Shown piece by piece: positions 1-59,081 of a DNA stretch of 59,081 nucleotides (its first letter is position 1; the number at the start of each line of letters is the position of its first letter). The stretch comes from a virus: the IMG/VR virus record IMGVR_UViG_3300027652_000001, positions 1 to 59,081 of that record; one strand, 5' to 3'. The notes under the pieces are model-generated. The model was not told where the DNA came from and did not search any database. It saw only the letters and a list, made by a program, of their open reading frames with translations. The translations under genes were made by a program, and so were the position numbers.

Positions 1-99
1 AGCCCCGATCCGAACGCGCCAAAGAAGCCCGCGGCGTCCGAAGGTTCCGGCGGCCCATTCCGCTCGACTGAAGAGCAGGAGGCGATGCGCGACCGCGAG
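1..99. repeat. Left copy of an exact 99-bp terminal direct repeat (identical to 58983-59081). Either a circular-contig overlap or a short DTR.
   Basis: The string agccccgatccgaacgcgcc...gcgatgcgcgaccgcgag is read identically at both window ends. Confidence 0.95.
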
Positions 100-1434
100 G
101 AGAAGCGGAAGAACGCGCTCGAAATCGAGAAGTCCACTCGTGAGTACGAGGCTAAGAAAAAGGTCGACATCCTCCAGCGCCAAATTGAGCGGCAGCAGGA
201 TCAGCAGTACATTTCAGAAACTCTAAAGGCGCGAGACGCTGGAAATATCACCGAAGAGGAAGCTCAGTACCGTATCGGCAAAGGAGCGCCAGCGGATCGC
301 AAGCCCGAGCGCGGCGTGATGATAATGCCCAACGGTCAGAAGATTTATGGTGTCATCAGCCAGAAAGATCCGAATATTCTACTGATTCCGACAGGGGACC
401 CAAATAAACCGTCTCAACCGCTAGCGACTCCTGCGATGGGACGCCTGGCGACGGTCGAGGAGTATGAAAAGGAGTCCAAACCGCCAGCCAGCAGCGAGAA
501 GGCCAAGGATGACCAGCGGGCATTCGACGCTTACAAGGAACGTCATAACATCCCGACTGAACGGAAGCTAACAGCGTCCGAAGAACAGAAGGCGCTGGCT
601 GAAGGCAAGCAGGGCGAAGAATCTCCCGATACCAAAGCGCTGCGCGAGGCAACGCTGGAATCCACGCGTGAGCGAATCCGTAAAGAGCGCGAGGAGCGCA
701 GTACTACTCCCAAAGAAATCAATCCTGGCACCCGCGAATACCGCATCGCTCAAGATCTCGCGTACGGCCGGCTGACCATGCAGGAGTTCCGCTCGCTCAC
801 TGCCTACAGTCGCGACACGAATAAAAAAATGGACATCTACGACAAGGCTACGCAGTTGAACCCGGCGTTCAACCCAGCGACCTTTGAGATGGGCTACAAG
901 TTGGCCAGCAACCCGCGTGTCCAACAGCAACTCGCTTCCCTGGATAACGTCAAGATGGGTGTGGACGATCTATTGAAGGCGTCCGATGCTGCCACGCGAA
1001 CCGGCTCCACGCTGCTCAACAAGGCGGTCATCCCGGGCGGGATCGCAATTGGAAACAAAAAGTATTCGAACTTCGCCACAGCTCGCACCGCGTTCGCCGA
1101 TGAACTGTCCGGTGCTCTAGGCTATGGATCGGCGACAGATATGTCGCGGGAGATGGGCTTCAGCATGACGGACGCGAATCTGAGTCCTGAAGCGTTTCGC
1201 TCGGCGATTCAGGATATCGTCATGCCGTTCGTGGAGCGCAAGAAAGCCAGTTTGCTACATCAGATGGGTCCATACGGCGAGCAGGGCATGAATCCCTCAG
1301 CGAGCCCTGATGCCGGAGTGCAGCGGCCAGCCGGGGTTAAAACCGTCAACACAAAGGCTGATTATGATGCACTTCCGAAGGGTGCCAAGTACATCGACTC
1401 CCAGGACGGCAAAACGTACACCAAGAGCAAGTAA
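1..1434 (+). CDS. C-terminal 477 codons of a 571-aa ORF that starts at ATG 58701 and spans the junction. Virion-module protein, possibly an internal or ejection protein.
   Basis: Frame 1 is open from nt 1, so the ORF-track start at 85 is an internal Met. The N-terminal half is Lys/Glu/Arg-rich. The stop overlaps the next start (TAATG). Confidence 0.8.
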   Translation, partial: SPDPNAPKKPAASEGSGGPFRSTEEQEAMRDREEKRKNALEIEKSTREYEAKKKVDILQRQIERQQDQQYISETLKARDAGNITEEEAQYRIGKGAPADRKPERGVMIMPNGQKIYGVISQKDPNILLIPTGDPNKPSQPLATPAMGRLATVEEYEKESKPPASSEKAKDDQRAFDAYKERHNIPTERKLTASEEQKALAEGKQGEESPDTKALREATLESTRERIRKEREERSTTPKEINPGTREYRIAQDLAYGRLTMQEFRSLTAYSRDTNKKMDIYDKATQLNPAFNPATFEMGYKLASNPRVQQQLASLDNVKMGVDDLLKASDAATRTGSTLLNKAVIPGGIAIGNKKYSNFATARTAFADELSGALGYGSATDMSREMGFSMTDANLSPEAFRSAIQDIVMPFVERKKASLLHQMGPYGEQGMNPSASPDAGVQRPAGVKTVNTKADYDALPKGAKYIDSQDGKTYTKSK

Positions 1435-2876
1435 TGCCCAACAGATTCGGGGATGAACCGGAGGCCGCTACCGGGACGGTAAACCGTTTCGGTGATGCGT
1501 TGGCTGACGCTCCAAAGACCGCAGACAAACCCAACGCTCCCGAGATGGGATTCGGCCGTCGGATGCTTGAAACCGGCATCGGCATGGCGAAAGGGTTGGG
1601 CCACACCGCAATCGGGCTATCAGATGTCGGTCGGACAATCTCAGGCGGCGACTTCTTTGATCGCTTCAGGCCAGAACGAGCCAAGAAAGAAGAAGCGGAG
1701 GGGCGTCAAAGGGTTGAGTCGTTTCTAAAACCGTCCAACGCTTCGCAGGAAGCGGGCTATGGAGCAGAACAGATAGGCGAATTCTTTGTTCCAGTCCTTC
1801 CCGAAGTGAAGGCCGGAGCGACGGCAGGAAGACTGGGAAAAGCTCTCGTCGCAGCGGGCCGTACTGGCGTAGATGTCGGACTCAAGACATCCGCCCAGAC
1901 TGGAAGTTTGCAGGAGGGCGCAAAGTCCGGAGCTATTGCCGCTCCGGTTGGCGCAGCATTCGAGGCTTTGGCTCCGAACTTTGCCGGAGTTCTGAAGAAG
2001 TGGGCGCTTTCCCAATATGGAAAGGTTCTTCATCCGCTCGGAAACAAAGCGAAGGAAGTAGCCGAAGAACATATGTTGGACATCGTGAGTCGTGGCTATC
2101 GATCTGCTGCGGCGCTTACGAAGGAAGGATTGGCCGACAAACTTACAGCCCGATCCGATCAACTCGGAAAACAACTGGAAAACGAGTATGCCAGACTAGA
2201 TCCGATTGTGAAGACGAAGCTCGCGCCAATCTATAACGATCTGAGTGACTGGATCGATCGCAACGCCTTCACGAAGGCCGGAACGATCAAAGACGAGGCG
2301 GTGTTCAATGCCGGCCTCGAGAAAATGAAGTACATTCAGGATTCTCTCGGCCCGTACCTCGGAGACGCTTCTCCCTCGACTGTGCAGGAGGTTCGCAAGG
2401 CCCTCGATAAGTATGTCTACTCAAACGGTTTGACTGCCGACCAATCAGCCCAAGCGGGAGCTTGGGTCAGGAAGGCTACAGCGGACGCGATTCGCGGTCA
2501 GTTGAATAGCCAGCACGCGACTGTTGCCGCATTGAACAATGAATATCACTTGTTCCGCTCGGTCGCGGAACTGATGCAGCGGAACGTGCGAAGCGACATC
2601 GGAAAGCTGCACTTCGCGCGCAACACCGGCTTTGCGGCACGATTCCTGATGGGTGCGGCGCTCGGTGGCGGCGAAGCCCACCGGGAAGGTAGCGACGTCT
2701 GGGGTACAGCGAGCGCGGCAGCATTGGGCGGTCTAGCTATGCAAAGTACCGCTTGGCGCACGGTGTCAGCCATTTCCAAGTCAAAGATCGCCGATTTGAT
2801 TGTTTCCGGCAATGGTGAAGCGGCGGCTAATCTGGCAGCTAGGTTGACCGGGATCACTACAAGACCGTCGCAGTGA
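1434..2876 (+). CDS. Hypothetical virion-module protein (480 aa, Ala/Gly-rich)
   Basis: Long ORF with TAATG coupling to the upstream gene and GTGA coupling to the downstream gene. No recognisable motif. Confidence 0.8.
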   Translation: MPNRFGDEPEAATGTVNRFGDALADAPKTADKPNAPEMGFGRRMLETGIGMAKGLGHTAIGLSDVGRTISGGDFFDRFRPERAKKEEAEGRQRVESFLKPSNASQEAGYGAEQIGEFFVPVLPEVKAGATAGRLGKALVAAGRTGVDVGLKTSAQTGSLQEGAKSGAIAAPVGAAFEALAPNFAGVLKKWALSQYGKVLHPLGNKAKEVAEEHMLDIVSRGYRSAAALTKEGLADKLTARSDQLGKQLENEYARLDPIVKTKLAPIYNDLSDWIDRNAFTKAGTIKDEAVFNAGLEKMKYIQDSLGPYLGDASPSTVQEVRKALDKYVYSNGLTADQSAQAGAWVRKATADAIRGQLNSQHATVAALNNEYHLFRSVAELMQRNVRSDIGKLHFARNTGFAARFLMGAALGGGEAHREGSDVWGTASAAALGGLAMQSTAWRTVSAISKSKIADLIVSGNGEAAANLAARLTGITTRPSQ

Positions 2877-3625
2877 CAATCACCGCCTCCGCTCTCGCCC
2901 GGTTCTACCGATGCGGAGAACTGTACCGCCTGGCCTCCGAGGGCGTACCGCTGCCTCCCACCACGCGCCAATGCGTCAGCCGTGCCGTGCGCCGGGCCAT
3001 CCAAGCGGACCTCCAGTCCAAGATGGACACCGGAGCGCTGCTCGCAACGCCGGACGCGCGCAGGGGGCTGGAATCCGCCGTGCGTGCCCATCTGGCGGGC
3101 GATGTCTACCTGACGGACGCCGAGGCCGCGGCCGGGAACCGGCGCATCTTTGAAACCGTGATGCTCAGTGCCCAGCGGGTGTACCTGATGCACCGGGCGG
3201 TCGTGGCGCCGAAGATCCAACCAGCGGCGCTCTCCCGGCCCTTCGAGTTGGTCATCGGCGAGCACTCGGTTACCGGCATCATCGAGATTGAGGAGCCGAC
3301 CGGCACACGTGCGACGAAGGTTCGGGCCCGGCGCCCAGAGGAAGGCGAGGCTTCGCGCGACCTGTCGCTGGCTATCCAAGCGCTGGCTTTGGAACAGATG
3401 GACGGTACGCCGCCCAGCGAAGCCACGGTCGATTACCTGATCGAGGCTAAGGAACTCGCTTACGTTCGTCAGACGGTGGAGTTTGAGGGTGGGATGCTCG
3501 CTGCTGCTGAGTCGAGAGTGAAGGCTGCTCTCCAGGCGATAGAGCAAGGGGCGTTCGTTCCGGTAGACTCGCAGGCGTGGTACTGCAGGTCGTGTCAGCT
3601 TCGCCCGGTGTGCCGCTATGTGTGA
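2873..3625 (+). CDS. Cas4-like / RecB-family PD-(D/E)XK nuclease with a putative 4Fe-4S cysteine cluster
   Basis: One N-terminal Cys (FYRCGELY) plus a C-terminal C-x2-C-x5-C (YCRSCQLRPVCRY). A central acidic beta-strand motif (GIIEIEE ... DYLIEAK) is present. GTG start overlaps the upstream stop. Confidence 0.55.
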   Translation: MTITASALARFYRCGELYRLASEGVPLPPTTRQCVSRAVRRAIQADLQSKMDTGALLATPDARRGLESAVRAHLAGDVYLTDAEAAAGNRRIFETVMLSAQRVYLMHRAVVAPKIQPAALSRPFELVIGEHSVTGIIEIEEPTGTRATKVRARRPEEGEASRDLSLAIQALALEQMDGTPPSEATVDYLIEAKELAYVRQTVEFEGGMLAAAESRVKAALQAIEQGAFVPVDSQAWYCRSCQLRPVCRYV

Positions 3626-3860
3626 TATCCACGATGTCCGGAGATTCGATGCCGCCGAGATTTGACAACGCATTTTCGCAGCAATCCCTTATCTGGTAGA
3701 TCTCTTTGTGAATACCCTTGGCGTATTCAAAGGCTACCCCGAGTGTCCGATTATTGGCGTAGGGATTTTGTCTGGCGATTTGGTTGAGAGTCGTTAGCAA
3801 TCTATCGCAAAAATCATCGATTTTAGCAGCACTGCCGAGAATGCCGTAGGATCCTCTCAT
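3447..3860 (-). CDS. Hypothetical protein (137 aa). The 3' part overlaps the convergent Cas4-like gene.
   Basis: The first ~80 aa look protein-like (MRGSYGILGSAAKIDDFCDRLLTTLNQIARQ...). The C-terminal ~55 aa are low-complexity and antisense to 2873-3625. A TATAAT box lies 5 nt upstream of the ATG. Confidence 0.45.
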   Translation of the reverse strand: MRGSYGILGSAAKIDDFCDRLLTTLNQIARQNPYANNRTLGVAFEYAKGIHKEIYQIRDCCENALSNLGGIESPDIVDITHSGTPGEADTTCSTTPASLPERTPLALSPGEQPSLSTQQQRASHPQTPPSDERKRVP

Positions 3861-3864
3861 TGGA

Positions 3865-3885
3865 AATTATATACTTGACTACCTT
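3865..3885. repeat. Left arm of a perfect 21-bp inverted repeat (aattatatacttgactacctt). Contains a TATATAAT box on the minus strand just upstream of the gene at 3860.
   Basis: The reverse complement occurs exactly at 4621-4641. A partial third copy (gggaattatatactt) is at 11058-11072. Confidence 0.9.
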
Positions 3886-3900
3886 CGCAGGCGCTCCATT

Positions 3901-4590
3901 TCAAACTGTGCTACTGCACTCCGCTACGCGTTTGTACGGGATGAATTCGCCATCGTTGCTCACGTAGCCGTAGTGCTGGATAACGTGAGGCTGGCCGTCA
4001 CTGCGGGCCTTGTGTTGAGCTTCGTGTATTTCGTAATCGAGCGATTCCCACTCACGCCCAGGCATTCTCTTGTACCAAACACCGCGAAGTTGTTTAGTTT
4101 CGTATGCGTCCTGATTGTAGACCGGATAATGCCACGGTCCTTTCGGACCGAACCAGCACCAGCCATCCGTGACCTCCTTAGCTTCTACGTTACTCTCGCG
4201 ATACCAAGAAAGACCATATGGCGTTGCAGGGAATCGAGGCTTAGCAGGCCGCACCACCCAAGCGGTGAAACGGTGCGGAGGAAGACAAGGTTTCCCATCC
4301 GAAAATAGCGCTACTTCGACCGGCTGCCCAAGCGGTGGAGGATTTGAGACGGGGTTCCAACAGCGTGGCAAGGAGGAATCCCAGAAGTCAACGCCAAGTC
4401 CAATTTCACAACTTTCATTAATCGGGTCCTGAAATGGAAGTTGAACAATGGCTTCCAGGATTTGCCCGATCTCGAACGTCTCAACCGCTCTTTTTGAGAG
4501 TTGATAGACCGGCGCTGGTGTGACTGCTTTGGTATGCACGCGATGGTTAGCGTGGTCCACTTTAGTTACTTCAAGTTGCAATCTCATCAT
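3901..4590 (-). CDS. Hypothetical protein (229 aa, Trp/Pro-rich)
   Basis: ORF preceded by a strong SD (gaaggaga) 7 nt upstream of the ATG. Bracketed by the 21-bp inverted repeat. Confidence 0.8.
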   Translation of the reverse strand: MMRLQLEVTKVDHANHRVHTKAVTPAPVYQLSKRAVETFEIGQILEAIVQLPFQDPINESCEIGLGVDFWDSSLPRCWNPVSNPPPLGQPVEVALFSDGKPCLPPHRFTAWVVRPAKPRFPATPYGLSWYRESNVEAKEVTDGWCWFGPKGPWHYPVYNQDAYETKQLRGVWYKRMPGREWESLDYEIHEAQHKARSDGQPHVIQHYGYVSNDGEFIPYKRVAECSSTV

Positions 4591-4612
4591 GATGTTTCTC
4601 CTTCTTCGGGAT

Positions 4613-4641
4613 TTGTCAATAAGGTAGTCAAGTATATAATT
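4613..4641 (+). promoter_or_regulatory. Right arm of the 21-bp inverted repeat (4621-4641). On the plus strand it forms a sigma70-like promoter: TTGTCA, 16-nt spacer, TATAAT.
   Basis: TTGTCA at 4613-4618 and TATAAT at 4635-4640. It points into the antisense of gene 4648-4962. Confidence 0.4.
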
Positions 4642-4647
4642 CCCCTC

Positions 4648-4962
4648 TCATTCGGTGCTCTCCTCTCCGCTGTTCCCCGCCGTGAACATTGCCACGATCT
4701 CCCGCTCGATCTGCTCGTCGGTGAACCCCATTGCTCGCAAGCGGGCGCGCAGCACGTCCGACTCCTCGCCTTCCATCTCCAGCAGCGCGTTCGCGTAACT
4801 TGACACTGCCTCGGGACCGAGCGGTTTTTCTGGACCGGAGGGCGCTGCGGGGATCTCCGTGAGGCGCAGGAGCGATTGCGCGATGGACTCCAGCGCGATC
4901 CGGCAATCGTGCAACTCGATGATCAACTCGCGATTGTCGGCGTGCAGTTCAAGGAGAGTCAT
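4648..4962 (-). CDS. Hypothetical acidic protein (104 aa)
   Basis: ORF with plausible composition. ATGA-type overlap with the upstream gene. Confidence 0.75.
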   Translation of the reverse strand: MTLLELHADNRELIIELHDCRIALESIAQSLLRLTEIPAAPSGPEKPLGPEAVSSYANALLEMEGEESDVLRARLRAMGFTDEQIEREIVAMFTAGNSGEESTE

Positions 4963-5621
4963 CGTTTTTTGTGGTGGCCGTGATCGGAACCTCCGCCTTG
5001 TAACACACTCTTGATGACCGAAACCCTCCCGGGAGCAATGGTCGGATCCCGCTTCTCGGTCGCCAAGTCAACCGCCTCATCGGTCTTGCTCTGCTGCCAG
5101 CGCTGGGCCTCCGCGCGCTCGGTTTCCTCTGTAGATTCGATGACCGCTCCTGGTGCCTTGCCATCCGCCCACGCTTGCGGTTCAGCGATCACCACGGCGG
5201 GCGGCTCCACAGCCGGTTCTGTTCGGCTCCCCGGCTTCGTACGAACGTCTACCAGCTCGCCGGTTGGGGTGCGCATCGTCTCCACGGTGCCTTGTTCGGC
5301 CAGTCGCCTAAGGTCCTGGGGATCCGCCTCGCGCCCGTACAAGGGTGAATTCTCGACCAACTCAACCGCTTGCTCCATCACTGGGCAGTACACCGCGCCG
5401 TCGATCTCGTACGTGATGTCCGGATCAGGTTTCGGTTCACCTGCGCCGGCCGCGTGGTAGGGCGTGAGCTTCACAGACACCTGATAGCGAATCAGCGGGA
5501 ACGCGCGTGCCATGTTTAGCGCATTGTCCTCCATCATGCAAGCGAGCACGCGCTGTGACATGATCTTTTTGATCTCGTTACCGTCCACGGCCCGGTATAC
5601 CTTCTTTGTTTCGAAACTCAA
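4959..5621 (-). CDS. Hypothetical protein (220 aa)
   Basis: ORF whose 4-nt overlaps chain it to both neighbours. Confidence 0.8.
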   Translation of the reverse strand: MSFETKKVYRAVDGNEIKKIMSQRVLACMMEDNALNMARAFPLIRYQVSVKLTPYHAAGAGEPKPDPDITYEIDGAVYCPVMEQAVELVENSPLYGREADPQDLRRLAEQGTVETMRTPTGELVDVRTKPGSRTEPAVEPPAVVIAEPQAWADGKAPGAVIESTEETERAEAQRWQQSKTDEAVDLATEKRDPTIAPGRVSVIKSVLQGGGSDHGHHKKR

Positions 5622-5863
5622 GTGTTACTCCTTGTTATTTCAAAGACCTTTCGATCCGATTCCATCGCGTCTGCACAGGCCAGCGCCTCTTTAATTTGAT
5701 CGTCGCTTGGAATGTTCTTGCCGTGTAGACAGCGAAGTCTGCACCATTCACGGATGGTCCCGGGAGCCGCTACATCGCGCGCCAGCAGAACAAAAGTCAT
5801 CTCCGTGGAATATGCGCGGTTAATGCAACTGTTGGGATTGCTCAATTCCTCTGCTTTCCTCAC
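5618..5863 (-). CDS. Hypothetical protein (81 aa)
   Basis: ORF, translationally coupled on both sides. Confidence 0.75.
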   Translation of the reverse strand: MRKAEELSNPNSCINRAYSTEMTFVLLARDVAAPGTIREWCRLRCLHGKNIPSDDQIKEALACADAMESDRKVFEITRSNT

Positions 5864-6579
5864 CGCTTTCTCCTCAAGTTCTCCGCGGCCTTGGCGCGCT
5901 CCTCCACAATTCCCGGCAGCGTTTCGCGTGCGTAGCGGGTCCAGTACTCGTTGTCAATTTCCTTCCAAAGTAGCCGCGCGTTGCCGCGCGCCAAACCGCG
6001 CACAGCCATCGTCACAGCCTTGACGACTTGCAGCAGGCCTTCCCAGCGGGTCAAACGAAGTGCGGGCAGGTGCTCAACGGGAATCGTGACCTCGTGGTAG
6101 CGGGACTTGCTCCAGCGCACTTTGATTGCGACCGTCACGAGCGGGAAATCCTTGCGCGGAGGTTGTTCGAAGAACCAAGCGCGGAACAGGCACATCCTCC
6201 GCTGCATGTCCGTCTTATCCGGGATGTACGTCGCGTGCAACTCGCCACGCTCTGCCATGTCCTCCAGTTGAGCCATGCGCCGACACAGCGCCGGACCCGG
6301 AGTGAACGCCCCCTTGCACAGTGACCCGAAGGCCGACATACCGATCCCGAGCAGCGCGACTACTCGCGATCGCGGCAACTTGACCTTTTCTTCCAGCCCC
6401 GCGATCCGCTCGGAAGGCCACTCCGCGACGATCTCGCGGAACTCGTTTGAGAACATTTTGGCCTTTTCGCTCGCTAACATCGGCACATCAACAATGCCTT
6501 TCCCCTTCAACTGGCGTCTGAGAACCCCTGGACGGGCTACGGTATAAGCCCAATCGCGCTTTGCAACCCGAAGATCCAC
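5860..6579 (-). CDS. Hypothetical protein (239 aa)
   Basis: ORF, coupled to the downstream gene. Confidence 0.8.
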   Translation of the reverse strand: MDLRVAKRDWAYTVARPGVLRRQLKGKGIVDVPMLASEKAKMFSNEFREIVAEWPSERIAGLEEKVKLPRSRVVALLGIGMSAFGSLCKGAFTPGPALCRRMAQLEDMAERGELHATYIPDKTDMQRRMCLFRAWFFEQPPRKDFPLVTVAIKVRWSKSRYHEVTIPVEHLPALRLTRWEGLLQVVKAVTMAVRGLARGNARLLWKEIDNEYWTRYARETLPGIVEERAKAAENLRRKR

Positions 6580-6597
6580 ACCGCAATCGTAGCAACA

Positions 6598-7869
6598 TCA
6601 CATCCCGTCAATAGCTTTGCAGATCTCGGCCACATCCCAATCTGTCGGGCTGAGGCTCCGGTATAGCTTCACGTTGCGCCCGTAGAACGCGGTCGTGGTG
6701 GCGGGTGGAAGCCCGAATTTCCAGTCGGACCGCAGCGGCAGTAGGATCAGCGTCGGGATTCCCAGGCTCGCTGCCAAGTGCGCAATAGCAGTATCGACGG
6801 TCACGATCAGTCGGCACTTCAACATGGTGAGCGCGGTGTGCTCCCAGTCCACGAGCAGCGAGTCGTCTTGCGTCACTCCGCGGGGAGCTTGGGAGACGCC
6901 CTCCCGGTGCATGTGCTTTCCCGATGGGACTAGCCCGACGACGCGCTCGCAGTTGGCCGCGAGGTGTTTGCCCACCCGGCTAGCGGTGAGCCTGTCCAGC
7001 GAGCGGATCTGGCGCATGACTCCGTTCTCTTCGGCCCGCCAGCAGAAACCGATCCAATCATTGGGCGGCGCCACGAGCCGGCCGCGCGGTTCCCAGTCGA
7101 GAGGAGGCGGGATGTCGGCCCACGTCTTCATGCTGTGGACCATCAGAGAAAGGTATGGAGTGCAGTGCGTGTACTGGGCGAGTTCGTCGTACTTGAACTT
7201 ATGTGAAATCGGTAGAACTCTAGGGAGCGTGTCACCGGTAGACAACCTCCTCCTGAAAACATGGCTGGTATATTCGAACATGCTATCCCACACCAGAATC
7301 GTAATCTGTGCGGCAGGCAACCACTCGATCCACCGCAAAAAGTTGAACCCATCGCCGAACCCACCCTCCGGCAGCACGAGCAACCGAGCGTCCGGCTCTC
7401 CCTTCCACGCGTGCAATCCCTGAAACGGCGTCCAAGTCTTGTTCAAACGGGCAGCTTCCCAGATGGGCCAGACGAATTGAAACTGCCCCAATCGCATCAA
7501 GGAGTATGCGAAGCCCAGCAGCGGTTCCCCTGCAGAGGAAACCGGAACGCCTGATTTTTCGATGCACTCTAGCGCACGCTGAAAGTATGGCGGCGCCTTA
7601 TCAAACTCTCCTAGGTCCTCGGAGATCTGCCCGAGGTTGGACCACGCTTCTGGGCGCGACAGATCCAGCGACATCGCCCGATGAAGCGTTTCCTTCGCTT
7701 CGAGGATCCGCCCCACCCCGCGTTGCGCCGCGGCGTAGTTGACCAGCGCTCCGTATGTGGGCGACTTATCGGCTTCGCGGCGAAGGATTGGAAGCGCCTT
7801 GCGCGGCTCGAACGCGGCGAGGTGCTGAAGTGCCTTTGAGCTCAATCTACTTCCACCTCGTACCACCAA
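6598..7869 (-). CDS. TPR-repeat protein fused to a GT-B glycosyltransferase domain (GT9 / heptosyltransferase-like)
   Basis: N-terminal TPR-type helices (EAKETLHRAMSLDLSRPEAWSNLGQISEDLGEFDKAPPYFQRALE). C-terminal motif VTVDTAIAHLAASLGIPTLILLP is typical of GT9-like nucleotide-sugar transferases. The start is uncertain; a TTG at 7845 overlaps the upstream stop. Confidence 0.6.
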   Translation of the reverse strand: MVVRGGSRLSSKALQHLAAFEPRKALPILRREADKSPTYGALVNYAAAQRGVGRILEAKETLHRAMSLDLSRPEAWSNLGQISEDLGEFDKAPPYFQRALECIEKSGVPVSSAGEPLLGFAYSLMRLGQFQFVWPIWEAARLNKTWTPFQGLHAWKGEPDARLLVLPEGGFGDGFNFLRWIEWLPAAQITILVWDSMFEYTSHVFRRRLSTGDTLPRVLPISHKFKYDELAQYTHCTPYLSLMVHSMKTWADIPPPLDWEPRGRLVAPPNDWIGFCWRAEENGVMRQIRSLDRLTASRVGKHLAANCERVVGLVPSGKHMHREGVSQAPRGVTQDDSLLVDWEHTALTMLKCRLIVTVDTAIAHLAASLGIPTLILLPLRSDWKFGLPPATTTAFYGRNVKLYRSLSPTDWDVAEICKAIDGM

Positions 7870-8072
7870 CGATTAGGCTCGTTTTTTACGACCATAAATC
7901 TGCGAGAGTCTTCGGGTAACCGAGGGTCAGCAAGGCAATCGTCGATATATTCTTGCTCCGTTGCCACGCGCTTCACTCTTGCGGGGATAGTCCTCTGGTT
8001 GGATCCGTATTCAAATTCAGGCAGATCTACGACGCTGCCGATTATTCGAGGCTCCAAAGATTCCACTATCAT
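7842..8072 (-). CDS. Hypothetical protein (76 aa)
   Basis: ATG 8072 overlaps the stop of the methyltransferase gene (ATGA). The longer ORF-track start at 8126 would overlap that gene. Confidence 0.65.
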   Translation of the reverse strand: MIVESLEPRIIGSVVDLPEFEYGSNQRTIPARVKRVATEQEYIDDCLADPRLPEDSRRFMVVKNEPNRWWYEVEVD

Positions 8073-8626
8073 ATGCTCCCCCAGTAGATAACTTCCGATC
8101 CGTCGAACAGAGCTTGCGGAGTGCATCCGATGTGAGTCGACATGAAGCCGTCAACCGCCCGCTGAATTCCCGGATGCGTCTCGTAATCGTCCAAGACAAC
8201 GACGCCACCGTTCACCAAATGGTGGGACAGCCAATCCAGCGCACACTTCGCAGACAGGTACAGGTCGCAATCCAAGTACGCCAGGACCACGCGGGCATTC
8301 TTGATGTCTCGCAAGGTTTCTTCGAAGCGGCCGACGACCGGCATGACGTTGGGGTAGCCACTCAGCACTTCGAAGATCTCCGCTTGCGGCTTGAACTTTC
8401 CCGGAGCATCGATATCCAGCCCCTCGATGTAATCCTCCGCTGGGATTCCCTGGAACGTATCGAACGCCCAAACGAATCGGTTCAACTGAGCCAGTTGCAC
8501 CGTAGTGGCCCCGGCATAGACGCCGAACTCGCAGATGTCTCCCGGGATGTGCTTGCGTTCTTCCAGCAGACGCGTTATTGTCGCCATGTGGGAACCAAGG
8601 ATTTCGATTTCAGCCACGCTCGTCAA
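8069..8626 (-). CDS. Class I SAM-dependent methyltransferase, TylF / macrocin-O-methyltransferase-like
   Basis: SAM motif GDICEFGVYAGATT and the TylF-type VLAYLDCDLYLSAKCALDWLSHHLVNGGVVVLDDYE. Confidence 0.75.
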   Translation of the reverse strand: MTSVAEIEILGSHMATITRLLEERKHIPGDICEFGVYAGATTVQLAQLNRFVWAFDTFQGIPAEDYIEGLDIDAPGKFKPQAEIFEVLSGYPNVMPVVGRFEETLRDIKNARVVLAYLDCDLYLSAKCALDWLSHHLVNGGVVVLDDYETHPGIQRAVDGFMSTHIGCTPQALFDGSEVIYWGSI

Positions 8627-9104
8627 CTCCGTTCTTGTCGGCTCGCCGCGTTTCCCAGTAGGTGATCGCTACCGCTAGAGCTGGCCAGAGGTGGCCGCTG
8701 ATACCGTACAGTGGTCCGGGCGATCGCTTGCTCCCAATTGCCGTATCCTTACCGCCAAACCGCGCTATCAACGCCTCTCGAACGAACGAATCTTTGCTGA
8801 TTCCTCCATGCCCGCAGACATGCGCAGCCGCGACCTTACGCGGGATCATGAACGTCCGGTGATCTCCGAACTGCTGAAGGAATCTTCCGGTCCAGTGGCA
8901 GGTGTCAAAAAGTTTGTCGCTGGCTAGAACTCCAAATCCACGGATCTGCTCGATAGCGCAGACAGCCCCTAGTGTCTGCTGCAGATGAGCGAGCATGGCA
9001 TCGTTTCCTAGTTCCCCAAATGAACCGATACGTTCCCCATCCCAGAACACATACGCGGATCTTTCTGGCCCCGGATCAATGCCAATAACGCCTGTAACTA
9101 CCAC
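8610..9104 (-). CDS. RuvC-like Holliday-junction resolvase
   Basis: GVIGIDPG catalytic-Asp motif at the N-terminus and a later HLWPALAVA motif. GTG 9104 is chosen because the ORF-track start at 9251 overlaps gene 9151-9621. Confidence 0.55.
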   Translation of the reverse strand: MVVTGVIGIDPGPERSAYVFWDGERIGSFGELGNDAMLAHLQQTLGAVCAIEQIRGFGVLASDKLFDTCHWTGRFLQQFGDHRTFMIPRKVAAAHVCGHGGISKDSFVREALIARFGGKDTAIGSKRSPGPLYGISGHLWPALAVAITYWETRRADKNGVDERG

Positions 9105-9150
9105 GACTGGCCCTTCCGCTGCGGTGTGCCGTGGACGGTGAAGCTCACGT

Positions 9151-9621
9151 TCACTCGCCGATCTCCACAACTTTGCCGTCTTCCGATTCCTGCTCGGATT
9201 TTTCCACCAGCGTCCCGTTGACCCGCATGGAAGCCTTTCCAGCGCCCACACTCATCAACCAAGACTCAGCGAACCCGCATACGTCGGGAGCCACGAAAAC
9301 AACCTGAAAGCGCAACTCGCGACGGAAGCCTTTGCCTTTTGATTTTTCCAACTCAAGGCGAACGATTTCAAAATGCGCTAGAGTCTGGAAATCGGCCGAT
9401 AGTTCCTTGTCGGAGAAAAGATCCTTCTGTTTGGGAGTGAGATTGATAGATCCCGCAGTGATCGACCCCTCCATCTTGCTTCCGGTGCAACTGTCGGGAA
9501 GGTCCTCCCACTTCATGGCCTTCGACACCGAAGTGGTGAGGTCAGACGAAAAGTGTAGCTTTCCACCCTTCGAGTCACGCTCTAATTTTCTGAGAACGGC
9601 CCCGCTGAAATTGATTACCAT
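9151..9621 (-). CDS. Hypothetical protein (156 aa)
   Basis: ORF lying between the exonuclease and resolvase genes. Confidence 0.75.
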   Translation of the reverse strand: MVINFSGAVLRKLERDSKGGKLHFSSDLTTSVSKAMKWEDLPDSCTGSKMEGSITAGSINLTPKQKDLFSDKELSADFQTLAHFEIVRLELEKSKGKGFRRELRFQVVFVAPDVCGFAESWLMSVGAGKASMRVNGTLVEKSEQESEDGKVVEIGE

Positions 9622-10334
9622 TTCTCTCCCTTCCGCTGCGCTTCGAGAATCATCTCCACGTCCGCATCGCTCACGCCGAAATCACCCATCTCCTGCGCCG
9701 CGCGTGGCTCCGGTCGCGTGAACGGACCGAAGCGGGTTTCTAGCTGTTCTCGCGCCAGCAGCATCGTGCCAACGAACGCCGACAGAACGGTTTTTAGTGC
9801 CTCTATAAATTTCTCGTCGCGGTGCACGCGCAGCGGCTGGATCGATAACCGCGGGTGGTACGAGAAAATGTCCACCCACTTGCGATCGGTGATCAGCATG
9901 CGCCCTTGGAGTTGCGCCATGTAGTCGTCTCCAACCGTTCCCGTCAAAGCGTATTCGACCTGCGTTTGGATGAGCGGGCACTTGATCTCGAGATCCCCTA
10001 CCTCGCCGATCAGGCGATCAGGAGAACACCCGATCAGCCCGTCATCAGTCGTAATGAATCCCCCGGGCGTCGTCTCGAAACCAGTCATGATTTCGTAGGC
10101 GAGTATAGCCTTGTCCTCCAACTCCTGGCCACGCACCATGTACTCGCTCTGGTAGTTCTCCACCTGCTCGCCGGTGATGTACTCTGCCAGCAGCCGATAC
10201 ATGTAGCCAGGTGCCTGACTTGAAAGTTGCAGTTTTTTTGGGGTGATCACACGGTGAAATTCAGACGAGGTCGGGATTCCCAGCCTGAGCGCGTACCACT
10301 CCTGGGAGCGAGGTTCAACATCGTGGAAGATCAC
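9615..10334 (-). CDS. YqaJ / lambda-exonuclease-type recombination exonuclease
   Basis: SQEWYALRLGIPTSSEFHRV N-terminal motif and the GDLEIKCP PD-(D/E)XK core. Confidence 0.8.
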   Translation of the reverse strand: MIFHDVEPRSQEWYALRLGIPTSSEFHRVITPKKLQLSSQAPGYMYRLLAEYITGEQVENYQSEYMVRGQELEDKAILAYEIMTGFETTPGGFITTDDGLIGCSPDRLIGEVGDLEIKCPLIQTQVEYALTGTVGDDYMAQLQGRMLITDRKWVDIFSYHPRLSIQPLRVHRDEKFIEALKTVLSAFVGTMLLAREQLETRFGPFTRPEPRAAQEMGDFGVSDADVEMILEAQRKGEKW

Positions 10335-10906
10335 GCGCGAACTCCCATCGCTTTTGCTATTGCGATAGATCCGCGAACGTCGGCCAGAGCATCATGCGCG
10401 TCTTGCAGTTCAATTCCAAAATGTTTGCACAACTCCGAAAGCTTCAAGCTTTTGAAATTAGTTCCGGTCTCTCTGGCGTACCACAATGCCCGCTGTAGCG
10501 AGCACATCACCTGCGGATGAGCCCCCAAGAATTGACCGTGACGCGAGAACATCGCCTGGATGCGGGGCCCATCGAAAGCGGCTGCGTTGTGCCCAGCGAG
10601 CCGCGCTACAGAATACGGACGCCCGGTTCTTTTGCTGATGAGTTCAATCGACTTGTACGACTCCAAGAATCTGGAGAACGAGGCAACCGCGATAATCTCC
10701 GCGACCCCATCCCGCTTCCACACTTCGGGGTCGTAGTGATTCAACTTCAGAGCCTCTGGGTCGGCTTGGCTCTCATCAAACTGAATCTTTTTTTCGAATG
10801 TGCCCAATTCGTTCCACTGGTCGTCTACAGCCACGGCAGCGAGTTGAATATCTGGACTCGTGGCCAACAGTCCGCCCGTCTCAAGATCAAAAAAAACGGT
10901 ACTCAC
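10331..10906 (-). CDS. DEDDh 3'-5' exonuclease (DnaQ / epsilon-like)
   Basis: Exo I VFFDLETGG, Exo II GHNAAAFDGPRI, Exo III HDALADVR. GTG 10906 overlaps the upstream stop (GTGA). Confidence 0.8.
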   Translation of the reverse strand: MSTVFFDLETGGLLATSPDIQLAAVAVDDQWNELGTFEKKIQFDESQADPEALKLNHYDPEVWKRDGVAEIIAVASFSRFLESYKSIELISKRTGRPYSVARLAGHNAAAFDGPRIQAMFSRHGQFLGAHPQVMCSLQRALWYARETGTNFKSLKLSELCKHFGIELQDAHDALADVRGSIAIAKAMGVRA

Positions 10907-11016
10907 TCGGCTTGCCTCGCGTCGATCTCGATGTCGGTTTCTTTGTGGTAAGTTTTTATCGGACAGTACAACTGGTTGCCTCCCACGCAAAACCGAAGCG
11001 CCGCCGTCCGAGGCAT
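10903..11016 (-). CDS. Small hypothetical protein (37 aa)
   Basis: ATG 11016. Its stop overlaps the GTG start of the exonuclease. Lies downstream of the TATATAAT element at 11058-11079. Confidence 0.4.
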   Translation of the reverse strand: MPRTAALRFCVGGNQLYCPIKTYHKETDIEIDARQAE

Positions 11017-11254
11017 AGTCACTTCACCCCATTTATGTTGATAGTGATCATTTTTATGGGAATTATATACTTTAGTCCCATGGTTGCTCGGGTTTGGAAT
11101 AAGTTCCGTCAGGTTGGCGGATTCGGCCATCGAACAGCCTCGCAGGGCCTTCGGCTTGTGGATTCTTCCACTGATGGTCTCCTTCGTGCCCGTACCATAG
11201 TTGGCATGGCCCTTTAAAAACGTGAATCTCATTGCATTGCATATCAAGCTCTCT

Positions 11255-11371
11255 CTAGCCTTTTTTGGAATTTGGTTTTCTCTTTTTCTTCCGTCCCTTT
11301 GGCTGCTTATCCTTCGGGCGATACGCGAGGACGGCGTCTGTTATCCGGTCCAGTTCGGGAGGCGTCTTCAT
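11255..11371 (-). CDS. Small basic protein (38 aa, MKTPPELDRITDAVLAYRPKDKQPKGRKKKRKPNSKKG)
   Basis: ATGA overlap with the stop of gene 11368-11559. Too short to appear in the ORF track. Confidence 0.45.
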   Translation of the reverse strand: MKTPPELDRITDAVLAYRPKDKQPKGRKKKRKPNSKKG

Positions 11372-11559
11372 GACTTCCTCCCCACGACGGCGGCAAGGTA
11401 CGCCATCCACATGTCGTCACCTATGTTGCGGAGCGGCGTCCGTTCCTCTGTCGGATCGCCACACGTCTCGCCAGTTTCACCCAAGTTCCGAGCGTTGTAA
11501 CCAGCTTCCAGTTCGGCGAGGTCCTCTTCCGTTAAGTCCTCGAAATACTCGGGGTCCAT
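11368..11559 (-). CDS. Hypothetical protein (63 aa). 5'-shortened paralog of 14001-14252.
   Basis: Shares DPEYFED...NIGDD-WMAYLA with the 83-aa paralog. The conserved FHEHGCND codons persist upstream but are cut off by an in-frame TAG. Confidence 0.65.
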   Translation of the reverse strand: MDPEYFEDLTEEDLAELEAGYNARNLGETGETCGDPTEERTPLRNIGDDMWMAYLAAVVGRKS

Positions 11560-11640
11560 GTCGTTACAGCCGTGCTCATGGAACTAGATCTTGGCACTGC
11601 GAGTGCTTTCCGGTGATGCAGGGCGTTGAATGGTAGGGCA

Positions 11641-12363
11641 TTACTTCGCTTCCTCCACCGCGCGTCGCTTGGCCACGAGAAAATTGATTGCCACTTTGTA
11701 CGCGCCCTGCTGGATGTCCGACAGCACCTTGCAGCCCATCATCTCCATGAACTTTGAGCGGGCGGTCGGAGAAAGCTTGCATTCGTCCATCAGGCACTCG
11801 ATGTTGCGGACTTGGTCCTCACTGATCGCACTGATCGAATCCGCGTCATCGTCATCACCGATGAAGCGTAGGTTGAGCATCATCTTCGCAACGTAGCGCT
11901 GGCCGTACGAAGTCGTGCTTCCGGTGCCCTGAATCTCGTTCATCGAACCAGATTTGTCGCGCGGCAGGTACAGTACAGCTCCGCGCGAGTGGCCCGCGAC
12001 GTGAGACAGCAATCCGTGGATCGGTATGCCCTGCGGAGTCACGTCGCCCGAAGTAAACGTCAGAGTGAAGCCTTCTCTGTCCAGAATCGGATTTATGATT
12101 TCCTGGATGTCATCGAACGAGGCGTACTTAGAGTTGTGCGCCTTCGAGGTTTTCTTGATCGGCGGGAACTTCATGCGAGAGAACGCGGCGATGAACTGCT
12201 TCTCTGCATCGCGCCGCTCGGCCTGCTCCTGCATGTCCATCAGGCCCTTGATGCGCTCCAGTGGGATAGACAGATCACGCGCGAGGCCGGCGAAAACTTC
12301 CAGCACGGTCATGCGCTCGGGGAGTTGCGGGGCGTCGATGATCGAGAGTTGCTTGTCGCTCAT
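11641..12363 (-). CDS. ERF-family single-strand annealing protein
   Basis: KYASFDDIQEIINPILDREGFTLTF ... STTSYGQRYVAKMMLNL matches the ERF recombinase pattern as remembered. Sits in the recombination module. Confidence 0.65.
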   Translation of the reverse strand: MSDKQLSIIDAPQLPERMTVLEVFAGLARDLSIPLERIKGLMDMQEQAERRDAEKQFIAAFSRMKFPPIKKTSKAHNSKYASFDDIQEIINPILDREGFTLTFTSGDVTPQGIPIHGLLSHVAGHSRGAVLYLPRDKSGSMNEIQGTGSTTSYGQRYVAKMMLNLRFIGDDDDADSISAISEDQVRNIECLMDECKLSPTARSKFMEMMGCKVLSDIQQGAYKVAINFLVAKRRAVEEAK

Positions 12364-12635
12364 TCCGCCACCGCCAACCAGTATTCCGCCGAAGTATGTA
12401 CGATCAGCCGGAGAGGATTTGCCCCGAATTCCGTTTTTCTCTTGACGTATTCCTCACGAGTCGTCTTTGCGACGATCACGCATTTACCATGCTCTTCATC
12501 TCCAGGAATCCAGTGATCCCCAATCACGCATCCTACGTGCAGATCACGCTCGCTCCACAAAGCGAAGTTGCCGTACTTCTCGAGTTCGGCCTGCGTCTTC
12601 TGTGTTCCAGAAACCACTTCGTTCGCTTGGTTCAT
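12360..12635 (-). CDS. Hypothetical protein (91 aa)
   Basis: ORF coupled at both ends. Confidence 0.75.
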   Translation of the reverse strand: MNQANEVVSGTQKTQAELEKYGNFALWSERDLHVGCVIGDHWIPGDEEHGKCVIVAKTTREEYVKRKTEFGANPLRLIVHTSAEYWLAVAE

Positions 12636-12793
12636 TTGGTTTTCTTCCCCAGGACTTTCGTTAGCAGCCGGATGATCACGTTCGAAAGCGTGCGTTGCTC
12701 AATTTTGGCCCGCTCGTGCAACTGCGCCGCTAGTTGTCGCGGCGCCCGGAATGCCAACTGGACTGTTCCTTCGCTGTTGTCTTCATTCGCCAT
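12632..12793 (-). CDS. Ribbon-helix-helix (CopG/Arc-like) DNA-binding protein (53 aa). First gene of an early operon.
   Basis: MANEDNSEGTVQLAFRAPRQLAAQLHERAKIEQRTLSNVIIRLLTKVLG shows the beta-strand, helix, helix pattern. ATGA overlap with the next gene. Too short to appear in the ORF track. Confidence 0.6.
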   Translation of the reverse strand: MANEDNSEGTVQLAFRAPRQLAAQLHERAKIEQRTLSNVIIRLLTKVLGKKTK

Positions 12794-12802
12794 TGACTAC
12801 CT

Positions 12803-12831
12803 ATGCTAGACCGTGTCAAACGGTTTGTCAA
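12803..12831 (-). promoter_or_regulatory. Sigma70-like promoter for the RHH operon (TTGACA, 17-nt spacer, TAGCAT) with a duplicated TTTGACA box. Predicts a near-leaderless mRNA.
   Basis: On the plus strand tgtcaa lies at 12814-12819 and 12826-12831, and atgcta at 12803-12808. The ATG at 12793 lies about 10 nt downstream of the -10 box. Confidence 0.45.
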
Positions 12832-12834
12832 ATA

Positions 12835-13095
12835 CTATTTTCGTCCCAACCGCGCGTCTGCCAAGCGGCGCTGTCTCCCTAAATTGCGCTCCATCGCTTC
12901 GGCGTGCAACCGATCGCGCACCTCGCGTGGTTTCGGCCCGGGCTTGGCACCGCCCATCTTCGCGCGCTGCTTGCTGCCCATCTCCACTCGGCAGGGCCCA
13001 CGCCTGGTGCGCCAGTCGTCCGGAATCTTGTCGCGATCCACGTCGCCCCAGCCTTGCGCGATCATCGCGTCCAGTTCGTCCAGCGGCTCGGTCAT
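12835..13095 (-). CDS. Hypothetical basic protein (86 aa)
   Basis: ATG 13095 overlaps the methyltransferase stop (ATGA). Confidence 0.65.
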   Translation of the reverse strand: MTEPLDELDAMIAQGWGDVDRDKIPDDWRTRRGPCRVEMGSKQRAKMGGAKPGPKPREVRDRLHAEAMERNLGRQRRLADARLGRK

Positions 13096-13757
13096 GCGAA
13101 CTCCAGAACTTCCTGCGACAGCCGCTTGGCCGCGATCTCGCAATAGCGTTCCTCGATCTCGATACCTATGGCCCGACGGCCATTGCGTTTAGCAGCCCAG
13201 AGTGTAGTTCCGCTGCCTGCAAATGGATCGCAAACTAGATCACCTAAATGCTTGGAAAGCAAATGCGACAGAAGCGCTACTGGTTTTTCGTGTGGATGTT
13301 GTCTTCCGGCACCGTTGTGCGCTGGTCCGCTCTCCCAACTAGGAACAGGCCTGAACCTCAGTACGCCCTCATCACGGAATCCATGCCAACCGTCCCCGCT
13401 GATATAAATCTCTTCCCATGACGGTTTCCAGGGAAATTTCAAGTCGCCAGCGCCATGCGCCGGTCCTTTGTCCCAAATCAGGACGCCACGTGTTCCCATT
13501 GGAGCGGGGCGCTTCCAACTTATTCCAAAACAGGCCCAGGAGATTCCCGCAAAGAAGCACAGAACCTCATCGCGTGTCGAACAATCGGAGTCGCCCTGAA
13601 TCATCGTTCCCTCCCAGGATGCTCCATGGGAAGTCTTGTGAGAGATCCCGTAAGGCGGATCTGTCAAGACAAGATCAATCGTTGGCAGTTCTGGCAACAC
13701 TTCTCGGCAATCGCCGTGATAGATTGTTATTCCCGCGTGCTCGTAGTACGGTTTCAC
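13092..13757 (-). CDS. DNA methyltransferase, N6-adenine / N4-cytosine class (beta-type motif order)
   Basis: Catalytic LVLTDPPYGI near the N-terminus and SAM motif VCDPFAGSGTTLWAAKRNGRRAIGIE near the C-terminus. No adjacent restriction endonuclease. Confidence 0.85.
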   Translation of the reverse strand: MKPYYEHAGITIYHGDCREVLPELPTIDLVLTDPPYGISHKTSHGASWEGTMIQGDSDCSTRDEVLCFFAGISWACFGISWKRPAPMGTRGVLIWDKGPAHGAGDLKFPWKPSWEEIYISGDGWHGFRDEGVLRFRPVPSWESGPAHNGAGRQHPHEKPVALLSHLLSKHLGDLVCDPFAGSGTTLWAAKRNGRRAIGIEIEERYCEIAAKRLSQEVLEFA

Positions 13758-13999
13758 CCGCGCACCCCTTTCATGCCGTACAGATCTTTCGGCGACATGA
13801 CTTTCTTGTCGCGCCCGGTCTTTGCGTCCACCTCAATCGGCGGTCGCCCGTTAACCTCGAACTGTCTCCAGAACGCGCGGACCTCGCGAGAGTTCGCCTG
13901 CTCGGTGATCTGCGCCATCTGCCACTCGTGCAGCGGAACGCCGCGGAAGTCTGGCGGAACGTCGGAGAGATGTGAACCGCGGCTGAATAGCAAGCTCAT
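13754..13999 (-). CDS. Hypothetical protein (81 aa)
   Basis: ORF coupled to the downstream methyltransferase. Confidence 0.7.
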   Translation of the reverse strand: MSLLFSRGSHLSDVPPDFRGVPLHEWQMAQITEQANSREVRAFWRQFEVNGRPPIEVDAKTGRDKKVMSPKDLYGMKGVRG

Positions 14000-14000
14000 T

Positions 14001-14252
14001 TCACGCTATTCTATCCGCTAGGTACGCCATCCACTCATCGTCTCCGATGTTCGCGATGTTGGCGTCGTCCCAGTCTTCGCCGTTACAACCTGACCTTCTC
14101 CAGTCATTGTAGTCAGCCACCAATTGTTGAATCTCTTCATGCTCAATATCCTCGAAGTACTCAGGATCCATGTCATTGCAGCCGTGCTCGTGAAACTGCC
14201 TCGCGGCCTCATCAAGCAATCGGCTCGCAAGTATTTCTTGAGCGCGAGTCAT
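14001..14252 (-). CDS. Hypothetical acidic protein (83 aa). Full-length paralog of 11368-11559.
   Basis: HEHGCNDMDPEYFED ... NIGDDEWMAYLA. DNA at about 14150-14200 closely resembles about 11540-11590. Confidence 0.75.
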   Translation of the reverse strand: MTRAQEILASRLLDEAARQFHEHGCNDMDPEYFEDIEHEEIQQLVADYNDWRRSGCNGEDWDDANIANIGDDEWMAYLADRIA

Positions 14253-14815
14253 GCTGTCCTCGATTCTGCGCGAATGATCGCGGCCAAGTAAGCGTCGCGG
14301 TTGCGCGCGTTCTGAACCCTCCCGGACTGGTACGCCTGACGAATGGCGTCCCTAACACGCGTCCAAACAGGATTGAGAATACGTCGACCACTCGCGAGCG
14401 TGATGTGTTCGGCCGGCATCGCCACTTGCATCGGCTTGCGAGCTGGCTTGTTCACCCTTGGTTCTTCCGAAGGTTCTTCCTTTAAGGGTGGGGCCATTGG
14501 TGGGGCCATTGGTGGGGCCAAATCCTTAATAATTCGGTACATGCTGGTCTGGTTCGGACGCCGGATCACTTCGACGTATCCTTGGGAAACGAGCCACGCT
14601 AGCCATCGTTTTACGGATCGCACAGATGCCCGAATACGCTTTGCGATCTCCCGGGACATCCATGACTGGCCGGCGTTGCACAGGCCGAGCCTGCCCTTGT
14701 GGATAAGTCTGTGGATTAATCGGAAAAGATGAACTGCGCCGCGAGGGATCACGCCACAAGCTTTCTGGAGAGGGCCGGGCTTGTGGTTCCAGCCCCGCTC
14801 CGCGCTCGGCGCCAT
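14249..14815 (-). CDS. Winged-helix DNA-binding protein, replication-initiator-like
   Basis: HTH segment SWMSREIAKRIRASVRSVKRWLAWLVSQGYVEVIRR. A central linker APPMAPPMAPP is encoded by three phased iterons. Confidence 0.55.
   Translation of the reverse strand: MAPSAERGWNHKPGPLQKACGVIPRGAVHLFRLIHRLIHKGRLGLCNAGQSWMSREIAKRIRASVRSVKRWLAWLVSQGYVEVIRRPNQTSMYRIIKDLAPPMAPPMAPPLKEEPSEEPRVNKPARKPMQVAMPAEHITLASGRRILNPVWTRVRDAIRQAYQSGRVQNARNRDAYLAAIIRAESRTA
14487..14520. repeat. Three phased copies of GGTGGGGCCA (12-bp period) followed by an AT-rich stretch. Candidate origin iterons inside the initiator-like gene.
   Basis: ggtggggccatt ggtggggccatt ggtggggcca is read at 14487-14520, followed by aatccttaataattcgg. 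Confidence 0.5.
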
Positions 14816-14873
14816 CCTGGATCAGAGGTGACGTTTTCGCCCCGAACGCCTTTAGTATACGCGAAACCATGTC

Positions 14874-14902
14874 AGTTTAACAGCGAACGGCCGTCGATTC
14901 AA
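14874..14902 (-). promoter_or_regulatory. Candidate sigma70-like promoter (TTGAAT, 17-nt spacer, TAAACT) upstream of the initiator-like gene
   Basis: On the plus strand attcaa lies at 14897-14902 and agttta at 14874-14879. The spacer contains the palindrome acggccgt. Confidence 0.4.
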
Positions 14903-14905
14903 GCT

Positions 14906-15175
14906 CTAATCCGTCATGAACCGGTAATAGCGGCGCCCTTGGGACAAGAAATCGCGTGCCGCACCAGTGACTTTCTCGTACAGATCGCGATCAGATTGAT
15001 CGGTTTCGCAGAGCACCACCAATGGCTGAGGAAGAGAAAATAAGGAACCATCGGGAGCTTCCCAGAGATTGCACACCTCGCCACGCAAGGCTCCAGACTT
15101 CCATTGAACGACCACGTACCCGATTTCTCGGATAGCTTTCTCTGCGCGTTCCATTGACTGCTGCTTGTAGTTCAT
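14906..15175 (-). CDS. Hypothetical protein (89 aa)
   Basis: ATG 15175 overlaps the recombinase stop (ATGA). Confidence 0.7.
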   Translation of the reverse strand: MNYKQQSMERAEKAIREIGYVVVQWKSGALRGEVCNLWEAPDGSLFSLPQPLVVLCETDQSDRDLYEKVTGAARDFLSQGRRYYRFMTD

Positions 15176-15840
15176 CGCTCTTTCGCCAGCTCCCTCTTCA
15201 CAATTCTGCTCACGGTGGCGCCGAACCACCGCCCGCTATCCCGCGTCGACACCCGCGCCTCGTTCAGCCGACCCGCGATCTCGTTAAACGTCCCGCCGTC
15301 CCCGTGCCACTGCATAATCAACGCCAAAACCTCCGGCTCGTGCGGGAAATCCGGATGCGACCCGAACACCTTGCGCCCCTCGCACTTTCCGGTTTTCTTC
15401 CGAATGCGATCGCGAGCCGCTCGTAACTTACACACAATCATGGTTTTATCGAACTGCGCGATCGCTCCCATGATCTGTCGAAACAAGATCCGCGTCGGAT
15501 CCTCACTCCCCAAATCCGGCTCCGCGGTCGAAACGAGCGTGACTCCACGCTTCTGCAGCTCGCGCACAATCCACTCCTGCACCCCCAGATCTCGAGCCAG
15601 GCGATCCAAACGCTCCACGATAATCATCCGCACGCCATCGAGTGCCCCGACCATCTCTACCCAAGCCGGCCGGTTATCCCACTCGGTCTTCCCGCTCACC
15701 CCTTGCTCCTCGAACCACCGCACGATCTTTATCCCGTTCACCGCCGCGTAGGCCTCGATCGCCGTGTGCTGCCGGGGAAACGAGTCGCCCTCGATCTGCG
15801 CCCGGCCCGAGCAGCGACAATACGCGAAGGCGCGCGTCAT
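15172..15840 (-). CDS. Small serine recombinase (resolvase / invertase type, 222 aa) with a C-terminal HTH
   Basis: AFAYCRCSGRAQ catalytic-Ser motif, VERLDRLARDL, and the C-terminal HTH GGTFNEIAGRLNEARVSTRDSGRWFGATVSRIVKR. ATG 15840 is chosen because the ORF-track start at 16098 overlaps upstream genes. Confidence 0.85.
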   Translation of the reverse strand: MTRAFAYCRCSGRAQIEGDSFPRQHTAIEAYAAVNGIKIVRWFEEQGVSGKTEWDNRPAWVEMVGALDGVRMIIVERLDRLARDLGVQEWIVRELQKRGVTLVSTAEPDLGSEDPTRILFRQIMGAIAQFDKTMIVCKLRAARDRIRKKTGKCEGRKVFGSHPDFPHEPEVLALIMQWHGDGGTFNEIAGRLNEARVSTRDSGRWFGATVSRIVKRELAKER

Positions 15841-15974
15841 TTGCAGCTCCCCACGACGACCCCAGTTACGAATCCGGCGAGAGCAACGAAAAACATCAGC
15901 CAAAAGCCTTGCGCTACCGTTGCGCGTGGATTGATGATTTCTTTGAGCGGTCGCCACCAGAAGGAGCGCGTCAT
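15837..15974 (-). CDS. Small membrane protein (45 aa)
   Basis: MTRSFWWRPLKEIINPRATVAQGFWLMFFVALAGFVTGVVVGSCK. ATGA overlaps at both ends. Confidence 0.5.
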   Translation of the reverse strand: MTRSFWWRPLKEIINPRATVAQGFWLMFFVALAGFVTGVVVGSCK

Positions 15975-16258
15975 GCGGCCCCCAATTCTGCCAGAGCCTT
16001 ACGCGCAGTAGCGACCGCGCAATCTCCCTCGTGTTCGTCCCCAGTATGGGCGTAACACATCCAGCCGGGATGATCGGCGATGTACGACAGCGCAGCACGC
16101 GCTATCTCCAACGATTTGGACCTCTCGAAGCTTTTTACTGCCTCCATCTGCACGCGAATGGAGAACGGCGTCTCGGCACCTTCGTATAAACTCTGAGCCC
16201 GGCCACCCAGCCAAGTGGCAAGGTGCCCTTTGCATGTCACGTAATCCCGCTCAGTCAT
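15971..16258 (-). CDS. Hypothetical protein (95 aa)
   Basis: ORF lying second in the early operon. Confidence 0.75.
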   Translation of the reverse strand: MTERDYVTCKGHLATWLGGRAQSLYEGAETPFSIRVQMEAVKSFERSKSLEIARAALSYIADHPGWMCYAHTGDEHEGDCAVATARKALAELGAA

Positions 16259-16264
16259 GGCTAT

Positions 16265-16363
16265 TCATGCCCTTCGAACTTCTGGCACGGAGTTTCCCAG
16301 GATGCGCGCCCCGTGCTCACCGTCTCGGTTTTGTCGGATTCTCGTTAGATTCTCGTTATTCAT
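16265..16363 (-). CDS. Small ORF (32 aa) with a strong SD. Contains a perfect tandem 11-mer.
   Basis: aaaggagacaacgcgATG. gattctcgtta repeats twice at 16337-16358. Confidence 0.4.
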   Translation of the reverse strand: MNNENLTRIRQNRDGEHGARILGNSVPEVRRA

Positions 16364-16408
16364 CGCGTTGTCTCCTTTTCTCTGTTGTGCGTTCGTCATC
16401 GCAACACG

Positions 16409-16437
16409 ATATTCTCACATCGCTCGGCATCTGTCAA
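16409..16437 (-). promoter_or_regulatory. Strong sigma70-like promoter for the leftward early operon (TTGACA, 17-nt spacer, GAATAT with an upstream TG)
   Basis: On the plus strand tgtcaa lies at 16432-16437 and atattc at 16409-16414. Confidence 0.55.
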
Positions 16438-16457
16438 GCACTATCCACAGAAATAGT

Positions 16458-16485
16458 TTGACGTGTTGCGTTGTAACGTTGTAAT
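16458..16485 (+). promoter_or_regulatory. Candidate rightward promoter (TTGACG, 16-nt spacer, TGTAAT), back to back with the leftward one and pointing into an ORF-free region
   Basis: ttgacg at 16458-16463 and tgtaat at 16480-16485. Confidence 0.4.
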
Positions 16486-16886
16486 CAGCTTGTCGCCGCT
16501 CGTTTGTCGCAGTATTGTCGCAGTCCGTCTGTATCACCCACGCCAGGGCCGTTGCGGGTTCGCGTGTGCGTTCGGTGCGCGAGGGGATGCTGGGTATCCT
16601 CCCGCGTGGGGAGCGTGCGCCAGGGCTGATCGCTTGCGCCGCGGCCTGGCTGTCCGCCGGCTGTCCGGTGTCACGCGTCCTGAATTGTCCAAGGGTCGAA
16701 CGACTCGTGGGTTTACTCTTACGGTGCGGGTGTACGTTTATTTTTTTTGGGACCCTGAATTTTCTGGGGTTTGGGGTGCGCGTTTTGCGAGGCTGTCGGT
16801 CACTGAATTCGGAGGGTGAGCACACTTAACCCCCTATAATCCCCCGTAGAACAGCGGCCGGTACGCTGGTGCGCCGGTGGGTCCGC

Positions 16887-17300
16887 TTACGAGGTCGAGT
16901 TCCCCTGCGCTTGCGTCCACGAGTTTCCGGTGTATTCCGGCTCTGTCGTGAAGGAAGCGGGTGTGTTTCCTACGTGGTCCGACGCGTTGAGGTCTGGGCG
17001 AGGGGCGTAAGGGGGTTGGTTTGGCGAGCGCTCGGCGCTCGGCGCGAGAGAGCCAGGGGCGGTGTAATCACCCTCCTCCTGGAGGTCGTGTCTTTGGTTT
17101 TCGTTCTCTTCTGCGACGGCACGCAGGATGGCGCGCGCTACTTTTGATTTGTATCCGGTCGGGACGCCGTTTTTGAGGATGACTTTGACTGGTCCGTGGG
17201 GTTGTGGGTCAGATTGTCGGAGTCCGCGCCTTGGTTCTCTACGCTCGATTTTTGAAACGGGACCGCCGTGGAATTTTTGTGGCGGCCGTCGCTTTTTCAC
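16887..17300 (-). CDS. Hypothetical protein (137 aa). Basic N-terminal part and a low-complexity C-terminal part.
   Basis: GTG start overlaps the upstream stop (GTGA). Confidence 0.6.
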   Translation of the reverse strand: MKKRRPPQKFHGGPVSKIERREPRRGLRQSDPQPHGPVKVILKNGVPTGYKSKVARAILRAVAEENENQRHDLQEEGDYTAPGSLAPSAERSPNQPPYAPRPDLNASDHVGNTPASFTTEPEYTGNSWTQAQGNSTS

Positions 17301-17449
17301 CAGGCCAGCTCCTCAAACCAGCCCTCGGGCAGGTTGACGATGAACCCGGGCAGGTGGAGCGATGCGCCGCCGTCCGATCGGGAGAGGAGGAGCGCGGTGT
17401 GGCCGCGGAAGGAGCCGGCGAGGATGACGACGTGGACGGGAGGTTTCAC
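17297..17449 (-). CDS. Small hypothetical protein (50 aa)
   Basis: GTG 17449 overlaps the C5-MTase stop. Its own stop overlaps the next GTG start. Confidence 0.45.
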   Translation of the reverse strand: MKPPVHVVILAGSFRGHTALLLSRSDGGASLHLPGFIVNLPEGWFEELAW

Positions 17450-18204
17450 GCAGAGGCCTCCGGTTTGAACACGCGCGCGATGTGCGCCGCCAGCGGGAAA
17501 GGGATCTTGGCTATCTGGGCTGATGCGGCTTTTCTATCGAATCCCTTTGACGATAAGCCGCACAGTCCGTTGTCAAACCAATGCTCGCCGCTCCCTACCT
17601 GCTTGACACCCCTGAGCGCGAGAGTTGACCAATTTCCAACGTGCTTGCCGGTCTTTTCCCACAGATGAGTGTCTGCACCTCCCAGTTTCTTGTGCATGGT
17701 CTGAGGCATCAACGCCGGCACGTCACCCCACAGATAGAAACTGCCAAAGTGCCACTTCGCACGTCCCACCCACTTCTGCGCTCCGCACACATTCTCGATC
17801 ACCAGCGGAATGTACCGCGTTAACCAGCCACGACCGCCGCAGGAATGGCAATCTAGACGGTTAACGACAGGGAAGCAATCCCAGCAATTTTGTGCTGTGG
17901 CCTCAATCGCCTCTCTCTGAATACGAAAGCACGCCTCGAATAGTTCGTCGCTCGGCGGAGGCAACGCCTTGGCGCGCTTCCACGGCATCGCCCGGTAGCT
18001 GTACGCTTGGCATGGCGGGCTTGCCACGATCACCGCTGCGTTGCGGAACTGCGAGCCGTGCAACGTCAACACGTCCTGAAGCACGAGCTGTGCTGGATAC
18101 GGTCGGCGCTCGATGTCGAAGCCGACCACATCGTAGCCCTCGGCGAGAAAGCCTTCGGTCCACCCGCCCAGCCCGCAGAAGAGATCAATAGCGAGCGGTT
18201 TCAT
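17446..18204 (-). CDS. DNA (cytosine-5) methyltransferase (252 aa)
   Basis: Motif I IDLFCGLGGWTEGF, motif IV ASPPCQAYS, motif VI LVIENVCG. ATG 18204 overlaps the upstream stop. No adjacent restriction endonuclease. Confidence 0.85.
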   Translation of the reverse strand: MKPLAIDLFCGLGGWTEGFLAEGYDVVGFDIERRPYPAQLVLQDVLTLHGSQFRNAAVIVASPPCQAYSYRAMPWKRAKALPPPSDELFEACFRIQREAIEATAQNCWDCFPVVNRLDCHSCGGRGWLTRYIPLVIENVCGAQKWVGRAKWHFGSFYLWGDVPALMPQTMHKKLGGADTHLWEKTGKHVGNWSTLALRGVKQVGSGEHWFDNGLCGLSSKGFDRKAASAQIAKIPFPLAAHIARVFKPEASA

Positions 18205-18800
18205 TCGCCGCTCCTGATGCGCGCGGCGATCTCCTCTACCATGGCGAAACCCCAATCGTTGGCGGGATCAAACTGTTCGCGCAATGCTTCGACCAGCCGG
18301 GCGCACCGCTCGCGTTCCTGGGCGACACCACGGTTGAAATTAAGCACAGCAATTTCGCGAGTAGCTTCCTCCTCAGTCTTGGGAGGCACTGCCTGTCCGT
18401 ACGTCAAACCGCTCGTAGGGCCGATATCTTCTCCGGCCAGCGCTCGCCGCATGCGATCCCTAAGGATGTCCACAACGTTCTCAGGATCGTCATCGGTGGA
18501 GCGCGGGGTGATGTCTTCGACCTCGAGATCCATCGGATGTTCGGCGGCGTAGGGTCGCGGGTCAAACTGTGGCCTCATCCATCCGGTTCCGACCGCGCAG
18601 GCGTACTGCGTGAGCCACTTGTCGACCGCTTCACGCTGCTCTTTGGTCGCAGGCTTGTCGTCGACCAGCATTTCATGCGGGCCGAGTTGAACAAAGCCAA
18701 TGTCGGGGATAGTTATGAATCCTCGTTTGGGGTCATCTTTTCCGCGCATCGCTTCAGCGTAGGCGGCTTCAATGTCGAGTTTGGGTGTGTTTTCGCTCAT
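18201..18800 (-). CDS. Hypothetical protein (199 aa)
   Basis: ORF, coupled to its neighbours. Confidence 0.8.
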   Translation of the reverse strand: MSENTPKLDIEAAYAEAMRGKDDPKRGFITIPDIGFVQLGPHEMLVDDKPATKEQREAVDKWLTQYACAVGTGWMRPQFDPRPYAAEHPMDLEVEDITPRSTDDDPENVVDILRDRMRRALAGEDIGPTSGLTYGQAVPPKTEEEATREIAVLNFNRGVAQERERCARLVEALREQFDPANDWGFAMVEEIAARIRSGE

Positions 18801-19042
18801 CTCCCCTTAAGCTTTCGGCGGTAGCTCGACTTGGGAGAGCATTTCCAGTCGACCTCTCCGTGTATTTCCAAGGATTGAAGAGCTCGGGCTGTCTGATATT
18901 TTGGCATCGACAATTCCGATGCTATCTCGCGGACGGTCTTCCATTCCTGGGTCAAAACGGCGAACACGCGTGCTTGGGCGAGCCTGATTATTTGGCCGTC
19001 CGTGAGCGGTTTGTCGGGATGTAGAATTGGTTTCATCGTCAA
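18797..19042 (-). CDS. Winged-helix DNA-binding protein (81 aa). First gene of the second leftward operon.
   Basis: LTQEWKTVREIASELSMPKYQTARALQSLEIHGEV is a wHTH pattern. Confidence 0.55.
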   Translation of the reverse strand: MTMKPILHPDKPLTDGQIIRLAQARVFAVLTQEWKTVREIASELSMPKYQTARALQSLEIHGEVDWKCSPKSSYRRKLKGR

Positions 19043-19170
19043 GGTCTGAAGGCGGGCCGGGACCTTGACCTACCGTCCCGCCGTCTCAGATGTGTTGCTA
19101 TCCAGTTGCAAGCTGGACACCCACAGTTTATGCCACGTTCCCCATTGCGTGTCAAGCGTATAATTCATCC

Positions 19171-20832
19171 ATGAAGAGATGGCTCATCTTTTTGTTCTGG
19201 CTGTGCGCTGGCCCCGCGTTCGCGCAGACACTCCGCATCTCGGGCTGGTGCGAGCAGGGTGCCCAGCAGATCAACGTCGGCGGGGTGCTGTCTTCGCCCA
19301 CGACGCTGGTCCAGGCGAGCTACCCGGCGTGTAGGGTGACCGTGTTCCAGGCGGGAACCATCACCAAAGAAACTATCTACGCCGACAACATGATGACGCC
19401 ACTGGCGAACCCTTTCACCCTCACGCCGGGGAATGGTTACTGGTTCTTCTACCCGGCCATGGACACCGATCACGTCGACATCACGTTTGACCAGGGGGGA
19501 ATTCCCACCCCCTACACGCTGGGGGACGTGGCGGCGGCCGGCGGGTCGGGCGGAGGTGGCGGTGGAGGACCAGGAACTGTAACACGCGTAACATTTCCCA
19601 CAATTCCCGCTTGGCTGACCGCTTCCGTGGCGACAAACACCACGACGCCGGCAATTTCGATTGTTGTGGCGACCGGGCAGGCCTCGAACCAGGTCATCGG
19701 AACGTGCGGGTCGGCCACCACTTTCGGACCGTGCTCGCTGGGCGCCACGGATCTACCAGGCACGATCGTCTACAACAATCAGGCCAACACGTACTCGACG
19801 GGTGGCCAGAACTTCGCCGCGGCCAGCTTCCTGACGATCCCGAGCGGGCCAGGGTATGCTCCTACCAACAGCGGCATGATCGGCTACGACACGACCGCGA
19901 ACGCCTACCGGCTGGGGATCGCAGGGACGGATTTCATCATCGCGCCGCTCCTGAACGGCGCTTTCACGGTCGGCCACTGCCTCGAATATTCGACCACCCC
20001 GGCGCCCTCGATAATCGATGCTGGATTTCCGTGCAGCATGGGAGGCGGCGGAGGCGGAAGTCCGCTGACGGTCCAGGTGGGCGGGACTTCGACAGGGACG
20101 GCCAGCGCCACGCTCAACTTCAATTCGGGGAGCGGCATCAACCAGACGTGCTCGTACAACGCGGGCGCCTCGCGAAACGATTGCACGCCCGCCCTGGACA
20201 CCGCCTACGCCTTGTCGCGCGCCACAGACCAAAATGGAACGGATGCGACCTGTATCGACGCGTCAGGGAGCGGGACTTCGTACACCTGCTCGGTCACGCC
20301 CGGGCTCACCGGGTACACGCGCAACATGCGGATATATTTTGTTCCGCAGACGACGAGCGGAGCGGCGCCCACGCTGAACGTGACGGGAATCGGACCGCTG
20401 CCCCTCCAGTGGAATATCAACGGGACACTGACAAACGTGGCGGCTGGTCAACTCGTCGCCGCGCTGCCCTACATGCTCACCGCCTGGGGAAGTCCTCCGA
20501 CCGCGCTCGTGGTGCAGCCGACCGCCTACGCACCGAACACCGTGCAATCTTGTGGGACGACTATCGCCTGCTCGCACACTATTCTGAGCGTCCCGCAGAT
20601 CGTGACCGGTAGTGTGGCTCTGTCGAGCGGCACCCCGAGCACGGCGGCCATCACCGGGCTGTCTCCGGGGTTCACGTCGGCATCCACCTACCACTGCACG
20701 GTGAGCGATGCGACGACAGCGGCGAATGAGGTGACGGTTCTCGCGGCGGGGTACGTTTCAGGGACGGCGTTCACGATCACCGGGCCGAGCACCGTTACGG
20801 ACGTAGTGCACTATATTTGCGTGGGCAACTGA
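19171..20832 (+). CDS. Secreted tail-fibre-like protein (553 aa) with a Sec signal peptide and poly-Gly linkers
   Basis: MKRWLIFLFWLCAGPAFA|QT. TATAAT (19159-19164) lies 6 nt upstream of the ATG. A central domain (LSRATDQNGTD ... TLNVTGIGPLPL ... GSPPTALVVQ) is shared with 31244-31939. Confidence 0.75.
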   Translation: MKRWLIFLFWLCAGPAFAQTLRISGWCEQGAQQINVGGVLSSPTTLVQASYPACRVTVFQAGTITKETIYADNMMTPLANPFTLTPGNGYWFFYPAMDTDHVDITFDQGGIPTPYTLGDVAAAGGSGGGGGGGPGTVTRVTFPTIPAWLTASVATNTTTPAISIVVATGQASNQVIGTCGSATTFGPCSLGATDLPGTIVYNNQANTYSTGGQNFAAASFLTIPSGPGYAPTNSGMIGYDTTANAYRLGIAGTDFIIAPLLNGAFTVGHCLEYSTTPAPSIIDAGFPCSMGGGGGGSPLTVQVGGTSTGTASATLNFNSGSGINQTCSYNAGASRNDCTPALDTAYALSRATDQNGTDATCIDASGSGTSYTCSVTPGLTGYTRNMRIYFVPQTTSGAAPTLNVTGIGPLPLQWNINGTLTNVAAGQLVAALPYMLTAWGSPPTALVVQPTAYAPNTVQSCGTTIACSHTILSVPQIVTGSVALSSGTPSTAAITGLSPGFTSASTYHCTVSDATTAANEVTVLAAGYVSGTAFTITGPSTVTDVVHYICVGN

Positions 20833-21084
20833 CTACTCGATGAACCTTCCCATGTGAAGGCAGACATAATGCCCGGATGCTCCCTGCGCTTTGTAAAACT
20901 CAAGCGCTTCTTTGTAAGAGGAGGGGTCTAGGCGGTACAGAGTTTTGCAATCACAGTCGCCTGTCCAATTGTCCTCTGGAATGACCCACACCACTAACGG
21001 TTCTAGAGCAACTCCGAGCAAAGTTCTCGAAATCTCGAATTGAAACAGCGCGACTCCCGGCTTGACCACTCTACCGACCGACAT
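20833..21084 (-). CDS. Hypothetical protein (83 aa)
   Basis: ORF lying last in a three-gene leftward unit. Its stop directly abuts the stop of the convergent gene. Confidence 0.65.
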   Translation of the reverse strand: MSVGRVVKPGVALFQFEISRTLLGVALEPLVVWVIPEDNWTGDCDCKTLYRLDPSSYKEALEFYKAQGASGHYVCLHMGRFIE

Positions 21085-21262
21085 GCGCCAACTCGCGCAG
21101 CGACTCGCCGAACAGAATCGCCTGCACCACGTCGTTCACCGAGCGGCCGGCCACGCGGCATGCCTCCACATGATCCGCGTTGATGTGCGCGAGGTTGATG
21201 TTCTTCGGTGACAGCCACAGACGATAGAAAACATCCTTCTCGTAGTCCAGGCGGCCCTTCAT
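21071..21262 (-). CDS. Hypothetical protein (63 aa)
   Basis: ORF coupled to the XRE gene. Confidence 0.6.
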   Translation of the reverse strand: MKGRLDYEKDVFYRLWLSPKNINLAHINADHVEACRVAGRSVNDVVQAILFGESLRELAHVGR

Positions 21263-21432
21263 GCGGCCTCCGTCATCCAGCGCAGAATTGCGGCCAGCGT
21301 TCTGCCGTCCATTGCCAGGCCGCGCTCAACCCGCGACAAGGTCGGAGCGGAAAGTCCTATTTGTTTAGCCGCCTCACGGAGCGTCAAATCGCTCATTGTT
21401 CTCCAGTGCTTCAGTAGTCTCGCAAGTCTCAT
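21259..21432 (-). CDS. XRE-family helix-turn-helix regulator (57 aa, CI/Cro-like)
   Basis: MSDLTLREAAKQIGLSAPTLSRVERG. ATG 21432 is preferred because a longer start would cover the divergent promoter region. Confidence 0.75.
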   Translation of the reverse strand: MRLARLLKHWRTMSDLTLREAAKQIGLSAPTLSRVERGLAMDGRTLAAILRWMTEAA

Positions 21433-21439
21433 GCTTCTA

Positions 21440-21486
21440 ATTGTTTCACAAATGAGTTGACAAGTCAATCTCTGTTCGGGTAGAAT
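21440..21486. promoter_or_regulatory. Back-to-back divergent promoters whose -35 boxes form the inverted repeat TTGAC-AA-GTCAA
   Basis: Rightward: TTGACA 21457-21462, 18-nt spacer, TAGAAT 21481-21486. Leftward: TTGACT (plus strand 21463-21468), 17-nt spacer, AACAAT (plus strand 21440-21445). Confidence 0.55.
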
Positions 21487-21492
21487 CTCGGC

Positions 21493-21648
21493 ATGGAAGA
21501 CATTACAACGTTTCTTCAAGCGGAGTTTCGTAAAGCCGAGCGTCGTAAAGCCGAGCGCCGTCGCGTGCTCCGTAATTTCGGTAACTGGGCGCTGGCGGGT
21601 TGCATCGTGGCCGGGTGCCTGTTCGGTTACTGGGCGGTGGCCGGATGA
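21493..21648 (+). CDS. Small membrane protein (51 aa) with an RKAERRKAERRR repeat and a C-terminal TM helix
   Basis: ATG lies 7 nt after the -10 box. C-terminal WALAGCIVAGCLFGYWAVAG. ATGA coupling to the next gene. Confidence 0.5.
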   Translation: MEDITTFLQAEFRKAERRKAERRRVLRNFGNWALAGCIVAGCLFGYWAVAG

Positions 21649-21833
21649 AAGGGTGCAAATGCACGTGGGGATCAGAGACCGGCTTCACATTCTGTGCTCT
21701 GCATGAATCCGCCCCCGAACTGCTGAACGCCTTGCGCTGGAGCATTAACCACCAAGATGAATGCCTCGGGGATTATCCCGAACTGCTGAATGCTGCCAAA
21801 ACGCTAGTGGCTAAAGCAGAGGTCCGCACGTGA
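21645..21833 (+). CDS. Small Cys-rich protein (62 aa)
   Basis: MKGCKCTWGSETGFTFCALHES... Coupled at both ends. Confidence 0.55.
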   Translation: MKGCKCTWGSETGFTFCALHESAPELLNALRWSINHQDECLGDYPELLNAAKTLVAKAEVRT

Positions 21834-22003
21834 CCGCCGTCTGCATCGGAGCCGTTCTGCTGATGCTATTCCTCGTCTGGGGCGTGATCCGCACCTCGCG
21901 CATGCCGGAGACTCCGTACCAGCAGAAGCGCAAAGCGTGGGGCAACGAGGAATCGGACGGTTGGGAGTCAGATCTTGAGCGCGACCGGAGAAACCCGCGA
22001 TGA
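21830..22003 (+). CDS. Small membrane protein (57 aa, N-terminal TM helix)
   Basis: VTAVCIGAVLLMLFLVWGVI. GTGA and ATGA overlaps. Confidence 0.5.
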   Translation: MTAVCIGAVLLMLFLVWGVIRTSRMPETPYQQKRKAWGNEESDGWESDLERDRRNPR

Positions 22004-22293
22004 ACTTACGTAGATGGTTCAGGAGGCTGTTCGCGCTGGACATACCCACTATCGTATTGCCAGTCAACTGCAAGTTGCCGTTTCATCCCTTTGCTGCGGA
22101 CGCCGCTGGAATACGCGTGGACGAGCCGGTATCTTGGACGATACGTTCCTCAAATCCTGAAATCGCAGTGATCCAAGGTGAATGCCTGGTCCCAACTGGT
22201 AATAAGCTGGGGAATGTTCGAGTAATCGGAAATCTGGATGGCCAAACTCCGCAAGTGATGGCTCACGTCAAGATAGTCCCGCATGAATCGTAG
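22000..22293 (+). CDS. Ig-like (Big_2-type) domain protein (97 aa)
   Basis: VSWTIRSSNPEIAVIQGECLVPTGNKLGNVRVIGNL resembles bacterial Ig-like group 2 domains. Confidence 0.5.
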   Translation: MNLRRWFRRLFALDIPTIVLPVNCKLPFHPFAADAAGIRVDEPVSWTIRSSNPEIAVIQGECLVPTGNKLGNVRVIGNLDGQTPQVMAHVKIVPHES

Positions 22294-22355
22294 TGAGGGT
22301 CCGCCTCAAATTCATTGAGTCGTTATCGCGCCTGTGGTATCGTAAGCCGAAGCCA

Positions 22356-22919
22356 ATGCCGGATATCTACGAGCTTGTCGAAGAAATAAACCGCAGAGTA
22401 AAGAGGCTCGAAGATCAGGAGCGGGATGACCAAAAAACGCTTGCAGCGATAGCCGCTGGAGTCAATCTGCTCCTTGCCGACATTCAGCCGCCACCCAGGG
22501 CCGCTAGGCTTACCGTAACCTGGGACCAAGGAGAACCATCTATGCCAGTAACTATTCAGCCCGGGGAATCCCGGGGAGGAACCGTTTCGCCACTCACCGC
22601 CGCTGGAGCCGCTTCGCCGGCCACCCTGAGCGGTCTCAGCGCGTCTTTCTCTGACCCGACGTTTACCGTCGTGCCTGACCCGGCCAGTCCGAACACCCGA
22701 ATCATTGTCACCGCTCCCACGAGCCTTCCGAGTGGGTTGACGACTGATGCCGCGACCGTGACATTCAGTGCAACCGCGACCGAGCCCGATGGTGTTACCA
22801 CCGAGTCGATCTCCGGCGTGGACACCGTGACCGTCAATGCGGTCGTTCCTCCTCCTCCGGCTCCGGCTGCGAGCTTGGGCATCGTCTGGGATCCGGCTCC
22901 GTCGCAGCGTAAGCGCTAA
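22356..22919 (+). CDS. Hypothetical protein (187 aa). N-terminal coiled segment and a Thr/Pro/Ala-rich beta-rich C-terminal part.
   Basis: ATG 22356 is preferred to the GTG at 22293. Confidence 0.7.
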   Translation: MPDIYELVEEINRRVKRLEDQERDDQKTLAAIAAGVNLLLADIQPPPRAARLTVTWDQGEPSMPVTIQPGESRGGTVSPLTAAGAASPATLSGLSASFSDPTFTVVPDPASPNTRIIVTAPTSLPSGLTTDAATVTFSATATEPDGVTTESISGVDTVTVNAVVPPPPAPAASLGIVWDPAPSQRKR

Positions 22920-23740
22920 TGGTCCGCTCGATCCCCCATCCGACTCTCGGAACCGTTTGTCTTGGCCGGAGGCATTCTACTGGCACGCCTCCGGCGCGCT
23001 TCGCTGATTTCATCCCGAAGAAACTGCCAGGCGTTCCGCTTGTGTTGGATCTCACACCCAAAGCGATGCCAGCGCTTGACCTGATTTATTTGAACGACAC
23101 GCTTGGGGACTGCGTTCCGGCTGGAAACCAGCATCTCGCGGGAGTGTGGACTGGGAACGCTTCGGGCGCCCCGACTATGTTCACCGACGCCCAGACGGAC
23201 GCCAACTACACCGGCATGTCGGGCGGCGAGTTCAATCCGTCCGACCCATCCACCGACCAAGGGTGCGAACCACTAGTAGCCATCGAGTGGTGGCGAACGA
23301 ACGGACTGCTGCCGGATGGTAGCCACAAGATCGCGGGCTATCTTTCGCTCGATCCGAACAACCGAGTGCAACTTCGCTCGGCGATCTGGCTGTTCGGCGG
23401 CGGCGTCGGATTCGCGCTGGATCTTCCCGATCCCTACATCAATCCGGCTCCCGCTGCCAGTGGATTCACGTGGGACGTTGCGGGCGAACCGGATCCTGAG
23501 AACGGTCACTGGATCGTTTCGGCTGGATACAACGCCAAAGGAGTGACCATCGCCACGTGGGGAATGCTCGGGACGTTCACCTATGAAGCCATCGGTGACT
23601 ACTGTCCCTTGAGCGCTGGCGGCGAATTGTACGCGATGATTTCTCAAGACGCGCTCAATGCCGCGATGGCGAAGGCCCCGAACGGTCTGGACTGGGCACA
23701 GATGAAAACGTATTTCGATGGAGCGGGAGGAAACGCGTGA
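22919..23740 (+). CDS. Papain-like (C1-like) cysteine peptidase
   Basis: Cys motif NDTLGDCVPAG. His/Trp region NGHWIVSAGYNAKGVTIATWG, which resembles the papain pattern GHAV..VGY....NSWG. Confidence 0.55.
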   Translation: MVRSIPHPTLGTVCLGRRHSTGTPPARFADFIPKKLPGVPLVLDLTPKAMPALDLIYLNDTLGDCVPAGNQHLAGVWTGNASGAPTMFTDAQTDANYTGMSGGEFNPSDPSTDQGCEPLVAIEWWRTNGLLPDGSHKIAGYLSLDPNNRVQLRSAIWLFGGGVGFALDLPDPYINPAPAASGFTWDVAGEPDPENGHWIVSAGYNAKGVTIATWGMLGTFTYEAIGDYCPLSAGGELYAMISQDALNAAMAKAPNGLDWAQMKTYFDGAGGNA

Positions 23741-24213
23741 TCAGAACTTTCTTAACATTCACACTCTTGGGCGCGCTGCTGTTTCAGGTTGGATGCAGCC
23801 AGAGCCAAGTCACAACCACGCTCGACCTGGTGGTGACCGCTGCCGACGCCGCAGTGAGCGTTCTTCAGAGTACCGGCACACTTCCACCAGGGACCGCATC
23901 CCTAATCACCGGCTACCTCGGCCAAGTGACCACCGGCGTGGAATTCGCTACGACCGAATTGGCGTCAACGGACTCAACCGCAGTCAAAGCGGCCAAGATC
24001 ACGCAGGAGTTCGCGATGATCGTTGTCCCGAATCTTCCGCCGGGGACCGGGGCCGCGATAGTGTCGGTGGTAGCTTCCGTAGCTCAGGCCGTGGCCAACT
24101 TCCTCTCCACGCTTCAAACCGTGGCCATGACTTCGGCAGACAAGCAAGTCCTTCCCAAAATCGCCCGGCACAACGCGATGGTCCGCGCCAAGCTGATTAT
24201 CGTCCACAAGTAA
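23737..24213 (+). CDS. Secreted helical protein, possible lipoprotein (158 aa)
   Basis: MIRTFLTFTLLGALLFQVGC|SQSQ is a signal peptide with an imperfect lipobox (Gln at position -3). Confidence 0.6.
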   Translation: MIRTFLTFTLLGALLFQVGCSQSQVTTTLDLVVTAADAAVSVLQSTGTLPPGTASLITGYLGQVTTGVEFATTELASTDSTAVKAAKITQEFAMIVVPNLPPGTGAAIVSVVASVAQAVANFLSTLQTVAMTSADKQVLPKIARHNAMVRAKLIIVHK

Positions 24214-24222
24214 CGTAGCGCG

Positions 24223-24228
24223 TATAAT
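24223..24228 (+). promoter_or_regulatory. TATAAT box 11 nt upstream of the giant gene ATG, in the same GCGTATAAT context as at 19156-19164
   Basis: gcgtataatgggtcttcagtATG. No SD is present. Confidence 0.35.
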
Positions 24229-24239
24229 GGGTCTTCAGT

Positions 24240-27200
24240 ATGAAGGCCCATTTGCTGCTTCTGGCGTTGCTCGCGATACCAGCGATTGCTGGTACCTATA
24301 CCGCCGCGACGTGCAATTACGCGGATGTAAACGCGGTAGTAAACGGGCCTACCCACGTCGCTGTCGCAGGCGACATAATCCAAATTCCCGCAGGTACCTG
24401 CACGTGGACGAACGGCATCGTAGTCACGGTTGGTATCACGATCAGCGGTAATGGCACTCCCAACAACACGCCCGGTACATTCGGCGCTGGTACGACCAAT
24501 ACCGTCCTTATCGACAACTACCCGGGTGGCGCAGTTATCAGTCTGCAAGGGATTCCGTTCGGGCAGACAAGCAGGATTTCGACTCTGGACATCGAGCCAC
24601 AGTCCGCTACGACAGCGCTAGTGTCGCCTCTCCAAGCAGCTGGTACCTGTACAAGTAGTGGATGTCCGAATCTGCGTATTGACAACATTGTTTTTGGCCT
24701 GACGACGCAGTGGACAGAGGCGGGGAACGGCGCACCTGCGGATTGGATGATACGCACCGACAATATCGTCGGCGTGATCGATCACACGAGTCTTCCGCCT
24801 GGCAGCAATGTTGCGTTGTTAAACGGCAACCTGTCCGCGTACTTAGGCGTAGGCGGATTCGGCGACAATTCTTGGGCGCAACCGGATTCGTTTGGCGGCG
24901 CAAACGTGATGTATGTCGAAAATAGCATAGTGAACGGAGGTGGCTTTAGCGACTGCGACAATAATCCAGCAGGCGGTGCGATTGGTGGCTGCCGAATCGC
25001 CGTCCGGTTCAATCAGTCCAGCGCCTCCAGTTCGAACGGGTTCGTTTACGTCCACGGACTTGATACGGATGGAAGGCCGCAAGGCGGCAGGCAGATTGAG
25101 GTTTATGGCAACACGCTTAACTGCACTAGCGGATCCTTTGGCGGTTGCCAAGCCATAACAGTGTACCGCTCGGGTACTGGATTCACCTTTGCCAACACAG
25201 CGGCTGTCTCTGGTGGAGGGTTCTACAATCAGATCGCTTCGATCTTAGTGTTCCGCACAGTATTTAACAATAGTTCGTTCGGGTCTTGCGGCGGGTCGAG
25301 CGCTTGGGATACGAATGATGGGACGGTTTACTACTCTGGTACTACCTCGACCAATGGCCAAACGCTCACAGATACGTCGAAGTCTTGGACTACAAACCAA
25401 TTCATTCCGAACGGCGCGCCATTCTCTGTCTACGACGTAACTCAGGGATGGTGGGCCGAAATCGCAAGTAATACCGGAAATACGCTTACCATCAACGGCA
25501 GTATTCCGGAGCAAAGCAATAGTTTTAACAGCGGCGATAGTTACCAGATCTTGCGAGCGACAGTGTGCGCAGATCAAGGGGGGCGCGGCCAAGGCAACTA
25601 TATTTCAGGTGGAACACCTACTCCAGCCAGCGCTTTGTCCCAAGCGCTCGATCCAATTTACGAATGGAATAATACTGTCGGCACGTTGTTTCATGGCAAC
25701 GTCGGCACCGACACTGGTCGCACGATTGCTAATCGTGACTGGTATACAGACGGGTCAAACGGCAGTCCGCAGGCAAACACGTCGCCGACGTCACCGTTCA
25801 ACGGCACATCAGGCGTAGGGTTCGGGACACTTGCGAATCGTCCAACTACATGCACGGTTGGCGTGGGGTATTTCGCGACAGATCAAGGCAACTGGAATCA
25901 ATCATCGAATGGATTCGGGCAGGGGCAGCTGTCGACTTGCGTCTCCACAAACACATGGGCGATTCACTACACACCCTACACGTACCCGCATCCATTGATC
26001 TCCGGCGGCGGCTCGCTACTACCACCGAGCTTTTCTCCGCCTGGGGCCTCTTATGGTCCTGCGCAGACCGTCACGATCTCGCTACCCTCCGGATCGACCG
26101 GATGCTTCACCGTCGATGGGAGTACTCCTACCGCCACCACGGCCGGCACTTGCTCTCATGGCACGACCTATTCCACTCCGATCACTGTGTCCACGAGTCT
26201 TACGGTGAAGGCCCTGGCGACGAAAGTAGGATTCACCAATTCGGCCGTTGCCAATGCGGTCTACGTCATCAACGGAGCGCTCGCAGCCCCGACGATCTCG
26301 CCGGCTACCGGAACGTACGCGGGTCCCCAAACCGTCACAATCAGCGGGCCGGCGGGGTCGACTGTCTGGTACAACTTCACCGGGACGTTCACCGGATGCA
26401 CGGCGAGCAGTTGCCCCACAGCGACGATGTACAGTTCTCCGGTGACTGTCGCAACATCGGAAACAATTCATGCTCTCGCAACCGAGGCTGGCTGGTCCAA
26501 TTCCGCGGTGGCGACCGCAGCGTACACGATCAATGGCGCTCTGCCCGCACCCACGTTCACGCCATCCGCTGGATCTTACGGGCCAACCCAGACCATCACC
26601 ATAAACCTGCCGGCCGGGGCGGCAGGATGCTATACGACGGACGGGAGCACGCCGGCGGCAGCTACCCCGGGCACCTGTTCACATGGGACGACCGTCTCAG
26701 GGACCGTCAGCGTCTCGTCCACACTCACCCTGAAGGCGATTTCAACCGAGGCAACGTTCCTCAATAGTTCGGTATCGAGCGCGCTGTACACGATCAACGG
26801 AGCGTTATCCACCCCGACCTTCTCGCCAAACGGAGGGTCGTTCGCGCTTCCTCAGACTGTCTCGATCACCTGTCCCGCAGGCGCGACGTGCTGGTACAAC
26901 TTTACGGGTACGTTCACCAGTTGCACGCCAACAGTCTGTACTGGGGCCACTATGTATTCGGCGCCGGTCGCGGTGTCCACGACGTCGACGCTTTTCTCTA
27001 TCGCCACGGAAGCAGGCTGGAGCAATTCCACAGTTGGAAGCGCCGCCTTCACGATCAACGGGACGCTGAGCGCTCCAACATTCTCCCCACCGGGCGCGGT
27101 CTATTCCAGCACGCAAACAGTGACCGTGAATTTGCCGATGGGATCGACAGGGTGCTACACCAGCGATGGAACTGCGCCGACCGCTACCACTCCAGGAACG

Positions 27201-30200
27201 TGTTCGAACGGAACAACCGTGTCTGGAACGGTCAGCGTTCCGGCCACGGTTACGCTCAAAGCGCTTGCTACGGAGGCTGCGTTCGCTAACTCGTCCGTAG
27301 CCAGCGCAACCTATACGATCATCAGTCCGAGCCCCTGTACGATCTCGAGCCCCACGGCCTCACAGTTGATTCAGGCTGCGGCGCCCCTGCAGTTGAATTC
27401 GTCGTGCTCCACGGCACCCACTGCGACCAAGGCGATTTACTTCGTGGATTACCAGCGGGTCGCTACGGGATATTCGAATCCATCCCTCGGCTCGACCATC
27501 AACGATTTCAGCACGGCCTGGTGCGGTCCGTTCTGCGCGACCTGGTGGCCGGGGCTCAATGGGGACGGATCGCACACGGTCTTCGCCCAGTTTTACCAGT
27601 TCGACACGCTACTCGCTACCACGCCCACCGTGAGTTTCACCGTCCGGCTCGAAGGGATGTCGAACCAGACGGTCAATGCGCTGCCGACTTCGGGCACCGG
27701 CGAATTCGGAGTCCTCTCCAACGGCCCGGGCGCGCACTTTATGCTCGACGGCCTAGACGGGTCGAATTCCAATTACTTCGGCGATCCGCTTTATCACTTC
27801 TGCGGGCTCGATGGCGGCACCGGGCAGGCGGGAGGCTGGAAGATCCCGGCGCTCAAAACCTCCTGCTGGCCGAACGGACAACACCTGATCGTGGCGGGAA
27901 CTTATCCGACCACCGGCGCGGCTGATCCATACGTGGTCACGCAGACGTTCACCAGCGCGAATGTGAGCGGCAACAACATCACGGTCACCAATCACTCGTT
28001 TCAGAACGGCAACGCAGCGGTCTGCTTAGGCGCATGCCCCGCGCCGATTGTGGCTGGTGCGCAGTTCTTCTGGACGACAAGCCCGACATGGGCGGCCGGC
28101 ACAGTCGCGGTCTCGATTGCCGGCGGTGTCGGGACGTTCACATGCTCATCTGCATGCGGCGTCACATCCGGCACAACAGTCAACATCGAGAACATCCAAT
28201 CGACGAACCAAGTGACCGGGCAACCGAACTGCGACGGGCAATACACAGCGGCATCAGGGTCGGGTACCTCGTTCACCGTGAACCTGCCCGCGGTTTGCAA
28301 CGGAGCATCCGGAGCCAAGAACCTGGAAGTAGACATTAACCCGATCTGGATCCAGTACGTGGACGGTAACACTGTGTCATTCTCCGCGACACCGGGCGGC
28401 TCGACCATACCGCTCACCAATACCGGCTCGGGCACCATGACGATCCAGTCGCGCACGCGGTCGCCTTACTACACAGTAGGCGGATTTGTGCCGGGGCAAA
28501 CCATGGGCGCGGATTACGTGCAGTACGGCGGCCCTGCGAATATTTATCAGCTAGTCACGTTCTCCAACGGCGCTGCGCCGATGCAGTTGATGCCTAAGTT
28601 CGGTGAGATGCATCTAGTAGCTGGAGCGAGTCCGACCGCGCTTTGTAATGCGGCAACGCTGATCGAGAATACGGATTTGACCTTTAGTGCGACCGCCTGC
28701 AACGCTTCGGGGCTTACCTGGACCGAAGTGGACGACGGTGGCGTGTCTGGCGTTTGCTCGGTGGATGCGTCAGGTAACGTGACGCCGATCATGGCCGGAT
28801 GGTGCAAGGTAAATGTAGCCTGCACAGCGTGCGCGGTGGGGGGTGTAACGCTTCCCACCGTGACCGTCTTTGTCCAAGTTCATGCGGGTTCTGTTACCTT
28901 CCCGCACTACACCCGATCCGGCGTGCTCGCGAACGCGTTCATGCCAGGGCAATCCTTCTATCCGATCAGCGCGTATCAGTTCAATCCCGCGCAAGCGCCG
29001 TCGTGGCTGGGACCTGCACTTATGCGGTCAAATGTGAACTCGCTGCCGATTGGGTTCACGTACCAAACCAATCTTACCAACCCGACCGCGACCAGCTGCC
29101 CGACGTGGCCGGATTCGACCATGAGCACCTGGGCGACATTCGCGCAGACCTGGAACCTGACGCTCGAATACGACATGTACCCGGTCTGGTTCCAGCAGGG
29201 ATCGAACGCCACATCGCTTGCAGCGATATTAAACAACACTGGGTATAATCGGCGTGCGTGTCTTGCAACGCTGGTATCGTATCTGATCGGTCTTGGGCGT
29301 GTCTGGAGGATCTATCCCGATGACGAAGTCTCAAATATTATCGGGAACTATCTTGAGCCTAATCCGCTGATCGGCCAAGGCAACTTCATCAGCGCGACAA
29401 CAGCAGGCGGCGTGGCCACGTTCAATGTGGCGAACATCACGTCGCTGGCCGCATTCAATCAAGCGACCGGGCAGGGAAATGCAATTCAAATCACAGGAGC
29501 GACAACAAATTCATGCCTGAACGGATGGTTTTTACTGACAACTGTGTCGTCTTCTACATTGACGGCACCGGCAGGCTCGTGTGGGAATGGTTTAACAATC
29601 AACGCGACGAGCGATCCCAGTGCATCCATGAACCTCCCCTTCCCCGGACTAGCCACCTCGGGGACGACGCTGCTGCAGAACGCCGGACCGCTCCCGGCGA
29701 ACCTAGGCCAGACGGAACAGACCTGGGACAGTAACCTGACGAGCATCGTGGTGTCAGGCTCGACCGGCACGATCCACTGGACCGGCCATGCTGTCACATC
29801 CGGAACCGCGATCCGGCTCTATTGCTTCGCTTGCGCACACACCAACCTGAACTTCATCGGCGTCCCAGTGGTCACGGATGCGAACACGCTCACGATCACC
29901 TGGACGGGAACAACTGGGGGGACGCCGCCCGCGGCTGGCACTTACAATAACTCAACTGACCCATCTGGTTTCTACCTGACGGTCGATCCCAATTGGGGCG
30001 CAAATCCGTTAGGGCAGTTTTACGCGCTGGTTAACGCGGTGCCGAATCATCCACTGAAAGCGTTCTCGATGCTCGGGACGCTGTTCTTCACGCCATCGAC
30101 GGTTTACAGCTACCAAGGCAACCCGGTGAACACGGACTCCTCGTGGCTCTACGTGCCCCAAGGACCGCCCAACTACACCGGCGCGGATATCTCGGTCAAC

Positions 30201-31157
30201 CAGGTCGCAAATTACAGTCAGTCCACTTCCGGGATCGCATCCCGCGCCTACCAGCTTGCCCCACGCTCGATGCTGTTCTACGGCGGCTACATCGGCGGCG
30301 GCAACATGGTCCAGTATCAGCGCTCGTTTTATTTCGACCCTTCAACAGACCGACCGGCGCAGAACGGGCTCAACTGGCGCCCGGAAACCACGCTCACTCA
30401 GATGATGTCGATGAAGACGATTGGAGTGCGTGGGCTCAGGCTCTACAACGGGTATCAGAACACATCCTCTGGCTACACTCAGCTTGGCCTCGGCTGGAAC
30501 GCGCCAGGCAACGGCGGATTCGGAACCGGCGCGGGCATGAGCCCCTACACGGCGCCTAAGACATGGGCCGCAATGGCACATACGAATGCGTTACTCGTGA
30601 TGCGCGAGGATACGGAATTGCAGCCGGAAGACAACAAACCGTACTTGGGGCCGTACTTCCAGACCGACGCGCACTTGAGCGCGACTTACGGCAATGAACG
30701 TACAGTTGTATGTGCATCTGAAATGCCGTATGGCGCAATTACGTTTCCGCTCAACCCGATTTCCGGCGGCTCGACGCTACTCTACACAAGCGATGGGTAT
30801 TCGACCCGCGTCTCAACCGTCGCAGGCAACCCGTCGTCGATTACGCAGGAATTCTGCCCGTCGCCCGGTTACACGTGGGTCTACGTCAGCCAGCCGCCCG
30901 GATACACTGCGCTCGATCAGGTCACATTTACACCGCCGAGCCCGTTGCCATTCAGTGCAGTCCACATGCTGATCCAGGTCGGATATTACCCGGACGGGAT
31001 GCAGGATGACCCGGTGTTCGACGCGACATCCGGCGTGACCGTGCCCATTGACCATCACAATATCAACGCCTGGTACCGGACGCTGTACTGTGATTCAAAC
31101 TTCCAACCATTGAGCATCAGCGACCCGACTTTAATTCCTTCACAGAATCTGCCGTGA
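24240..31157 (+). CDS. Giant secreted protein (2305 aa). Sec signal peptide, then a Gly/Asn/Thr-rich N-terminal region (possible beta-helix), five tandem CHB_HEX_C-like Ig-type repeats and a ~1280-aa C-terminal region. Candidate polysaccharide depolymerase or adhesin.
   Basis: MKAHLLLLALLAIPAIAG|TY. Single uninterrupted ORF. Repeats are read in the translation (see 26022-27323). Confidence 0.85.
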   Translation: MKAHLLLLALLAIPAIAGTYTAATCNYADVNAVVNGPTHVAVAGDIIQIPAGTCTWTNGIVVTVGITISGNGTPNNTPGTFGAGTTNTVLIDNYPGGAVISLQGIPFGQTSRISTLDIEPQSATTALVSPLQAAGTCTSSGCPNLRIDNIVFGLTTQWTEAGNGAPADWMIRTDNIVGVIDHTSLPPGSNVALLNGNLSAYLGVGGFGDNSWAQPDSFGGANVMYVENSIVNGGGFSDCDNNPAGGAIGGCRIAVRFNQSSASSSNGFVYVHGLDTDGRPQGGRQIEVYGNTLNCTSGSFGGCQAITVYRSGTGFTFANTAAVSGGGFYNQIASILVFRTVFNNSSFGSCGGSSAWDTNDGTVYYSGTTSTNGQTLTDTSKSWTTNQFIPNGAPFSVYDVTQGWWAEIASNTGNTLTINGSIPEQSNSFNSGDSYQILRATVCADQGGRGQGNYISGGTPTPASALSQALDPIYEWNNTVGTLFHGNVGTDTGRTIANRDWYTDGSNGSPQANTSPTSPFNGTSGVGFGTLANRPTTCTVGVGYFATDQGNWNQSSNGFGQGQLSTCVSTNTWAIHYTPYTYPHPLISGGGSLLPPSFSPPGASYGPAQTVTISLPSGSTGCFTVDGSTPTATTAGTCSHGTTYSTPITVSTSLTVKALATKVGFTNSAVANAVYVINGALAAPTISPATGTYAGPQTVTISGPAGSTVWYNFTGTFTGCTASSCPTATMYSSPVTVATSETIHALATEAGWSNSAVATAAYTINGALPAPTFTPSAGSYGPTQTITINLPAGAAGCYTTDGSTPAAATPGTCSHGTTVSGTVSVSSTLTLKAISTEATFLNSSVSSALYTINGALSTPTFSPNGGSFALPQTVSITCPAGATCWYNFTGTFTSCTPTVCTGATMYSAPVAVSTTSTLFSIATEAGWSNSTVGSAAFTINGTLSAPTFSPPGAVYSSTQTVTVNLPMGSTGCYTSDGTAPTATTPGTCSNGTTVSGTVSVPATVTLKALATEAAFANSSVASATYTIISPSPCTISSPTASQLIQAAAPLQLNSSCSTAPTATKAIYFVDYQRVATGYSNPSLGSTINDFSTAWCGPFCATWWPGLNGDGSHTVFAQFYQFDTLLATTPTVSFTVRLEGMSNQTVNALPTSGTGEFGVLSNGPGAHFMLDGLDGSNSNYFGDPLYHFCGLDGGTGQAGGWKIPALKTSCWPNGQHLIVAGTYPTTGAADPYVVTQTFTSANVSGNNITVTNHSFQNGNAAVCLGACPAPIVAGAQFFWTTSPTWAAGTVAVSIAGGVGTFTCSSACGVTSGTTVNIENIQSTNQVTGQPNCDGQYTAASGSGTSFTVNLPAVCNGASGAKNLEVDINPIWIQYVDGNTVSFSATPGGSTIPLTNTGSGTMTIQSRTRSPYYTVGGFVPGQTMGADYVQYGGPANIYQLVTFSNGAAPMQLMPKFGEMHLVAGASPTALCNAATLIENTDLTFSATACNASGLTWTEVDDGGVSGVCSVDASGNVTPIMAGWCKVNVACTACAVGGVTLPTVTVFVQVHAGSVTFPHYTRSGVLANAFMPGQSFYPISAYQFNPAQAPSWLGPALMRSNVNSLPIGFTYQTNLTNPTATSCPTWPDSTMSTWATFAQTWNLTLEYDMYPVWFQQGSNATSLAAILNNTGYNRRACLATLVSYLIGLGRVWRIYPDDEVSNIIGNYLEPNPLIGQGNFISATTAGGVATFNVANITSLAAFNQATGQGNAIQITGATTNSCLNGWFLLTTVSSSTLTAPAGSCGNGLTINATSDPSASMNLPFPGLATSGTTLLQNAGPLPANLGQTEQTWDSNLTSIVVSGSTGTIHWTGHAVTSGTAIRLYCFACAHTNLNFIGVPVVTDANTLTITWTGTTGGTPPAAGTYNNSTDPSGFYLTVDPNWGANPLGQFYALVNAVPNHPLKAFSMLGTLFFTPSTVYSYQGNPVNTDSSWLYVPQGPPNYTGADISVNQVANYSQSTSGIASRAYQLAPRSMLFYGGYIGGGNMVQYQRSFYFDPSTDRPAQNGLNWRPETTLTQMMSMKTIGVRGLRLYNGYQNTSSGYTQLGLGWNAPGNGGFGTGAGMSPYTAPKTWAAMAHTNALLVMREDTELQPEDNKPYLGPYFQTDAHLSATYGNERTVVCASEMPYGAITFPLNPISGGSTLLYTSDGYSTRVSTVAGNPSSITQEFCPSPGYTWVYVSQPPGYTALDQVTFTPPSPLPFSAVHMLIQVGYYPDGMQDDPVFDATSGVTVPIDHHNINAWYRTLYCDSNFQPLSISDPTLIPSQNLP
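26022..27323 (+). repeat. Five tandem ~87-aa coding repeats of two alternating subtypes (A-B-A-B-A)
   Basis: Type A contains GC[FY]T.DG[ST].P.A.T.GTCS.GTT. Type B contains WYNFTGTFT.CT...C..ATMYS.PV.V. Every unit ends in A.Y.ING or TII. Confidence 0.85.
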
Positions 31158-31243
31158 GCGTCTACAATATAACGATATGAAAAATAGACCGATCACGCAG
31201 GCTCGAGCGACGCGACGCTGATCCCGAGTCAAGGATTATTCTG

Positions 31244-31939
31244 ATGAGACTCGCCTTACTTCTAGCCCCAATCGCGCTCCTGCACGCACAGATAGTGCCT
31301 CGCGCCGTTTGCACTCCCACACCAATCGTGCCTTACGTCCAAGTTGGCACCGCGACATGGCAGCAACTCGCCACCGCTACCGTCGCAGCCGTCACAACCG
31401 TTGTGAACCTCGGGCCGCAGCCCATCGGTGGCACTTGGGGATGGACTGGGCCGAATAACTTCGCATCCACCGCGCGGGAGCTTGACGGAATCGCTCTCAG
31501 CGTTGGCGCGAACAACTACATCGCGACGTACACCAACGCAAGCGGCTGCAAGAGCACGCAGACGTTCACGATCACAGTCACCGCGCCCCCGCCTACTGTC
31601 ACATGTGGCTCGGGCCTCGTCGCCTCTGGCGCGCTTTGTAATGTCGACACGTCGGTTATCCTGTCCCGCGCAACCGACGTGAATGGTTCCGATCACTGGC
31701 TCGCTGTCACTGGTGGCCCGGTGAACTGGACCGCCGAAACAGGCATCACCGTCCCAGCCTACGTGCAGGGCAACTGGTGGCTGGCGCAGTTCGCGAACGG
31801 CGCCGGAGCGACGATCAACCTTGGTCCGGGGATACTACCGCTGCTGGTCAAAGGGACTCCGGTCGTCGGCGGAGAATGCACCAACGGTTGCATCCTGCAG
31901 GCGATTGGATCGCCACCGACCGCGCTAGCGGTCCACTAG
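31244..31939 (+). CDS. Secreted tail-fibre-tip-like protein (231 aa)
   Basis: MRLALLLAPIALLHA|QIVP. The C-terminal domain (LSRATDVNGSD ... INLGPGILPL ... GSPPTALAVH) is homologous to part of 19171-20832. Confidence 0.75.
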   Translation: MRLALLLAPIALLHAQIVPRAVCTPTPIVPYVQVGTATWQQLATATVAAVTTVVNLGPQPIGGTWGWTGPNNFASTARELDGIALSVGANNYIATYTNASGCKSTQTFTITVTAPPPTVTCGSGLVASGALCNVDTSVILSRATDVNGSDHWLAVTGGPVNWTAETGITVPAYVQGNWWLAQFANGAGATINLGPGILPLLVKGTPVVGGECTNGCILQAIGSPPTALAVH

Positions 31940-32355
31940 CGCTTGTAGAAACGGAACGGGCCGCTCGTCATCGTAAGGGAATCCGGCGTGGCCCACGGCG
32001 GGCGTTTATCTTCCGGCTCGCTCTCGTAAAAGTTAGCGCCGTTCGTGGGATCGGTTCCCAGAGGGCACTCCGCAACCGCCTGGCAAGTCAGCCATGCTAT
32101 CCAGTCCGCTCCGGCTTGCTGTGGTGGCGTCGGTTCGGTCGGCCACGCCACGATGTTCGGGTCGCCCTTCGCGGTCATACTAGAGAATTGAAGGTGCTGC
32201 GCGATCACGCCGGAGATCGTTCGCGGCCAGCGGCGTTGTGCATCGTTCATACGGTTCAGGATCACCCACCAGATACAGGTGAGCGTGGCTGCGCTGCAAC
32301 TTCGGGCCTCGCGCCACAGACAGAGGGAAGCGAGCCACTTGTCGTATTCGCTCAT
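31936..32355 (-). CDS. SleB-like cell-wall hydrolase (Hydrolase_2 family), candidate endolysin
   Basis: CLWREARSCS ... WWVILNRMND ... ISGVIAQHLQFSS matches the SleB/CwlJ pattern as remembered. No signal peptide. Confidence 0.7.
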   Translation of the reverse strand: MSEYDKWLASLCLWREARSCSAATLTCIWWVILNRMNDAQRRWPRTISGVIAQHLQFSSMTAKGDPNIVAWPTEPTPPQQAGADWIAWLTCQAVAECPLGTDPTNGANFYESEPEDKRPPWATPDSLTMTSGPFRFYKR

Positions 32356-32705
32356 TTGTTCTGGGAATCGAGGATAGCCTGTTTCTTGGCCGCCAGTTCT
32401 TTCATCTGAGCGTCGAGCGCACGAGTCTCATCCGTCTCCGTCTTAGGCCAGATAAGCATGAGACTCGCCTTGATAGCTGCCTCTATGCTGCTAGGCACTA
32501 CGAGTGGAGAACTGCCCTGCCTCTTTTCCTGCGCCGCCATCCTCGTCAGCCGAGCGCTGGTCTGCGCCATATACACGTTGCTCGCGGTGTCGGTCGTCTG
32601 CATCGTAATTGCTGGGTGAGTCTTCCCTGCATCGTCGGTGTAGACGATCGAAATCTCAGCGGCGTTAGACGCGATCACGAAAAGAAAATAACAAAATAAT
32701 CTCAT
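32352..32705 (-). CDS. Secreted or membrane-anchored protein (117 aa) with a C-terminal coiled segment. Possible spanin-like lysis accessory protein.
   Basis: MRLFCYFLFVIASNA|AEIS. ATGA coupling to the endolysin gene. Confidence 0.6.
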   Translation of the reverse strand: MRLFCYFLFVIASNAAEISIVYTDDAGKTHPAITMQTTDTASNVYMAQTSARLTRMAAQEKRQGSSPLVVPSSIEAAIKASLMLIWPKTETDETRALDAQMKELAAKKQAILDSQNK

Positions 32706-33542
32706 TTAATTCATCCTTTGAATTGTCGAGTAGAAACTGTACTGCGGGCTTCCAATCACGCTCGTCAGCGCAACCGCGTAAGTGATCGCGGAACCATTCG
32801 ATTTCAGATACGTGCAGCCTTGTCCCTCCCCGAGCGCCGTCAATGTCACCGCTGTCAGCTTCGTCGGCGTATCGGTCTCAGATTGCGTCCCATCGTTCCA
32901 GCCAAACGTGACTCCTGCCGTACCAGCGCTGCCTGTCGTAGTGGTCACCAGATAGCCGCAGACGTTGTAGATTCCTGCCGCAGGAGTGGCAATTGTTGTC
33001 GTGGTGATTGCGGAAGTCTGGCCGGTCAGTTGGATGGCGGTGGCGTAGGGAACCTGGAATGGAGTGAACCCAAGAGATGCTTGCTTGGTTGCTAGTCCAG
33101 TGTCAACGTAAGACGTGGTCGCCAGTTTTGTGCTTCCATCGGCCTGAGACTGAGTAGTTGCGGTCGTACCATTTGGAAGTGCCGGGGTACCTGACAGACT
33201 CGCAGCGGTGCCGGAAGTATTGGCCGCGTTATTCGGTATGTCGGCCGATACTAGGGCGTGACAAGTGAACGTGTGTGAAGTTGTTGAGTACTGATAGACA
33301 CCACCGCTTGCAGTACAGTTAACCAAGCTAGTCAGAGCAAGAGTGCCATTCAAGATTTGATCTTGCGTACCCGTTGTGATCGGTGCTTGCTTCCCGTTGA
33401 ACGTCACCCAGTCAGCGCTGGCCAAACAACCTGTCTGAGATGCGGATGCAGCAGGGCACATGCTCATCGGAGAGTTAACCGGAGGCATGACCTGGGAGAA
33501 TAGGAGCATCGAACAAATGAGCACGTAAGCGAGTATTTTCAT
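32706..33542 (-). CDS. Tail-fibre-like protein (278 aa) with an N-terminal signal peptide
   Basis: MKILAYVLICSMLLFSQV. Carries the tail-fibre motifs SADWVTFNGKQ and DGSTKLATTSYVD. Confidence 0.75.
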   Translation of the reverse strand: MKILAYVLICSMLLFSQVMPPVNSPMSMCPAASASQTGCLASADWVTFNGKQAPITTGTQDQILNGTLALTSLVNCTASGGVYQYSTTSHTFTCHALVSADIPNNAANTSGTAASLSGTPALPNGTTATTQSQADGSTKLATTSYVDTGLATKQASLGFTPFQVPYATAIQLTGQTSAITTTTIATPAAGIYNVCGYLVTTTTGSAGTAGVTFGWNDGTQSETDTPTKLTAVTLTALGEGQGCTYLKSNGSAITYAVALTSVIGSPQYSFYSTIQRMN

Positions 33543-34618
33543 TAAAAGGATGCCCCAATATTATCGGCGATGGTCACGCCCGTTGCGCTCGTTCCACAGT
33601 AGGCGACGAGCTTTCCGGTACCGGAGTTGGTCCCTGCCTCCATACGAAGAGTGCATCCGCCAGTACCCGGCGCGGTTGCCGAGGCGGATGTTTTAGGAAA
33701 GATATTCGGAAGCGCCGTGGTCGCGCTTCCCATCTTGAGCGTTGCGAGATTCAATTGAGCCAAAGAACCACCATCGGCGACTGGAACTCCTTGATTAAGT
33801 TCTAAGATATTCACACCTAACGGAGAGAATCCATTCATGCTACCGCTAATACTCTGATTGAAAATGGTCAATTCCACATCGTCACCGAAATTACCCAAGT
33901 CAAAACCGCCTGTTAAGTTCCCCAGTGCATCAGCTACATTCCATCCAACTTCTCCACCATTTGTAGGTCCTGCCTCCACGTTAAAAAATGCCTCGTATAA
34001 ATACGTACCGTTCAAGTAAGCGAGATAATCTATGTCTGAAATTTGAGTAATTTGACTAATGTTAGTAGGAGCAGTGACGGTCCCACCTGACACATAAAAA
34101 CTACTTACAATGAACTCGGCGTTCAGGTCAGAATAGGCGGCAACCGTGTTCTGCTGGAGATTTCCGCTCGCGATATTTGCTGTAACACTCAGCGAATTCC
34201 CCGGTCCATCACAGCACGACAAATCCGGCTCCGCGAGTCCCAATTGAAGTCCAGTCATGCCGGTCACCGTAGGATTAGCCGCCGGGTACCATTGGAATGT
34301 ATCATCTTGATCCAGATTCCCCGTTGGCCCAACGAACAGCACATCGAATGGATCGCCTCCAGTGGGATCGCCGATCATTCCACCGCCGCCACCGCCTCCT
34401 CCAGAAGCTAGTAACGCATATGTGCCAGCGCCCCCGATGGTAGGCCCCTCGCAATCCCAAGCCGCGAGCGTGGGCACGACGATCTTGAGCGCCAGCGGCT
34501 GGGCAACCGTGCAGGCTCCACTCGGGGCGCTGGTCACGTACTGAATCTGGGGTAAGGGACTCGGCTGCGCGCACAGGCGCACGCCGCACAGTGCGAAAAA
34601 GAGCAGCAGCCGCTTCAT
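33542..34618 (-). CDS. Secreted protein (358 aa) with a poly-Gly linker
   Basis: MKRLLLFFALCGVRLCA|QPSP. Contains a G8 run. First gene of the leftward fibre and lysis operon. Confidence 0.75.
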   Translation of the reverse strand: MKRLLLFFALCGVRLCAQPSPLPQIQYVTSAPSGACTVAQPLALKIVVPTLAAWDCEGPTIGGAGTYALLASGGGGGGGGMIGDPTGGDPFDVLFVGPTGNLDQDDTFQWYPAANPTVTGMTGLQLGLAEPDLSCCDGPGNSLSVTANIASGNLQQNTVAAYSDLNAEFIVSSFYVSGGTVTAPTNISQITQISDIDYLAYLNGTYLYEAFFNVEAGPTNGGEVGWNVADALGNLTGGFDLGNFGDDVELTIFNQSISGSMNGFSPLGVNILELNQGVPVADGGSLAQLNLATLKMGSATTALPNIFPKTSASATAPGTGGCTLRMEAGTNSGTGKLVAYCGTSATGVTIADNIGASF

Positions 34619-34640
34619 GCGCGAATGATACCACTTGAGT

Positions 34641-34919
34641 ATGGCAACGCTTTATGGCAACATCGGAAGCATGGATTTCAATCGAGCAACCGAAGTCAGC
34701 CCCGACGTTGACAAGACCGTCGAAGACCTTTTCACTTACCACCCTTGGAGCGCCGAGCAGACGCAGAAAGGCGTGGCCGTCCGTGATGCCCTTGCAAAGG
34801 CAGTGCGAGTGATCATCGAGAACGTGCCTCCGTGTCCTGACCGCACCGTGGCAATCCGCAAACTGCGCGAAGCGCGGATGGATGCGAACTCAGCTATCAC
34901 CCACAGCGGCAAATACTAA
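34641..34919 (+). CDS. Small phage protein, candidate Acb2-like cyclic-oligonucleotide sponge (92 aa; alternative TTG start at 34635)
   Basis: Motif FTYHPW-x11-VRDA ... VPPCPDRTVAIRKLREARMDANSAI. The Tyr and the basic residue 15 positions later resemble the family pattern as remembered. This is inference only. Confidence 0.4.
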   Translation: MATLYGNIGSMDFNRATEVSPDVDKTVEDLFTYHPWSAEQTQKGVAVRDALAKAVRVIIENVPPCPDRTVAIRKLREARMDANSAITHSGKY

Positions 34920-34924
34920 CCTGG

Positions 34925-35254
34925 ATGGAAGAACTCCGCAAACGACTGCGCGAGATGACCGACAAGTTCGTGGATGACATTGTGGCGCTCACGATCCAGG
35001 AAGGCCACAAGATGGCGATCGCTCGGATGCGTGAGGCGCGCCACAAGGCGCGCATGAACAAGGGAAAAATCCCGTACGGAGAGTACCCGCACGAGAAGGA
35101 CGGGCTCGAAATGATGATCCGCATGCGGCGAGAGGGCCATCCGTTTAGGACAATTGGAGAGGCGATGGAGCGACACGGATTCCCGACGCGCGCTGGAATG
35201 GTTTGGAACCCCGGCACGATCATCCGTATCCTGAAAAAATACGGAGTCAAATGA
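34925..35254 (+). CDS. HTH DNA-binding protein (109 aa), possible small-terminase-associated
   Basis: EGHPFRTIGEAMERHGFPTRAGMVWNPGTIIRILKKYG is a recombinase-type HTH pattern. Lies upstream of the terminase. Confidence 0.45.
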   Translation: MEELRKRLREMTDKFVDDIVALTIQEGHKMAIARMREARHKARMNKGKIPYGEYPHEKDGLEMMIRMRREGHPFRTIGEAMERHGFPTRAGMVWNPGTIIRILKKYGVK

Positions 35255-35436
35255 GGACGATCAACGAACCGTTCCCTCCAGCATTCCCACCTTGGATGGA
35301 AAAGGTCAAGGCGAAGTGTATAGAAGGATGTGGTCGCACCGTGTTTCGGACAAAGACCCATAGCGGTAGATGTCATTCTTGCGCGTCCAAGAGAAAGAAC
35401 GAAGGCCGTCGCTCTCGCGAAACAAATGCCAAATAA
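35251..35436 (+). CDS. Zinc-ribbon protein (61 aa)
   Basis: CIEGCG ... GRCHSCASK. ATGA coupling. Confidence 0.55.
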   Translation: MRTINEPFPPAFPPWMEKVKAKCIEGCGRTVFRTKTHSGRCHSCASKRKNEGRRSRETNAK

Positions 35437-36079
35437 GCGCAAGGCGTCCAAACAACTCGCGCAGATCCCCAAGGCCGAAGTTATCCTAAAGCCCCCACCA
35501 CCGGTGTTCGATGGCTCGATCGACGGCCTGGCGCGCCTGGTCAAGGGTGATCTCGAATCGCTGCCCGATGCGCGCCGTCGACTGGTGGAACTGCTGCGCG
35601 GCGAAGAGGACGTGAAAAAGTTCGTGAAGGCCGCGGACAAAATGTTCATGGGCAAGCAACACATTCCGGGGAAAGGCGACAGCCCTTCGCTCGATAAAGT
35701 GTGCGAGCGCTCCGGTGCCAACCGATCGATTATCTTCGGCGCCGTGGCGCGCGTGCTCCACCGCTATCACTTCGACGTGGCGCAGATCGTCATCGGCGCG
35801 GTCGTGGCCAACCGGGCGCATGACGTCGCAAGTTCAATGGCGGAGATGGCGCAACTGCCGATCGGTGCCGTGGACCGGCGGCTGTTCATGGAAGTGGCCG
35901 GCGCCAAGCGTGCCGGAACTGGTGGGGTAAGCGTCCAGGTGAACACGTCAGCCAATGCGCAGGCGGGCGCGAACGCCGAAGTGGTGGAGCCCAGCGGCCG
36001 GGAGCTACCGTCGTTTGAAGCTGGGATCAGAGACATGGCCGCTAAACTGCGAGCAATACCGGCGAGGACAAACGAATGA
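35426..36079 (+). CDS. Hypothetical protein (217 aa), candidate small terminase subunit by position
   Basis: Position immediately upstream of the HNH and TerL genes. No motif recognised. Confidence 0.35.
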   Translation: MPNKRKASKQLAQIPKAEVILKPPPPVFDGSIDGLARLVKGDLESLPDARRRLVELLRGEEDVKKFVKAADKMFMGKQHIPGKGDSPSLDKVCERSGANRSIIFGAVARVLHRYHFDVAQIVIGAVVANRAHDVASSMAEMAQLPIGAVDRRLFMEVAGAKRAGTGGVSVQVNTSANAQAGANAEVVEPSGRELPSFEAGIRDMAAKLRAIPARTNE

Positions 36080-36513
36080 GTTCACTCGACCGATTTTTAG
36101 ACAAGGTTTCTCCGGAACCGAACAGCGGGTGTTGGCTTTGGCTGGGCGGGGTTATTAAGGGTGGATACGCCAGAATTGGACGCGAATACGCGCACCGTTT
36201 CTCATATGAACATTTCCGTGGTCCGATCCCGGAAGGTCTACACATAGACCATCTGTGCAGAGTTCGATCTTGCGTGAACCCGTATCATCTTGAGCCGGTG
36301 ACTCAGCGGGAGAACAGCAGAAGAGGAATGGCCGGTAAGTACCCGCGAGGTGCCAATTGCCGCTTCGGCCATCCCCTGTCAGGAGTCAATTTATACTTAG
36401 CCCCGAAGACGGGTATTCGCAATTGCAAGGAGTGTCAGAGAGCGCGGGTCATCAAGTATCGAGCAAAAAGGAACTCGCTTTGTATTCTAGGCGATCAGTT
36501 GAAGCCGGTTTAA
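36076..36513 (+). CDS. HNH endonuclease (HNH_3-type)
   Basis: SGCWLWLGGVIKGGYARIG ... HIDHLCRVRSCVNPYHLEPVTQRENSRRG. Confidence 0.8.
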   Translation: MSSLDRFLDKVSPEPNSGCWLWLGGVIKGGYARIGREYAHRFSYEHFRGPIPEGLHIDHLCRVRSCVNPYHLEPVTQRENSRRGMAGKYPRGANCRFGHPLSGVNLYLAPKTGIRNCKECQRARVIKYRAKRNSLCILGDQLKPV

Positions 36514-36530
36514 AGATTGCCGACCAGAGC

Positions 36531-38723
36531 TTGGGCTACGAGCTTCTGTATCACTCAATAGAAGCTTGCGACGAGGCCGCTGCTCACTTTGATGATAAGC
36601 GTCATCGTCACGTAGAGGAGTACGGGGAAGCTCCCAACGCTCCAAAAATGAAGTTCTCCCCAGACGAGATCAAGTGGAGAGAGAACGAAAAATTCCTTTG
36701 CCAAATCGACTATCTTTACTTCGCTACCCGTTACGCTCGAATTTTGTCTGCTGATGACGAGGTGATCCATTATAATCCCAATCTGGCGCAGCTCGTGGTT
36801 AACGATGCTCGCGCCGAGCAGGAAGATTTAGGCTGGGCCATCATGCAGATGTGGCTGAAGGGAAGACAGTGTGGGATAACGACCGACTCCCAAATCGCGC
36901 TCGGCCACCGGACCTATTTCTTTGACAACATCACGGCGCTTAGCGGATCTTCCGACAAAGAGCGCAGTAAAGATATGTTGGACAAATTCAAGGCTCTCTA
37001 CGACTGGATTCCGTATTGGCTCAAGCCAGCGATGACGCGTGACCGCATGGGTACGCGCATGGAGTTTGGAGAACTTAACTCCAAACTCATCGTGCAGCAC
37101 GGCTCTCAGAAATATGATATCGGGCGCGGTAACACGCCCAGCGTAGTACATCTTTCGGAGTGCGCCACGTTTTTGAACGCGGAAGATTTGATCGATGCGG
37201 GACTGGTTCCCGCCGTCCACGAGAGTCCGAGAAAACTGGTGATCCTAGAAAGTACCGGAGAAGGTCCCTACGGCTGGTGGTACAAGACTTGGGTCCATTG
37301 CAAAAAGTTGTACTGGAAAGGGCAGGCCAAATTCAGGCCGGGGTTCATTCCTTGGTTCGTGGCATCAGACCTCTACCCCACAGTGACTTGGTTAAAACGA
37401 TCCTTTCGTCTGGATATGCGTACCGATGACGCTGACGCTGTCCGTTCAGCCGCACGAGAGAAACTCAGAGCGCAGGGCTGGAAACCTCAGGGAGTCACGA
37501 TCGCGCACGCCGAGCGGGCCAGGAAGTTTATTCACGCCAACGATCTATTACGCCGTCACTTTCCCGAGAACTGGTCGATGCCGCTGGAGCAAATGTACTT
37601 CTGGGAAGTGATGAGGGCTGAGTATCAGGCCAAGAAGATTCTCGCGCGATTCCTGCGAGAGTTTGCCTCAGACGACCTGGAGTCCTTCGCGGCATCTGGC
37701 GAGAGCGTGTTCGATGTCGACACAATCAACGATTACAACAACTCCTGCCGCGAGCCGGTCGGCGTGTTCGGGTTCCGCGCGCCCATTCACCTGATCCCGC
37801 CGCGCCTCCAGGCCGACGAGAACGACCGTGACAAAACGAAGCGAATCATCAAAGTCGGTCCCTACGAACTCGTTCCGCTGCGCTGGCAGGGCTGGCAGGA
37901 GAGCGATCCTACCGGAAAGCTACTGATCTTCGAGTGGCCGGAATACGGCGAAGAGTACGGGTTCGGCGTGGACACTTCGGACGGCATCGGGCAGGATCGG
38001 ACTGTCCTCGAGGGTCTGCGTAAAGGATCTCTGACCCGCGTCGACGGGCAGATTTGCGAGTTTGCCTCCGAGTACGTGAACGCCAATGACTTTGCGGCCA
38101 TCTGCCATTGTGTCGGCCTGTTCTACCAGGGAGCCTCCGCGCGTCAACCGAAGATGGCAATTGAGACCGGGCTTAACGGCGAAGTGACGCAACTCGAGAT
38201 GCGCAAGATGGGCTGGGCGAACTTCCACTCATGGGTGCGCTACGACCGCAAGAAGATGAATCCGAAGGACGCCGTTCGCATCGGCTTTGTGACGAATCGC
38301 TGGTCGCGGCCGATGCTGATTGATTACATGATCAAGGCGCTACGCGATGGCGACCTGGACATTAACTCGCCAGAGTTCGTGCGCGAGATGCAGGCCCTAC
38401 ACCGCGACGAGGGCATGCAATCAGCCCGCGCAGAACAGGGGCAGCATGATGACCGGTTCATGGCACTCGGTATTATCTTCCTCTCGTTGCATATACTGGA
38501 ACTTACTGGGAAGGCGCAGAGCGTCAGTTATCTGCGCCAGCAGCGCGAACAGGAGGCGTCGCCGATGTATCGAGAGGTCCTGGCAGGCGACGACTACGCG
38601 CCGCTCGTGATCAGCCCCCAGCAGGCGGCACGCAGCGCGAGTCCGGCGTTGCGAGAGTTCTTCGCCGGGCAGGCGGTCGGAGCGCATCCGGGGGCGAGCG
38701 GAGGATGGGAGGAAGAGACATGA
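36531..38723 (+). CDS. terL: Terminase large subunit
   Basis: Walker-A-like KGRQCGITT, Walker-B-like VVHLSECATF, and nuclease-domain motifs GVDTSDGIGQD and HDDRFMALGI. The start is uncertain (TTG 36531 or ATG 36648); the ORF-track start at 36357 overlaps the HNH gene. Confidence 0.8.
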   Translation: MGYELLYHSIEACDEAAAHFDDKRHRHVEEYGEAPNAPKMKFSPDEIKWRENEKFLCQIDYLYFATRYARILSADDEVIHYNPNLAQLVVNDARAEQEDLGWAIMQMWLKGRQCGITTDSQIALGHRTYFFDNITALSGSSDKERSKDMLDKFKALYDWIPYWLKPAMTRDRMGTRMEFGELNSKLIVQHGSQKYDIGRGNTPSVVHLSECATFLNAEDLIDAGLVPAVHESPRKLVILESTGEGPYGWWYKTWVHCKKLYWKGQAKFRPGFIPWFVASDLYPTVTWLKRSFRLDMRTDDADAVRSAAREKLRAQGWKPQGVTIAHAERARKFIHANDLLRRHFPENWSMPLEQMYFWEVMRAEYQAKKILARFLREFASDDLESFAASGESVFDVDTINDYNNSCREPVGVFGFRAPIHLIPPRLQADENDRDKTKRIIKVGPYELVPLRWQGWQESDPTGKLLIFEWPEYGEEYGFGVDTSDGIGQDRTVLEGLRKGSLTRVDGQICEFASEYVNANDFAAICHCVGLFYQGASARQPKMAIETGLNGEVTQLEMRKMGWANFHSWVRYDRKKMNPKDAVRIGFVTNRWSRPMLIDYMIKALRDGDLDINSPEFVREMQALHRDEGMQSARAEQGQHDDRFMALGIIFLSLHILELTGKAQSVSYLRQQREQEASPMYREVLAGDDYAPLVISPQQAARSASPALREFFAGQAVGAHPGASGGWEEET

Positions 38724-38854
38724 AATATCGATGGTATAAACTGTTCGAGTTCGGATTCCCGTTTTGCCACGTCCGTTGCGCCAAGAATTATTGTCGCGTT
38801 ACCTACGATGTCGGTGATGACTTGGAAACCTCCTACAAGATGGGGCTCAACTAA
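38720..38854 (+). CDS. Small hypothetical protein (44 aa)
   Basis: ATGA overlap with the terL stop and TAATG overlap with the next start. Confidence 0.4.
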   Translation: MKYRWYKLFEFGFPFCHVRCAKNYCRVTYDVGDDLETSYKMGLN

Positions 38855-39441
38855 TGCCGCTTTACGACTGGTCGTGTCCCGAGCATGGCAACTTTGAGGC
38901 GTTCGCCAGCATGAGCGACTGCGAGAAGCGCCAACCGTGCCCCGAGTGCGGCGGGGAGTCGGGCCGCATCTACGTGGCGTTCAGCCCGCGCGACTACCTA
39001 GATAGCCTCGTGGTGTGGCGCAGACCCGATGGCACGTTCGCTGTACCGGGAGACAAGAACGCCCGCATGCCGGTTGAGTACGAGCGCGTCGAGTTGCGCG
39101 AGACTGCCGACAAGCGCCGCGTGGAGCGCGAGATCGACCGGGAGCACAGAGAACGATGGGGCCGCGCGCAAGTCGGCAAGCAGATGATGGCCGAACAAAT
39201 CGAATCGCAGAACCGTTCTGAACTGCGGAACATCATGTCCAACGGCGGTAAGCTCCCCGATGGCCGCACCGTCGCCCCGATGAGCGCCGCGCAGAAGGAT
39301 TTCGCGCGGCACGCCATGAACGCGAACAACAACCGCCCGCGCGAGAAGTACGAGGGCGTCTTTCATTTTGAAGCGCTCAGTCAGAACGCGAGCAATCGTG
39401 AAGAGGGGCGCGGGCGAGACGGCCAAAGGATTCGCAAATGA
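38854..39441 (+). CDS. FmdB-like zinc-ribbon protein with a charged helical C-terminal part (195 aa)
   Basis: MPLYDWSCPEHGNFE ... CPECGG. Confidence 0.55.
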   Translation: MPLYDWSCPEHGNFEAFASMSDCEKRQPCPECGGESGRIYVAFSPRDYLDSLVVWRRPDGTFAVPGDKNARMPVEYERVELRETADKRRVEREIDREHRERWGRAQVGKQMMAEQIESQNRSELRNIMSNGGKLPDGRTVAPMSAAQKDFARHAMNANNNRPREKYEGVFHFEALSQNASNREEGRGRDGQRIRK

Positions 39442-39683
39442 AATATCGCAAGAAACCAGTTGTGATTGATGCGATGTGTTGGGACGGAACCAACGTCTCG
39501 GATCTACGCCAGTTTTTAGGTGGGTTCTCCGAATGGAGCCTCGTCAACAGCGACCACGTCGAGATCAAGACGTTAGAGGGGAATCACCTCGCTAATCCTG
39601 GTGACTGGATCATCAAAGGCGTCAAGGGAGAGTTTTATCCCTGCAAGCCTGATATCTTCGCCGCTACATACGAGCGAACCTGA
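39438..39683 (+). CDS. PGDYG-domain phage protein (81 aa)
   Basis: KKPVVIDA ... ANPGDWIIKGVKGEFYPCKPDIFAATYE. Confidence 0.6.
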   Translation: MKYRKKPVVIDAMCWDGTNVSDLRQFLGGFSEWSLVNSDHVEIKTLEGNHLANPGDWIIKGVKGEFYPCKPDIFAATYERT

Positions 39684-41728
39684 TGCCTGGACCGTCCGAT
39701 TACGCGATTCCTTCCTACCTCGACCAACTCGCCGACAAGCGCGGCATCCAACACTTGACCCTCGGACGCCTGAAGGAACTGCGCGACACCGGGCGGGCGT
39801 TCCTGGAATGTCAAGCGGCATGGCAGGAGATCCCGCGCGCCTACGACATTCTCTCGTTCGACAGCGCTCCGCTGCGCGTGTCCGGCTACTCGACAATTTC
39901 GGTCAACCGGATCAAGCGCGACTTCCGCGACCTAGTGGCGACGATCTCGAACCTGAAGCCAACCGGCCAGGCGGTCACCCACAAGGAAGAGGCAAAGAAC
40001 TCCATCTGGCGGCTGAACCAGATGAAACAGATCTGGTGGCGAAAGACGGCGCAAGATCGCAAATATCGGGAAGGTTGCCAGTACGCGTGCGGGCTGGGCA
40101 CCGGTTATATCGAACCGTGGTGGGATCCGAATTTTTACGGCTACAACCGTGGTGAGATCTCGTGCAAGACGGGCGGCCCATCGTCGGTTCTTCCGGTCAT
40201 GATGACGGAAGATAATGACCTGCAGAAAGCCTACGCGGTCACGATCCCCGAAGAGGTTCCGCTACATCTGGTGCTCTCCAACTATCCCGCGTTCGCCGGG
40301 ATGATTGAGCCATCGCGCAACTTCCCCGGCTGGATTCAGCGCGCGTGGGACAAGGTGCGCGGCTCGGCGCGGCAGGCGAATGGCGTGATGGGCGTGCTGG
40401 AAACCCCGCAGCGCTCGGTAGGGCGCGAGATGCCGATGGTCGATGTGTACACGACCTACATCATGGACCCGAGCGTGAACAACACCGGGCACGAGATCAT
40501 GATGGGCGATCCGGGGACGAGTTGGGAATACAAAGTGCCGTCCATCGGCAGCGAGATTCCTTCTGGCATTCGCACAAAGTCCGGTCAGATGCTCATGAAG
40601 CGAGCGACCGAAGAGGATGCCCGGTTGTTCCCCTTGCGGCGCCGAGTCATCTGGACGGACACCTGCATCCTGAAGGATGGGACTAGCCCATACCTGCATG
40701 GCCGCGTGCCACGTGTGCAACTGCGCTTTGATGACTACCCGTGGGATTTCCTGGGGACCTCGATCATCCATGATACGTGGCGGATCCAGAAAGCCATCAA
40801 CCAAATCTGGCGTGCGGTGATTGATAGCTTGCTCGTTCGATTGCAGCCCCCGCTCAAGTACGATCCGAACGTGTTGGACGCGACCGCGATGGCGCGCATC
40901 AACACGCGCATCCCAGCGCAGACTATCGCCGCATCGCTCGGCATGGGTGACCCGGTCACGCCGCTGCTACCCGTCCAATTCTGGGACGTTCCCGCGTGGA
41001 TCATTCAAGTCATCGGATTGCTCAAGGGAGAACTGGACGAGTTGGCCGTAGTCAAGGACCTGATGGCCGTCGCCAAGGCCAAACAGATCCCCAGCGCCGA
41101 TTCCATTGAGAAGATCATGGAAGCGGCCGGCCCGGTCGTGCAGGACATCGCGCGCGGCGGCGAAGTGGCGTGCCAGCAGTTTGACGAACTGTTCTACCCA
41201 ATGGCGATTCAGTTCTGGCCCGCTGGCAAGGTGTTTCAGGAACTCGGCGAGGAGGGCGCGATCAAGGAATCGTTTGACTTCCAGCCGGGAGAGTTGATCC
41301 CCTCGCACTTGCCCGACGAGGACAACCAGCAACCGTCCATCTACTCTAAGTGGGAGCGCGCCCGGTGGATGATCGAGCAGTTGAGCTACGACATTGAACC
41401 GTACTCGCAGGCCAGCGTCTCGCGCGTGGGCCGAAACCTCACGTTGCTCCAGGCAAAGAAAGCGGGGGTGTGGGTGTCGAACAACACGATCGGCAAGGGA
41501 CTCGGCCTCAACATGGGCGAGTTGCCGCCGATGCGCGACGGACAGCCAGCGGTGAGCGAGCCCGACAAGTTCATGGTGGAACAGGAGCAGGCCCACGCGC
41601 TCGCGGAAGACTTGCAGCAGGGCCAGCAGCAAGGGCAGCAGCGCGGCAGGCCGGCCACCAACCAGAACCCGCCTGCCGTTAAATCGAAGGACAATGGGAC
41701 TCGCAGCACGACGGTGACCAGCCGATAA
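39683..41728 (+). CDS. Portal protein (681 aa), assigned by position and size
   Basis: Large ORF between the terminase and scaffold/capsid genes. No motif verified. Confidence 0.6.
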   Translation: MPGPSDYAIPSYLDQLADKRGIQHLTLGRLKELRDTGRAFLECQAAWQEIPRAYDILSFDSAPLRVSGYSTISVNRIKRDFRDLVATISNLKPTGQAVTHKEEAKNSIWRLNQMKQIWWRKTAQDRKYREGCQYACGLGTGYIEPWWDPNFYGYNRGEISCKTGGPSSVLPVMMTEDNDLQKAYAVTIPEEVPLHLVLSNYPAFAGMIEPSRNFPGWIQRAWDKVRGSARQANGVMGVLETPQRSVGREMPMVDVYTTYIMDPSVNNTGHEIMMGDPGTSWEYKVPSIGSEIPSGIRTKSGQMLMKRATEEDARLFPLRRRVIWTDTCILKDGTSPYLHGRVPRVQLRFDDYPWDFLGTSIIHDTWRIQKAINQIWRAVIDSLLVRLQPPLKYDPNVLDATAMARINTRIPAQTIAASLGMGDPVTPLLPVQFWDVPAWIIQVIGLLKGELDELAVVKDLMAVAKAKQIPSADSIEKIMEAAGPVVQDIARGGEVACQQFDELFYPMAIQFWPAGKVFQELGEEGAIKESFDFQPGELIPSHLPDEDNQQPSIYSKWERARWMIEQLSYDIEPYSQASVSRVGRNLTLLQAKKAGVWVSNNTIGKGLGLNMGELPPMRDGQPAVSEPDKFMVEQEQAHALAEDLQQGQQQGQQRGRPATNQNPPAVKSKDNGTRSTTVTSR

Positions 41729-41737
41729 GGAGATTCA

Positions 41738-42022
41738 ATGCCTGTACTTGAAGCAGAGGTTGTTTGGCAGAAGGGGAAATGGCAGCGGCGAGATTACGCG
41801 ACGGTCATGTCCGGTCGCGTTGTGCGTTATAACGTCGGCTATAATTCTCCCGGAGAGGTTGAGGTGAGCGCTTCTCGCGATGCGGTTCACATTGACGGCG
41901 TGGTTATATCAACAGATAAGGGCCGCGAAGAACTTCTGGACATCGTTCAACGTGCATGGCGTCAACACGAGCATTTGAAGCAGGCCCACCAAAACGATCC
42001 ACTCTCAGAACTCGATGGATGA
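41738..42022 (+). CDS. Hypothetical protein (94 aa)
   Basis: ORF with SD-like aaggag upstream. Confidence 0.7.
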   Translation: MPVLEAEVVWQKGKWQRRDYATVMSGRVVRYNVGYNSPGEVEVSASRDAVHIDGVVISTDKGREELLDIVQRAWRQHEHLKQAHQNDPLSELDG

Positions 42023-42197
42023 GCAACCCGCGACGGTAACCGTTCCTAACGACAAGCTCGCGGCTGCGATCAAGGCCGTGACGCGCGAAAAGCGCACCGG
42101 CAAACTGCTCGTTAACTTCTCGCAGGGCACACCGACCGGTGGCGTGCAGTGGATCGAAAACCTGCCGAACGGTCATTCACTGCTCGCTGTGGACTAA
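42015..42197 (+). CDS. Hypothetical protein (60 aa)
   Basis: ORF overlapping the upstream gene by 8 nt. Confidence 0.6.
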   Translation: MDEQPATVTVPNDKLAAAIKAVTREKRTGKLLVNFSQGTPTGGVQWIENLPNGHSLLAVD

Positions 42198-42206
42198 ACC
42201 GTTAGT

Positions 42207-42236
42207 TTGACAAGGGGATGTAACTTGCACTATCAT
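42207..42236 (+). promoter_or_regulatory. Sigma70-like promoter (TTGACA, 18-nt spacer, TATCAT)
   Basis: ttgaca at 42207-42212 and tatcat at 42231-42236. Confidence 0.5.
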
Positions 42237-42270
42237 CCCGCATAGGAATCGCGTACTTCTTAGTTAGAGA

Positions 42271-42306
42271 GGCGCATCTGGGAAACCGGGTGCGCCTTTT
42301 CTATTT
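42271..42306 (+). terminator. Intrinsic terminator with an ~11-bp stem, GAAA tetraloop and UUUUCUAUUU tail. It lies about 30 nt downstream of the predicted start site.
   Basis: ggcgcatctgg-gaaa-ccgggtgcgcc followed by ttttctattt. Confidence 0.6.
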
Positions 42307-42330
42307 GAATCGCAGAAAGGAGAACACCCA

Positions 42331-42405
42331 ATGAACGAGATCAGCTTTGGTCGCGTGGAGAATCGCCGGAAAAAGGGCGGGCGTCACAAGCGCATGAAAA
42401 AGTAA
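42331..42405 (+). CDS. Tiny highly basic peptide (24 aa, MNEISFGRVENRRKKGGRHKRMKK)
   Basis: Canonical SD aaaggag lies 8 nt upstream of the ATG. Confidence 0.4.
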   Translation: MNEISFGRVENRRKKGGRHKRMKK

Positions 42406-42417
42406 TCGTGCCTGACT

Positions 42418-42493
42418 CCGCGTAGATCGAACCTTCGGGTTCCCCTCGCGAAGCAGGGTACACGCGGGGCAGGTCGCAACCCGGCGCTGCCCC
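42418..42493 (+). ncRNA. Compact structured RNA element: a three-way junction plus a 3' hairpin
   Basis: Closing helix ccgcgt/acgcgg (42418-23 / 42462-67). Hairpin gaacc-ttcg-ggttc. Hairpin cccctcgc-gaa-gcaggg. Hairpin ggggcag...ctgcccc (42466-93). Confidence 0.4.
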
Positions 42494-42521
42494 ACCTTCA
42501 ATCTCAGCCTGAAAGGAGCTT

Positions 42522-42626
42522 ATGGCTTACGAGTTAGCGCAACACGGTAAGAAGGCGACTAAGGCGTCCGACAAGGCCAAGCTCAAGACGCCGATGAAGT
42601 CGGCTCGAAAGGCCGTCCGAAAGTAG
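42522..42626 (+). CDS. Tiny highly basic peptide (34 aa, MAYELAQHGKKATKASDKAKLKTPMKSARKAVRK)
   Basis: SD gaaaggag immediately upstream. Confidence 0.4.
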   Translation: MAYELAQHGKKATKASDKAKLKTPMKSARKAVRK

Positions 42627-42630
42627 TCGC

Positions 42631-42948
42631 ATGACCTCCCCTCAACCTTTCCCGTCTTCTGATCACGCCCAACCATCTGCCGGTACTCAGATGGCTCCCT
42701 ACGCGGACATGATGGGCGTTCAGAACGGAGCCCCGACCAACAATGCGGAACAACTTCGCAAACAGCAGATGGAATCCGCTGGGATGCAGATTCGTTCCGT
42801 AGGTCAACAGCTCGACGGACTGGCGAAGCAATTCCCCGCCGCCGCACAGGACATCCTGATGCTTAAGCAGGGATTGACGAAGGTACTGGTCAAGATCGTT
42901 GGTTCTTCACAAACGGAAAGCCAAGCCCCGACCGGAGCACTGGGGTGA
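42631..42948 (+). CDS. Hypothetical protein (105 aa, Gln-rich)
   Basis: ORF upstream of the scaffold gene. Confidence 0.7.
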   Translation: MTSPQPFPSSDHAQPSAGTQMAPYADMMGVQNGAPTNNAEQLRKQQMESAGMQIRSVGQQLDGLAKQFPAAAQDILMLKQGLTKVLVKIVGSSQTESQAPTGALG

Positions 42949-43001
42949 GGCGCAGTCCGATTGATATTCCGCAGCCCGTAAGGGAAGGAAGGTTTTGAAC
43001 T

Positions 43002-43883
43002 ATGGCATTTGAATTATTGACCAAGACTCTGACTGAAGCCGGAATTTCGCCGGAGGTCGTTACTCAGCTCGTTTCCAACGAGAAGGCGGCCAAGACGATT
43101 CAGGACTGGCATGAATCAGGTCTACGACAAAGCGATTACGACCGGAAGATGAACTCTGGGAAAGCTGAGATCGAAGCTGCCAAGAAGACTCTCCAGGAAC
43201 AGATGGACAGCTTCGAGGCCACCAAGAAGACGATCAACGAGCAGTACATGGGAGCGCTCACCACGCGAGAGCAAGCCGAATCGCAACTCGCCACGCTTCG
43301 CGCCAAGGCCAAGACAGCGAGCGACGTTTACGGCGTGGACCTCGTGAAAGAACTGTTCGGCGAAGCAACCGTGATGCCGCCAGCCCGACGCGAGGAACCC
43401 ACCGCCGACGCTTCCGCCATCGGCAAGCGACTCGAAGCTCTCGAAGACCTCTTCAAGACCAACGTCAACTTCGAAGTGGAGATGCACGACATTGTCCGGC
43501 AGCACATGGAGTTGTTCCCGGACAAGCCGCTCGTGATGAAGGAGCTACTCGACGACGCGGTGAAGCAGCGGCGCTCGCCCACGCAGGTCTGGGACGACAA
43601 GTTCGGCGCCACGGCAAAGCGCGGCGAACTGCTGGCCGACAAGTACCGCGCCGAGGGTGCGGCCAAGGCCAAGGAAGAACTCGAAAAGAAGTATAGCGGC
43701 CAGATGGTCAATGGAATGCGGACAGATATACCGATCAGTCCGGTATTCGCGGCCGCCGCGCACAAAGAACTCAGCAGTCCGAGAGATCGAAATGGGCGCG
43801 CCTCCGAAACCATCGCCAACGCCGTAGCGGCGTTCGCGGCGGGCAAATACCGTCCTGGCGGTGGCAAGGAGTCCACGCATTAA
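43002..43883 (+). CDS. Scaffolding protein (293 aa)
   Basis: Highly charged composition with helical or coiled-coil character. Lies between the portal and capsid genes. Confidence 0.55.
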   Translation: MAFELLTKTLTEAGISPEVVTQLVSNEKAAKTIQDWHESGLRQSDYDRKMNSGKAEIEAAKKTLQEQMDSFEATKKTINEQYMGALTTREQAESQLATLRAKAKTASDVYGVDLVKELFGEATVMPPARREEPTADASAIGKRLEALEDLFKTNVNFEVEMHDIVRQHMELFPDKPLVMKELLDDAVKQRRSPTQVWDDKFGATAKRGELLADKYRAEGAAKAKEELEKKYSGQMVNGMRTDIPISPVFAAAAHKELSSPRDRNGRASETIANAVAAFAAGKYRPGGGKESTH

Positions 43884-44378
43884 ATGGTTAACCGTCCTGA
43901 ACCTTCAGAGATCGATTACGCAAGGCTCGCCGCTTATATTGACGGCGAGGGCAGTGTCGGCATTCAGCGAAACAAGAAGTCTTGGTTTGCTCAGTTGACC
44001 ATCGTCAACACTGACCCGAGAATCGTGCTGTGGCTATACGAAACGTTCGGTGGATTCATCGGAAAGCGCGGTTGGAACAACCGCAGAAATCCCAAGTGGC
44101 GTAAGACCTTGGTATGGTATCTCACGTGTGAAAAGCTTCACTCCGCTCTGCTGAAGTGTCGCCCTTATCTCCTGGCAAAGGGAGAACAGGTCGATATCGT
44201 CGTTGCGTTCCGAGCGACCGTTAAACGCGTGGGAGTGAAGGGTCACAGCGCCGAAGTAGTGCAGTCCCGCAACGACATGATGGGCAGGCTGAAGGTCCTG
44301 CGACACCGAGAATATTCCAAAGAGGAGTTCGACGAGATAGCGGACAATTCCAAATCTCCTCGCGAAAAGGCAGGTTGA
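43884..44378 (+). CDS. LAGLIDADG-family homing endonuclease (single-motif type), free-standing between the scaffold and capsid genes
   Basis: LAAYIDGEGSVGI motif and WLYETFGGFIG. Starts at the nucleotide immediately after the scaffold stop. Confidence 0.6.
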   Translation: MVNRPEPSEIDYARLAAYIDGEGSVGIQRNKKSWFAQLTIVNTDPRIVLWLYETFGGFIGKRGWNNRRNPKWRKTLVWYLTCEKLHSALLKCRPYLLAKGEQVDIVVAFRATVKRVGVKGHSAEVVQSRNDMMGRLKVLRHREYSKEEFDEIADNSKSPREKAG

Positions 44379-44384
44379 TAAACT

Positions 44385-45545
44385 ATGGCTTTCGATCCAG
44401 CACTTGACGAGCTCAGCGCCACAACTTTGTACGAGATCTGGCCTCGCACAGTTCAAGACAATTTTTTCAACGACGTGGCGTTCCTCGCCTACATCCGCGA
44501 TCACTGCCTTGCGACGTTCGGCGGCGGGTCGACGATGCAGCAGACCTTCCTCTACGCGCCGCTGATCACCAACTCCTACGGGATCGGCGCGCAGTTCAAC
44601 TTGGAAAAGGTCCAGACCATCGCGGGCACTCGGTTCGATCCGAAGTACTACGTGTCGATTTATCCGGAGTACATGGAGAACATCGACGTGCTGAACGTCG
44701 GGCCCAACGCCGTGTTCTCGCTGCTGAACCTTAACCTCGCGAACATGATGAACTCGATCTGCGCGGACGTGGCGATCGCGCTCTCGCTGCACGGCCAGCC
44801 GAGCGGTACCGGCATCGTGGGTAACCGGCCGTACGATATTAACGGCTGGATCGAGTTGATCAACGACGGGATTACGCCCGGGTGGGACGGCTCGATCTTC
44901 ACGGCCTACGGCGGGCAGGCGCGAAACGGCGCCATCGGCTCCACGTTCAATTCGATCCCGCGCTATTGCGGTGACTCGACGACGACGACCGGCAACACTT
45001 CGGCGGCCGGGGCCCTGACTTATTCGGTTCTCGAAGAAGGCTACTGGGATGCGTCGGTCGGTCGTGAGCGGCCCGACCTCGGCGTGACGACCAAGCGCGC
45101 ATTCGCCTTCATCAAGGAAAAGATCCAGCCCCTGCAGCGCGGCGAATTAGTGACAAAGCAGGATGCCATCTGGGGCGTTTCGGGAGTCGCGATGAACGAC
45201 GCGATCATCTTCCCCGACGACTACTTCCCGAGCGCCGCTTACGGCGTCAACGATCCGATCCTCGGCAACTACCTTACCAGCACGTTCACTGTACCAGCCG
45301 GCGTGTCGAGCAAGAGCAACCTGCCGGCGACTGGTGCGATCGCCACGGTCGGCGAGGTGTTCACGTGGTTCAACACGACCAAGTTGCAGTTCCGGTTGTC
45401 GTCCAGCCCGCGGTATCAGTTCGGCCTGTGGGGATTCTACCCGGCCGCCGACAGCACCAAGGTCGTGGCGCGCACGCACGCGGCAGTCAATCTGGTGGGC
45501 CTGAGCGCCCGCCACCAAAAGCAATTTTATGGAATCGCAGCTTAG
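44385..45545 (+). CDS. Major capsid protein (386 aa), assigned by position and size
   Basis: Follows the scaffold gene and is followed by a hairpin. Fold not verified. Confidence 0.65.
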   Translation: MAFDPALDELSATTLYEIWPRTVQDNFFNDVAFLAYIRDHCLATFGGGSTMQQTFLYAPLITNSYGIGAQFNLEKVQTIAGTRFDPKYYVSIYPEYMENIDVLNVGPNAVFSLLNLNLANMMNSICADVAIALSLHGQPSGTGIVGNRPYDINGWIELINDGITPGWDGSIFTAYGGQARNGAIGSTFNSIPRYCGDSTTTTGNTSAAGALTYSVLEEGYWDASVGRERPDLGVTTKRAFAFIKEKIQPLQRGELVTKQDAIWGVSGVAMNDAIIFPDDYFPSAAYGVNDPILGNYLTSTFTVPAGVSSKSNLPATGAIATVGEVFTWFNTTKLQFRLSSSPRYQFGLWGFYPAADSTKVVARTHAAVNLVGLSARHQKQFYGIAA

Positions 45546-45577
45546 GGGCTGAAGCGTAGCCTCTCGAGGAGACAGCA

Positions 45578-46210
45578 ATGCCGAATCAGATTCAGAACAT
45601 CCCGTATCGGTCCACGCGGCCGGCACTCAACGACGTCAACGACGTTTATCCGTTTCAGAGCACGCCGACCATTTCCGGTTCGGTGACCGAGTATGCCGCC
45701 GCTCTCGGCTCTCGCATCTGGGTGGACGGCAGCCCGTCCGGTGTCCGGTACGATAGCGCGGTCGGGACGCTTTACGGTGGCGAGTATCAGTACGTGCAAA
45801 CGTTCTTGACCTCCACCGCGGCGCCGGCAGTGGGCCAGCCAGCGGCATGGGCCTGGGACCAGGCTAACGCGGCGTTCGAATCGTACATCGTTACGCCCGA
45901 TACGAACAGCGCGATCCGCACCGGGCGATTCGCGGGTGTCTATATCAACGCGCTCACCAAGGGGCAGTACGGCTGGATCCAGGTGACCGGCAAGGCGAGC
46001 GTTCTGTTCAAGAATGGATTGACCGCCGCGACCCCCGCCGATGGCGACATGATCGTGATCGATAGCGGGACCGGGCTTGCGGATGATCCGACGCAGAGCG
46101 GTAGCCCGACCTACGCCACGCTCAAGGCTGCGATTGGGACCGCCATCGGAGCGCCGGTCACGAACCAGTTGAACCTCGTGCTCTTGCGGCCCGTCAACTT
46201 CGTCACGTAA
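45578..46210 (+). CDS. Virion structural protein (210 aa), possible capsid decoration protein
   Basis: Position directly after the capsid gene. Beta-rich composition. Confidence 0.5.
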   Translation: MPNQIQNIPYRSTRPALNDVNDVYPFQSTPTISGSVTEYAAALGSRIWVDGSPSGVRYDSAVGTLYGGEYQYVQTFLTSTAAPAVGQPAAWAWDQANAAFESYIVTPDTNSAIRTGRFAGVYINALTKGQYGWIQVTGKASVLFKNGLTAATPADGDMIVIDSGTGLADDPTQSGSPTYATLKAAIGTAIGAPVTNQLNLVLLRPVNFVT

Positions 46211-46219
46211 GGAGAACCG

Positions 46220-46585
46220 ATGCCCATCAGCGCATACGCTCAAAAACTGTCCGCTCCCTACCTGCCGGAGGGGATTATCAAGTGGCAGGGCCCGACGAGC
46301 TATACGGTCGTGACGCCTGGCAACCCTCCGACTGGCGGCGATTCAATCCCAGCGATTCTGCTGGGCATTGACGAAATCCTGATGATCGTCGGTGGAGGAA
46401 CCTACAGCGGTAACTTCCAGGTGGTTCCTATTCGCGTGTCAACAACGAAGTGGACGCTCGAGTGGCGAGCACTGAAAACGGCTACTGTCGGCGGGCAGGC
46501 TCAAACTACCGGACTGGAAGCTGTCGCGACCACTAACCTGTCAGCCGAGTTCGTGCTCCTGCTGATCAAGTCCCGGACGGCGTGA
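46220..46585 (+). CDS. Hypothetical head-module protein (121 aa)
   Basis: ORF with aaggag upstream. Confidence 0.7.
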   Translation: MPISAYAQKLSAPYLPEGIIKWQGPTSYTVVTPGNPPTGGDSIPAILLGIDEILMIVGGGTYSGNFQVVPIRVSTTKWTLEWRALKTATVGGQAQTTGLEAVATTNLSAEFVLLLIKSRTA

Positions 46586-46614
46586 TACGCTGGAATCTGT
46601 ACTCAGGGTGAATT

Positions 46615-46654
46615 GGGGCTGCGCTTCCTTCCGTGGGCGCAGCCCTTCGGCTTT
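46615..46654 (+). terminator. Strong hairpin (9-10 bp perfect GC-rich stem) with a partial U tail. Terminator or attenuator after the head genes.
   Basis: ggggctgcgc (46615-24) pairs with gcgcagccc (46637-45), followed by ttcggcttt. Confidence 0.5.
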
Positions 46655-47659
46655 ATGAGCACGCTTCAACAGTTCGCAGCCGAGACAAAAGTCTGGTTCC
46701 CCCAGATCGACCCACTCGCCTGCAACACGCTCGTGCAGCGCGCCTACCAGGACATCCGCAAGTCGCGCGAGTGGAGCTTCCTGAAAAAAGAGGGCGTGTT
46801 CTTCACTCCGTCGCCGATCACTACCGGCACTGTGGCCGTCACGTTCCTCCAGAACACGGTCGTGTTTGACGCGACAGCCGCTCCGCTCTTGAATGCGGTC
46901 GCGACAACCACGCCGCCCGAGATGCCGCTCACGTTGCGCCAGTTCAGAGTCACTGGAGGCCCCCTGTATAACGTTGTGGGTTGGGTATTCAACTCACCGT
47001 CGACGGGACTCGGTACGGCAACGCTGGATCGCGCATACACCGAAGAGAGCGCTGCGGGCGGCAGCTACATGATTTACCAACCTTACATCCCGGCGTTGTC
47101 AATCGACTTCCGCCGCTGGCTGTCGGCTCTGGACCCGATTAACGCATATCGTATACGATACCGAAATCTTTTCAGGACACAGAAGGAATTGGATCGCGTT
47201 GATCCTCAACGCACAGCGTATGAGTTTCCGATTTGCATCGCGACTCACGATTACGTGACGCTCCCAGGTGATACCCAAGCGAGACCGAGATATGAACTGT
47301 GGCCGCATCCTGTGCAGCAACTGGGCTACGTCTGCGAGTATCAAACGAATGGGGATTCCGTGACGCTGACTTCGCTGCTACCTCAGCAGATCACCGACCA
47401 GACGATTATGGCCCGCGCGCGCCACTACGCTCACGAGCTTTGTGCGAACCAGCCGAACGTGGACGTGAAGGTCAAGGCCTACCACATGAACCAACGCAAG
47501 GCCGTCGACGCCGAATACTTCGATCTGCTAAATCACGACAAGCTTTTAGATAATTCCATCTTTGATGCCTCGGTAATTCAGGAGGATTCTGGCCCAACCC
47601 TCTCTGGCCCGTACGACGCCAATTTCTTGCAATCCCACGAACTGTTCTTAATACCGTGA
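46655..47659 (+). CDS. Hypothetical virion protein (334 aa), possible head-tail connector component
   Basis: ATG 46655 lies directly after the hairpin. The ORF-track start at 46613 lies inside the hairpin. Confidence 0.7.
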   Translation: MSTLQQFAAETKVWFPQIDPLACNTLVQRAYQDIRKSREWSFLKKEGVFFTPSPITTGTVAVTFLQNTVVFDATAAPLLNAVATTTPPEMPLTLRQFRVTGGPLYNVVGWVFNSPSTGLGTATLDRAYTEESAAGGSYMIYQPYIPALSIDFRRWLSALDPINAYRIRYRNLFRTQKELDRVDPQRTAYEFPICIATHDYVTLPGDTQARPRYELWPHPVQQLGYVCEYQTNGDSVTLTSLLPQQITDQTIMARARHYAHELCANQPNVDVKVKAYHMNQRKAVDAEYFDLLNHDKLLDNSIFDASVIQEDSGPTLSGPYDANFLQSHELFLIP

Positions 47660-47686
47660 TATTTCGCGGCGTGATAGACTCAACCC

Positions 47687-47941
47687 ATGACAGTGACAGC
47701 GCACCTCGGTGGCGACTGGAATGTGGTTCACCTGGCGATCACGTTCTTTACGACGGGAGCGGGATTTGGTCTATTGGCGAACCTGGTCAATACGGCCCCG
47801 GTGCCTAAAAACGTGTACGCGCGCTGGCTGCTATCCAACGCGCAGTGGTTCATAGGACAGAAGGATCGCAGCGTGAACACGTCCAATAATCAGGACACGA
47901 TTACGAAGGCCGTCGCGAAGCCACCGGAGGCCGGCAAGTAA
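47687..47941 (+). CDS. Small membrane protein (84 aa)
   Basis: TM segment VVHLAITFFTTGAGFGLLANLV. Confidence 0.65.
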   Translation: MTVTAHLGGDWNVVHLAITFFTTGAGFGLLANLVNTAPVPKNVYARWLLSNAQWFIGQKDRSVNTSNNQDTITKAVAKPPEAGK

Positions 47942-47946
47942 ACGCC

Positions 47947-48261
47947 GTGCCCGATCCGCTGGAACCGTCCGGGCAGTCTCCGTTGCCGCCGACCACCACT
48001 CACCAGCAGGACATCACAACCGCTGGGCAACGCAAGGTGAATCTCATTTGGGAATACACTCAAGCGGTCATTGCGATATTCGTGGTGTTTTCCACGATGG
48101 GAACTGCAATGTACATGGAAATCAAAGGCAAGACGGATCAGATCCCCACAATTTTCAGCACTGCTTTCGGCATGATCGTTGGATTCTACTTCGCCCGCAC
48201 CAATCATCAGGCTATCGGCGGCGTCGGGCCAAAGCCGGATTCTAAATACGAAGGCCGATAG
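47947..48261 (+). CDS. Two-TM membrane protein (104 aa), holin-like topology
   Basis: TM segments AVIAIFVVFSTMGTAMYM and IFSTAFGMIVGFYFA. GTG start. Confidence 0.6.
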   Translation: MPDPLEPSGQSPLPPTTTHQQDITTAGQRKVNLIWEYTQAVIAIFVVFSTMGTAMYMEIKGKTDQIPTIFSTAFGMIVGFYFARTNHQAIGGVGPKPDSKYEGR

Positions 48262-48287
48262 GTGATAGGCTTGTAGCCGGAGGCAAC

Positions 48288-48461
48288 ATGTCTCGTGAAC
48301 TGCTCTTTTGGGTGTTGATGATTCTGTGGCTGATCGTGGGACTCTGGTTTGACTACGTGCCCGGCCAGCCGTATCCGCTGAGACAATTGCCGGGAAATCT
48401 TCTGATCTTCATTCTGCTGGCGATCCTCGGGTGGCAAGTGTTCGGGGCTCCCGTCAAATAG
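48288..48461 (+). CDS. Two-TM small membrane protein (57 aa)
   Basis: MSRELLFWVLMILWLIVGLWF ... LLIFILLAILGWQVF. Too short to appear in the ORF track. Confidence 0.55.
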   Translation: MSRELLFWVLMILWLIVGLWFDYVPGQPYPLRQLPGNLLIFILLAILGWQVFGAPVK

Positions 48462-48488
48462 TGGTAGCATTCAGAACAGGAGAATTTC

Positions 48489-48947
48489 ATGTCCGACCTT
48501 TCAAAACTGAGATCGTCGCTAGCGAACCTCGAAGAGAAATTCAACGCCTACGAAGCCGCCGCCGCGCCGTCCGATCAGAAGGCCGTTGACGAGACAACCC
48601 AGCGGGTTGACGCGCTCGCCATCAAGATCGAGAAGGCCACTCCGAAAGCCGCGCAGCCCGTCCGAGACAGTAAAGGAGATCACATGAGTTGGCGACCAGA
48701 AAGTTCAGGAAATGGTGCCGGCGGAAGCCTTAATTCGCCGATGGTTTCCCGGCCGTACGCGGACCCAGGCAAGGGCGGATCGCACCCGGGTGACAAGGGC
48801 GGCATGAAAGAAACGGTCGCGCTGGGAGCGCCGCCGAGCAGCGCCGGAAACGGTGATCCCCTGGCTATGCAGATCACGGAAGAGTTGGGCGGATCGCAGC
48901 CGCAGAAGGGCACCTTCCCGACTGGCACGAGCATAAGAACGGCTTAA
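48489..48947 (+). CDS. Hypothetical protein (152 aa). Coiled N-terminal part and a Gly/Pro-rich C-terminal part.
   Basis: ORF with aggag upstream. Confidence 0.7.
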   Translation: MSDLSKLRSSLANLEEKFNAYEAAAAPSDQKAVDETTQRVDALAIKIEKATPKAAQPVRDSKGDHMSWRPESSGNGAGGSLNSPMVSRPYADPGKGGSHPGDKGGMKETVALGAPPSSAGNGDPLAMQITEELGGSQPQKGTFPTGTSIRTA

Positions 48948-48960
48948 CTAGTCCATACTT

Positions 48961-49113
48961 ATGCCAGCCTCGCGCGTGATGCACGAGTACAAGCACGGCA
49001 CGCTGCGAAGTGGGTCAAAGCGCGGTCCAAAGGTAAAGAAAAGATCCCAGGCGGTCGCGATCATGATGAGCGCGCGGCGCAAGGAAGGTAAGCGAAAGAG
49101 GGCGCAGAAGTAA
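48961..49113 (+). CDS. DUF6496-like small basic protein (50 aa)
   Basis: VMHEYKHGTLRSGSKRGPKVKKRSQAVAIMMSARRKEG matches the remembered MHEFK.G.L.SG...V..RKQAIAIA pattern. Confidence 0.5.
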   Translation: MPASRVMHEYKHGTLRSGSKRGPKVKKRSQAVAIMMSARRKEGKRKRAQK

Positions 49114-49271
49114 TGGATTTGTTGGTCGAAATCATCAGGCAGGACGAGGAGTTCAGGCTCGAATGGGAGGCCGCCCACATCGCTCAGATAAATGAGCAGT
49201 GGCCTCACTTGGACGCTCTCAACCGTACTACCTTCAAATGGATGTACGGTGATAAGGTCGGCAACCAGTAG
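49113..49271 (+). CDS. Small hypothetical protein (52 aa)
   Basis: TAATG coupling to the upstream ORF. Confidence 0.45.
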   Translation: MDLLVEIIRQDEEFRLEWEAAHIAQINEQWPHLDALNRTTFKWMYGDKVGNQ

Positions 49272-49280
49272 AATGGATCA

Positions 49281-50627
49281 ATGCCCGGGCCGCCTGCCGT
49301 CACTGTCAGCATCTCTAGCCTGACAACACTGCTTGCCCAGCGCCTCGGTGCCAACCTCGCCGGCCAGGACTTCTGGGTCACTGCCGAACTTGACCTCTAC
49401 GTCAGGCAGGCGATCCGCGAGTTTCAGGTGCTCACCGACTACTGGCGGAACAAGATCACGCTGCCCGCCGCGGCGAACACCCCTTTTTACGACCTGCACG
49501 CACTCGGTGCCATCCCCTACACGGTCAACGACACGGACATCCTGGCGCAGGTCGGTTACCACTTGCTGGAGTACGACGGCACCCAGCCGAACTTCATAAA
49601 CACCCTCCAGTTCACGCAGGGAGCCGCTACAGCAGCGTTTGACCAGCGCCGGGAGGAAATGCTCGGGGAGACGCGCCTCGTCGTCACCCAGTACGCTGGG
49701 AACGCTCCGGGCCCTACTCCGCCGGCCAGCCGAATTGTGCTTTCGTCGGGCGTGATCCAGATCCACCGAGCCGAGTGGTTCGACGCGATAAGTTCCGCGT
49801 GGAACCTGCTGAACCGAACGGATGAACTGGGGGCGTACGGATGGTCCTACCAGTGGGCTGGCACGCCCGCGACCGATCCCCAGGCGTATAGCGTGGCTGT
49901 CACCCGTCCGTTCCAAGTCCAGTTGATCCCTCCTCCGAGCAATCCGGGACAGGTCGGGCTTTTGATAACTGCCTGCAATCCATACACTTTCACCGGTACT
50001 CCGCAACTTATCAACATCCCGGACGATTCTGCGTACGCCCTGCCGTGGGGGATTCTCGCCAGCATGCTCAACCAGGACGCCCAGTCGCGAGACTATCGGC
50101 GCGCGATGTACGCCCAGAAGCGATTCCGAGATGCCTTGACCGTGCTGAAGTCGTGGCCCTGCGTCATGAACGCGTACCCGGCTGGCATCCAGTACCTCCC
50201 GAGCACGCTGTTCGCGCTAGACCACTGGCAGGCCGGCTGGCGCAACGTGACTCCCGGTCAACCCAACGTTGTGGCCGTGGCAGGCCGGAACCTCGTGGTG
50301 CTCTCGCCGGCCCCAAGCGCAGCGAGCAATATTCCGCTCGATTGCGTCGTCAACTCCCCGGCGAGCGTGGCATCCCGGACGGCGACGTTCGATCTGGCCG
50401 GGGATATCGTCACGGCGATCCTCGATAACGGACAGCACCTAGCCTGCCTGAAACTCCAGGGCGAAGAGTTCGAGGCTACCGTCCCGCTGTACAACGAGTT
50501 CTTGACCGTGGCCGAAGAGTACGCGGATCGGGAACGTTCCCAGTCGATCAACTGGAACGCGTTGCGCGGCGTGGTGGAAGAGGAAAAAGCGGAAGTCCCG
50601 TACGAAAGCGAGCCGGTTGAAGCGTGA
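49281..50627 (+). CDS. Virion or tail structural protein (448 aa)
   Basis: Long ORF in the tail module. No motif recognised. Confidence 0.8.
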   Translation: MPGPPAVTVSISSLTTLLAQRLGANLAGQDFWVTAELDLYVRQAIREFQVLTDYWRNKITLPAAANTPFYDLHALGAIPYTVNDTDILAQVGYHLLEYDGTQPNFINTLQFTQGAATAAFDQRREEMLGETRLVVTQYAGNAPGPTPPASRIVLSSGVIQIHRAEWFDAISSAWNLLNRTDELGAYGWSYQWAGTPATDPQAYSVAVTRPFQVQLIPPPSNPGQVGLLITACNPYTFTGTPQLINIPDDSAYALPWGILASMLNQDAQSRDYRRAMYAQKRFRDALTVLKSWPCVMNAYPAGIQYLPSTLFALDHWQAGWRNVTPGQPNVVAVAGRNLVVLSPAPSAASNIPLDCVVNSPASVASRTATFDLAGDIVTAILDNGQHLACLKLQGEEFEATVPLYNEFLTVAEEYADRERSQSINWNALRGVVEEEKAEVPYESEPVEA

Positions 50628-50660
50628 CCTGTGTTATCCTGTCTTTTCGATATCCCACAC

Positions 50661-50844
50661 GCGAAGGGGTACCGTAGGCCCAGTGATGTAAGGGAAGCGC
50701 GGAAGACGGGCATAGCGAGTAGTCAACCATTCGGTTGTGAGTGCATGGGTTGGCGAACAAAAGGCTGGCAGTTGCAATAGCTGATTGGAATAAGCTCAGG
50801 TGAACTCACCGACCGCGTTGAACCTGCTGGGAGCGGTACCCCGC
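50661..50844 (+). ncRNA. Unclassified highly structured intergenic element closed by a long-range helix
   Basis: ggggtaccg (50666-74) pairs with cggtacccc (50834-42). The helix is extended by cccag/ctggg (50679-83 / 50826-30). Internal hairpins are caacc-attc-ggttg and gtgagt...actcac. No ORF is present. Confidence 0.45.
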
Positions 50845-50865
50845 TTAGTTTAGTATGGTACTCGG

Positions 50866-53800
50866 GTGCCAAACTACAATAAGCAAAAACAGCGCCTGGC
50901 ATTCAAGGGCGTGAATCTCAACGCGGCAGTAGACGCGATCCCTCCCGATCAACTCGGCATCGCGACCAACGTGCGCCCGACCCAACAGGGAACCCTCGGC
51001 ACGCGACCCGCAATCGCGCCATTCATCACGCCAGTCGGAGCAGTCAATCCGATTCACAGCATAAAGACATTCTCGGCGTCTGGCGTCACGCGACGATTCA
51101 CTGGAGCGGTTGCCAATTTGTGGATGGACACCGCGCTTGTGGACACCGGCTACAGCGGCAATCCCCTGAGCTTCGCGGCCTACCAGCCGTCGCAAGCCGT
51201 CCAGCCGTTCCTCTACGTGGCTGACAGCGCGCGCTATCGGAAGTTTCGCGCATCGGACGGGGCAAAGTTCAACGTGGGGATAGTGCCGCCGCCCGGCCCA
51301 CCGGACGCGAATCTAATTCAGCCGCTCTACACATCTGTAAACGAGTTTGACAGCGCTCCTGGCTGGGGCGCGGGTGGCACGGCGGGCGCTCCCACGGCAG
51401 TCGATCGCGTTCCTGCGGGCACGACGGTTGCGGCGATTCTGTACGACGTGGGGTCCACCGGCTGGGCGTGCGTGGCCTTCGAGACCCCGTCGACGACTTG
51501 GCTGACGAAGGGCGCAAGCATTTACATTGAAAACGAACTGTCGAAGGTCTCCGACATGATTGCGCAGAGTTCGGATTCAACTACGACGATTGCGGCGATC
51601 CAATACGACACCGGGGCCAGCGGAGCGTGTTGTTTCACGCTCGCCAGTTCCACCGAGAACCTTTCGCGCGATACCTTCCTCCAGCTAGGCTCCGAGAACG
51701 TTCGGATCTTGTCGGTAGCAATCGGCGAGGACAACACGGTGAGCCTTCGATGCGTCACGGTCGGAACGCACGCGGCTGGCGAGGGCGTGACATTTTACAA
51801 CTGCGCGCGCATGTATCTGACGGTGAACCACTCGGTCGGCGCCGCCGTGCTCGGAAATTGTCTCACGTCTACCGTCACGGTCGGGCTGGGAACGCTGACC
51901 CTCCCGCTCGGCATGGTGCGCGATCTCTCGCAGATCAACGGGCGCCCGCTCACAACAGATGATTGGATGCACATCAGTTTGCTGTTCGACAACCTCGACA
52001 ACCTTTCGGACGTGCGCATTCTGCTCGACGTCGACAACACGACAAACGACTTCACCCATAATTTTTACTACGCAGACATCACGGCGAACGTTCTGCAGCA
52101 GGCATCGAGCGGCGCGGCGGCGGTCGTGACTGCCGGATCCACCGCTTTGCAGGCTACAGGCACCCAGGCGCAGCTGCAGGCGCTCTACGCGCAAGCAGAA
52201 GAGTACGCGGCGGCGGGAAACTACGTGGAAGCCGCTGCCCTCCAGAACACCATCTCGCAGTTGAATGCGCAGATTAACGCGCAGCTCGTCACTGGCGCAT
52301 CGCAGTGGTCGGAGATTTTCGTCCCGCTCTCGGCGCTGACTCGAGTCGGCAACGATCAGACGGTTGGGCTTTACAACGTCAAGGCGATTCAGATTCAGAT
52401 TGTCTGCACCGATACCATCAACATCTCGATCGACTCGTGGTGGTGTGGCGGGACCTATGGGCCGAACGCGCCGCAAGCCATCAATCCCGAGAATCCGATC
52501 AAGTACTGCTACCGCTATCGCTCTACGATCACCGGCGCGCAGAGCACGTGGAGCCCACTAACACGCGGGGGAATCTTCGCCGAGCGGCAGGGCATCGGAA
52601 TCACCGGGGCGGCATACAGCACTGACCCGCAAGTGGACACGATCGATTTCGCGCGGGTTGGCGCTAGCATCAATGGGACCCCTCAGTATTTGGCAAGCGT
52701 GGCGAACAACACGGCGGGCGGGTTTGCTACCTACGTGGACAATTTCCAAGATGCGGAGTTGGGCGACCAGATCATCCCAGGCGACAACCAGCCTTGGCCG
52801 GTCCAGCAACCCCCGATCATCGGAACGTGTTCCGTGGTAGGCACCACGGTTTTTGCGACGTCGGTGACAATCCCCACGAATCTCTGCCAAGGAACCAACG
52901 TTCTCATTAACGGCCAGGAGACCGTGATCCGCGGCTTGCCGGGCACCAACACGTTTCAGGTCGAGGACAATATCGACACAGCGAACGGCGTGAGCCTCCA
53001 GATTTGGAGCCCGACGACGTTCGGCAACCCACTCCCGTTTGAGGCTGGTCCGTTTGACGAATCTATCTTCGCGGCCGGCGACCCGGTGAATCCAGGCCGG
53101 GTCTATTTCGCCAACCGAACGAATCCGGACACCGCGGCGACATCCAACTTCGTGGATCTCACGAGCAGCGCCGAACCGATCTTAGGAATCTGCGTTTGGA
53201 ACGGGTACGTTGTCGCGATGACTGCCGAACAGTTCTTCATCGGAACCACGAGCGGCCAAGTCGGCAACCCCTACGCGTTTACCACGACCGGCGTCGGCTG
53301 CGGATTGCTTGCGCCGTGGGCCTTCACGACTGGACCGGGCATATTCTTCTGGACGCGCAATGGGATCGCCGTTACGGAACTCGGCCCCGCAACTCCGATC
53401 AGTTCCGCCGATCTCTATCCATACCTGCCGCACGAGGGCATTCCCGGACAAGCGGTGAACGGCTACCTCCCGCCGATGCTCAACGTCATGCCGCGGCTGG
53501 GCTACTGCAAAAACGGCTGGCTCTATTTCGACTTCGAGGATTCGGGCGGCAACCAGAAGACGCTCGCATTCGACACGACCAAGCCGGGATGGTGGTTTGA
53601 CTGCTACACGCCTGCCGTCATGCTGCACTACCAGGACGAAGCGGAGAACAGCAGCCTGGTGCTGTGCGGTTGCGCGGATGGCACCCTTGAGCAATTCTCG
53701 ACGGCGTCGGCCGACACCGGGGGGCCGATCACTTGCCAGGCGCGACTCGGTTCGCAGAACTACGGCGATCTGCGGTCACTCAAGCAGGTAATCGATCTTG

Positions 53801-54351
53801 CGCTGGAATTGGTCGGCACGGTGCAACTGACGGTCTACGCGAACTCGTGGACGGTTTCCGACTACACGTCTGCCGTGACCGGCACGGCGGGCACGCCGAT
53901 CATCCTGCCAATTGCCGCCGCTTACGACGCGACGAAACTGTATCTCGATTTCGCTGTGGATCTCACGTGGACCGGCGTCCAGCAAGTCATCGAGTTTGAT
54001 CTCGGTTATCTCCAGAATCCGATGCTCGCCGGGGATTTCGTTTCCAACCCGACGACGCTTCTGTTTGACGGATACGGCCACGTTCGCGAGGTAATTCTCA
54101 ACACCGTCTCGAAGGCGGCGCTCACAGCGAACCTTGTCATCAACGCGGAATTTCCCGGTACAATCACCGTTCTGCTGAACATCCCGCAAGGACCGTATCG
54201 GCAATACGTCCGGCTCCCGGCGAACAAGGGAATGCTGTACGAGTGGTCTTTGCAGGGTAGCGGTCTAGACTTCGGCCTGTTCGCCTGCGATCTGCACGTG
54301 AAAGGGTGGAGAGAATCGGCGTATCGGATTGCTGCGCCGTTCTCGGAATAA
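50866..54351 (+). CDS. Large tail structural protein (1161 aa)
   Basis: Largest ORF of the tail module. GTG start. No coiled-coil tape-measure character. Confidence 0.8.
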   Translation: MPNYNKQKQRLAFKGVNLNAAVDAIPPDQLGIATNVRPTQQGTLGTRPAIAPFITPVGAVNPIHSIKTFSASGVTRRFTGAVANLWMDTALVDTGYSGNPLSFAAYQPSQAVQPFLYVADSARYRKFRASDGAKFNVGIVPPPGPPDANLIQPLYTSVNEFDSAPGWGAGGTAGAPTAVDRVPAGTTVAAILYDVGSTGWACVAFETPSTTWLTKGASIYIENELSKVSDMIAQSSDSTTTIAAIQYDTGASGACCFTLASSTENLSRDTFLQLGSENVRILSVAIGEDNTVSLRCVTVGTHAAGEGVTFYNCARMYLTVNHSVGAAVLGNCLTSTVTVGLGTLTLPLGMVRDLSQINGRPLTTDDWMHISLLFDNLDNLSDVRILLDVDNTTNDFTHNFYYADITANVLQQASSGAAAVVTAGSTALQATGTQAQLQALYAQAEEYAAAGNYVEAAALQNTISQLNAQINAQLVTGASQWSEIFVPLSALTRVGNDQTVGLYNVKAIQIQIVCTDTINISIDSWWCGGTYGPNAPQAINPENPIKYCYRYRSTITGAQSTWSPLTRGGIFAERQGIGITGAAYSTDPQVDTIDFARVGASINGTPQYLASVANNTAGGFATYVDNFQDAELGDQIIPGDNQPWPVQQPPIIGTCSVVGTTVFATSVTIPTNLCQGTNVLINGQETVIRGLPGTNTFQVEDNIDTANGVSLQIWSPTTFGNPLPFEAGPFDESIFAAGDPVNPGRVYFANRTNPDTAATSNFVDLTSSAEPILGICVWNGYVVAMTAEQFFIGTTSGQVGNPYAFTTTGVGCGLLAPWAFTTGPGIFFWTRNGIAVTELGPATPISSADLYPYLPHEGIPGQAVNGYLPPMLNVMPRLGYCKNGWLYFDFEDSGGNQKTLAFDTTKPGWWFDCYTPAVMLHYQDEAENSSLVLCGCADGTLEQFSTASADTGGPITCQARLGSQNYGDLRSLKQVIDLALELVGTVQLTVYANSWTVSDYTSAVTGTAGTPIILPIAAAYDATKLYLDFAVDLTWTGVQQVIEFDLGYLQNPMLAGDFVSNPTTLLFDGYGHVREVILNTVSKAALTANLVINAEFPGTITVLLNIPQGPYRQYVRLPANKGMLYEWSLQGSGLDFGLFACDLHVKGWRESAYRIAAPFSE

Positions 54352-54352
54352 C

Positions 54353-54676
54353 ATGCAGGCCGACGAGCAGTTCGTTAAAGACACCCTTGCGAGCCTCGCC
54401 ACACGTCAACGCAAGAAACTGAAGATCGCACACGTGCTGCACGACGCGACCGGATTTTACATGCTCGATATCGATATCTCGGCTCCGACCCTCGCGGAAC
54501 TCCAGGAGTGCATGCTCGTCGCGCTGGAAGCGATCCCTGCTGACTCGATCATGAAACCGGCGCCAGAAGCTCGCTGGCGTGAATTCTTGGACGGCGGGTT
54601 CGTGGAAAGCAAACTCGTCTCCACCCCGCTTGGCCGGCGCGGCATCATTGGCATCTTCGTGCGGAGCGTTCTGTGA
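54353..54676 (+). CDS. Hypothetical protein (107 aa)
   Basis: ATG lies 2 nt after the upstream stop. Confidence 0.7.
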   Translation: MQADEQFVKDTLASLATRQRKKLKIAHVLHDATGFYMLDIDISAPTLAELQECMLVALEAIPADSIMKPAPEARWREFLDGGFVESKLVSTPLGRRGIIGIFVRSVL

Positions 54677-56799
54677 GCGGCTACGTCTTCACGCCGCATC
54701 CGGTCCCGAACCCGGAATGGTTCGAGACTTACGCCGACGACGGGTTCTTTGTAGCGGTCCCCAACACAACACTGCGCTATTTCATCGCACAAGCCGAGGT
54801 CGGGGTCGATGAAGACACCGGTAATCTGATGATCTGGAAGTCTGCCGATTCCGGCGTGACTTGGACACAGATCGTCAACAGTTCGGACTATTCGGCAACG
54901 AACCTGCCGGCTGTTGCGCTCGTCGGAAGCATCATTTACATCGTACTTTTCGACACCGATATATCGCCCAGCAACACGTGGGGAATGTATCGATTTCAGA
55001 CTGGATCGGACACGTTCCTGACGGACGATTACGCGGGGCCGACCGACGCAGGTGGCAATTCCCGTACCCCACAACTGGTTCCTTGGATGGACGGCTCGCT
55101 CCTGTTCATCTACGGTGTAGGAAAGGCATCGATCTGGACCGCGCCCGGTTCCTGGGGCACTCCGTTCACTTTGAACAATGCTGGGGGCGACCCGTTTCCA
55201 CTGTGGGCGCTGCGTGAAACTACAACCGACCGAGTTCATGCCTTCTATTTCGATGGAAGCACGACGCTCGATCACGTCTCGGTAGACAAGCCAAATACGG
55301 TCAACACGCTCCAGACATTGGTAACAAACGCAGGTTATTTTCCCACTCAGCAGCAGTACGTCGGCATGCCGTCGATGTTCGACGCCTTCAGCCAGATCAT
55401 CTTGCCCTACTTAGATCTGACCGATGGACTCCTACACGTCCAGCGGGGCATGCAAGCCGACAATCCGACATGGACGGATGAGGTGATCGATACCAGCGCG
55501 TTGACGGCGGCTGGTTATCAGATCGGCTGTCAACTCCCGGTCGGGTTCTTCATCACCGGCTACTACTTCCCCGCAGCAGCGGTCCAGATCGGATCTACGC
55601 TGTACATGATCTTCTGCGTAAACAACGGAGGAAATTCAACCACCGTCCAGGGTTTGCTCTGCGAGTCGCACACCACGGCGGGTAGCAATGGGTGGAGCAC
55701 ACCCACCGTGATCATGCAGCCCCCAGGCCCGACCTTCTTCCTGAGCCCCTTTCCTCAGGCGATCTCGGCGACGAAGTTCGGTCTGATGACTGCAAATATA
55801 CTTGCACCCCTCGCGGTCGCCGGTAGTCCAGACCCCTACGCAGTAGCGATCACAACTTCTGTCACGCTGGCGGGCACTCCGGACTTTATCCTCCCGCCAG
55901 ATAACTCGATTATTCAGCACGCGGGCACAGGGACCACGTTAACCGGTACCGTCGATACAACGTTGTCGAATGACCTGACTGCAAATCTGTTCTTGAATGG
56001 GACACAGGTCGCGACGATCACAATACCGCATACAACCGGAATGGGCGACACGGTCACCGTGGATATCAGCGCGATCTCGTTCGTGGTGGGCGACGTGGTT
56101 TCGTGGACGCTCTCGGGGTCCGGTAGCGGGTCGGCAACCTTCGTCGCAAACTACGAGAGTCCGACGCCCAGTCTGCCACCGAGCCTCAAGTACCAATCGC
56201 TCACGATGTGGTACTTCGAGCCGGGAACCGAACCGCTCTCGCTCACCTGCCCGACTGGCACCGCTCAGGTGGGCGTGCCCTACAGTTCATCTTTCACCGC
56301 GACGGGCGGGACACCTCCGTACACCTTTGCCATCATCGCTGGCGCACTCCCACCGGGGCTAACTCTCAACACCAGTACCGGACTCGTCAGCGGAACGCCA
56401 ACTGCATTCTCAATCTATTCCTACACCGGGCAGGTAACCGATTCGCTGGGAGCAACGCAGCAGACCACGTGCTCGATCATTGTTTCACCACCGCCGCTCA
56501 TGCTTGCTTGTCCCTCCAGCACGTCCGCTGTGGGTACGCCGTACTCCAGCGCTCTGATCGCCACCGGAGGCCAGCCACCGTACACCTTCGCAATAATCGC
56601 CGGTTCGCTGCCTCCCGGCCTCGCCTTGAACACCAGTACAGGCGTCATATCAGGCATCCCCACGTCCAACGGAAATTACCCGTACACCGCACAGGTCACC
56701 GACTCGGCGGCGAACACCGCGACGGCGATGTGCTCGTTCTCGGTCGCCAACTGCGGGCCAACCGGGCTGACGCTGGGCCAGTCCACGCCGATACGGTAG
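54673..56799 (+). CDS. Tail spike or fibre (708 aa) with a BNR/Asp-box beta-propeller-like N-terminal part and two tandem He_PIG-type Ig domains
   Basis: Asp-box SADSGVTW (54841-54870). Two copies of PPYTFAIIAG.LPPGL.LNTSTG..SG.PT. Confidence 0.7.
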   Translation: MSGYVFTPHPVPNPEWFETYADDGFFVAVPNTTLRYFIAQAEVGVDEDTGNLMIWKSADSGVTWTQIVNSSDYSATNLPAVALVGSIIYIVLFDTDISPSNTWGMYRFQTGSDTFLTDDYAGPTDAGGNSRTPQLVPWMDGSLLFIYGVGKASIWTAPGSWGTPFTLNNAGGDPFPLWALRETTTDRVHAFYFDGSTTLDHVSVDKPNTVNTLQTLVTNAGYFPTQQQYVGMPSMFDAFSQIILPYLDLTDGLLHVQRGMQADNPTWTDEVIDTSALTAAGYQIGCQLPVGFFITGYYFPAAAVQIGSTLYMIFCVNNGGNSTTVQGLLCESHTTAGSNGWSTPTVIMQPPGPTFFLSPFPQAISATKFGLMTANILAPLAVAGSPDPYAVAITTSVTLAGTPDFILPPDNSIIQHAGTGTTLTGTVDTTLSNDLTANLFLNGTQVATITIPHTTGMGDTVTVDISAISFVVGDVVSWTLSGSGSGSATFVANYESPTPSLPPSLKYQSLTMWYFEPGTEPLSLTCPTGTAQVGVPYSSSFTATGGTPPYTFAIIAGALPPGLTLNTSTGLVSGTPTAFSIYSYTGQVTDSLGATQQTTCSIIVSPPPLMLACPSSTSAVGTPYSSALIATGGQPPYTFAIIAGSLPPGLALNTSTGVISGIPTSNGNYPYTAQVTDSAANTATAMCSFSVANCGPTGLTLGQSTPIR
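56235..56757 (+). repeat. Two tandem ~87-aa coding repeats (putative Ig / He_PIG domains)
   Basis: LSLTCPTGTAQVGVPYSSSFTATGGTPPYTFAIIAGALPPGLTLNTSTGLVSGTPT aligns with LMLACPSSTSAVGTPYSSALIATGGQPPYTFAIIAGSLPPGLALNTSTGVISGIPT. Confidence 0.8.
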
Positions 56800-56807
56800 C
56801 CTGAAGC

Positions 56808-57338
56808 ATGCCCGCATCGCTCGGTAGCCGCACATTCCTAGGGCAACCGGGGCTGCACCCCGACGTCATCCGGCGCCTGGACGGGATATTTAAATCGCTG
56901 TCCAACCAGGACACGGCGATCGCAGCGGTCAAGGCGGGCGCGGTGACTCCGGCACAGTCGAGAGCTATCGCCAACCAAGCCGTCGCATCGGTGCTCGCCT
57001 CGCAGAACCAGCAAAACAACCAGAACACTGGCGCGCCAGTCACCATTCTGTTCACCGATGGCCCACTCAACCCCATCGGCGGCACGTTCGTAATCGCCAA
57101 GGCTGGAGTGTTCGCCGCTACCCTAGTCGCGCCTCAGACGGCCAATGGAGCGTTTCTCCGCGTATCCTCCAGTGGCAATTTTTCTCACACGATTACAACC
57201 GCAAACCTCTTGCTCGCCGGTGCGGCTGGCAACAGCGTTGCGACCTTCCCGCCGCACGCCGGAGCTGGCTTGACGCTCATGGCATTCAACGGTGTTTGGC
57301 TGGTCCAAGCCATCGTCGGCGCGGTCGTCTTCATGTAA
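56808..57338 (+). CDS. Hypothetical tail protein (176 aa)
   Basis: ORF in the tail module. Confidence 0.75.
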   Translation: MPASLGSRTFLGQPGLHPDVIRRLDGIFKSLSNQDTAIAAVKAGAVTPAQSRAIANQAVASVLASQNQQNNQNTGAPVTILFTDGPLNPIGGTFVIAKAGVFAATLVAPQTANGAFLRVSSSGNFSHTITTANLLLAGAAGNSVATFPPHAGAGLTLMAFNGVWLVQAIVGAVVFM

Positions 57339-57357
57339 AAGGTGTAAAATAAGGCGC

Positions 57358-57729
57358 ATGCAGACGCAGAACCCGGTTTTCAACACTCCGTTTAGATCGT
57401 CGTATCTTGCGGTCAGCATCCAAGTCACCACGACTCCCCAACTCCTCAGCACCGTTATCGAGACGATGCTTGGCCGACCTGTAGGGACGCTGGCTAAAAT
57501 CTGGCGTGAGATTCAATGGCAGGTGGACCCCGAGACCAGCCCTGGCCTTACAGTCCGTTTGGGAAATGGAAACTTGGGGAATACGCTCAATGGAGTAGTC
57601 CAGAAGGGCATCTCGCTCGTGGGCCAGTCCGATACCTCGCGGGCTCCGATGGACAACGTTGACATCTCTCTCATGTGGGTTCAAGCGGTCAGCGGGACTC
57701 CGGTGATGAACTTGCAGTTCTGGTCGTAA
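57358..57729 (+). CDS. Hypothetical tail protein (123 aa)
   Basis: ATG 57358 is preferred to the ORF-track start at 57292, which overlaps the upstream gene. Confidence 0.7.
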   Translation: MQTQNPVFNTPFRSSYLAVSIQVTTTPQLLSTVIETMLGRPVGTLAKIWREIQWQVDPETSPGLTVRLGNGNLGNTLNGVVQKGISLVGQSDTSRAPMDNVDISLMWVQAVSGTPVMNLQFWS

Positions 57730-57732
57730 ATT

Positions 57733-58308
57733 ATGGCCTCCTACGGAAACCCACTGTCGGGCACGATTCAAGCCCCTCCCGGCACCGGCGGAAATTCTAT
57801 GACAAATTTCCTCCAGTCGCTCACCGGAGTCTTGTCAAAGGGCGGCCAAGCGACGTTCGGGCTCGGCCAGGACGCATACCAGCAGGGCATCCAAGACTAC
57901 GGGCCGGCGCTCAGCTACTGGAACGACATCCTGAGCGGCAACAAATCTCAGATGGAATCTGCGATCGCGCCAGAGAAATCGGACATCCTCTCGCAGTACC
58001 GTGCGCGGCGCCGGAGCATGGCCGCGTCTTCGCCGCGGTCTGGTGGCACGAACGAAGCGGTCGCCAATTCTGAGTTTGCGGAGGCCGGCGACGTGGCTAG
58101 CTTGCTCCAGAAGTTGCGCCCGCAGGCCGCGAAAGAGAGCGCGGGGATCGCCGGGCAGATCGGACAGTTGGGCTTGTCCGAATCGCAACTGGGCAACGAT
58201 CAGTTGTTCCAATCGTTCGCCGGGGCCTTGCAGCAGCGCGGCCAGAACATTCAGCAGCAGCAGATGGAGTACCAGTTGACCGACACGCTAATTTCCGCTT
58301 TGATCTAG
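57733..58308 (+). CDS. Hypothetical virion protein (191 aa, Gln-rich)
   Basis: ORF. Confidence 0.75.
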   Translation: MASYGNPLSGTIQAPPGTGGNSMTNFLQSLTGVLSKGGQATFGLGQDAYQQGIQDYGPALSYWNDILSGNKSQMESAIAPEKSDILSQYRARRRSMAASSPRSGGTNEAVANSEFAEAGDVASLLQKLRPQAAKESAGIAGQIGQLGLSESQLGNDQLFQSFAGALQQRGQNIQQQQMEYQLTDTLISALI

Positions 58309-58315
58309 GAGGCCC

Positions 58316-58561
58316 ATGGGATTGCTCACGAGCATGGCGGGCGGGGGTGATGATTCGGGGCTCGGAGGGCAACTCCTCAAGTCTTTGAAGAAGAAACGCA
58401 AGCAGGAGACCAAGCCCAGCGATCAAACCTCGGGCGACGTGCAGGACTCATACCACAAGGGCGGGCGCGTTCGCAGGACAGGGCCAGCGCGACTCAAGAA
58501 GGGCGAGCAGGTTCTCACAAAGAAACAGGCAAAGCGCTACCGGAAGACGCGGGGCAAATGA
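58316..58561 (+). CDS. Small basic protein (81 aa)
   Basis: aggaggcccATG SD. Its MGLLT N-terminus is shared with the next large ORF. Confidence 0.7.
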   Translation: MGLLTSMAGGGDDSGLGGQLLKSLKKKRKQETKPSDQTSGDVQDSYHKGGRVRRTGPARLKKGEQVLTKKQAKRYRKTRGK

Positions 58562-58713
58562 GGGATCATTGGGTCTCAGGTACGGACTTCTTTGCTTACG
58601 TTTCGCGGTTCCCAAAGAGGGTCCCACGAATTCGCGGGTATCATCCCAGGATGGATTTGCTCTCAGTGGGTTGGCGCGCTTATTGTCGGATTACGGGTAA
58701 ATGGGACTCTTAA
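58558..58713 (+). CDS. Possible small ORF (51 aa)
   Basis: ATGA overlap with the upstream stop. Overlaps the next start by 13 nt. Composition is unremarkable. Confidence 0.3.
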   Translation: MRDHWVSGTDFFAYVSRFPKRVPRIRGYHPRMDLLSVGWRAYCRITGKWDS

Positions 58714-59081
58714 CGAATCTGATCGACGCCGAACTGACCAAGAAGCGCGATGAGCGCGTGGCAAAGCTCAACGCCTACGCCTCGATGCTGGGCATGCCCG
58801 ACGACAAGGTTGCGCCCGAGAAGAAAAACCAGTACCTTCAGTTGCTCACCGGCGAGGCTCCGAAGGGCGGCAAGGACCTGCTGCAGCTCATGGGCCCGCA
58901 CCTGCTGAAGATGGGCGGTAAATCGAAAACCGAACAAACCGCGCAAAAGGCGCAGGAGTCACCCGGCGATGCGGATCTCGTCAGCCCCGATCCGAACGCG
59001 CCAAAGAAGCCCGCGGCGTCCGAAGGTTCCGGCGGCCCATTCCGCTCGACTGAAGAGCAGGAGGCGATGCGCGACCGCGAG
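58701..59081 (+). CDS. N-terminal part of the junction-spanning 571-aa ORF (continues at nt 100 / nt 1)
   Basis: ATG 58701 is preceded by an in-frame TAA. The frame stays open to the window end and is in frame with 85-1434 after removing the 99-bp overlap. Confidence 0.8.
   Translation, partial: MGLLTNLIDAELTKKRDERVAKLNAYASMLGMPDDKVAPEKKNQYLQLLTGEAPKGGKDLLQLMGPHLLKMGGKSKTEQTAQKAQESPGDADLVSPDPNAPKKPAASEGSGGPFRSTEEQEAMRDRE
58983..59081. repeat. Right copy of the exact 99-bp terminal direct repeat
   Basis: Identical to 1-99. Confidence 0.95.

Follow-up and report, generated by a model that had tools for sequence, protein, structure and literature searches.

The early and late mRNAs of bacteriophage T7 contain intercistronic hairpins that are processed by RNase III. 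We describe here an element between two tail genes of an uncultured phage that resembles the T7 sites in its arrangement, being noncoding, situated between two genes of the same orientation and predicted to form a sense-strand stem-loop, and also in its predicted structure, an imperfect double-stranded RNA with internal loops that is long enough for RNase III. It departs from the T7 sites in size and number. Those sites are shorter and occur several times per genome with features in common, whereas the element described here is ~177 nt long, single-copy and without a motif in common with other gaps.

Other described systems offer partial likenesses. As with morons, the insertion lies exactly between two conserved genes that are direct neighbours in relatives, the cargo at this junction differs from lineage to lineage, and the GC content is below that of the flanks. 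However, a classical moron consists of an ORF together with a promoter and a terminator of its own, whereas this element has no credible ORF or promoter and only a weak terminator-like hairpin; we did not assign it to this class, as it has the position of a moron but neither the ORF nor the promoter. MITEs and the REP/PATE palindromic elements are likewise short and noncoding, with an inverted repeat that encloses the greater part of their length. In the present case, however, the repeats lie away from the ends, no target-site duplication is seen, and no other copies were found.

Location and coding content of the gap

The window, by which we mean the whole stretch of DNA that was analysed (59,081 nt), is by its appearance the almost entire ~59-kb genome of an uncultured tailed phage, and encodes portal- and major-head-like proteins. 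A serine recombinase with Resolvase and Recombinase domains is encoded on the minus strand (15172–16098), which suggests a temperate phage, and the source phage is probably temperate. Outside the main structural block, a 2305-aa protein (24240–31157) has several repeats of chitobiase/hexosaminidase C-terminal and Fn3-associated domains, and may serve as a fibre or surface-binding protein of very large size.

The gene upstream of the element is adaptor-like (49281–50627, with its TGA stop at 50625–50627); its 448-aa product matches PF24175, the SU10 adaptor family, with E = 1.4e-11. The next gene, on the same strand, starts with GTG at 50866 and encodes 1161 aa. The name “nozzle” for this downstream gene is based on position only, and sequence searches of the PDB with the adaptor and the 1161-aa protein gave no match. 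Between the adaptor TGA and the GTG of the 1161-aa gene is a noncoding insertion of 238 nt on the plus strand (50628–50865), just as the first-pass annotation had reported. That annotation had contrasted the gap with a genome in which most genes overlap by 1–4 nt. This part of the description was too narrow, since gene spacing in the tail module ranges from an overlap of a few bases up to ~30 nt, but the 238-nt gap is still the largest within the surrounding 13 kb. The second-largest uncalled gap in the tail-proximal block (48948–49112; 165 nt) immediately precedes a 52-aa ORF and the adaptor gene, and a plus-strand structure predicted close to it (49142–49339) has a shuffle z-score of −2.9.

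The gap had also been described as having no ORF. Short ORFs do occur in it, such as one of 49 aa at 50631–50780, but none is a credible gene. A search of 1.84 billion representative proteins gave no homolog of the 49-aa ORF, which also has no Pfam match, and three ORFs on the opposite strand of the gap have no family match. The GC3 of the 49-aa ORF is 0.56, which is like noncoding DNA, as compared with 0.75–0.78 in the flanking genes, and the source pipeline called no gene in the gap. Overall GC content is 52–55% in the element versus 58–68% in the flanks. We conclude that the gap is noncoding. It is also true, as had been remarked, that no Shine-Dalgarno sequence precedes the downstream GTG; however, many genes of the window are without one, so this is unremarkable.

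The junction in related phages

A search with the adaptor protein yielded 31 relatives at 49–72% identity, whose loci were fetched from metagenome and viral collections and by exact look-up. The element (50628–50865) is missing at the same junction in every related phage fetched, so that it does not belong to the conserved tail module. In the two closest relatives, L024 (72% adaptor identity) and P0003 (71%), there is a 4-nt overlap between the adaptor gene and its downstream neighbour. Most other lineages have these two genes −4 to +3 nt apart, and the downstream gene of the relatives has an ATG or GTG start that overlaps the adaptor stop codon. The downstream protein begins with M-N-Y-N-K-Q-K in L024 and with (M)-P-N-Y-N-K-Q-K in the window, where a new GTG-CCA (50866–50871, plus strand) stands before the old second codon of the gene and precedes the conserved N-Y-N-K-Q-K N-terminus. 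This comparison indicates that both window genes are complete and that the extra DNA lies exactly between them. Moreover, both flanks are ~70–72% identical to L024, so the gap is not a module-swap junction. Together, the loci show that the stop and start codons at this junction ancestrally overlapped by 1–4 nt, and that the insertion kept both reading frames intact while bringing in a new GTG start.

Four other lineages have insertions at the adaptor/next-gene junction, and these are mutually unrelated. In L004 and L018 the insertion is 123 nt of noncoding DNA (6318–6440 in L004); in L027 it is a 91-aa gene of family PF20137 (BubE; 4332–4607); in L007 and L023 it is a 502-aa gene (6382–7890 in L007); and in L037 it consists of a 95-aa and a 415-aa gene (3826–4113 and 4110–5357). 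On this comparison, the junction has repeatedly served as a site for unrelated insertions in this phage family. By parsimony, the element is a derived, lineage-specific orphan insertion at this hot spot.

Other differences among these loci were seen along the way. The 502-aa protein of L007/L023 and the 415-aa protein of L037 have a signal-like N-terminus in common (LLLLLLANPMFARA-I/V-YSNWCQ) and look homologous. Within the downstream gene itself, ~340 nt in L001 (2451–2794) and L016 (7348–7691), both with 66% adaptor identity, cover only ~22 residues of the window's 1161-aa protein, which indicates an insertion of ~90 aa in the L001/L016 version of the gene.

Candidate origins of the element within this set of sequences were tried and rejected. 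As decayed cargo of relatives, the element gave only chance matches in tblastn and blastn comparisons with the 91-aa gene of L027, the 95-aa and 415-aa genes of L037, the 502-aa gene of L007 and the L004 gap. As a flank duplication, it looks similar by eye to the adaptor 3′ end, but local alignments with 400 nt on each side, on both strands, were no better than those of shuffled sequences. An assembly artefact can be excluded, since several independent assemblies have the same element sequence. L025, the one further copy retrieved, does not differ from the window at any of its 13,347 bases, and variants in the cluster differ only in how the start codon is translated. Some microdiversity does exist, as the adaptor variant P0001 has two amino-acid differences. 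Because all assemblies with the element are identical, they carry no evolutionary information and give no covariation signal.

Searches for more distant copies covered a wider range of sequences. Against the window, short-word blastn and nhmmer returned only the element itself and chance matches of 11–17 nt; with no near-copy in the window by either method, we rejected the template repeat of a diversity-generating retroelement. Distant blastn of the phage collection returned only 23–38-nt matches with E of ~1–10, the plasmid collection held no match, and an 18-mer scan of GTDB genomes gave four matches, each of only 18–21 nt. A single-sequence covariance model (R1), run over the window and the fetched loci (200 kb), detected nothing besides the element, and comparison of the element with 17 other noncoding gaps of the window revealed no common motif at p ≤ 0.05. 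Three pattern scans of viral contigs found no related copy; their single match, L036 (IMGVR_UViG_3300006851_000366), is unrelated. At 750–1020, L036 has dense GGGGTACC(G) repeats in both orientations, adjoining a 634-aa ORF on the opposite strand, and this array looks like iterons or a protein-binding array, such as that of a replication origin.

Predicted structure of the insertion

The first-pass annotation had proposed a domain closed by a long-range helix, and the complementary segments of this helix are indeed present, with GGGGTACCG at 50666–50674 and CGGTACCCC at 50834–50842 (I3 in the inverted-repeat list), followed on the inner side by CCCAG at 50679–50683 and CTGGG at 50827–50831. 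In the predicted plus-strand RNA, the 5′ arm of the closing helix, GGGGUACCGU (50666–50675), pairs with the 3′ arm, GCGGUACCCC (50833–50842), and across a 3x1 internal loop the second segment, CCCAGU (50679–50684), pairs with GCUGGG (50826–50831). Among dinucleotide shuffles, 6% contain a perfect 9-bp inverted repeat, as do 9% of genomic 238-nt windows. A helix of two segments (9+5) occurs in 0.55% of 2000 shuffles and in 1% of genomic 238-nt windows, and the genomic windows that reach this level correspond to five places in the window, this element included. Given these frequencies, we conclude that the two-segment closing helix is uncommon but not unique. Perfect helices in two segments, with 14 bp or more inside 238 nt, are also found at 5821–6118, 19201–19558, 34861–35158 and 44041–44338.

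The predicted stability depends on the stretch that is folded. The full gap has a minimum free energy (MFE) of −82.1 kcal/mol, which corresponds to z = −1.04, with 26 of 200 shuffles as stable. Its MFE fold is without the closing helix, and the fold with the helix (−80.6 kcal/mol) is 1.5 kcal/mol worse. The predicted probability of the closing helix varies with the context: 0.02 in the 238-nt context, 0.99 for the core alone or with 100-nt flanks on each side, and 0.84 with 200 nt. The core (50660–50848) has an energy of −76.1 kcal/mol on the sense strand, with one of 200 shuffles as good (z = −3.54, a score that is inflated because the core window was picked after the helix was seen); on the antisense strand, z is −0.76.

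The core is predicted to form a rod without branches, with 60 pairs (35 G-C, 13 A-U and 12 G-U), that spans 50666–50843, or ~177 nt, and ends 23 nt upstream of the GTG. Its first two helices, of 10 bp and 6 bp with the 3x1 internal loop between them, are followed by further helices. The third pairs AGCGCGG (50696–50702) with CCGCGUU (50813–50819), both on the plus strand. Beyond it is a central hairpin (50717–50797, plus strand; apex loop 50755–50763), which by these predictions is the most robust part because it is present in both competing folds. The rod and its closing helix compete with an alternative plus-strand 5′ hairpin (50633–50716) that includes CCUGUCUUU/GAAGACGGG. A different interior, made up of three small helices, had been proposed in the first-pass annotation. 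The motifs named there are present (CAACC-attc-GGTTG at 50724–50737, GTGAGT at 50737–50742, ACTCAC at 50804–50809, and AGCT at 50779 and 50793), but GGTTG and GTGAGT have the G at 50737 in common, so the two helices cannot both be complete. Moreover, this model reaches −34.7 kcal/mol versus −76.1 kcal/mol for the unbranched rod, and so describes the interior poorly. Origin of the arms as a decayed perfect DNA palindrome was also ruled out, since global alignment of the two arms of the rod gave 50 Watson-Crick columns out of 96, with 19 transversions.

As a genome-wide control, Lfold local structures were computed and the 95 top candidates in the window were compared with dinucleotide shuffles. 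The exact closed structure has a shuffle z of −5.19, the lowest of the 95; structures inside coding sequence have values of −5.16, −5.04 and −4.88. Among the Lfold local structures with a length of 120 nt or more, both strands included, the rod ranks 104 of 6749 by a composition-regressed measure. Being in the top tier and specific to one strand, the predicted core fold is suggestive, but it is not an outlier. Energies below those of shuffled controls, the comparison proposed in the first-pass annotation, are seen for the sense strand of the core and for the exact closed structure, but not for the gap as a whole, in which the closing helix also has a low probability. Elsewhere in the window, a region over the start of the 2305-aa gene (24163–24349; gene start at 24240) is at the top of the composition-regressed ranking, with shuffle z-scores of −4.66 and −4.00 on the two strands and no inverted repeat of at least 10 nt found there, and 34908–35121 has a shuffle z of about −5 on both strands.

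Toward the 3′ end of the element is a weak terminator-like hairpin, GAGCGG-UACC-CCGCUU followed by AGUUUAGUAU (50831–50856, plus strand), in which the hairpin proper (50831–50846) has a 6-bp stem with four G-C pairs. Because this hairpin takes up the 3′ arm of the closing helix, it and that helix are mutually exclusive. Its U-tract is weak, and three terminator-like sites were seen in 3 kb compared with 2.5 expected by chance. Attenuators and riboswitch platforms are similar to the element in having two exclusive folds, here those of −82.1 and −80.6 kcal/mol, and in that one fold has a terminator-like hairpin, here built from the 3′ arm of the closing helix. They are unlike it in that we found no known aptamer and no conservation, the U-tract is weak, and terminator-like sites in this region are at chance frequency. 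A scan of 49000–52000 on either strand, confined to sigma-70-type promoters (−35 and −10 hexamers with a spacing of 16–18 nt), gave no site.

The element had been suggested as a possible structured noncoding RNA or ribozyme. Rfam 15 at gathering scores has no match in the whole window. At E ≤ 10, the only Rfam match in 50300–51200, ribozymes included, is a chance one to mir-449 on the minus strand (15 bits versus a gathering score of 60.4). With ARAGORN, neither a tRNA nor a tmRNA was detected. We conclude that the element belongs to no described RNA family, and a known noncoding RNA or ribozyme class can be set aside.

Interpretation of the insertion

Our leading explanation, which we hold tentatively, is that the insertion gave rise to a hairpin within a late mRNA that uncouples or processes two cistrons. 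Since the flanking genes are co-oriented and no promoter was found, the element most likely lies inside a late polycistronic mRNA and would be transcribed as part of it. The core (50666–50843) would then form a sense-specific, imperfect, rod-like hairpin of ~177 nt, and the ancestral translational coupling of the adaptor and the next gene would be lost. As intercistronic double-stranded RNA, the rod could be an RNase III-type substrate or a barrier to mRNA decay, and the two tail proteins would thereby be made in different amounts. The predicted rod has what RNase III demands of a substrate in structural terms, namely double-stranded RNA that is near-continuous for around two turns and lies between cistrons on the strand that is transcribed. 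The competing 5′ hairpin (50633–50716) and the weak terminator-like 3′ hairpin might additionally allow some conformational switching, for which there is no specific support. Against the leading explanation are the presence of the element in one phage only, with no conservation to reveal selection for the fold, the z-score of the whole gap (−1.04), the low probability of the closing helix in the 238-nt context, the composition-regressed rank of the rod, the z-scores of about −5 within coding sequence, the equally long helices at four other places, and the choice of the core window after the helix was seen.

Almost as likely as a functional hairpin is a neutral scar: the gap would be the leftover of a moron-like insertion or of illegitimate recombination, without a selected function, and its hairpin would be accidental or a relic, for example of a former terminator stem. 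The junction is demonstrably a hot spot at which unrelated cargo enters, the element is an orphan confined to one lineage, the stability of the full gap is not significant, and comparable helices and z-scores arise by chance inside coding sequence; the drop in GC content to 52–55% from the 58–68% of the flanks also fits foreign or decaying DNA. A scar is harder to reconcile with a core fold that is strand-specific and has the lowest z of the 95 local structures tested, and the element showed no similarity to the junction cargo of relatives, to its flanks or to any protein. In addition, compact phage genomes tend to shed useless DNA. It is unlikely that the element is instead an independent, trans-acting structured RNA gene of an undescribed kind, such as an anti-defence decoy or a regulatory RNA, inserted as cargo. 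Such a gene would be at home at a cargo site, and a closed, strand-specific domain of ~177 nt with a low z-score and a hairpin with a U-rich tail at its 3′ end would suit it, but we found no promoter-like site, no Rfam match, and no second copy or homolog in the window, in the relatives, in the phage, plasmid and viral collections or, by seed search, in GTDB. Moreover, the predicted rod is plain, without the multi-helix junctions typical of complex RNAs. We likewise give little weight to the broader idea of a self-contained, undescribed structured RNA as hot-spot cargo, acting either in trans as an anti-defence or regulatory RNA or in cis as a switch for the ratio of tail proteins. Relatives of such a cargo RNA would then occur in unsampled phages, or have diverged too far for exact-seed searches.

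A role at the level of DNA has a still smaller chance of being correct. In that case, the two GGGGTACCG arms, both of which include the palindrome GGTACC, would serve as inverted protein sites or the terminal repeats of a miniature transposon. The arms are the only exact copies of this 9-mer in the window, their centres are 168 bp apart, and the iteron-like GGGGTACC array of L036 indicates that the motif can be a protein site elsewhere. However, copies with one mismatch are at chance level (12 versus 12.1 expected), no motif is in common with other intergenic regions, and the strand asymmetry of the fold points to RNA. We rejected a MITE in particular, because the arms (with outer ends at 50666 and 50842) are 38 and 23 nt inside the insertion (50628–50865) rather than at its ends, there is no target-site duplication beyond a GTG common to both junctions, and the element is single-copy. 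Least probable of all, and hardly to be expected, is a small protein encoded by the 49-aa ORF (50631–50780). This ORF exists and, with its GTG start 3 nt past the adaptor stop, is well placed for translational coupling, but it has no Shine-Dalgarno sequence, and its lack of homologs, Pfam match and gene call, together with its low GC3, speaks against translation.

Whichever of a hairpin or a scar it may be, the element is best classed as an orphan, either an intercistronic hairpin or the remnant of an insertion, at a hot spot for cargo, and not as a new RNA class. As a candidate for such a class it is weak, because there is one sequence, without homologs in which covariation might show. This phage, if the hairpin is functional, would have exchanged the tight translational coupling of two of its tail genes for an RNA-structured spacer, and would offer a natural experiment on how the ratio of tail proteins is set. 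Better founded is the finding that the junction itself is a recurrent landing site for unrelated cargo in this uncultured phage family. The kinds of cargo seen there are two noncoding DNAs, a PF20137 gene and secreted-looking proteins, and the adaptor/next-gene junction would be a useful place to seek accessory or anti-defence functions.
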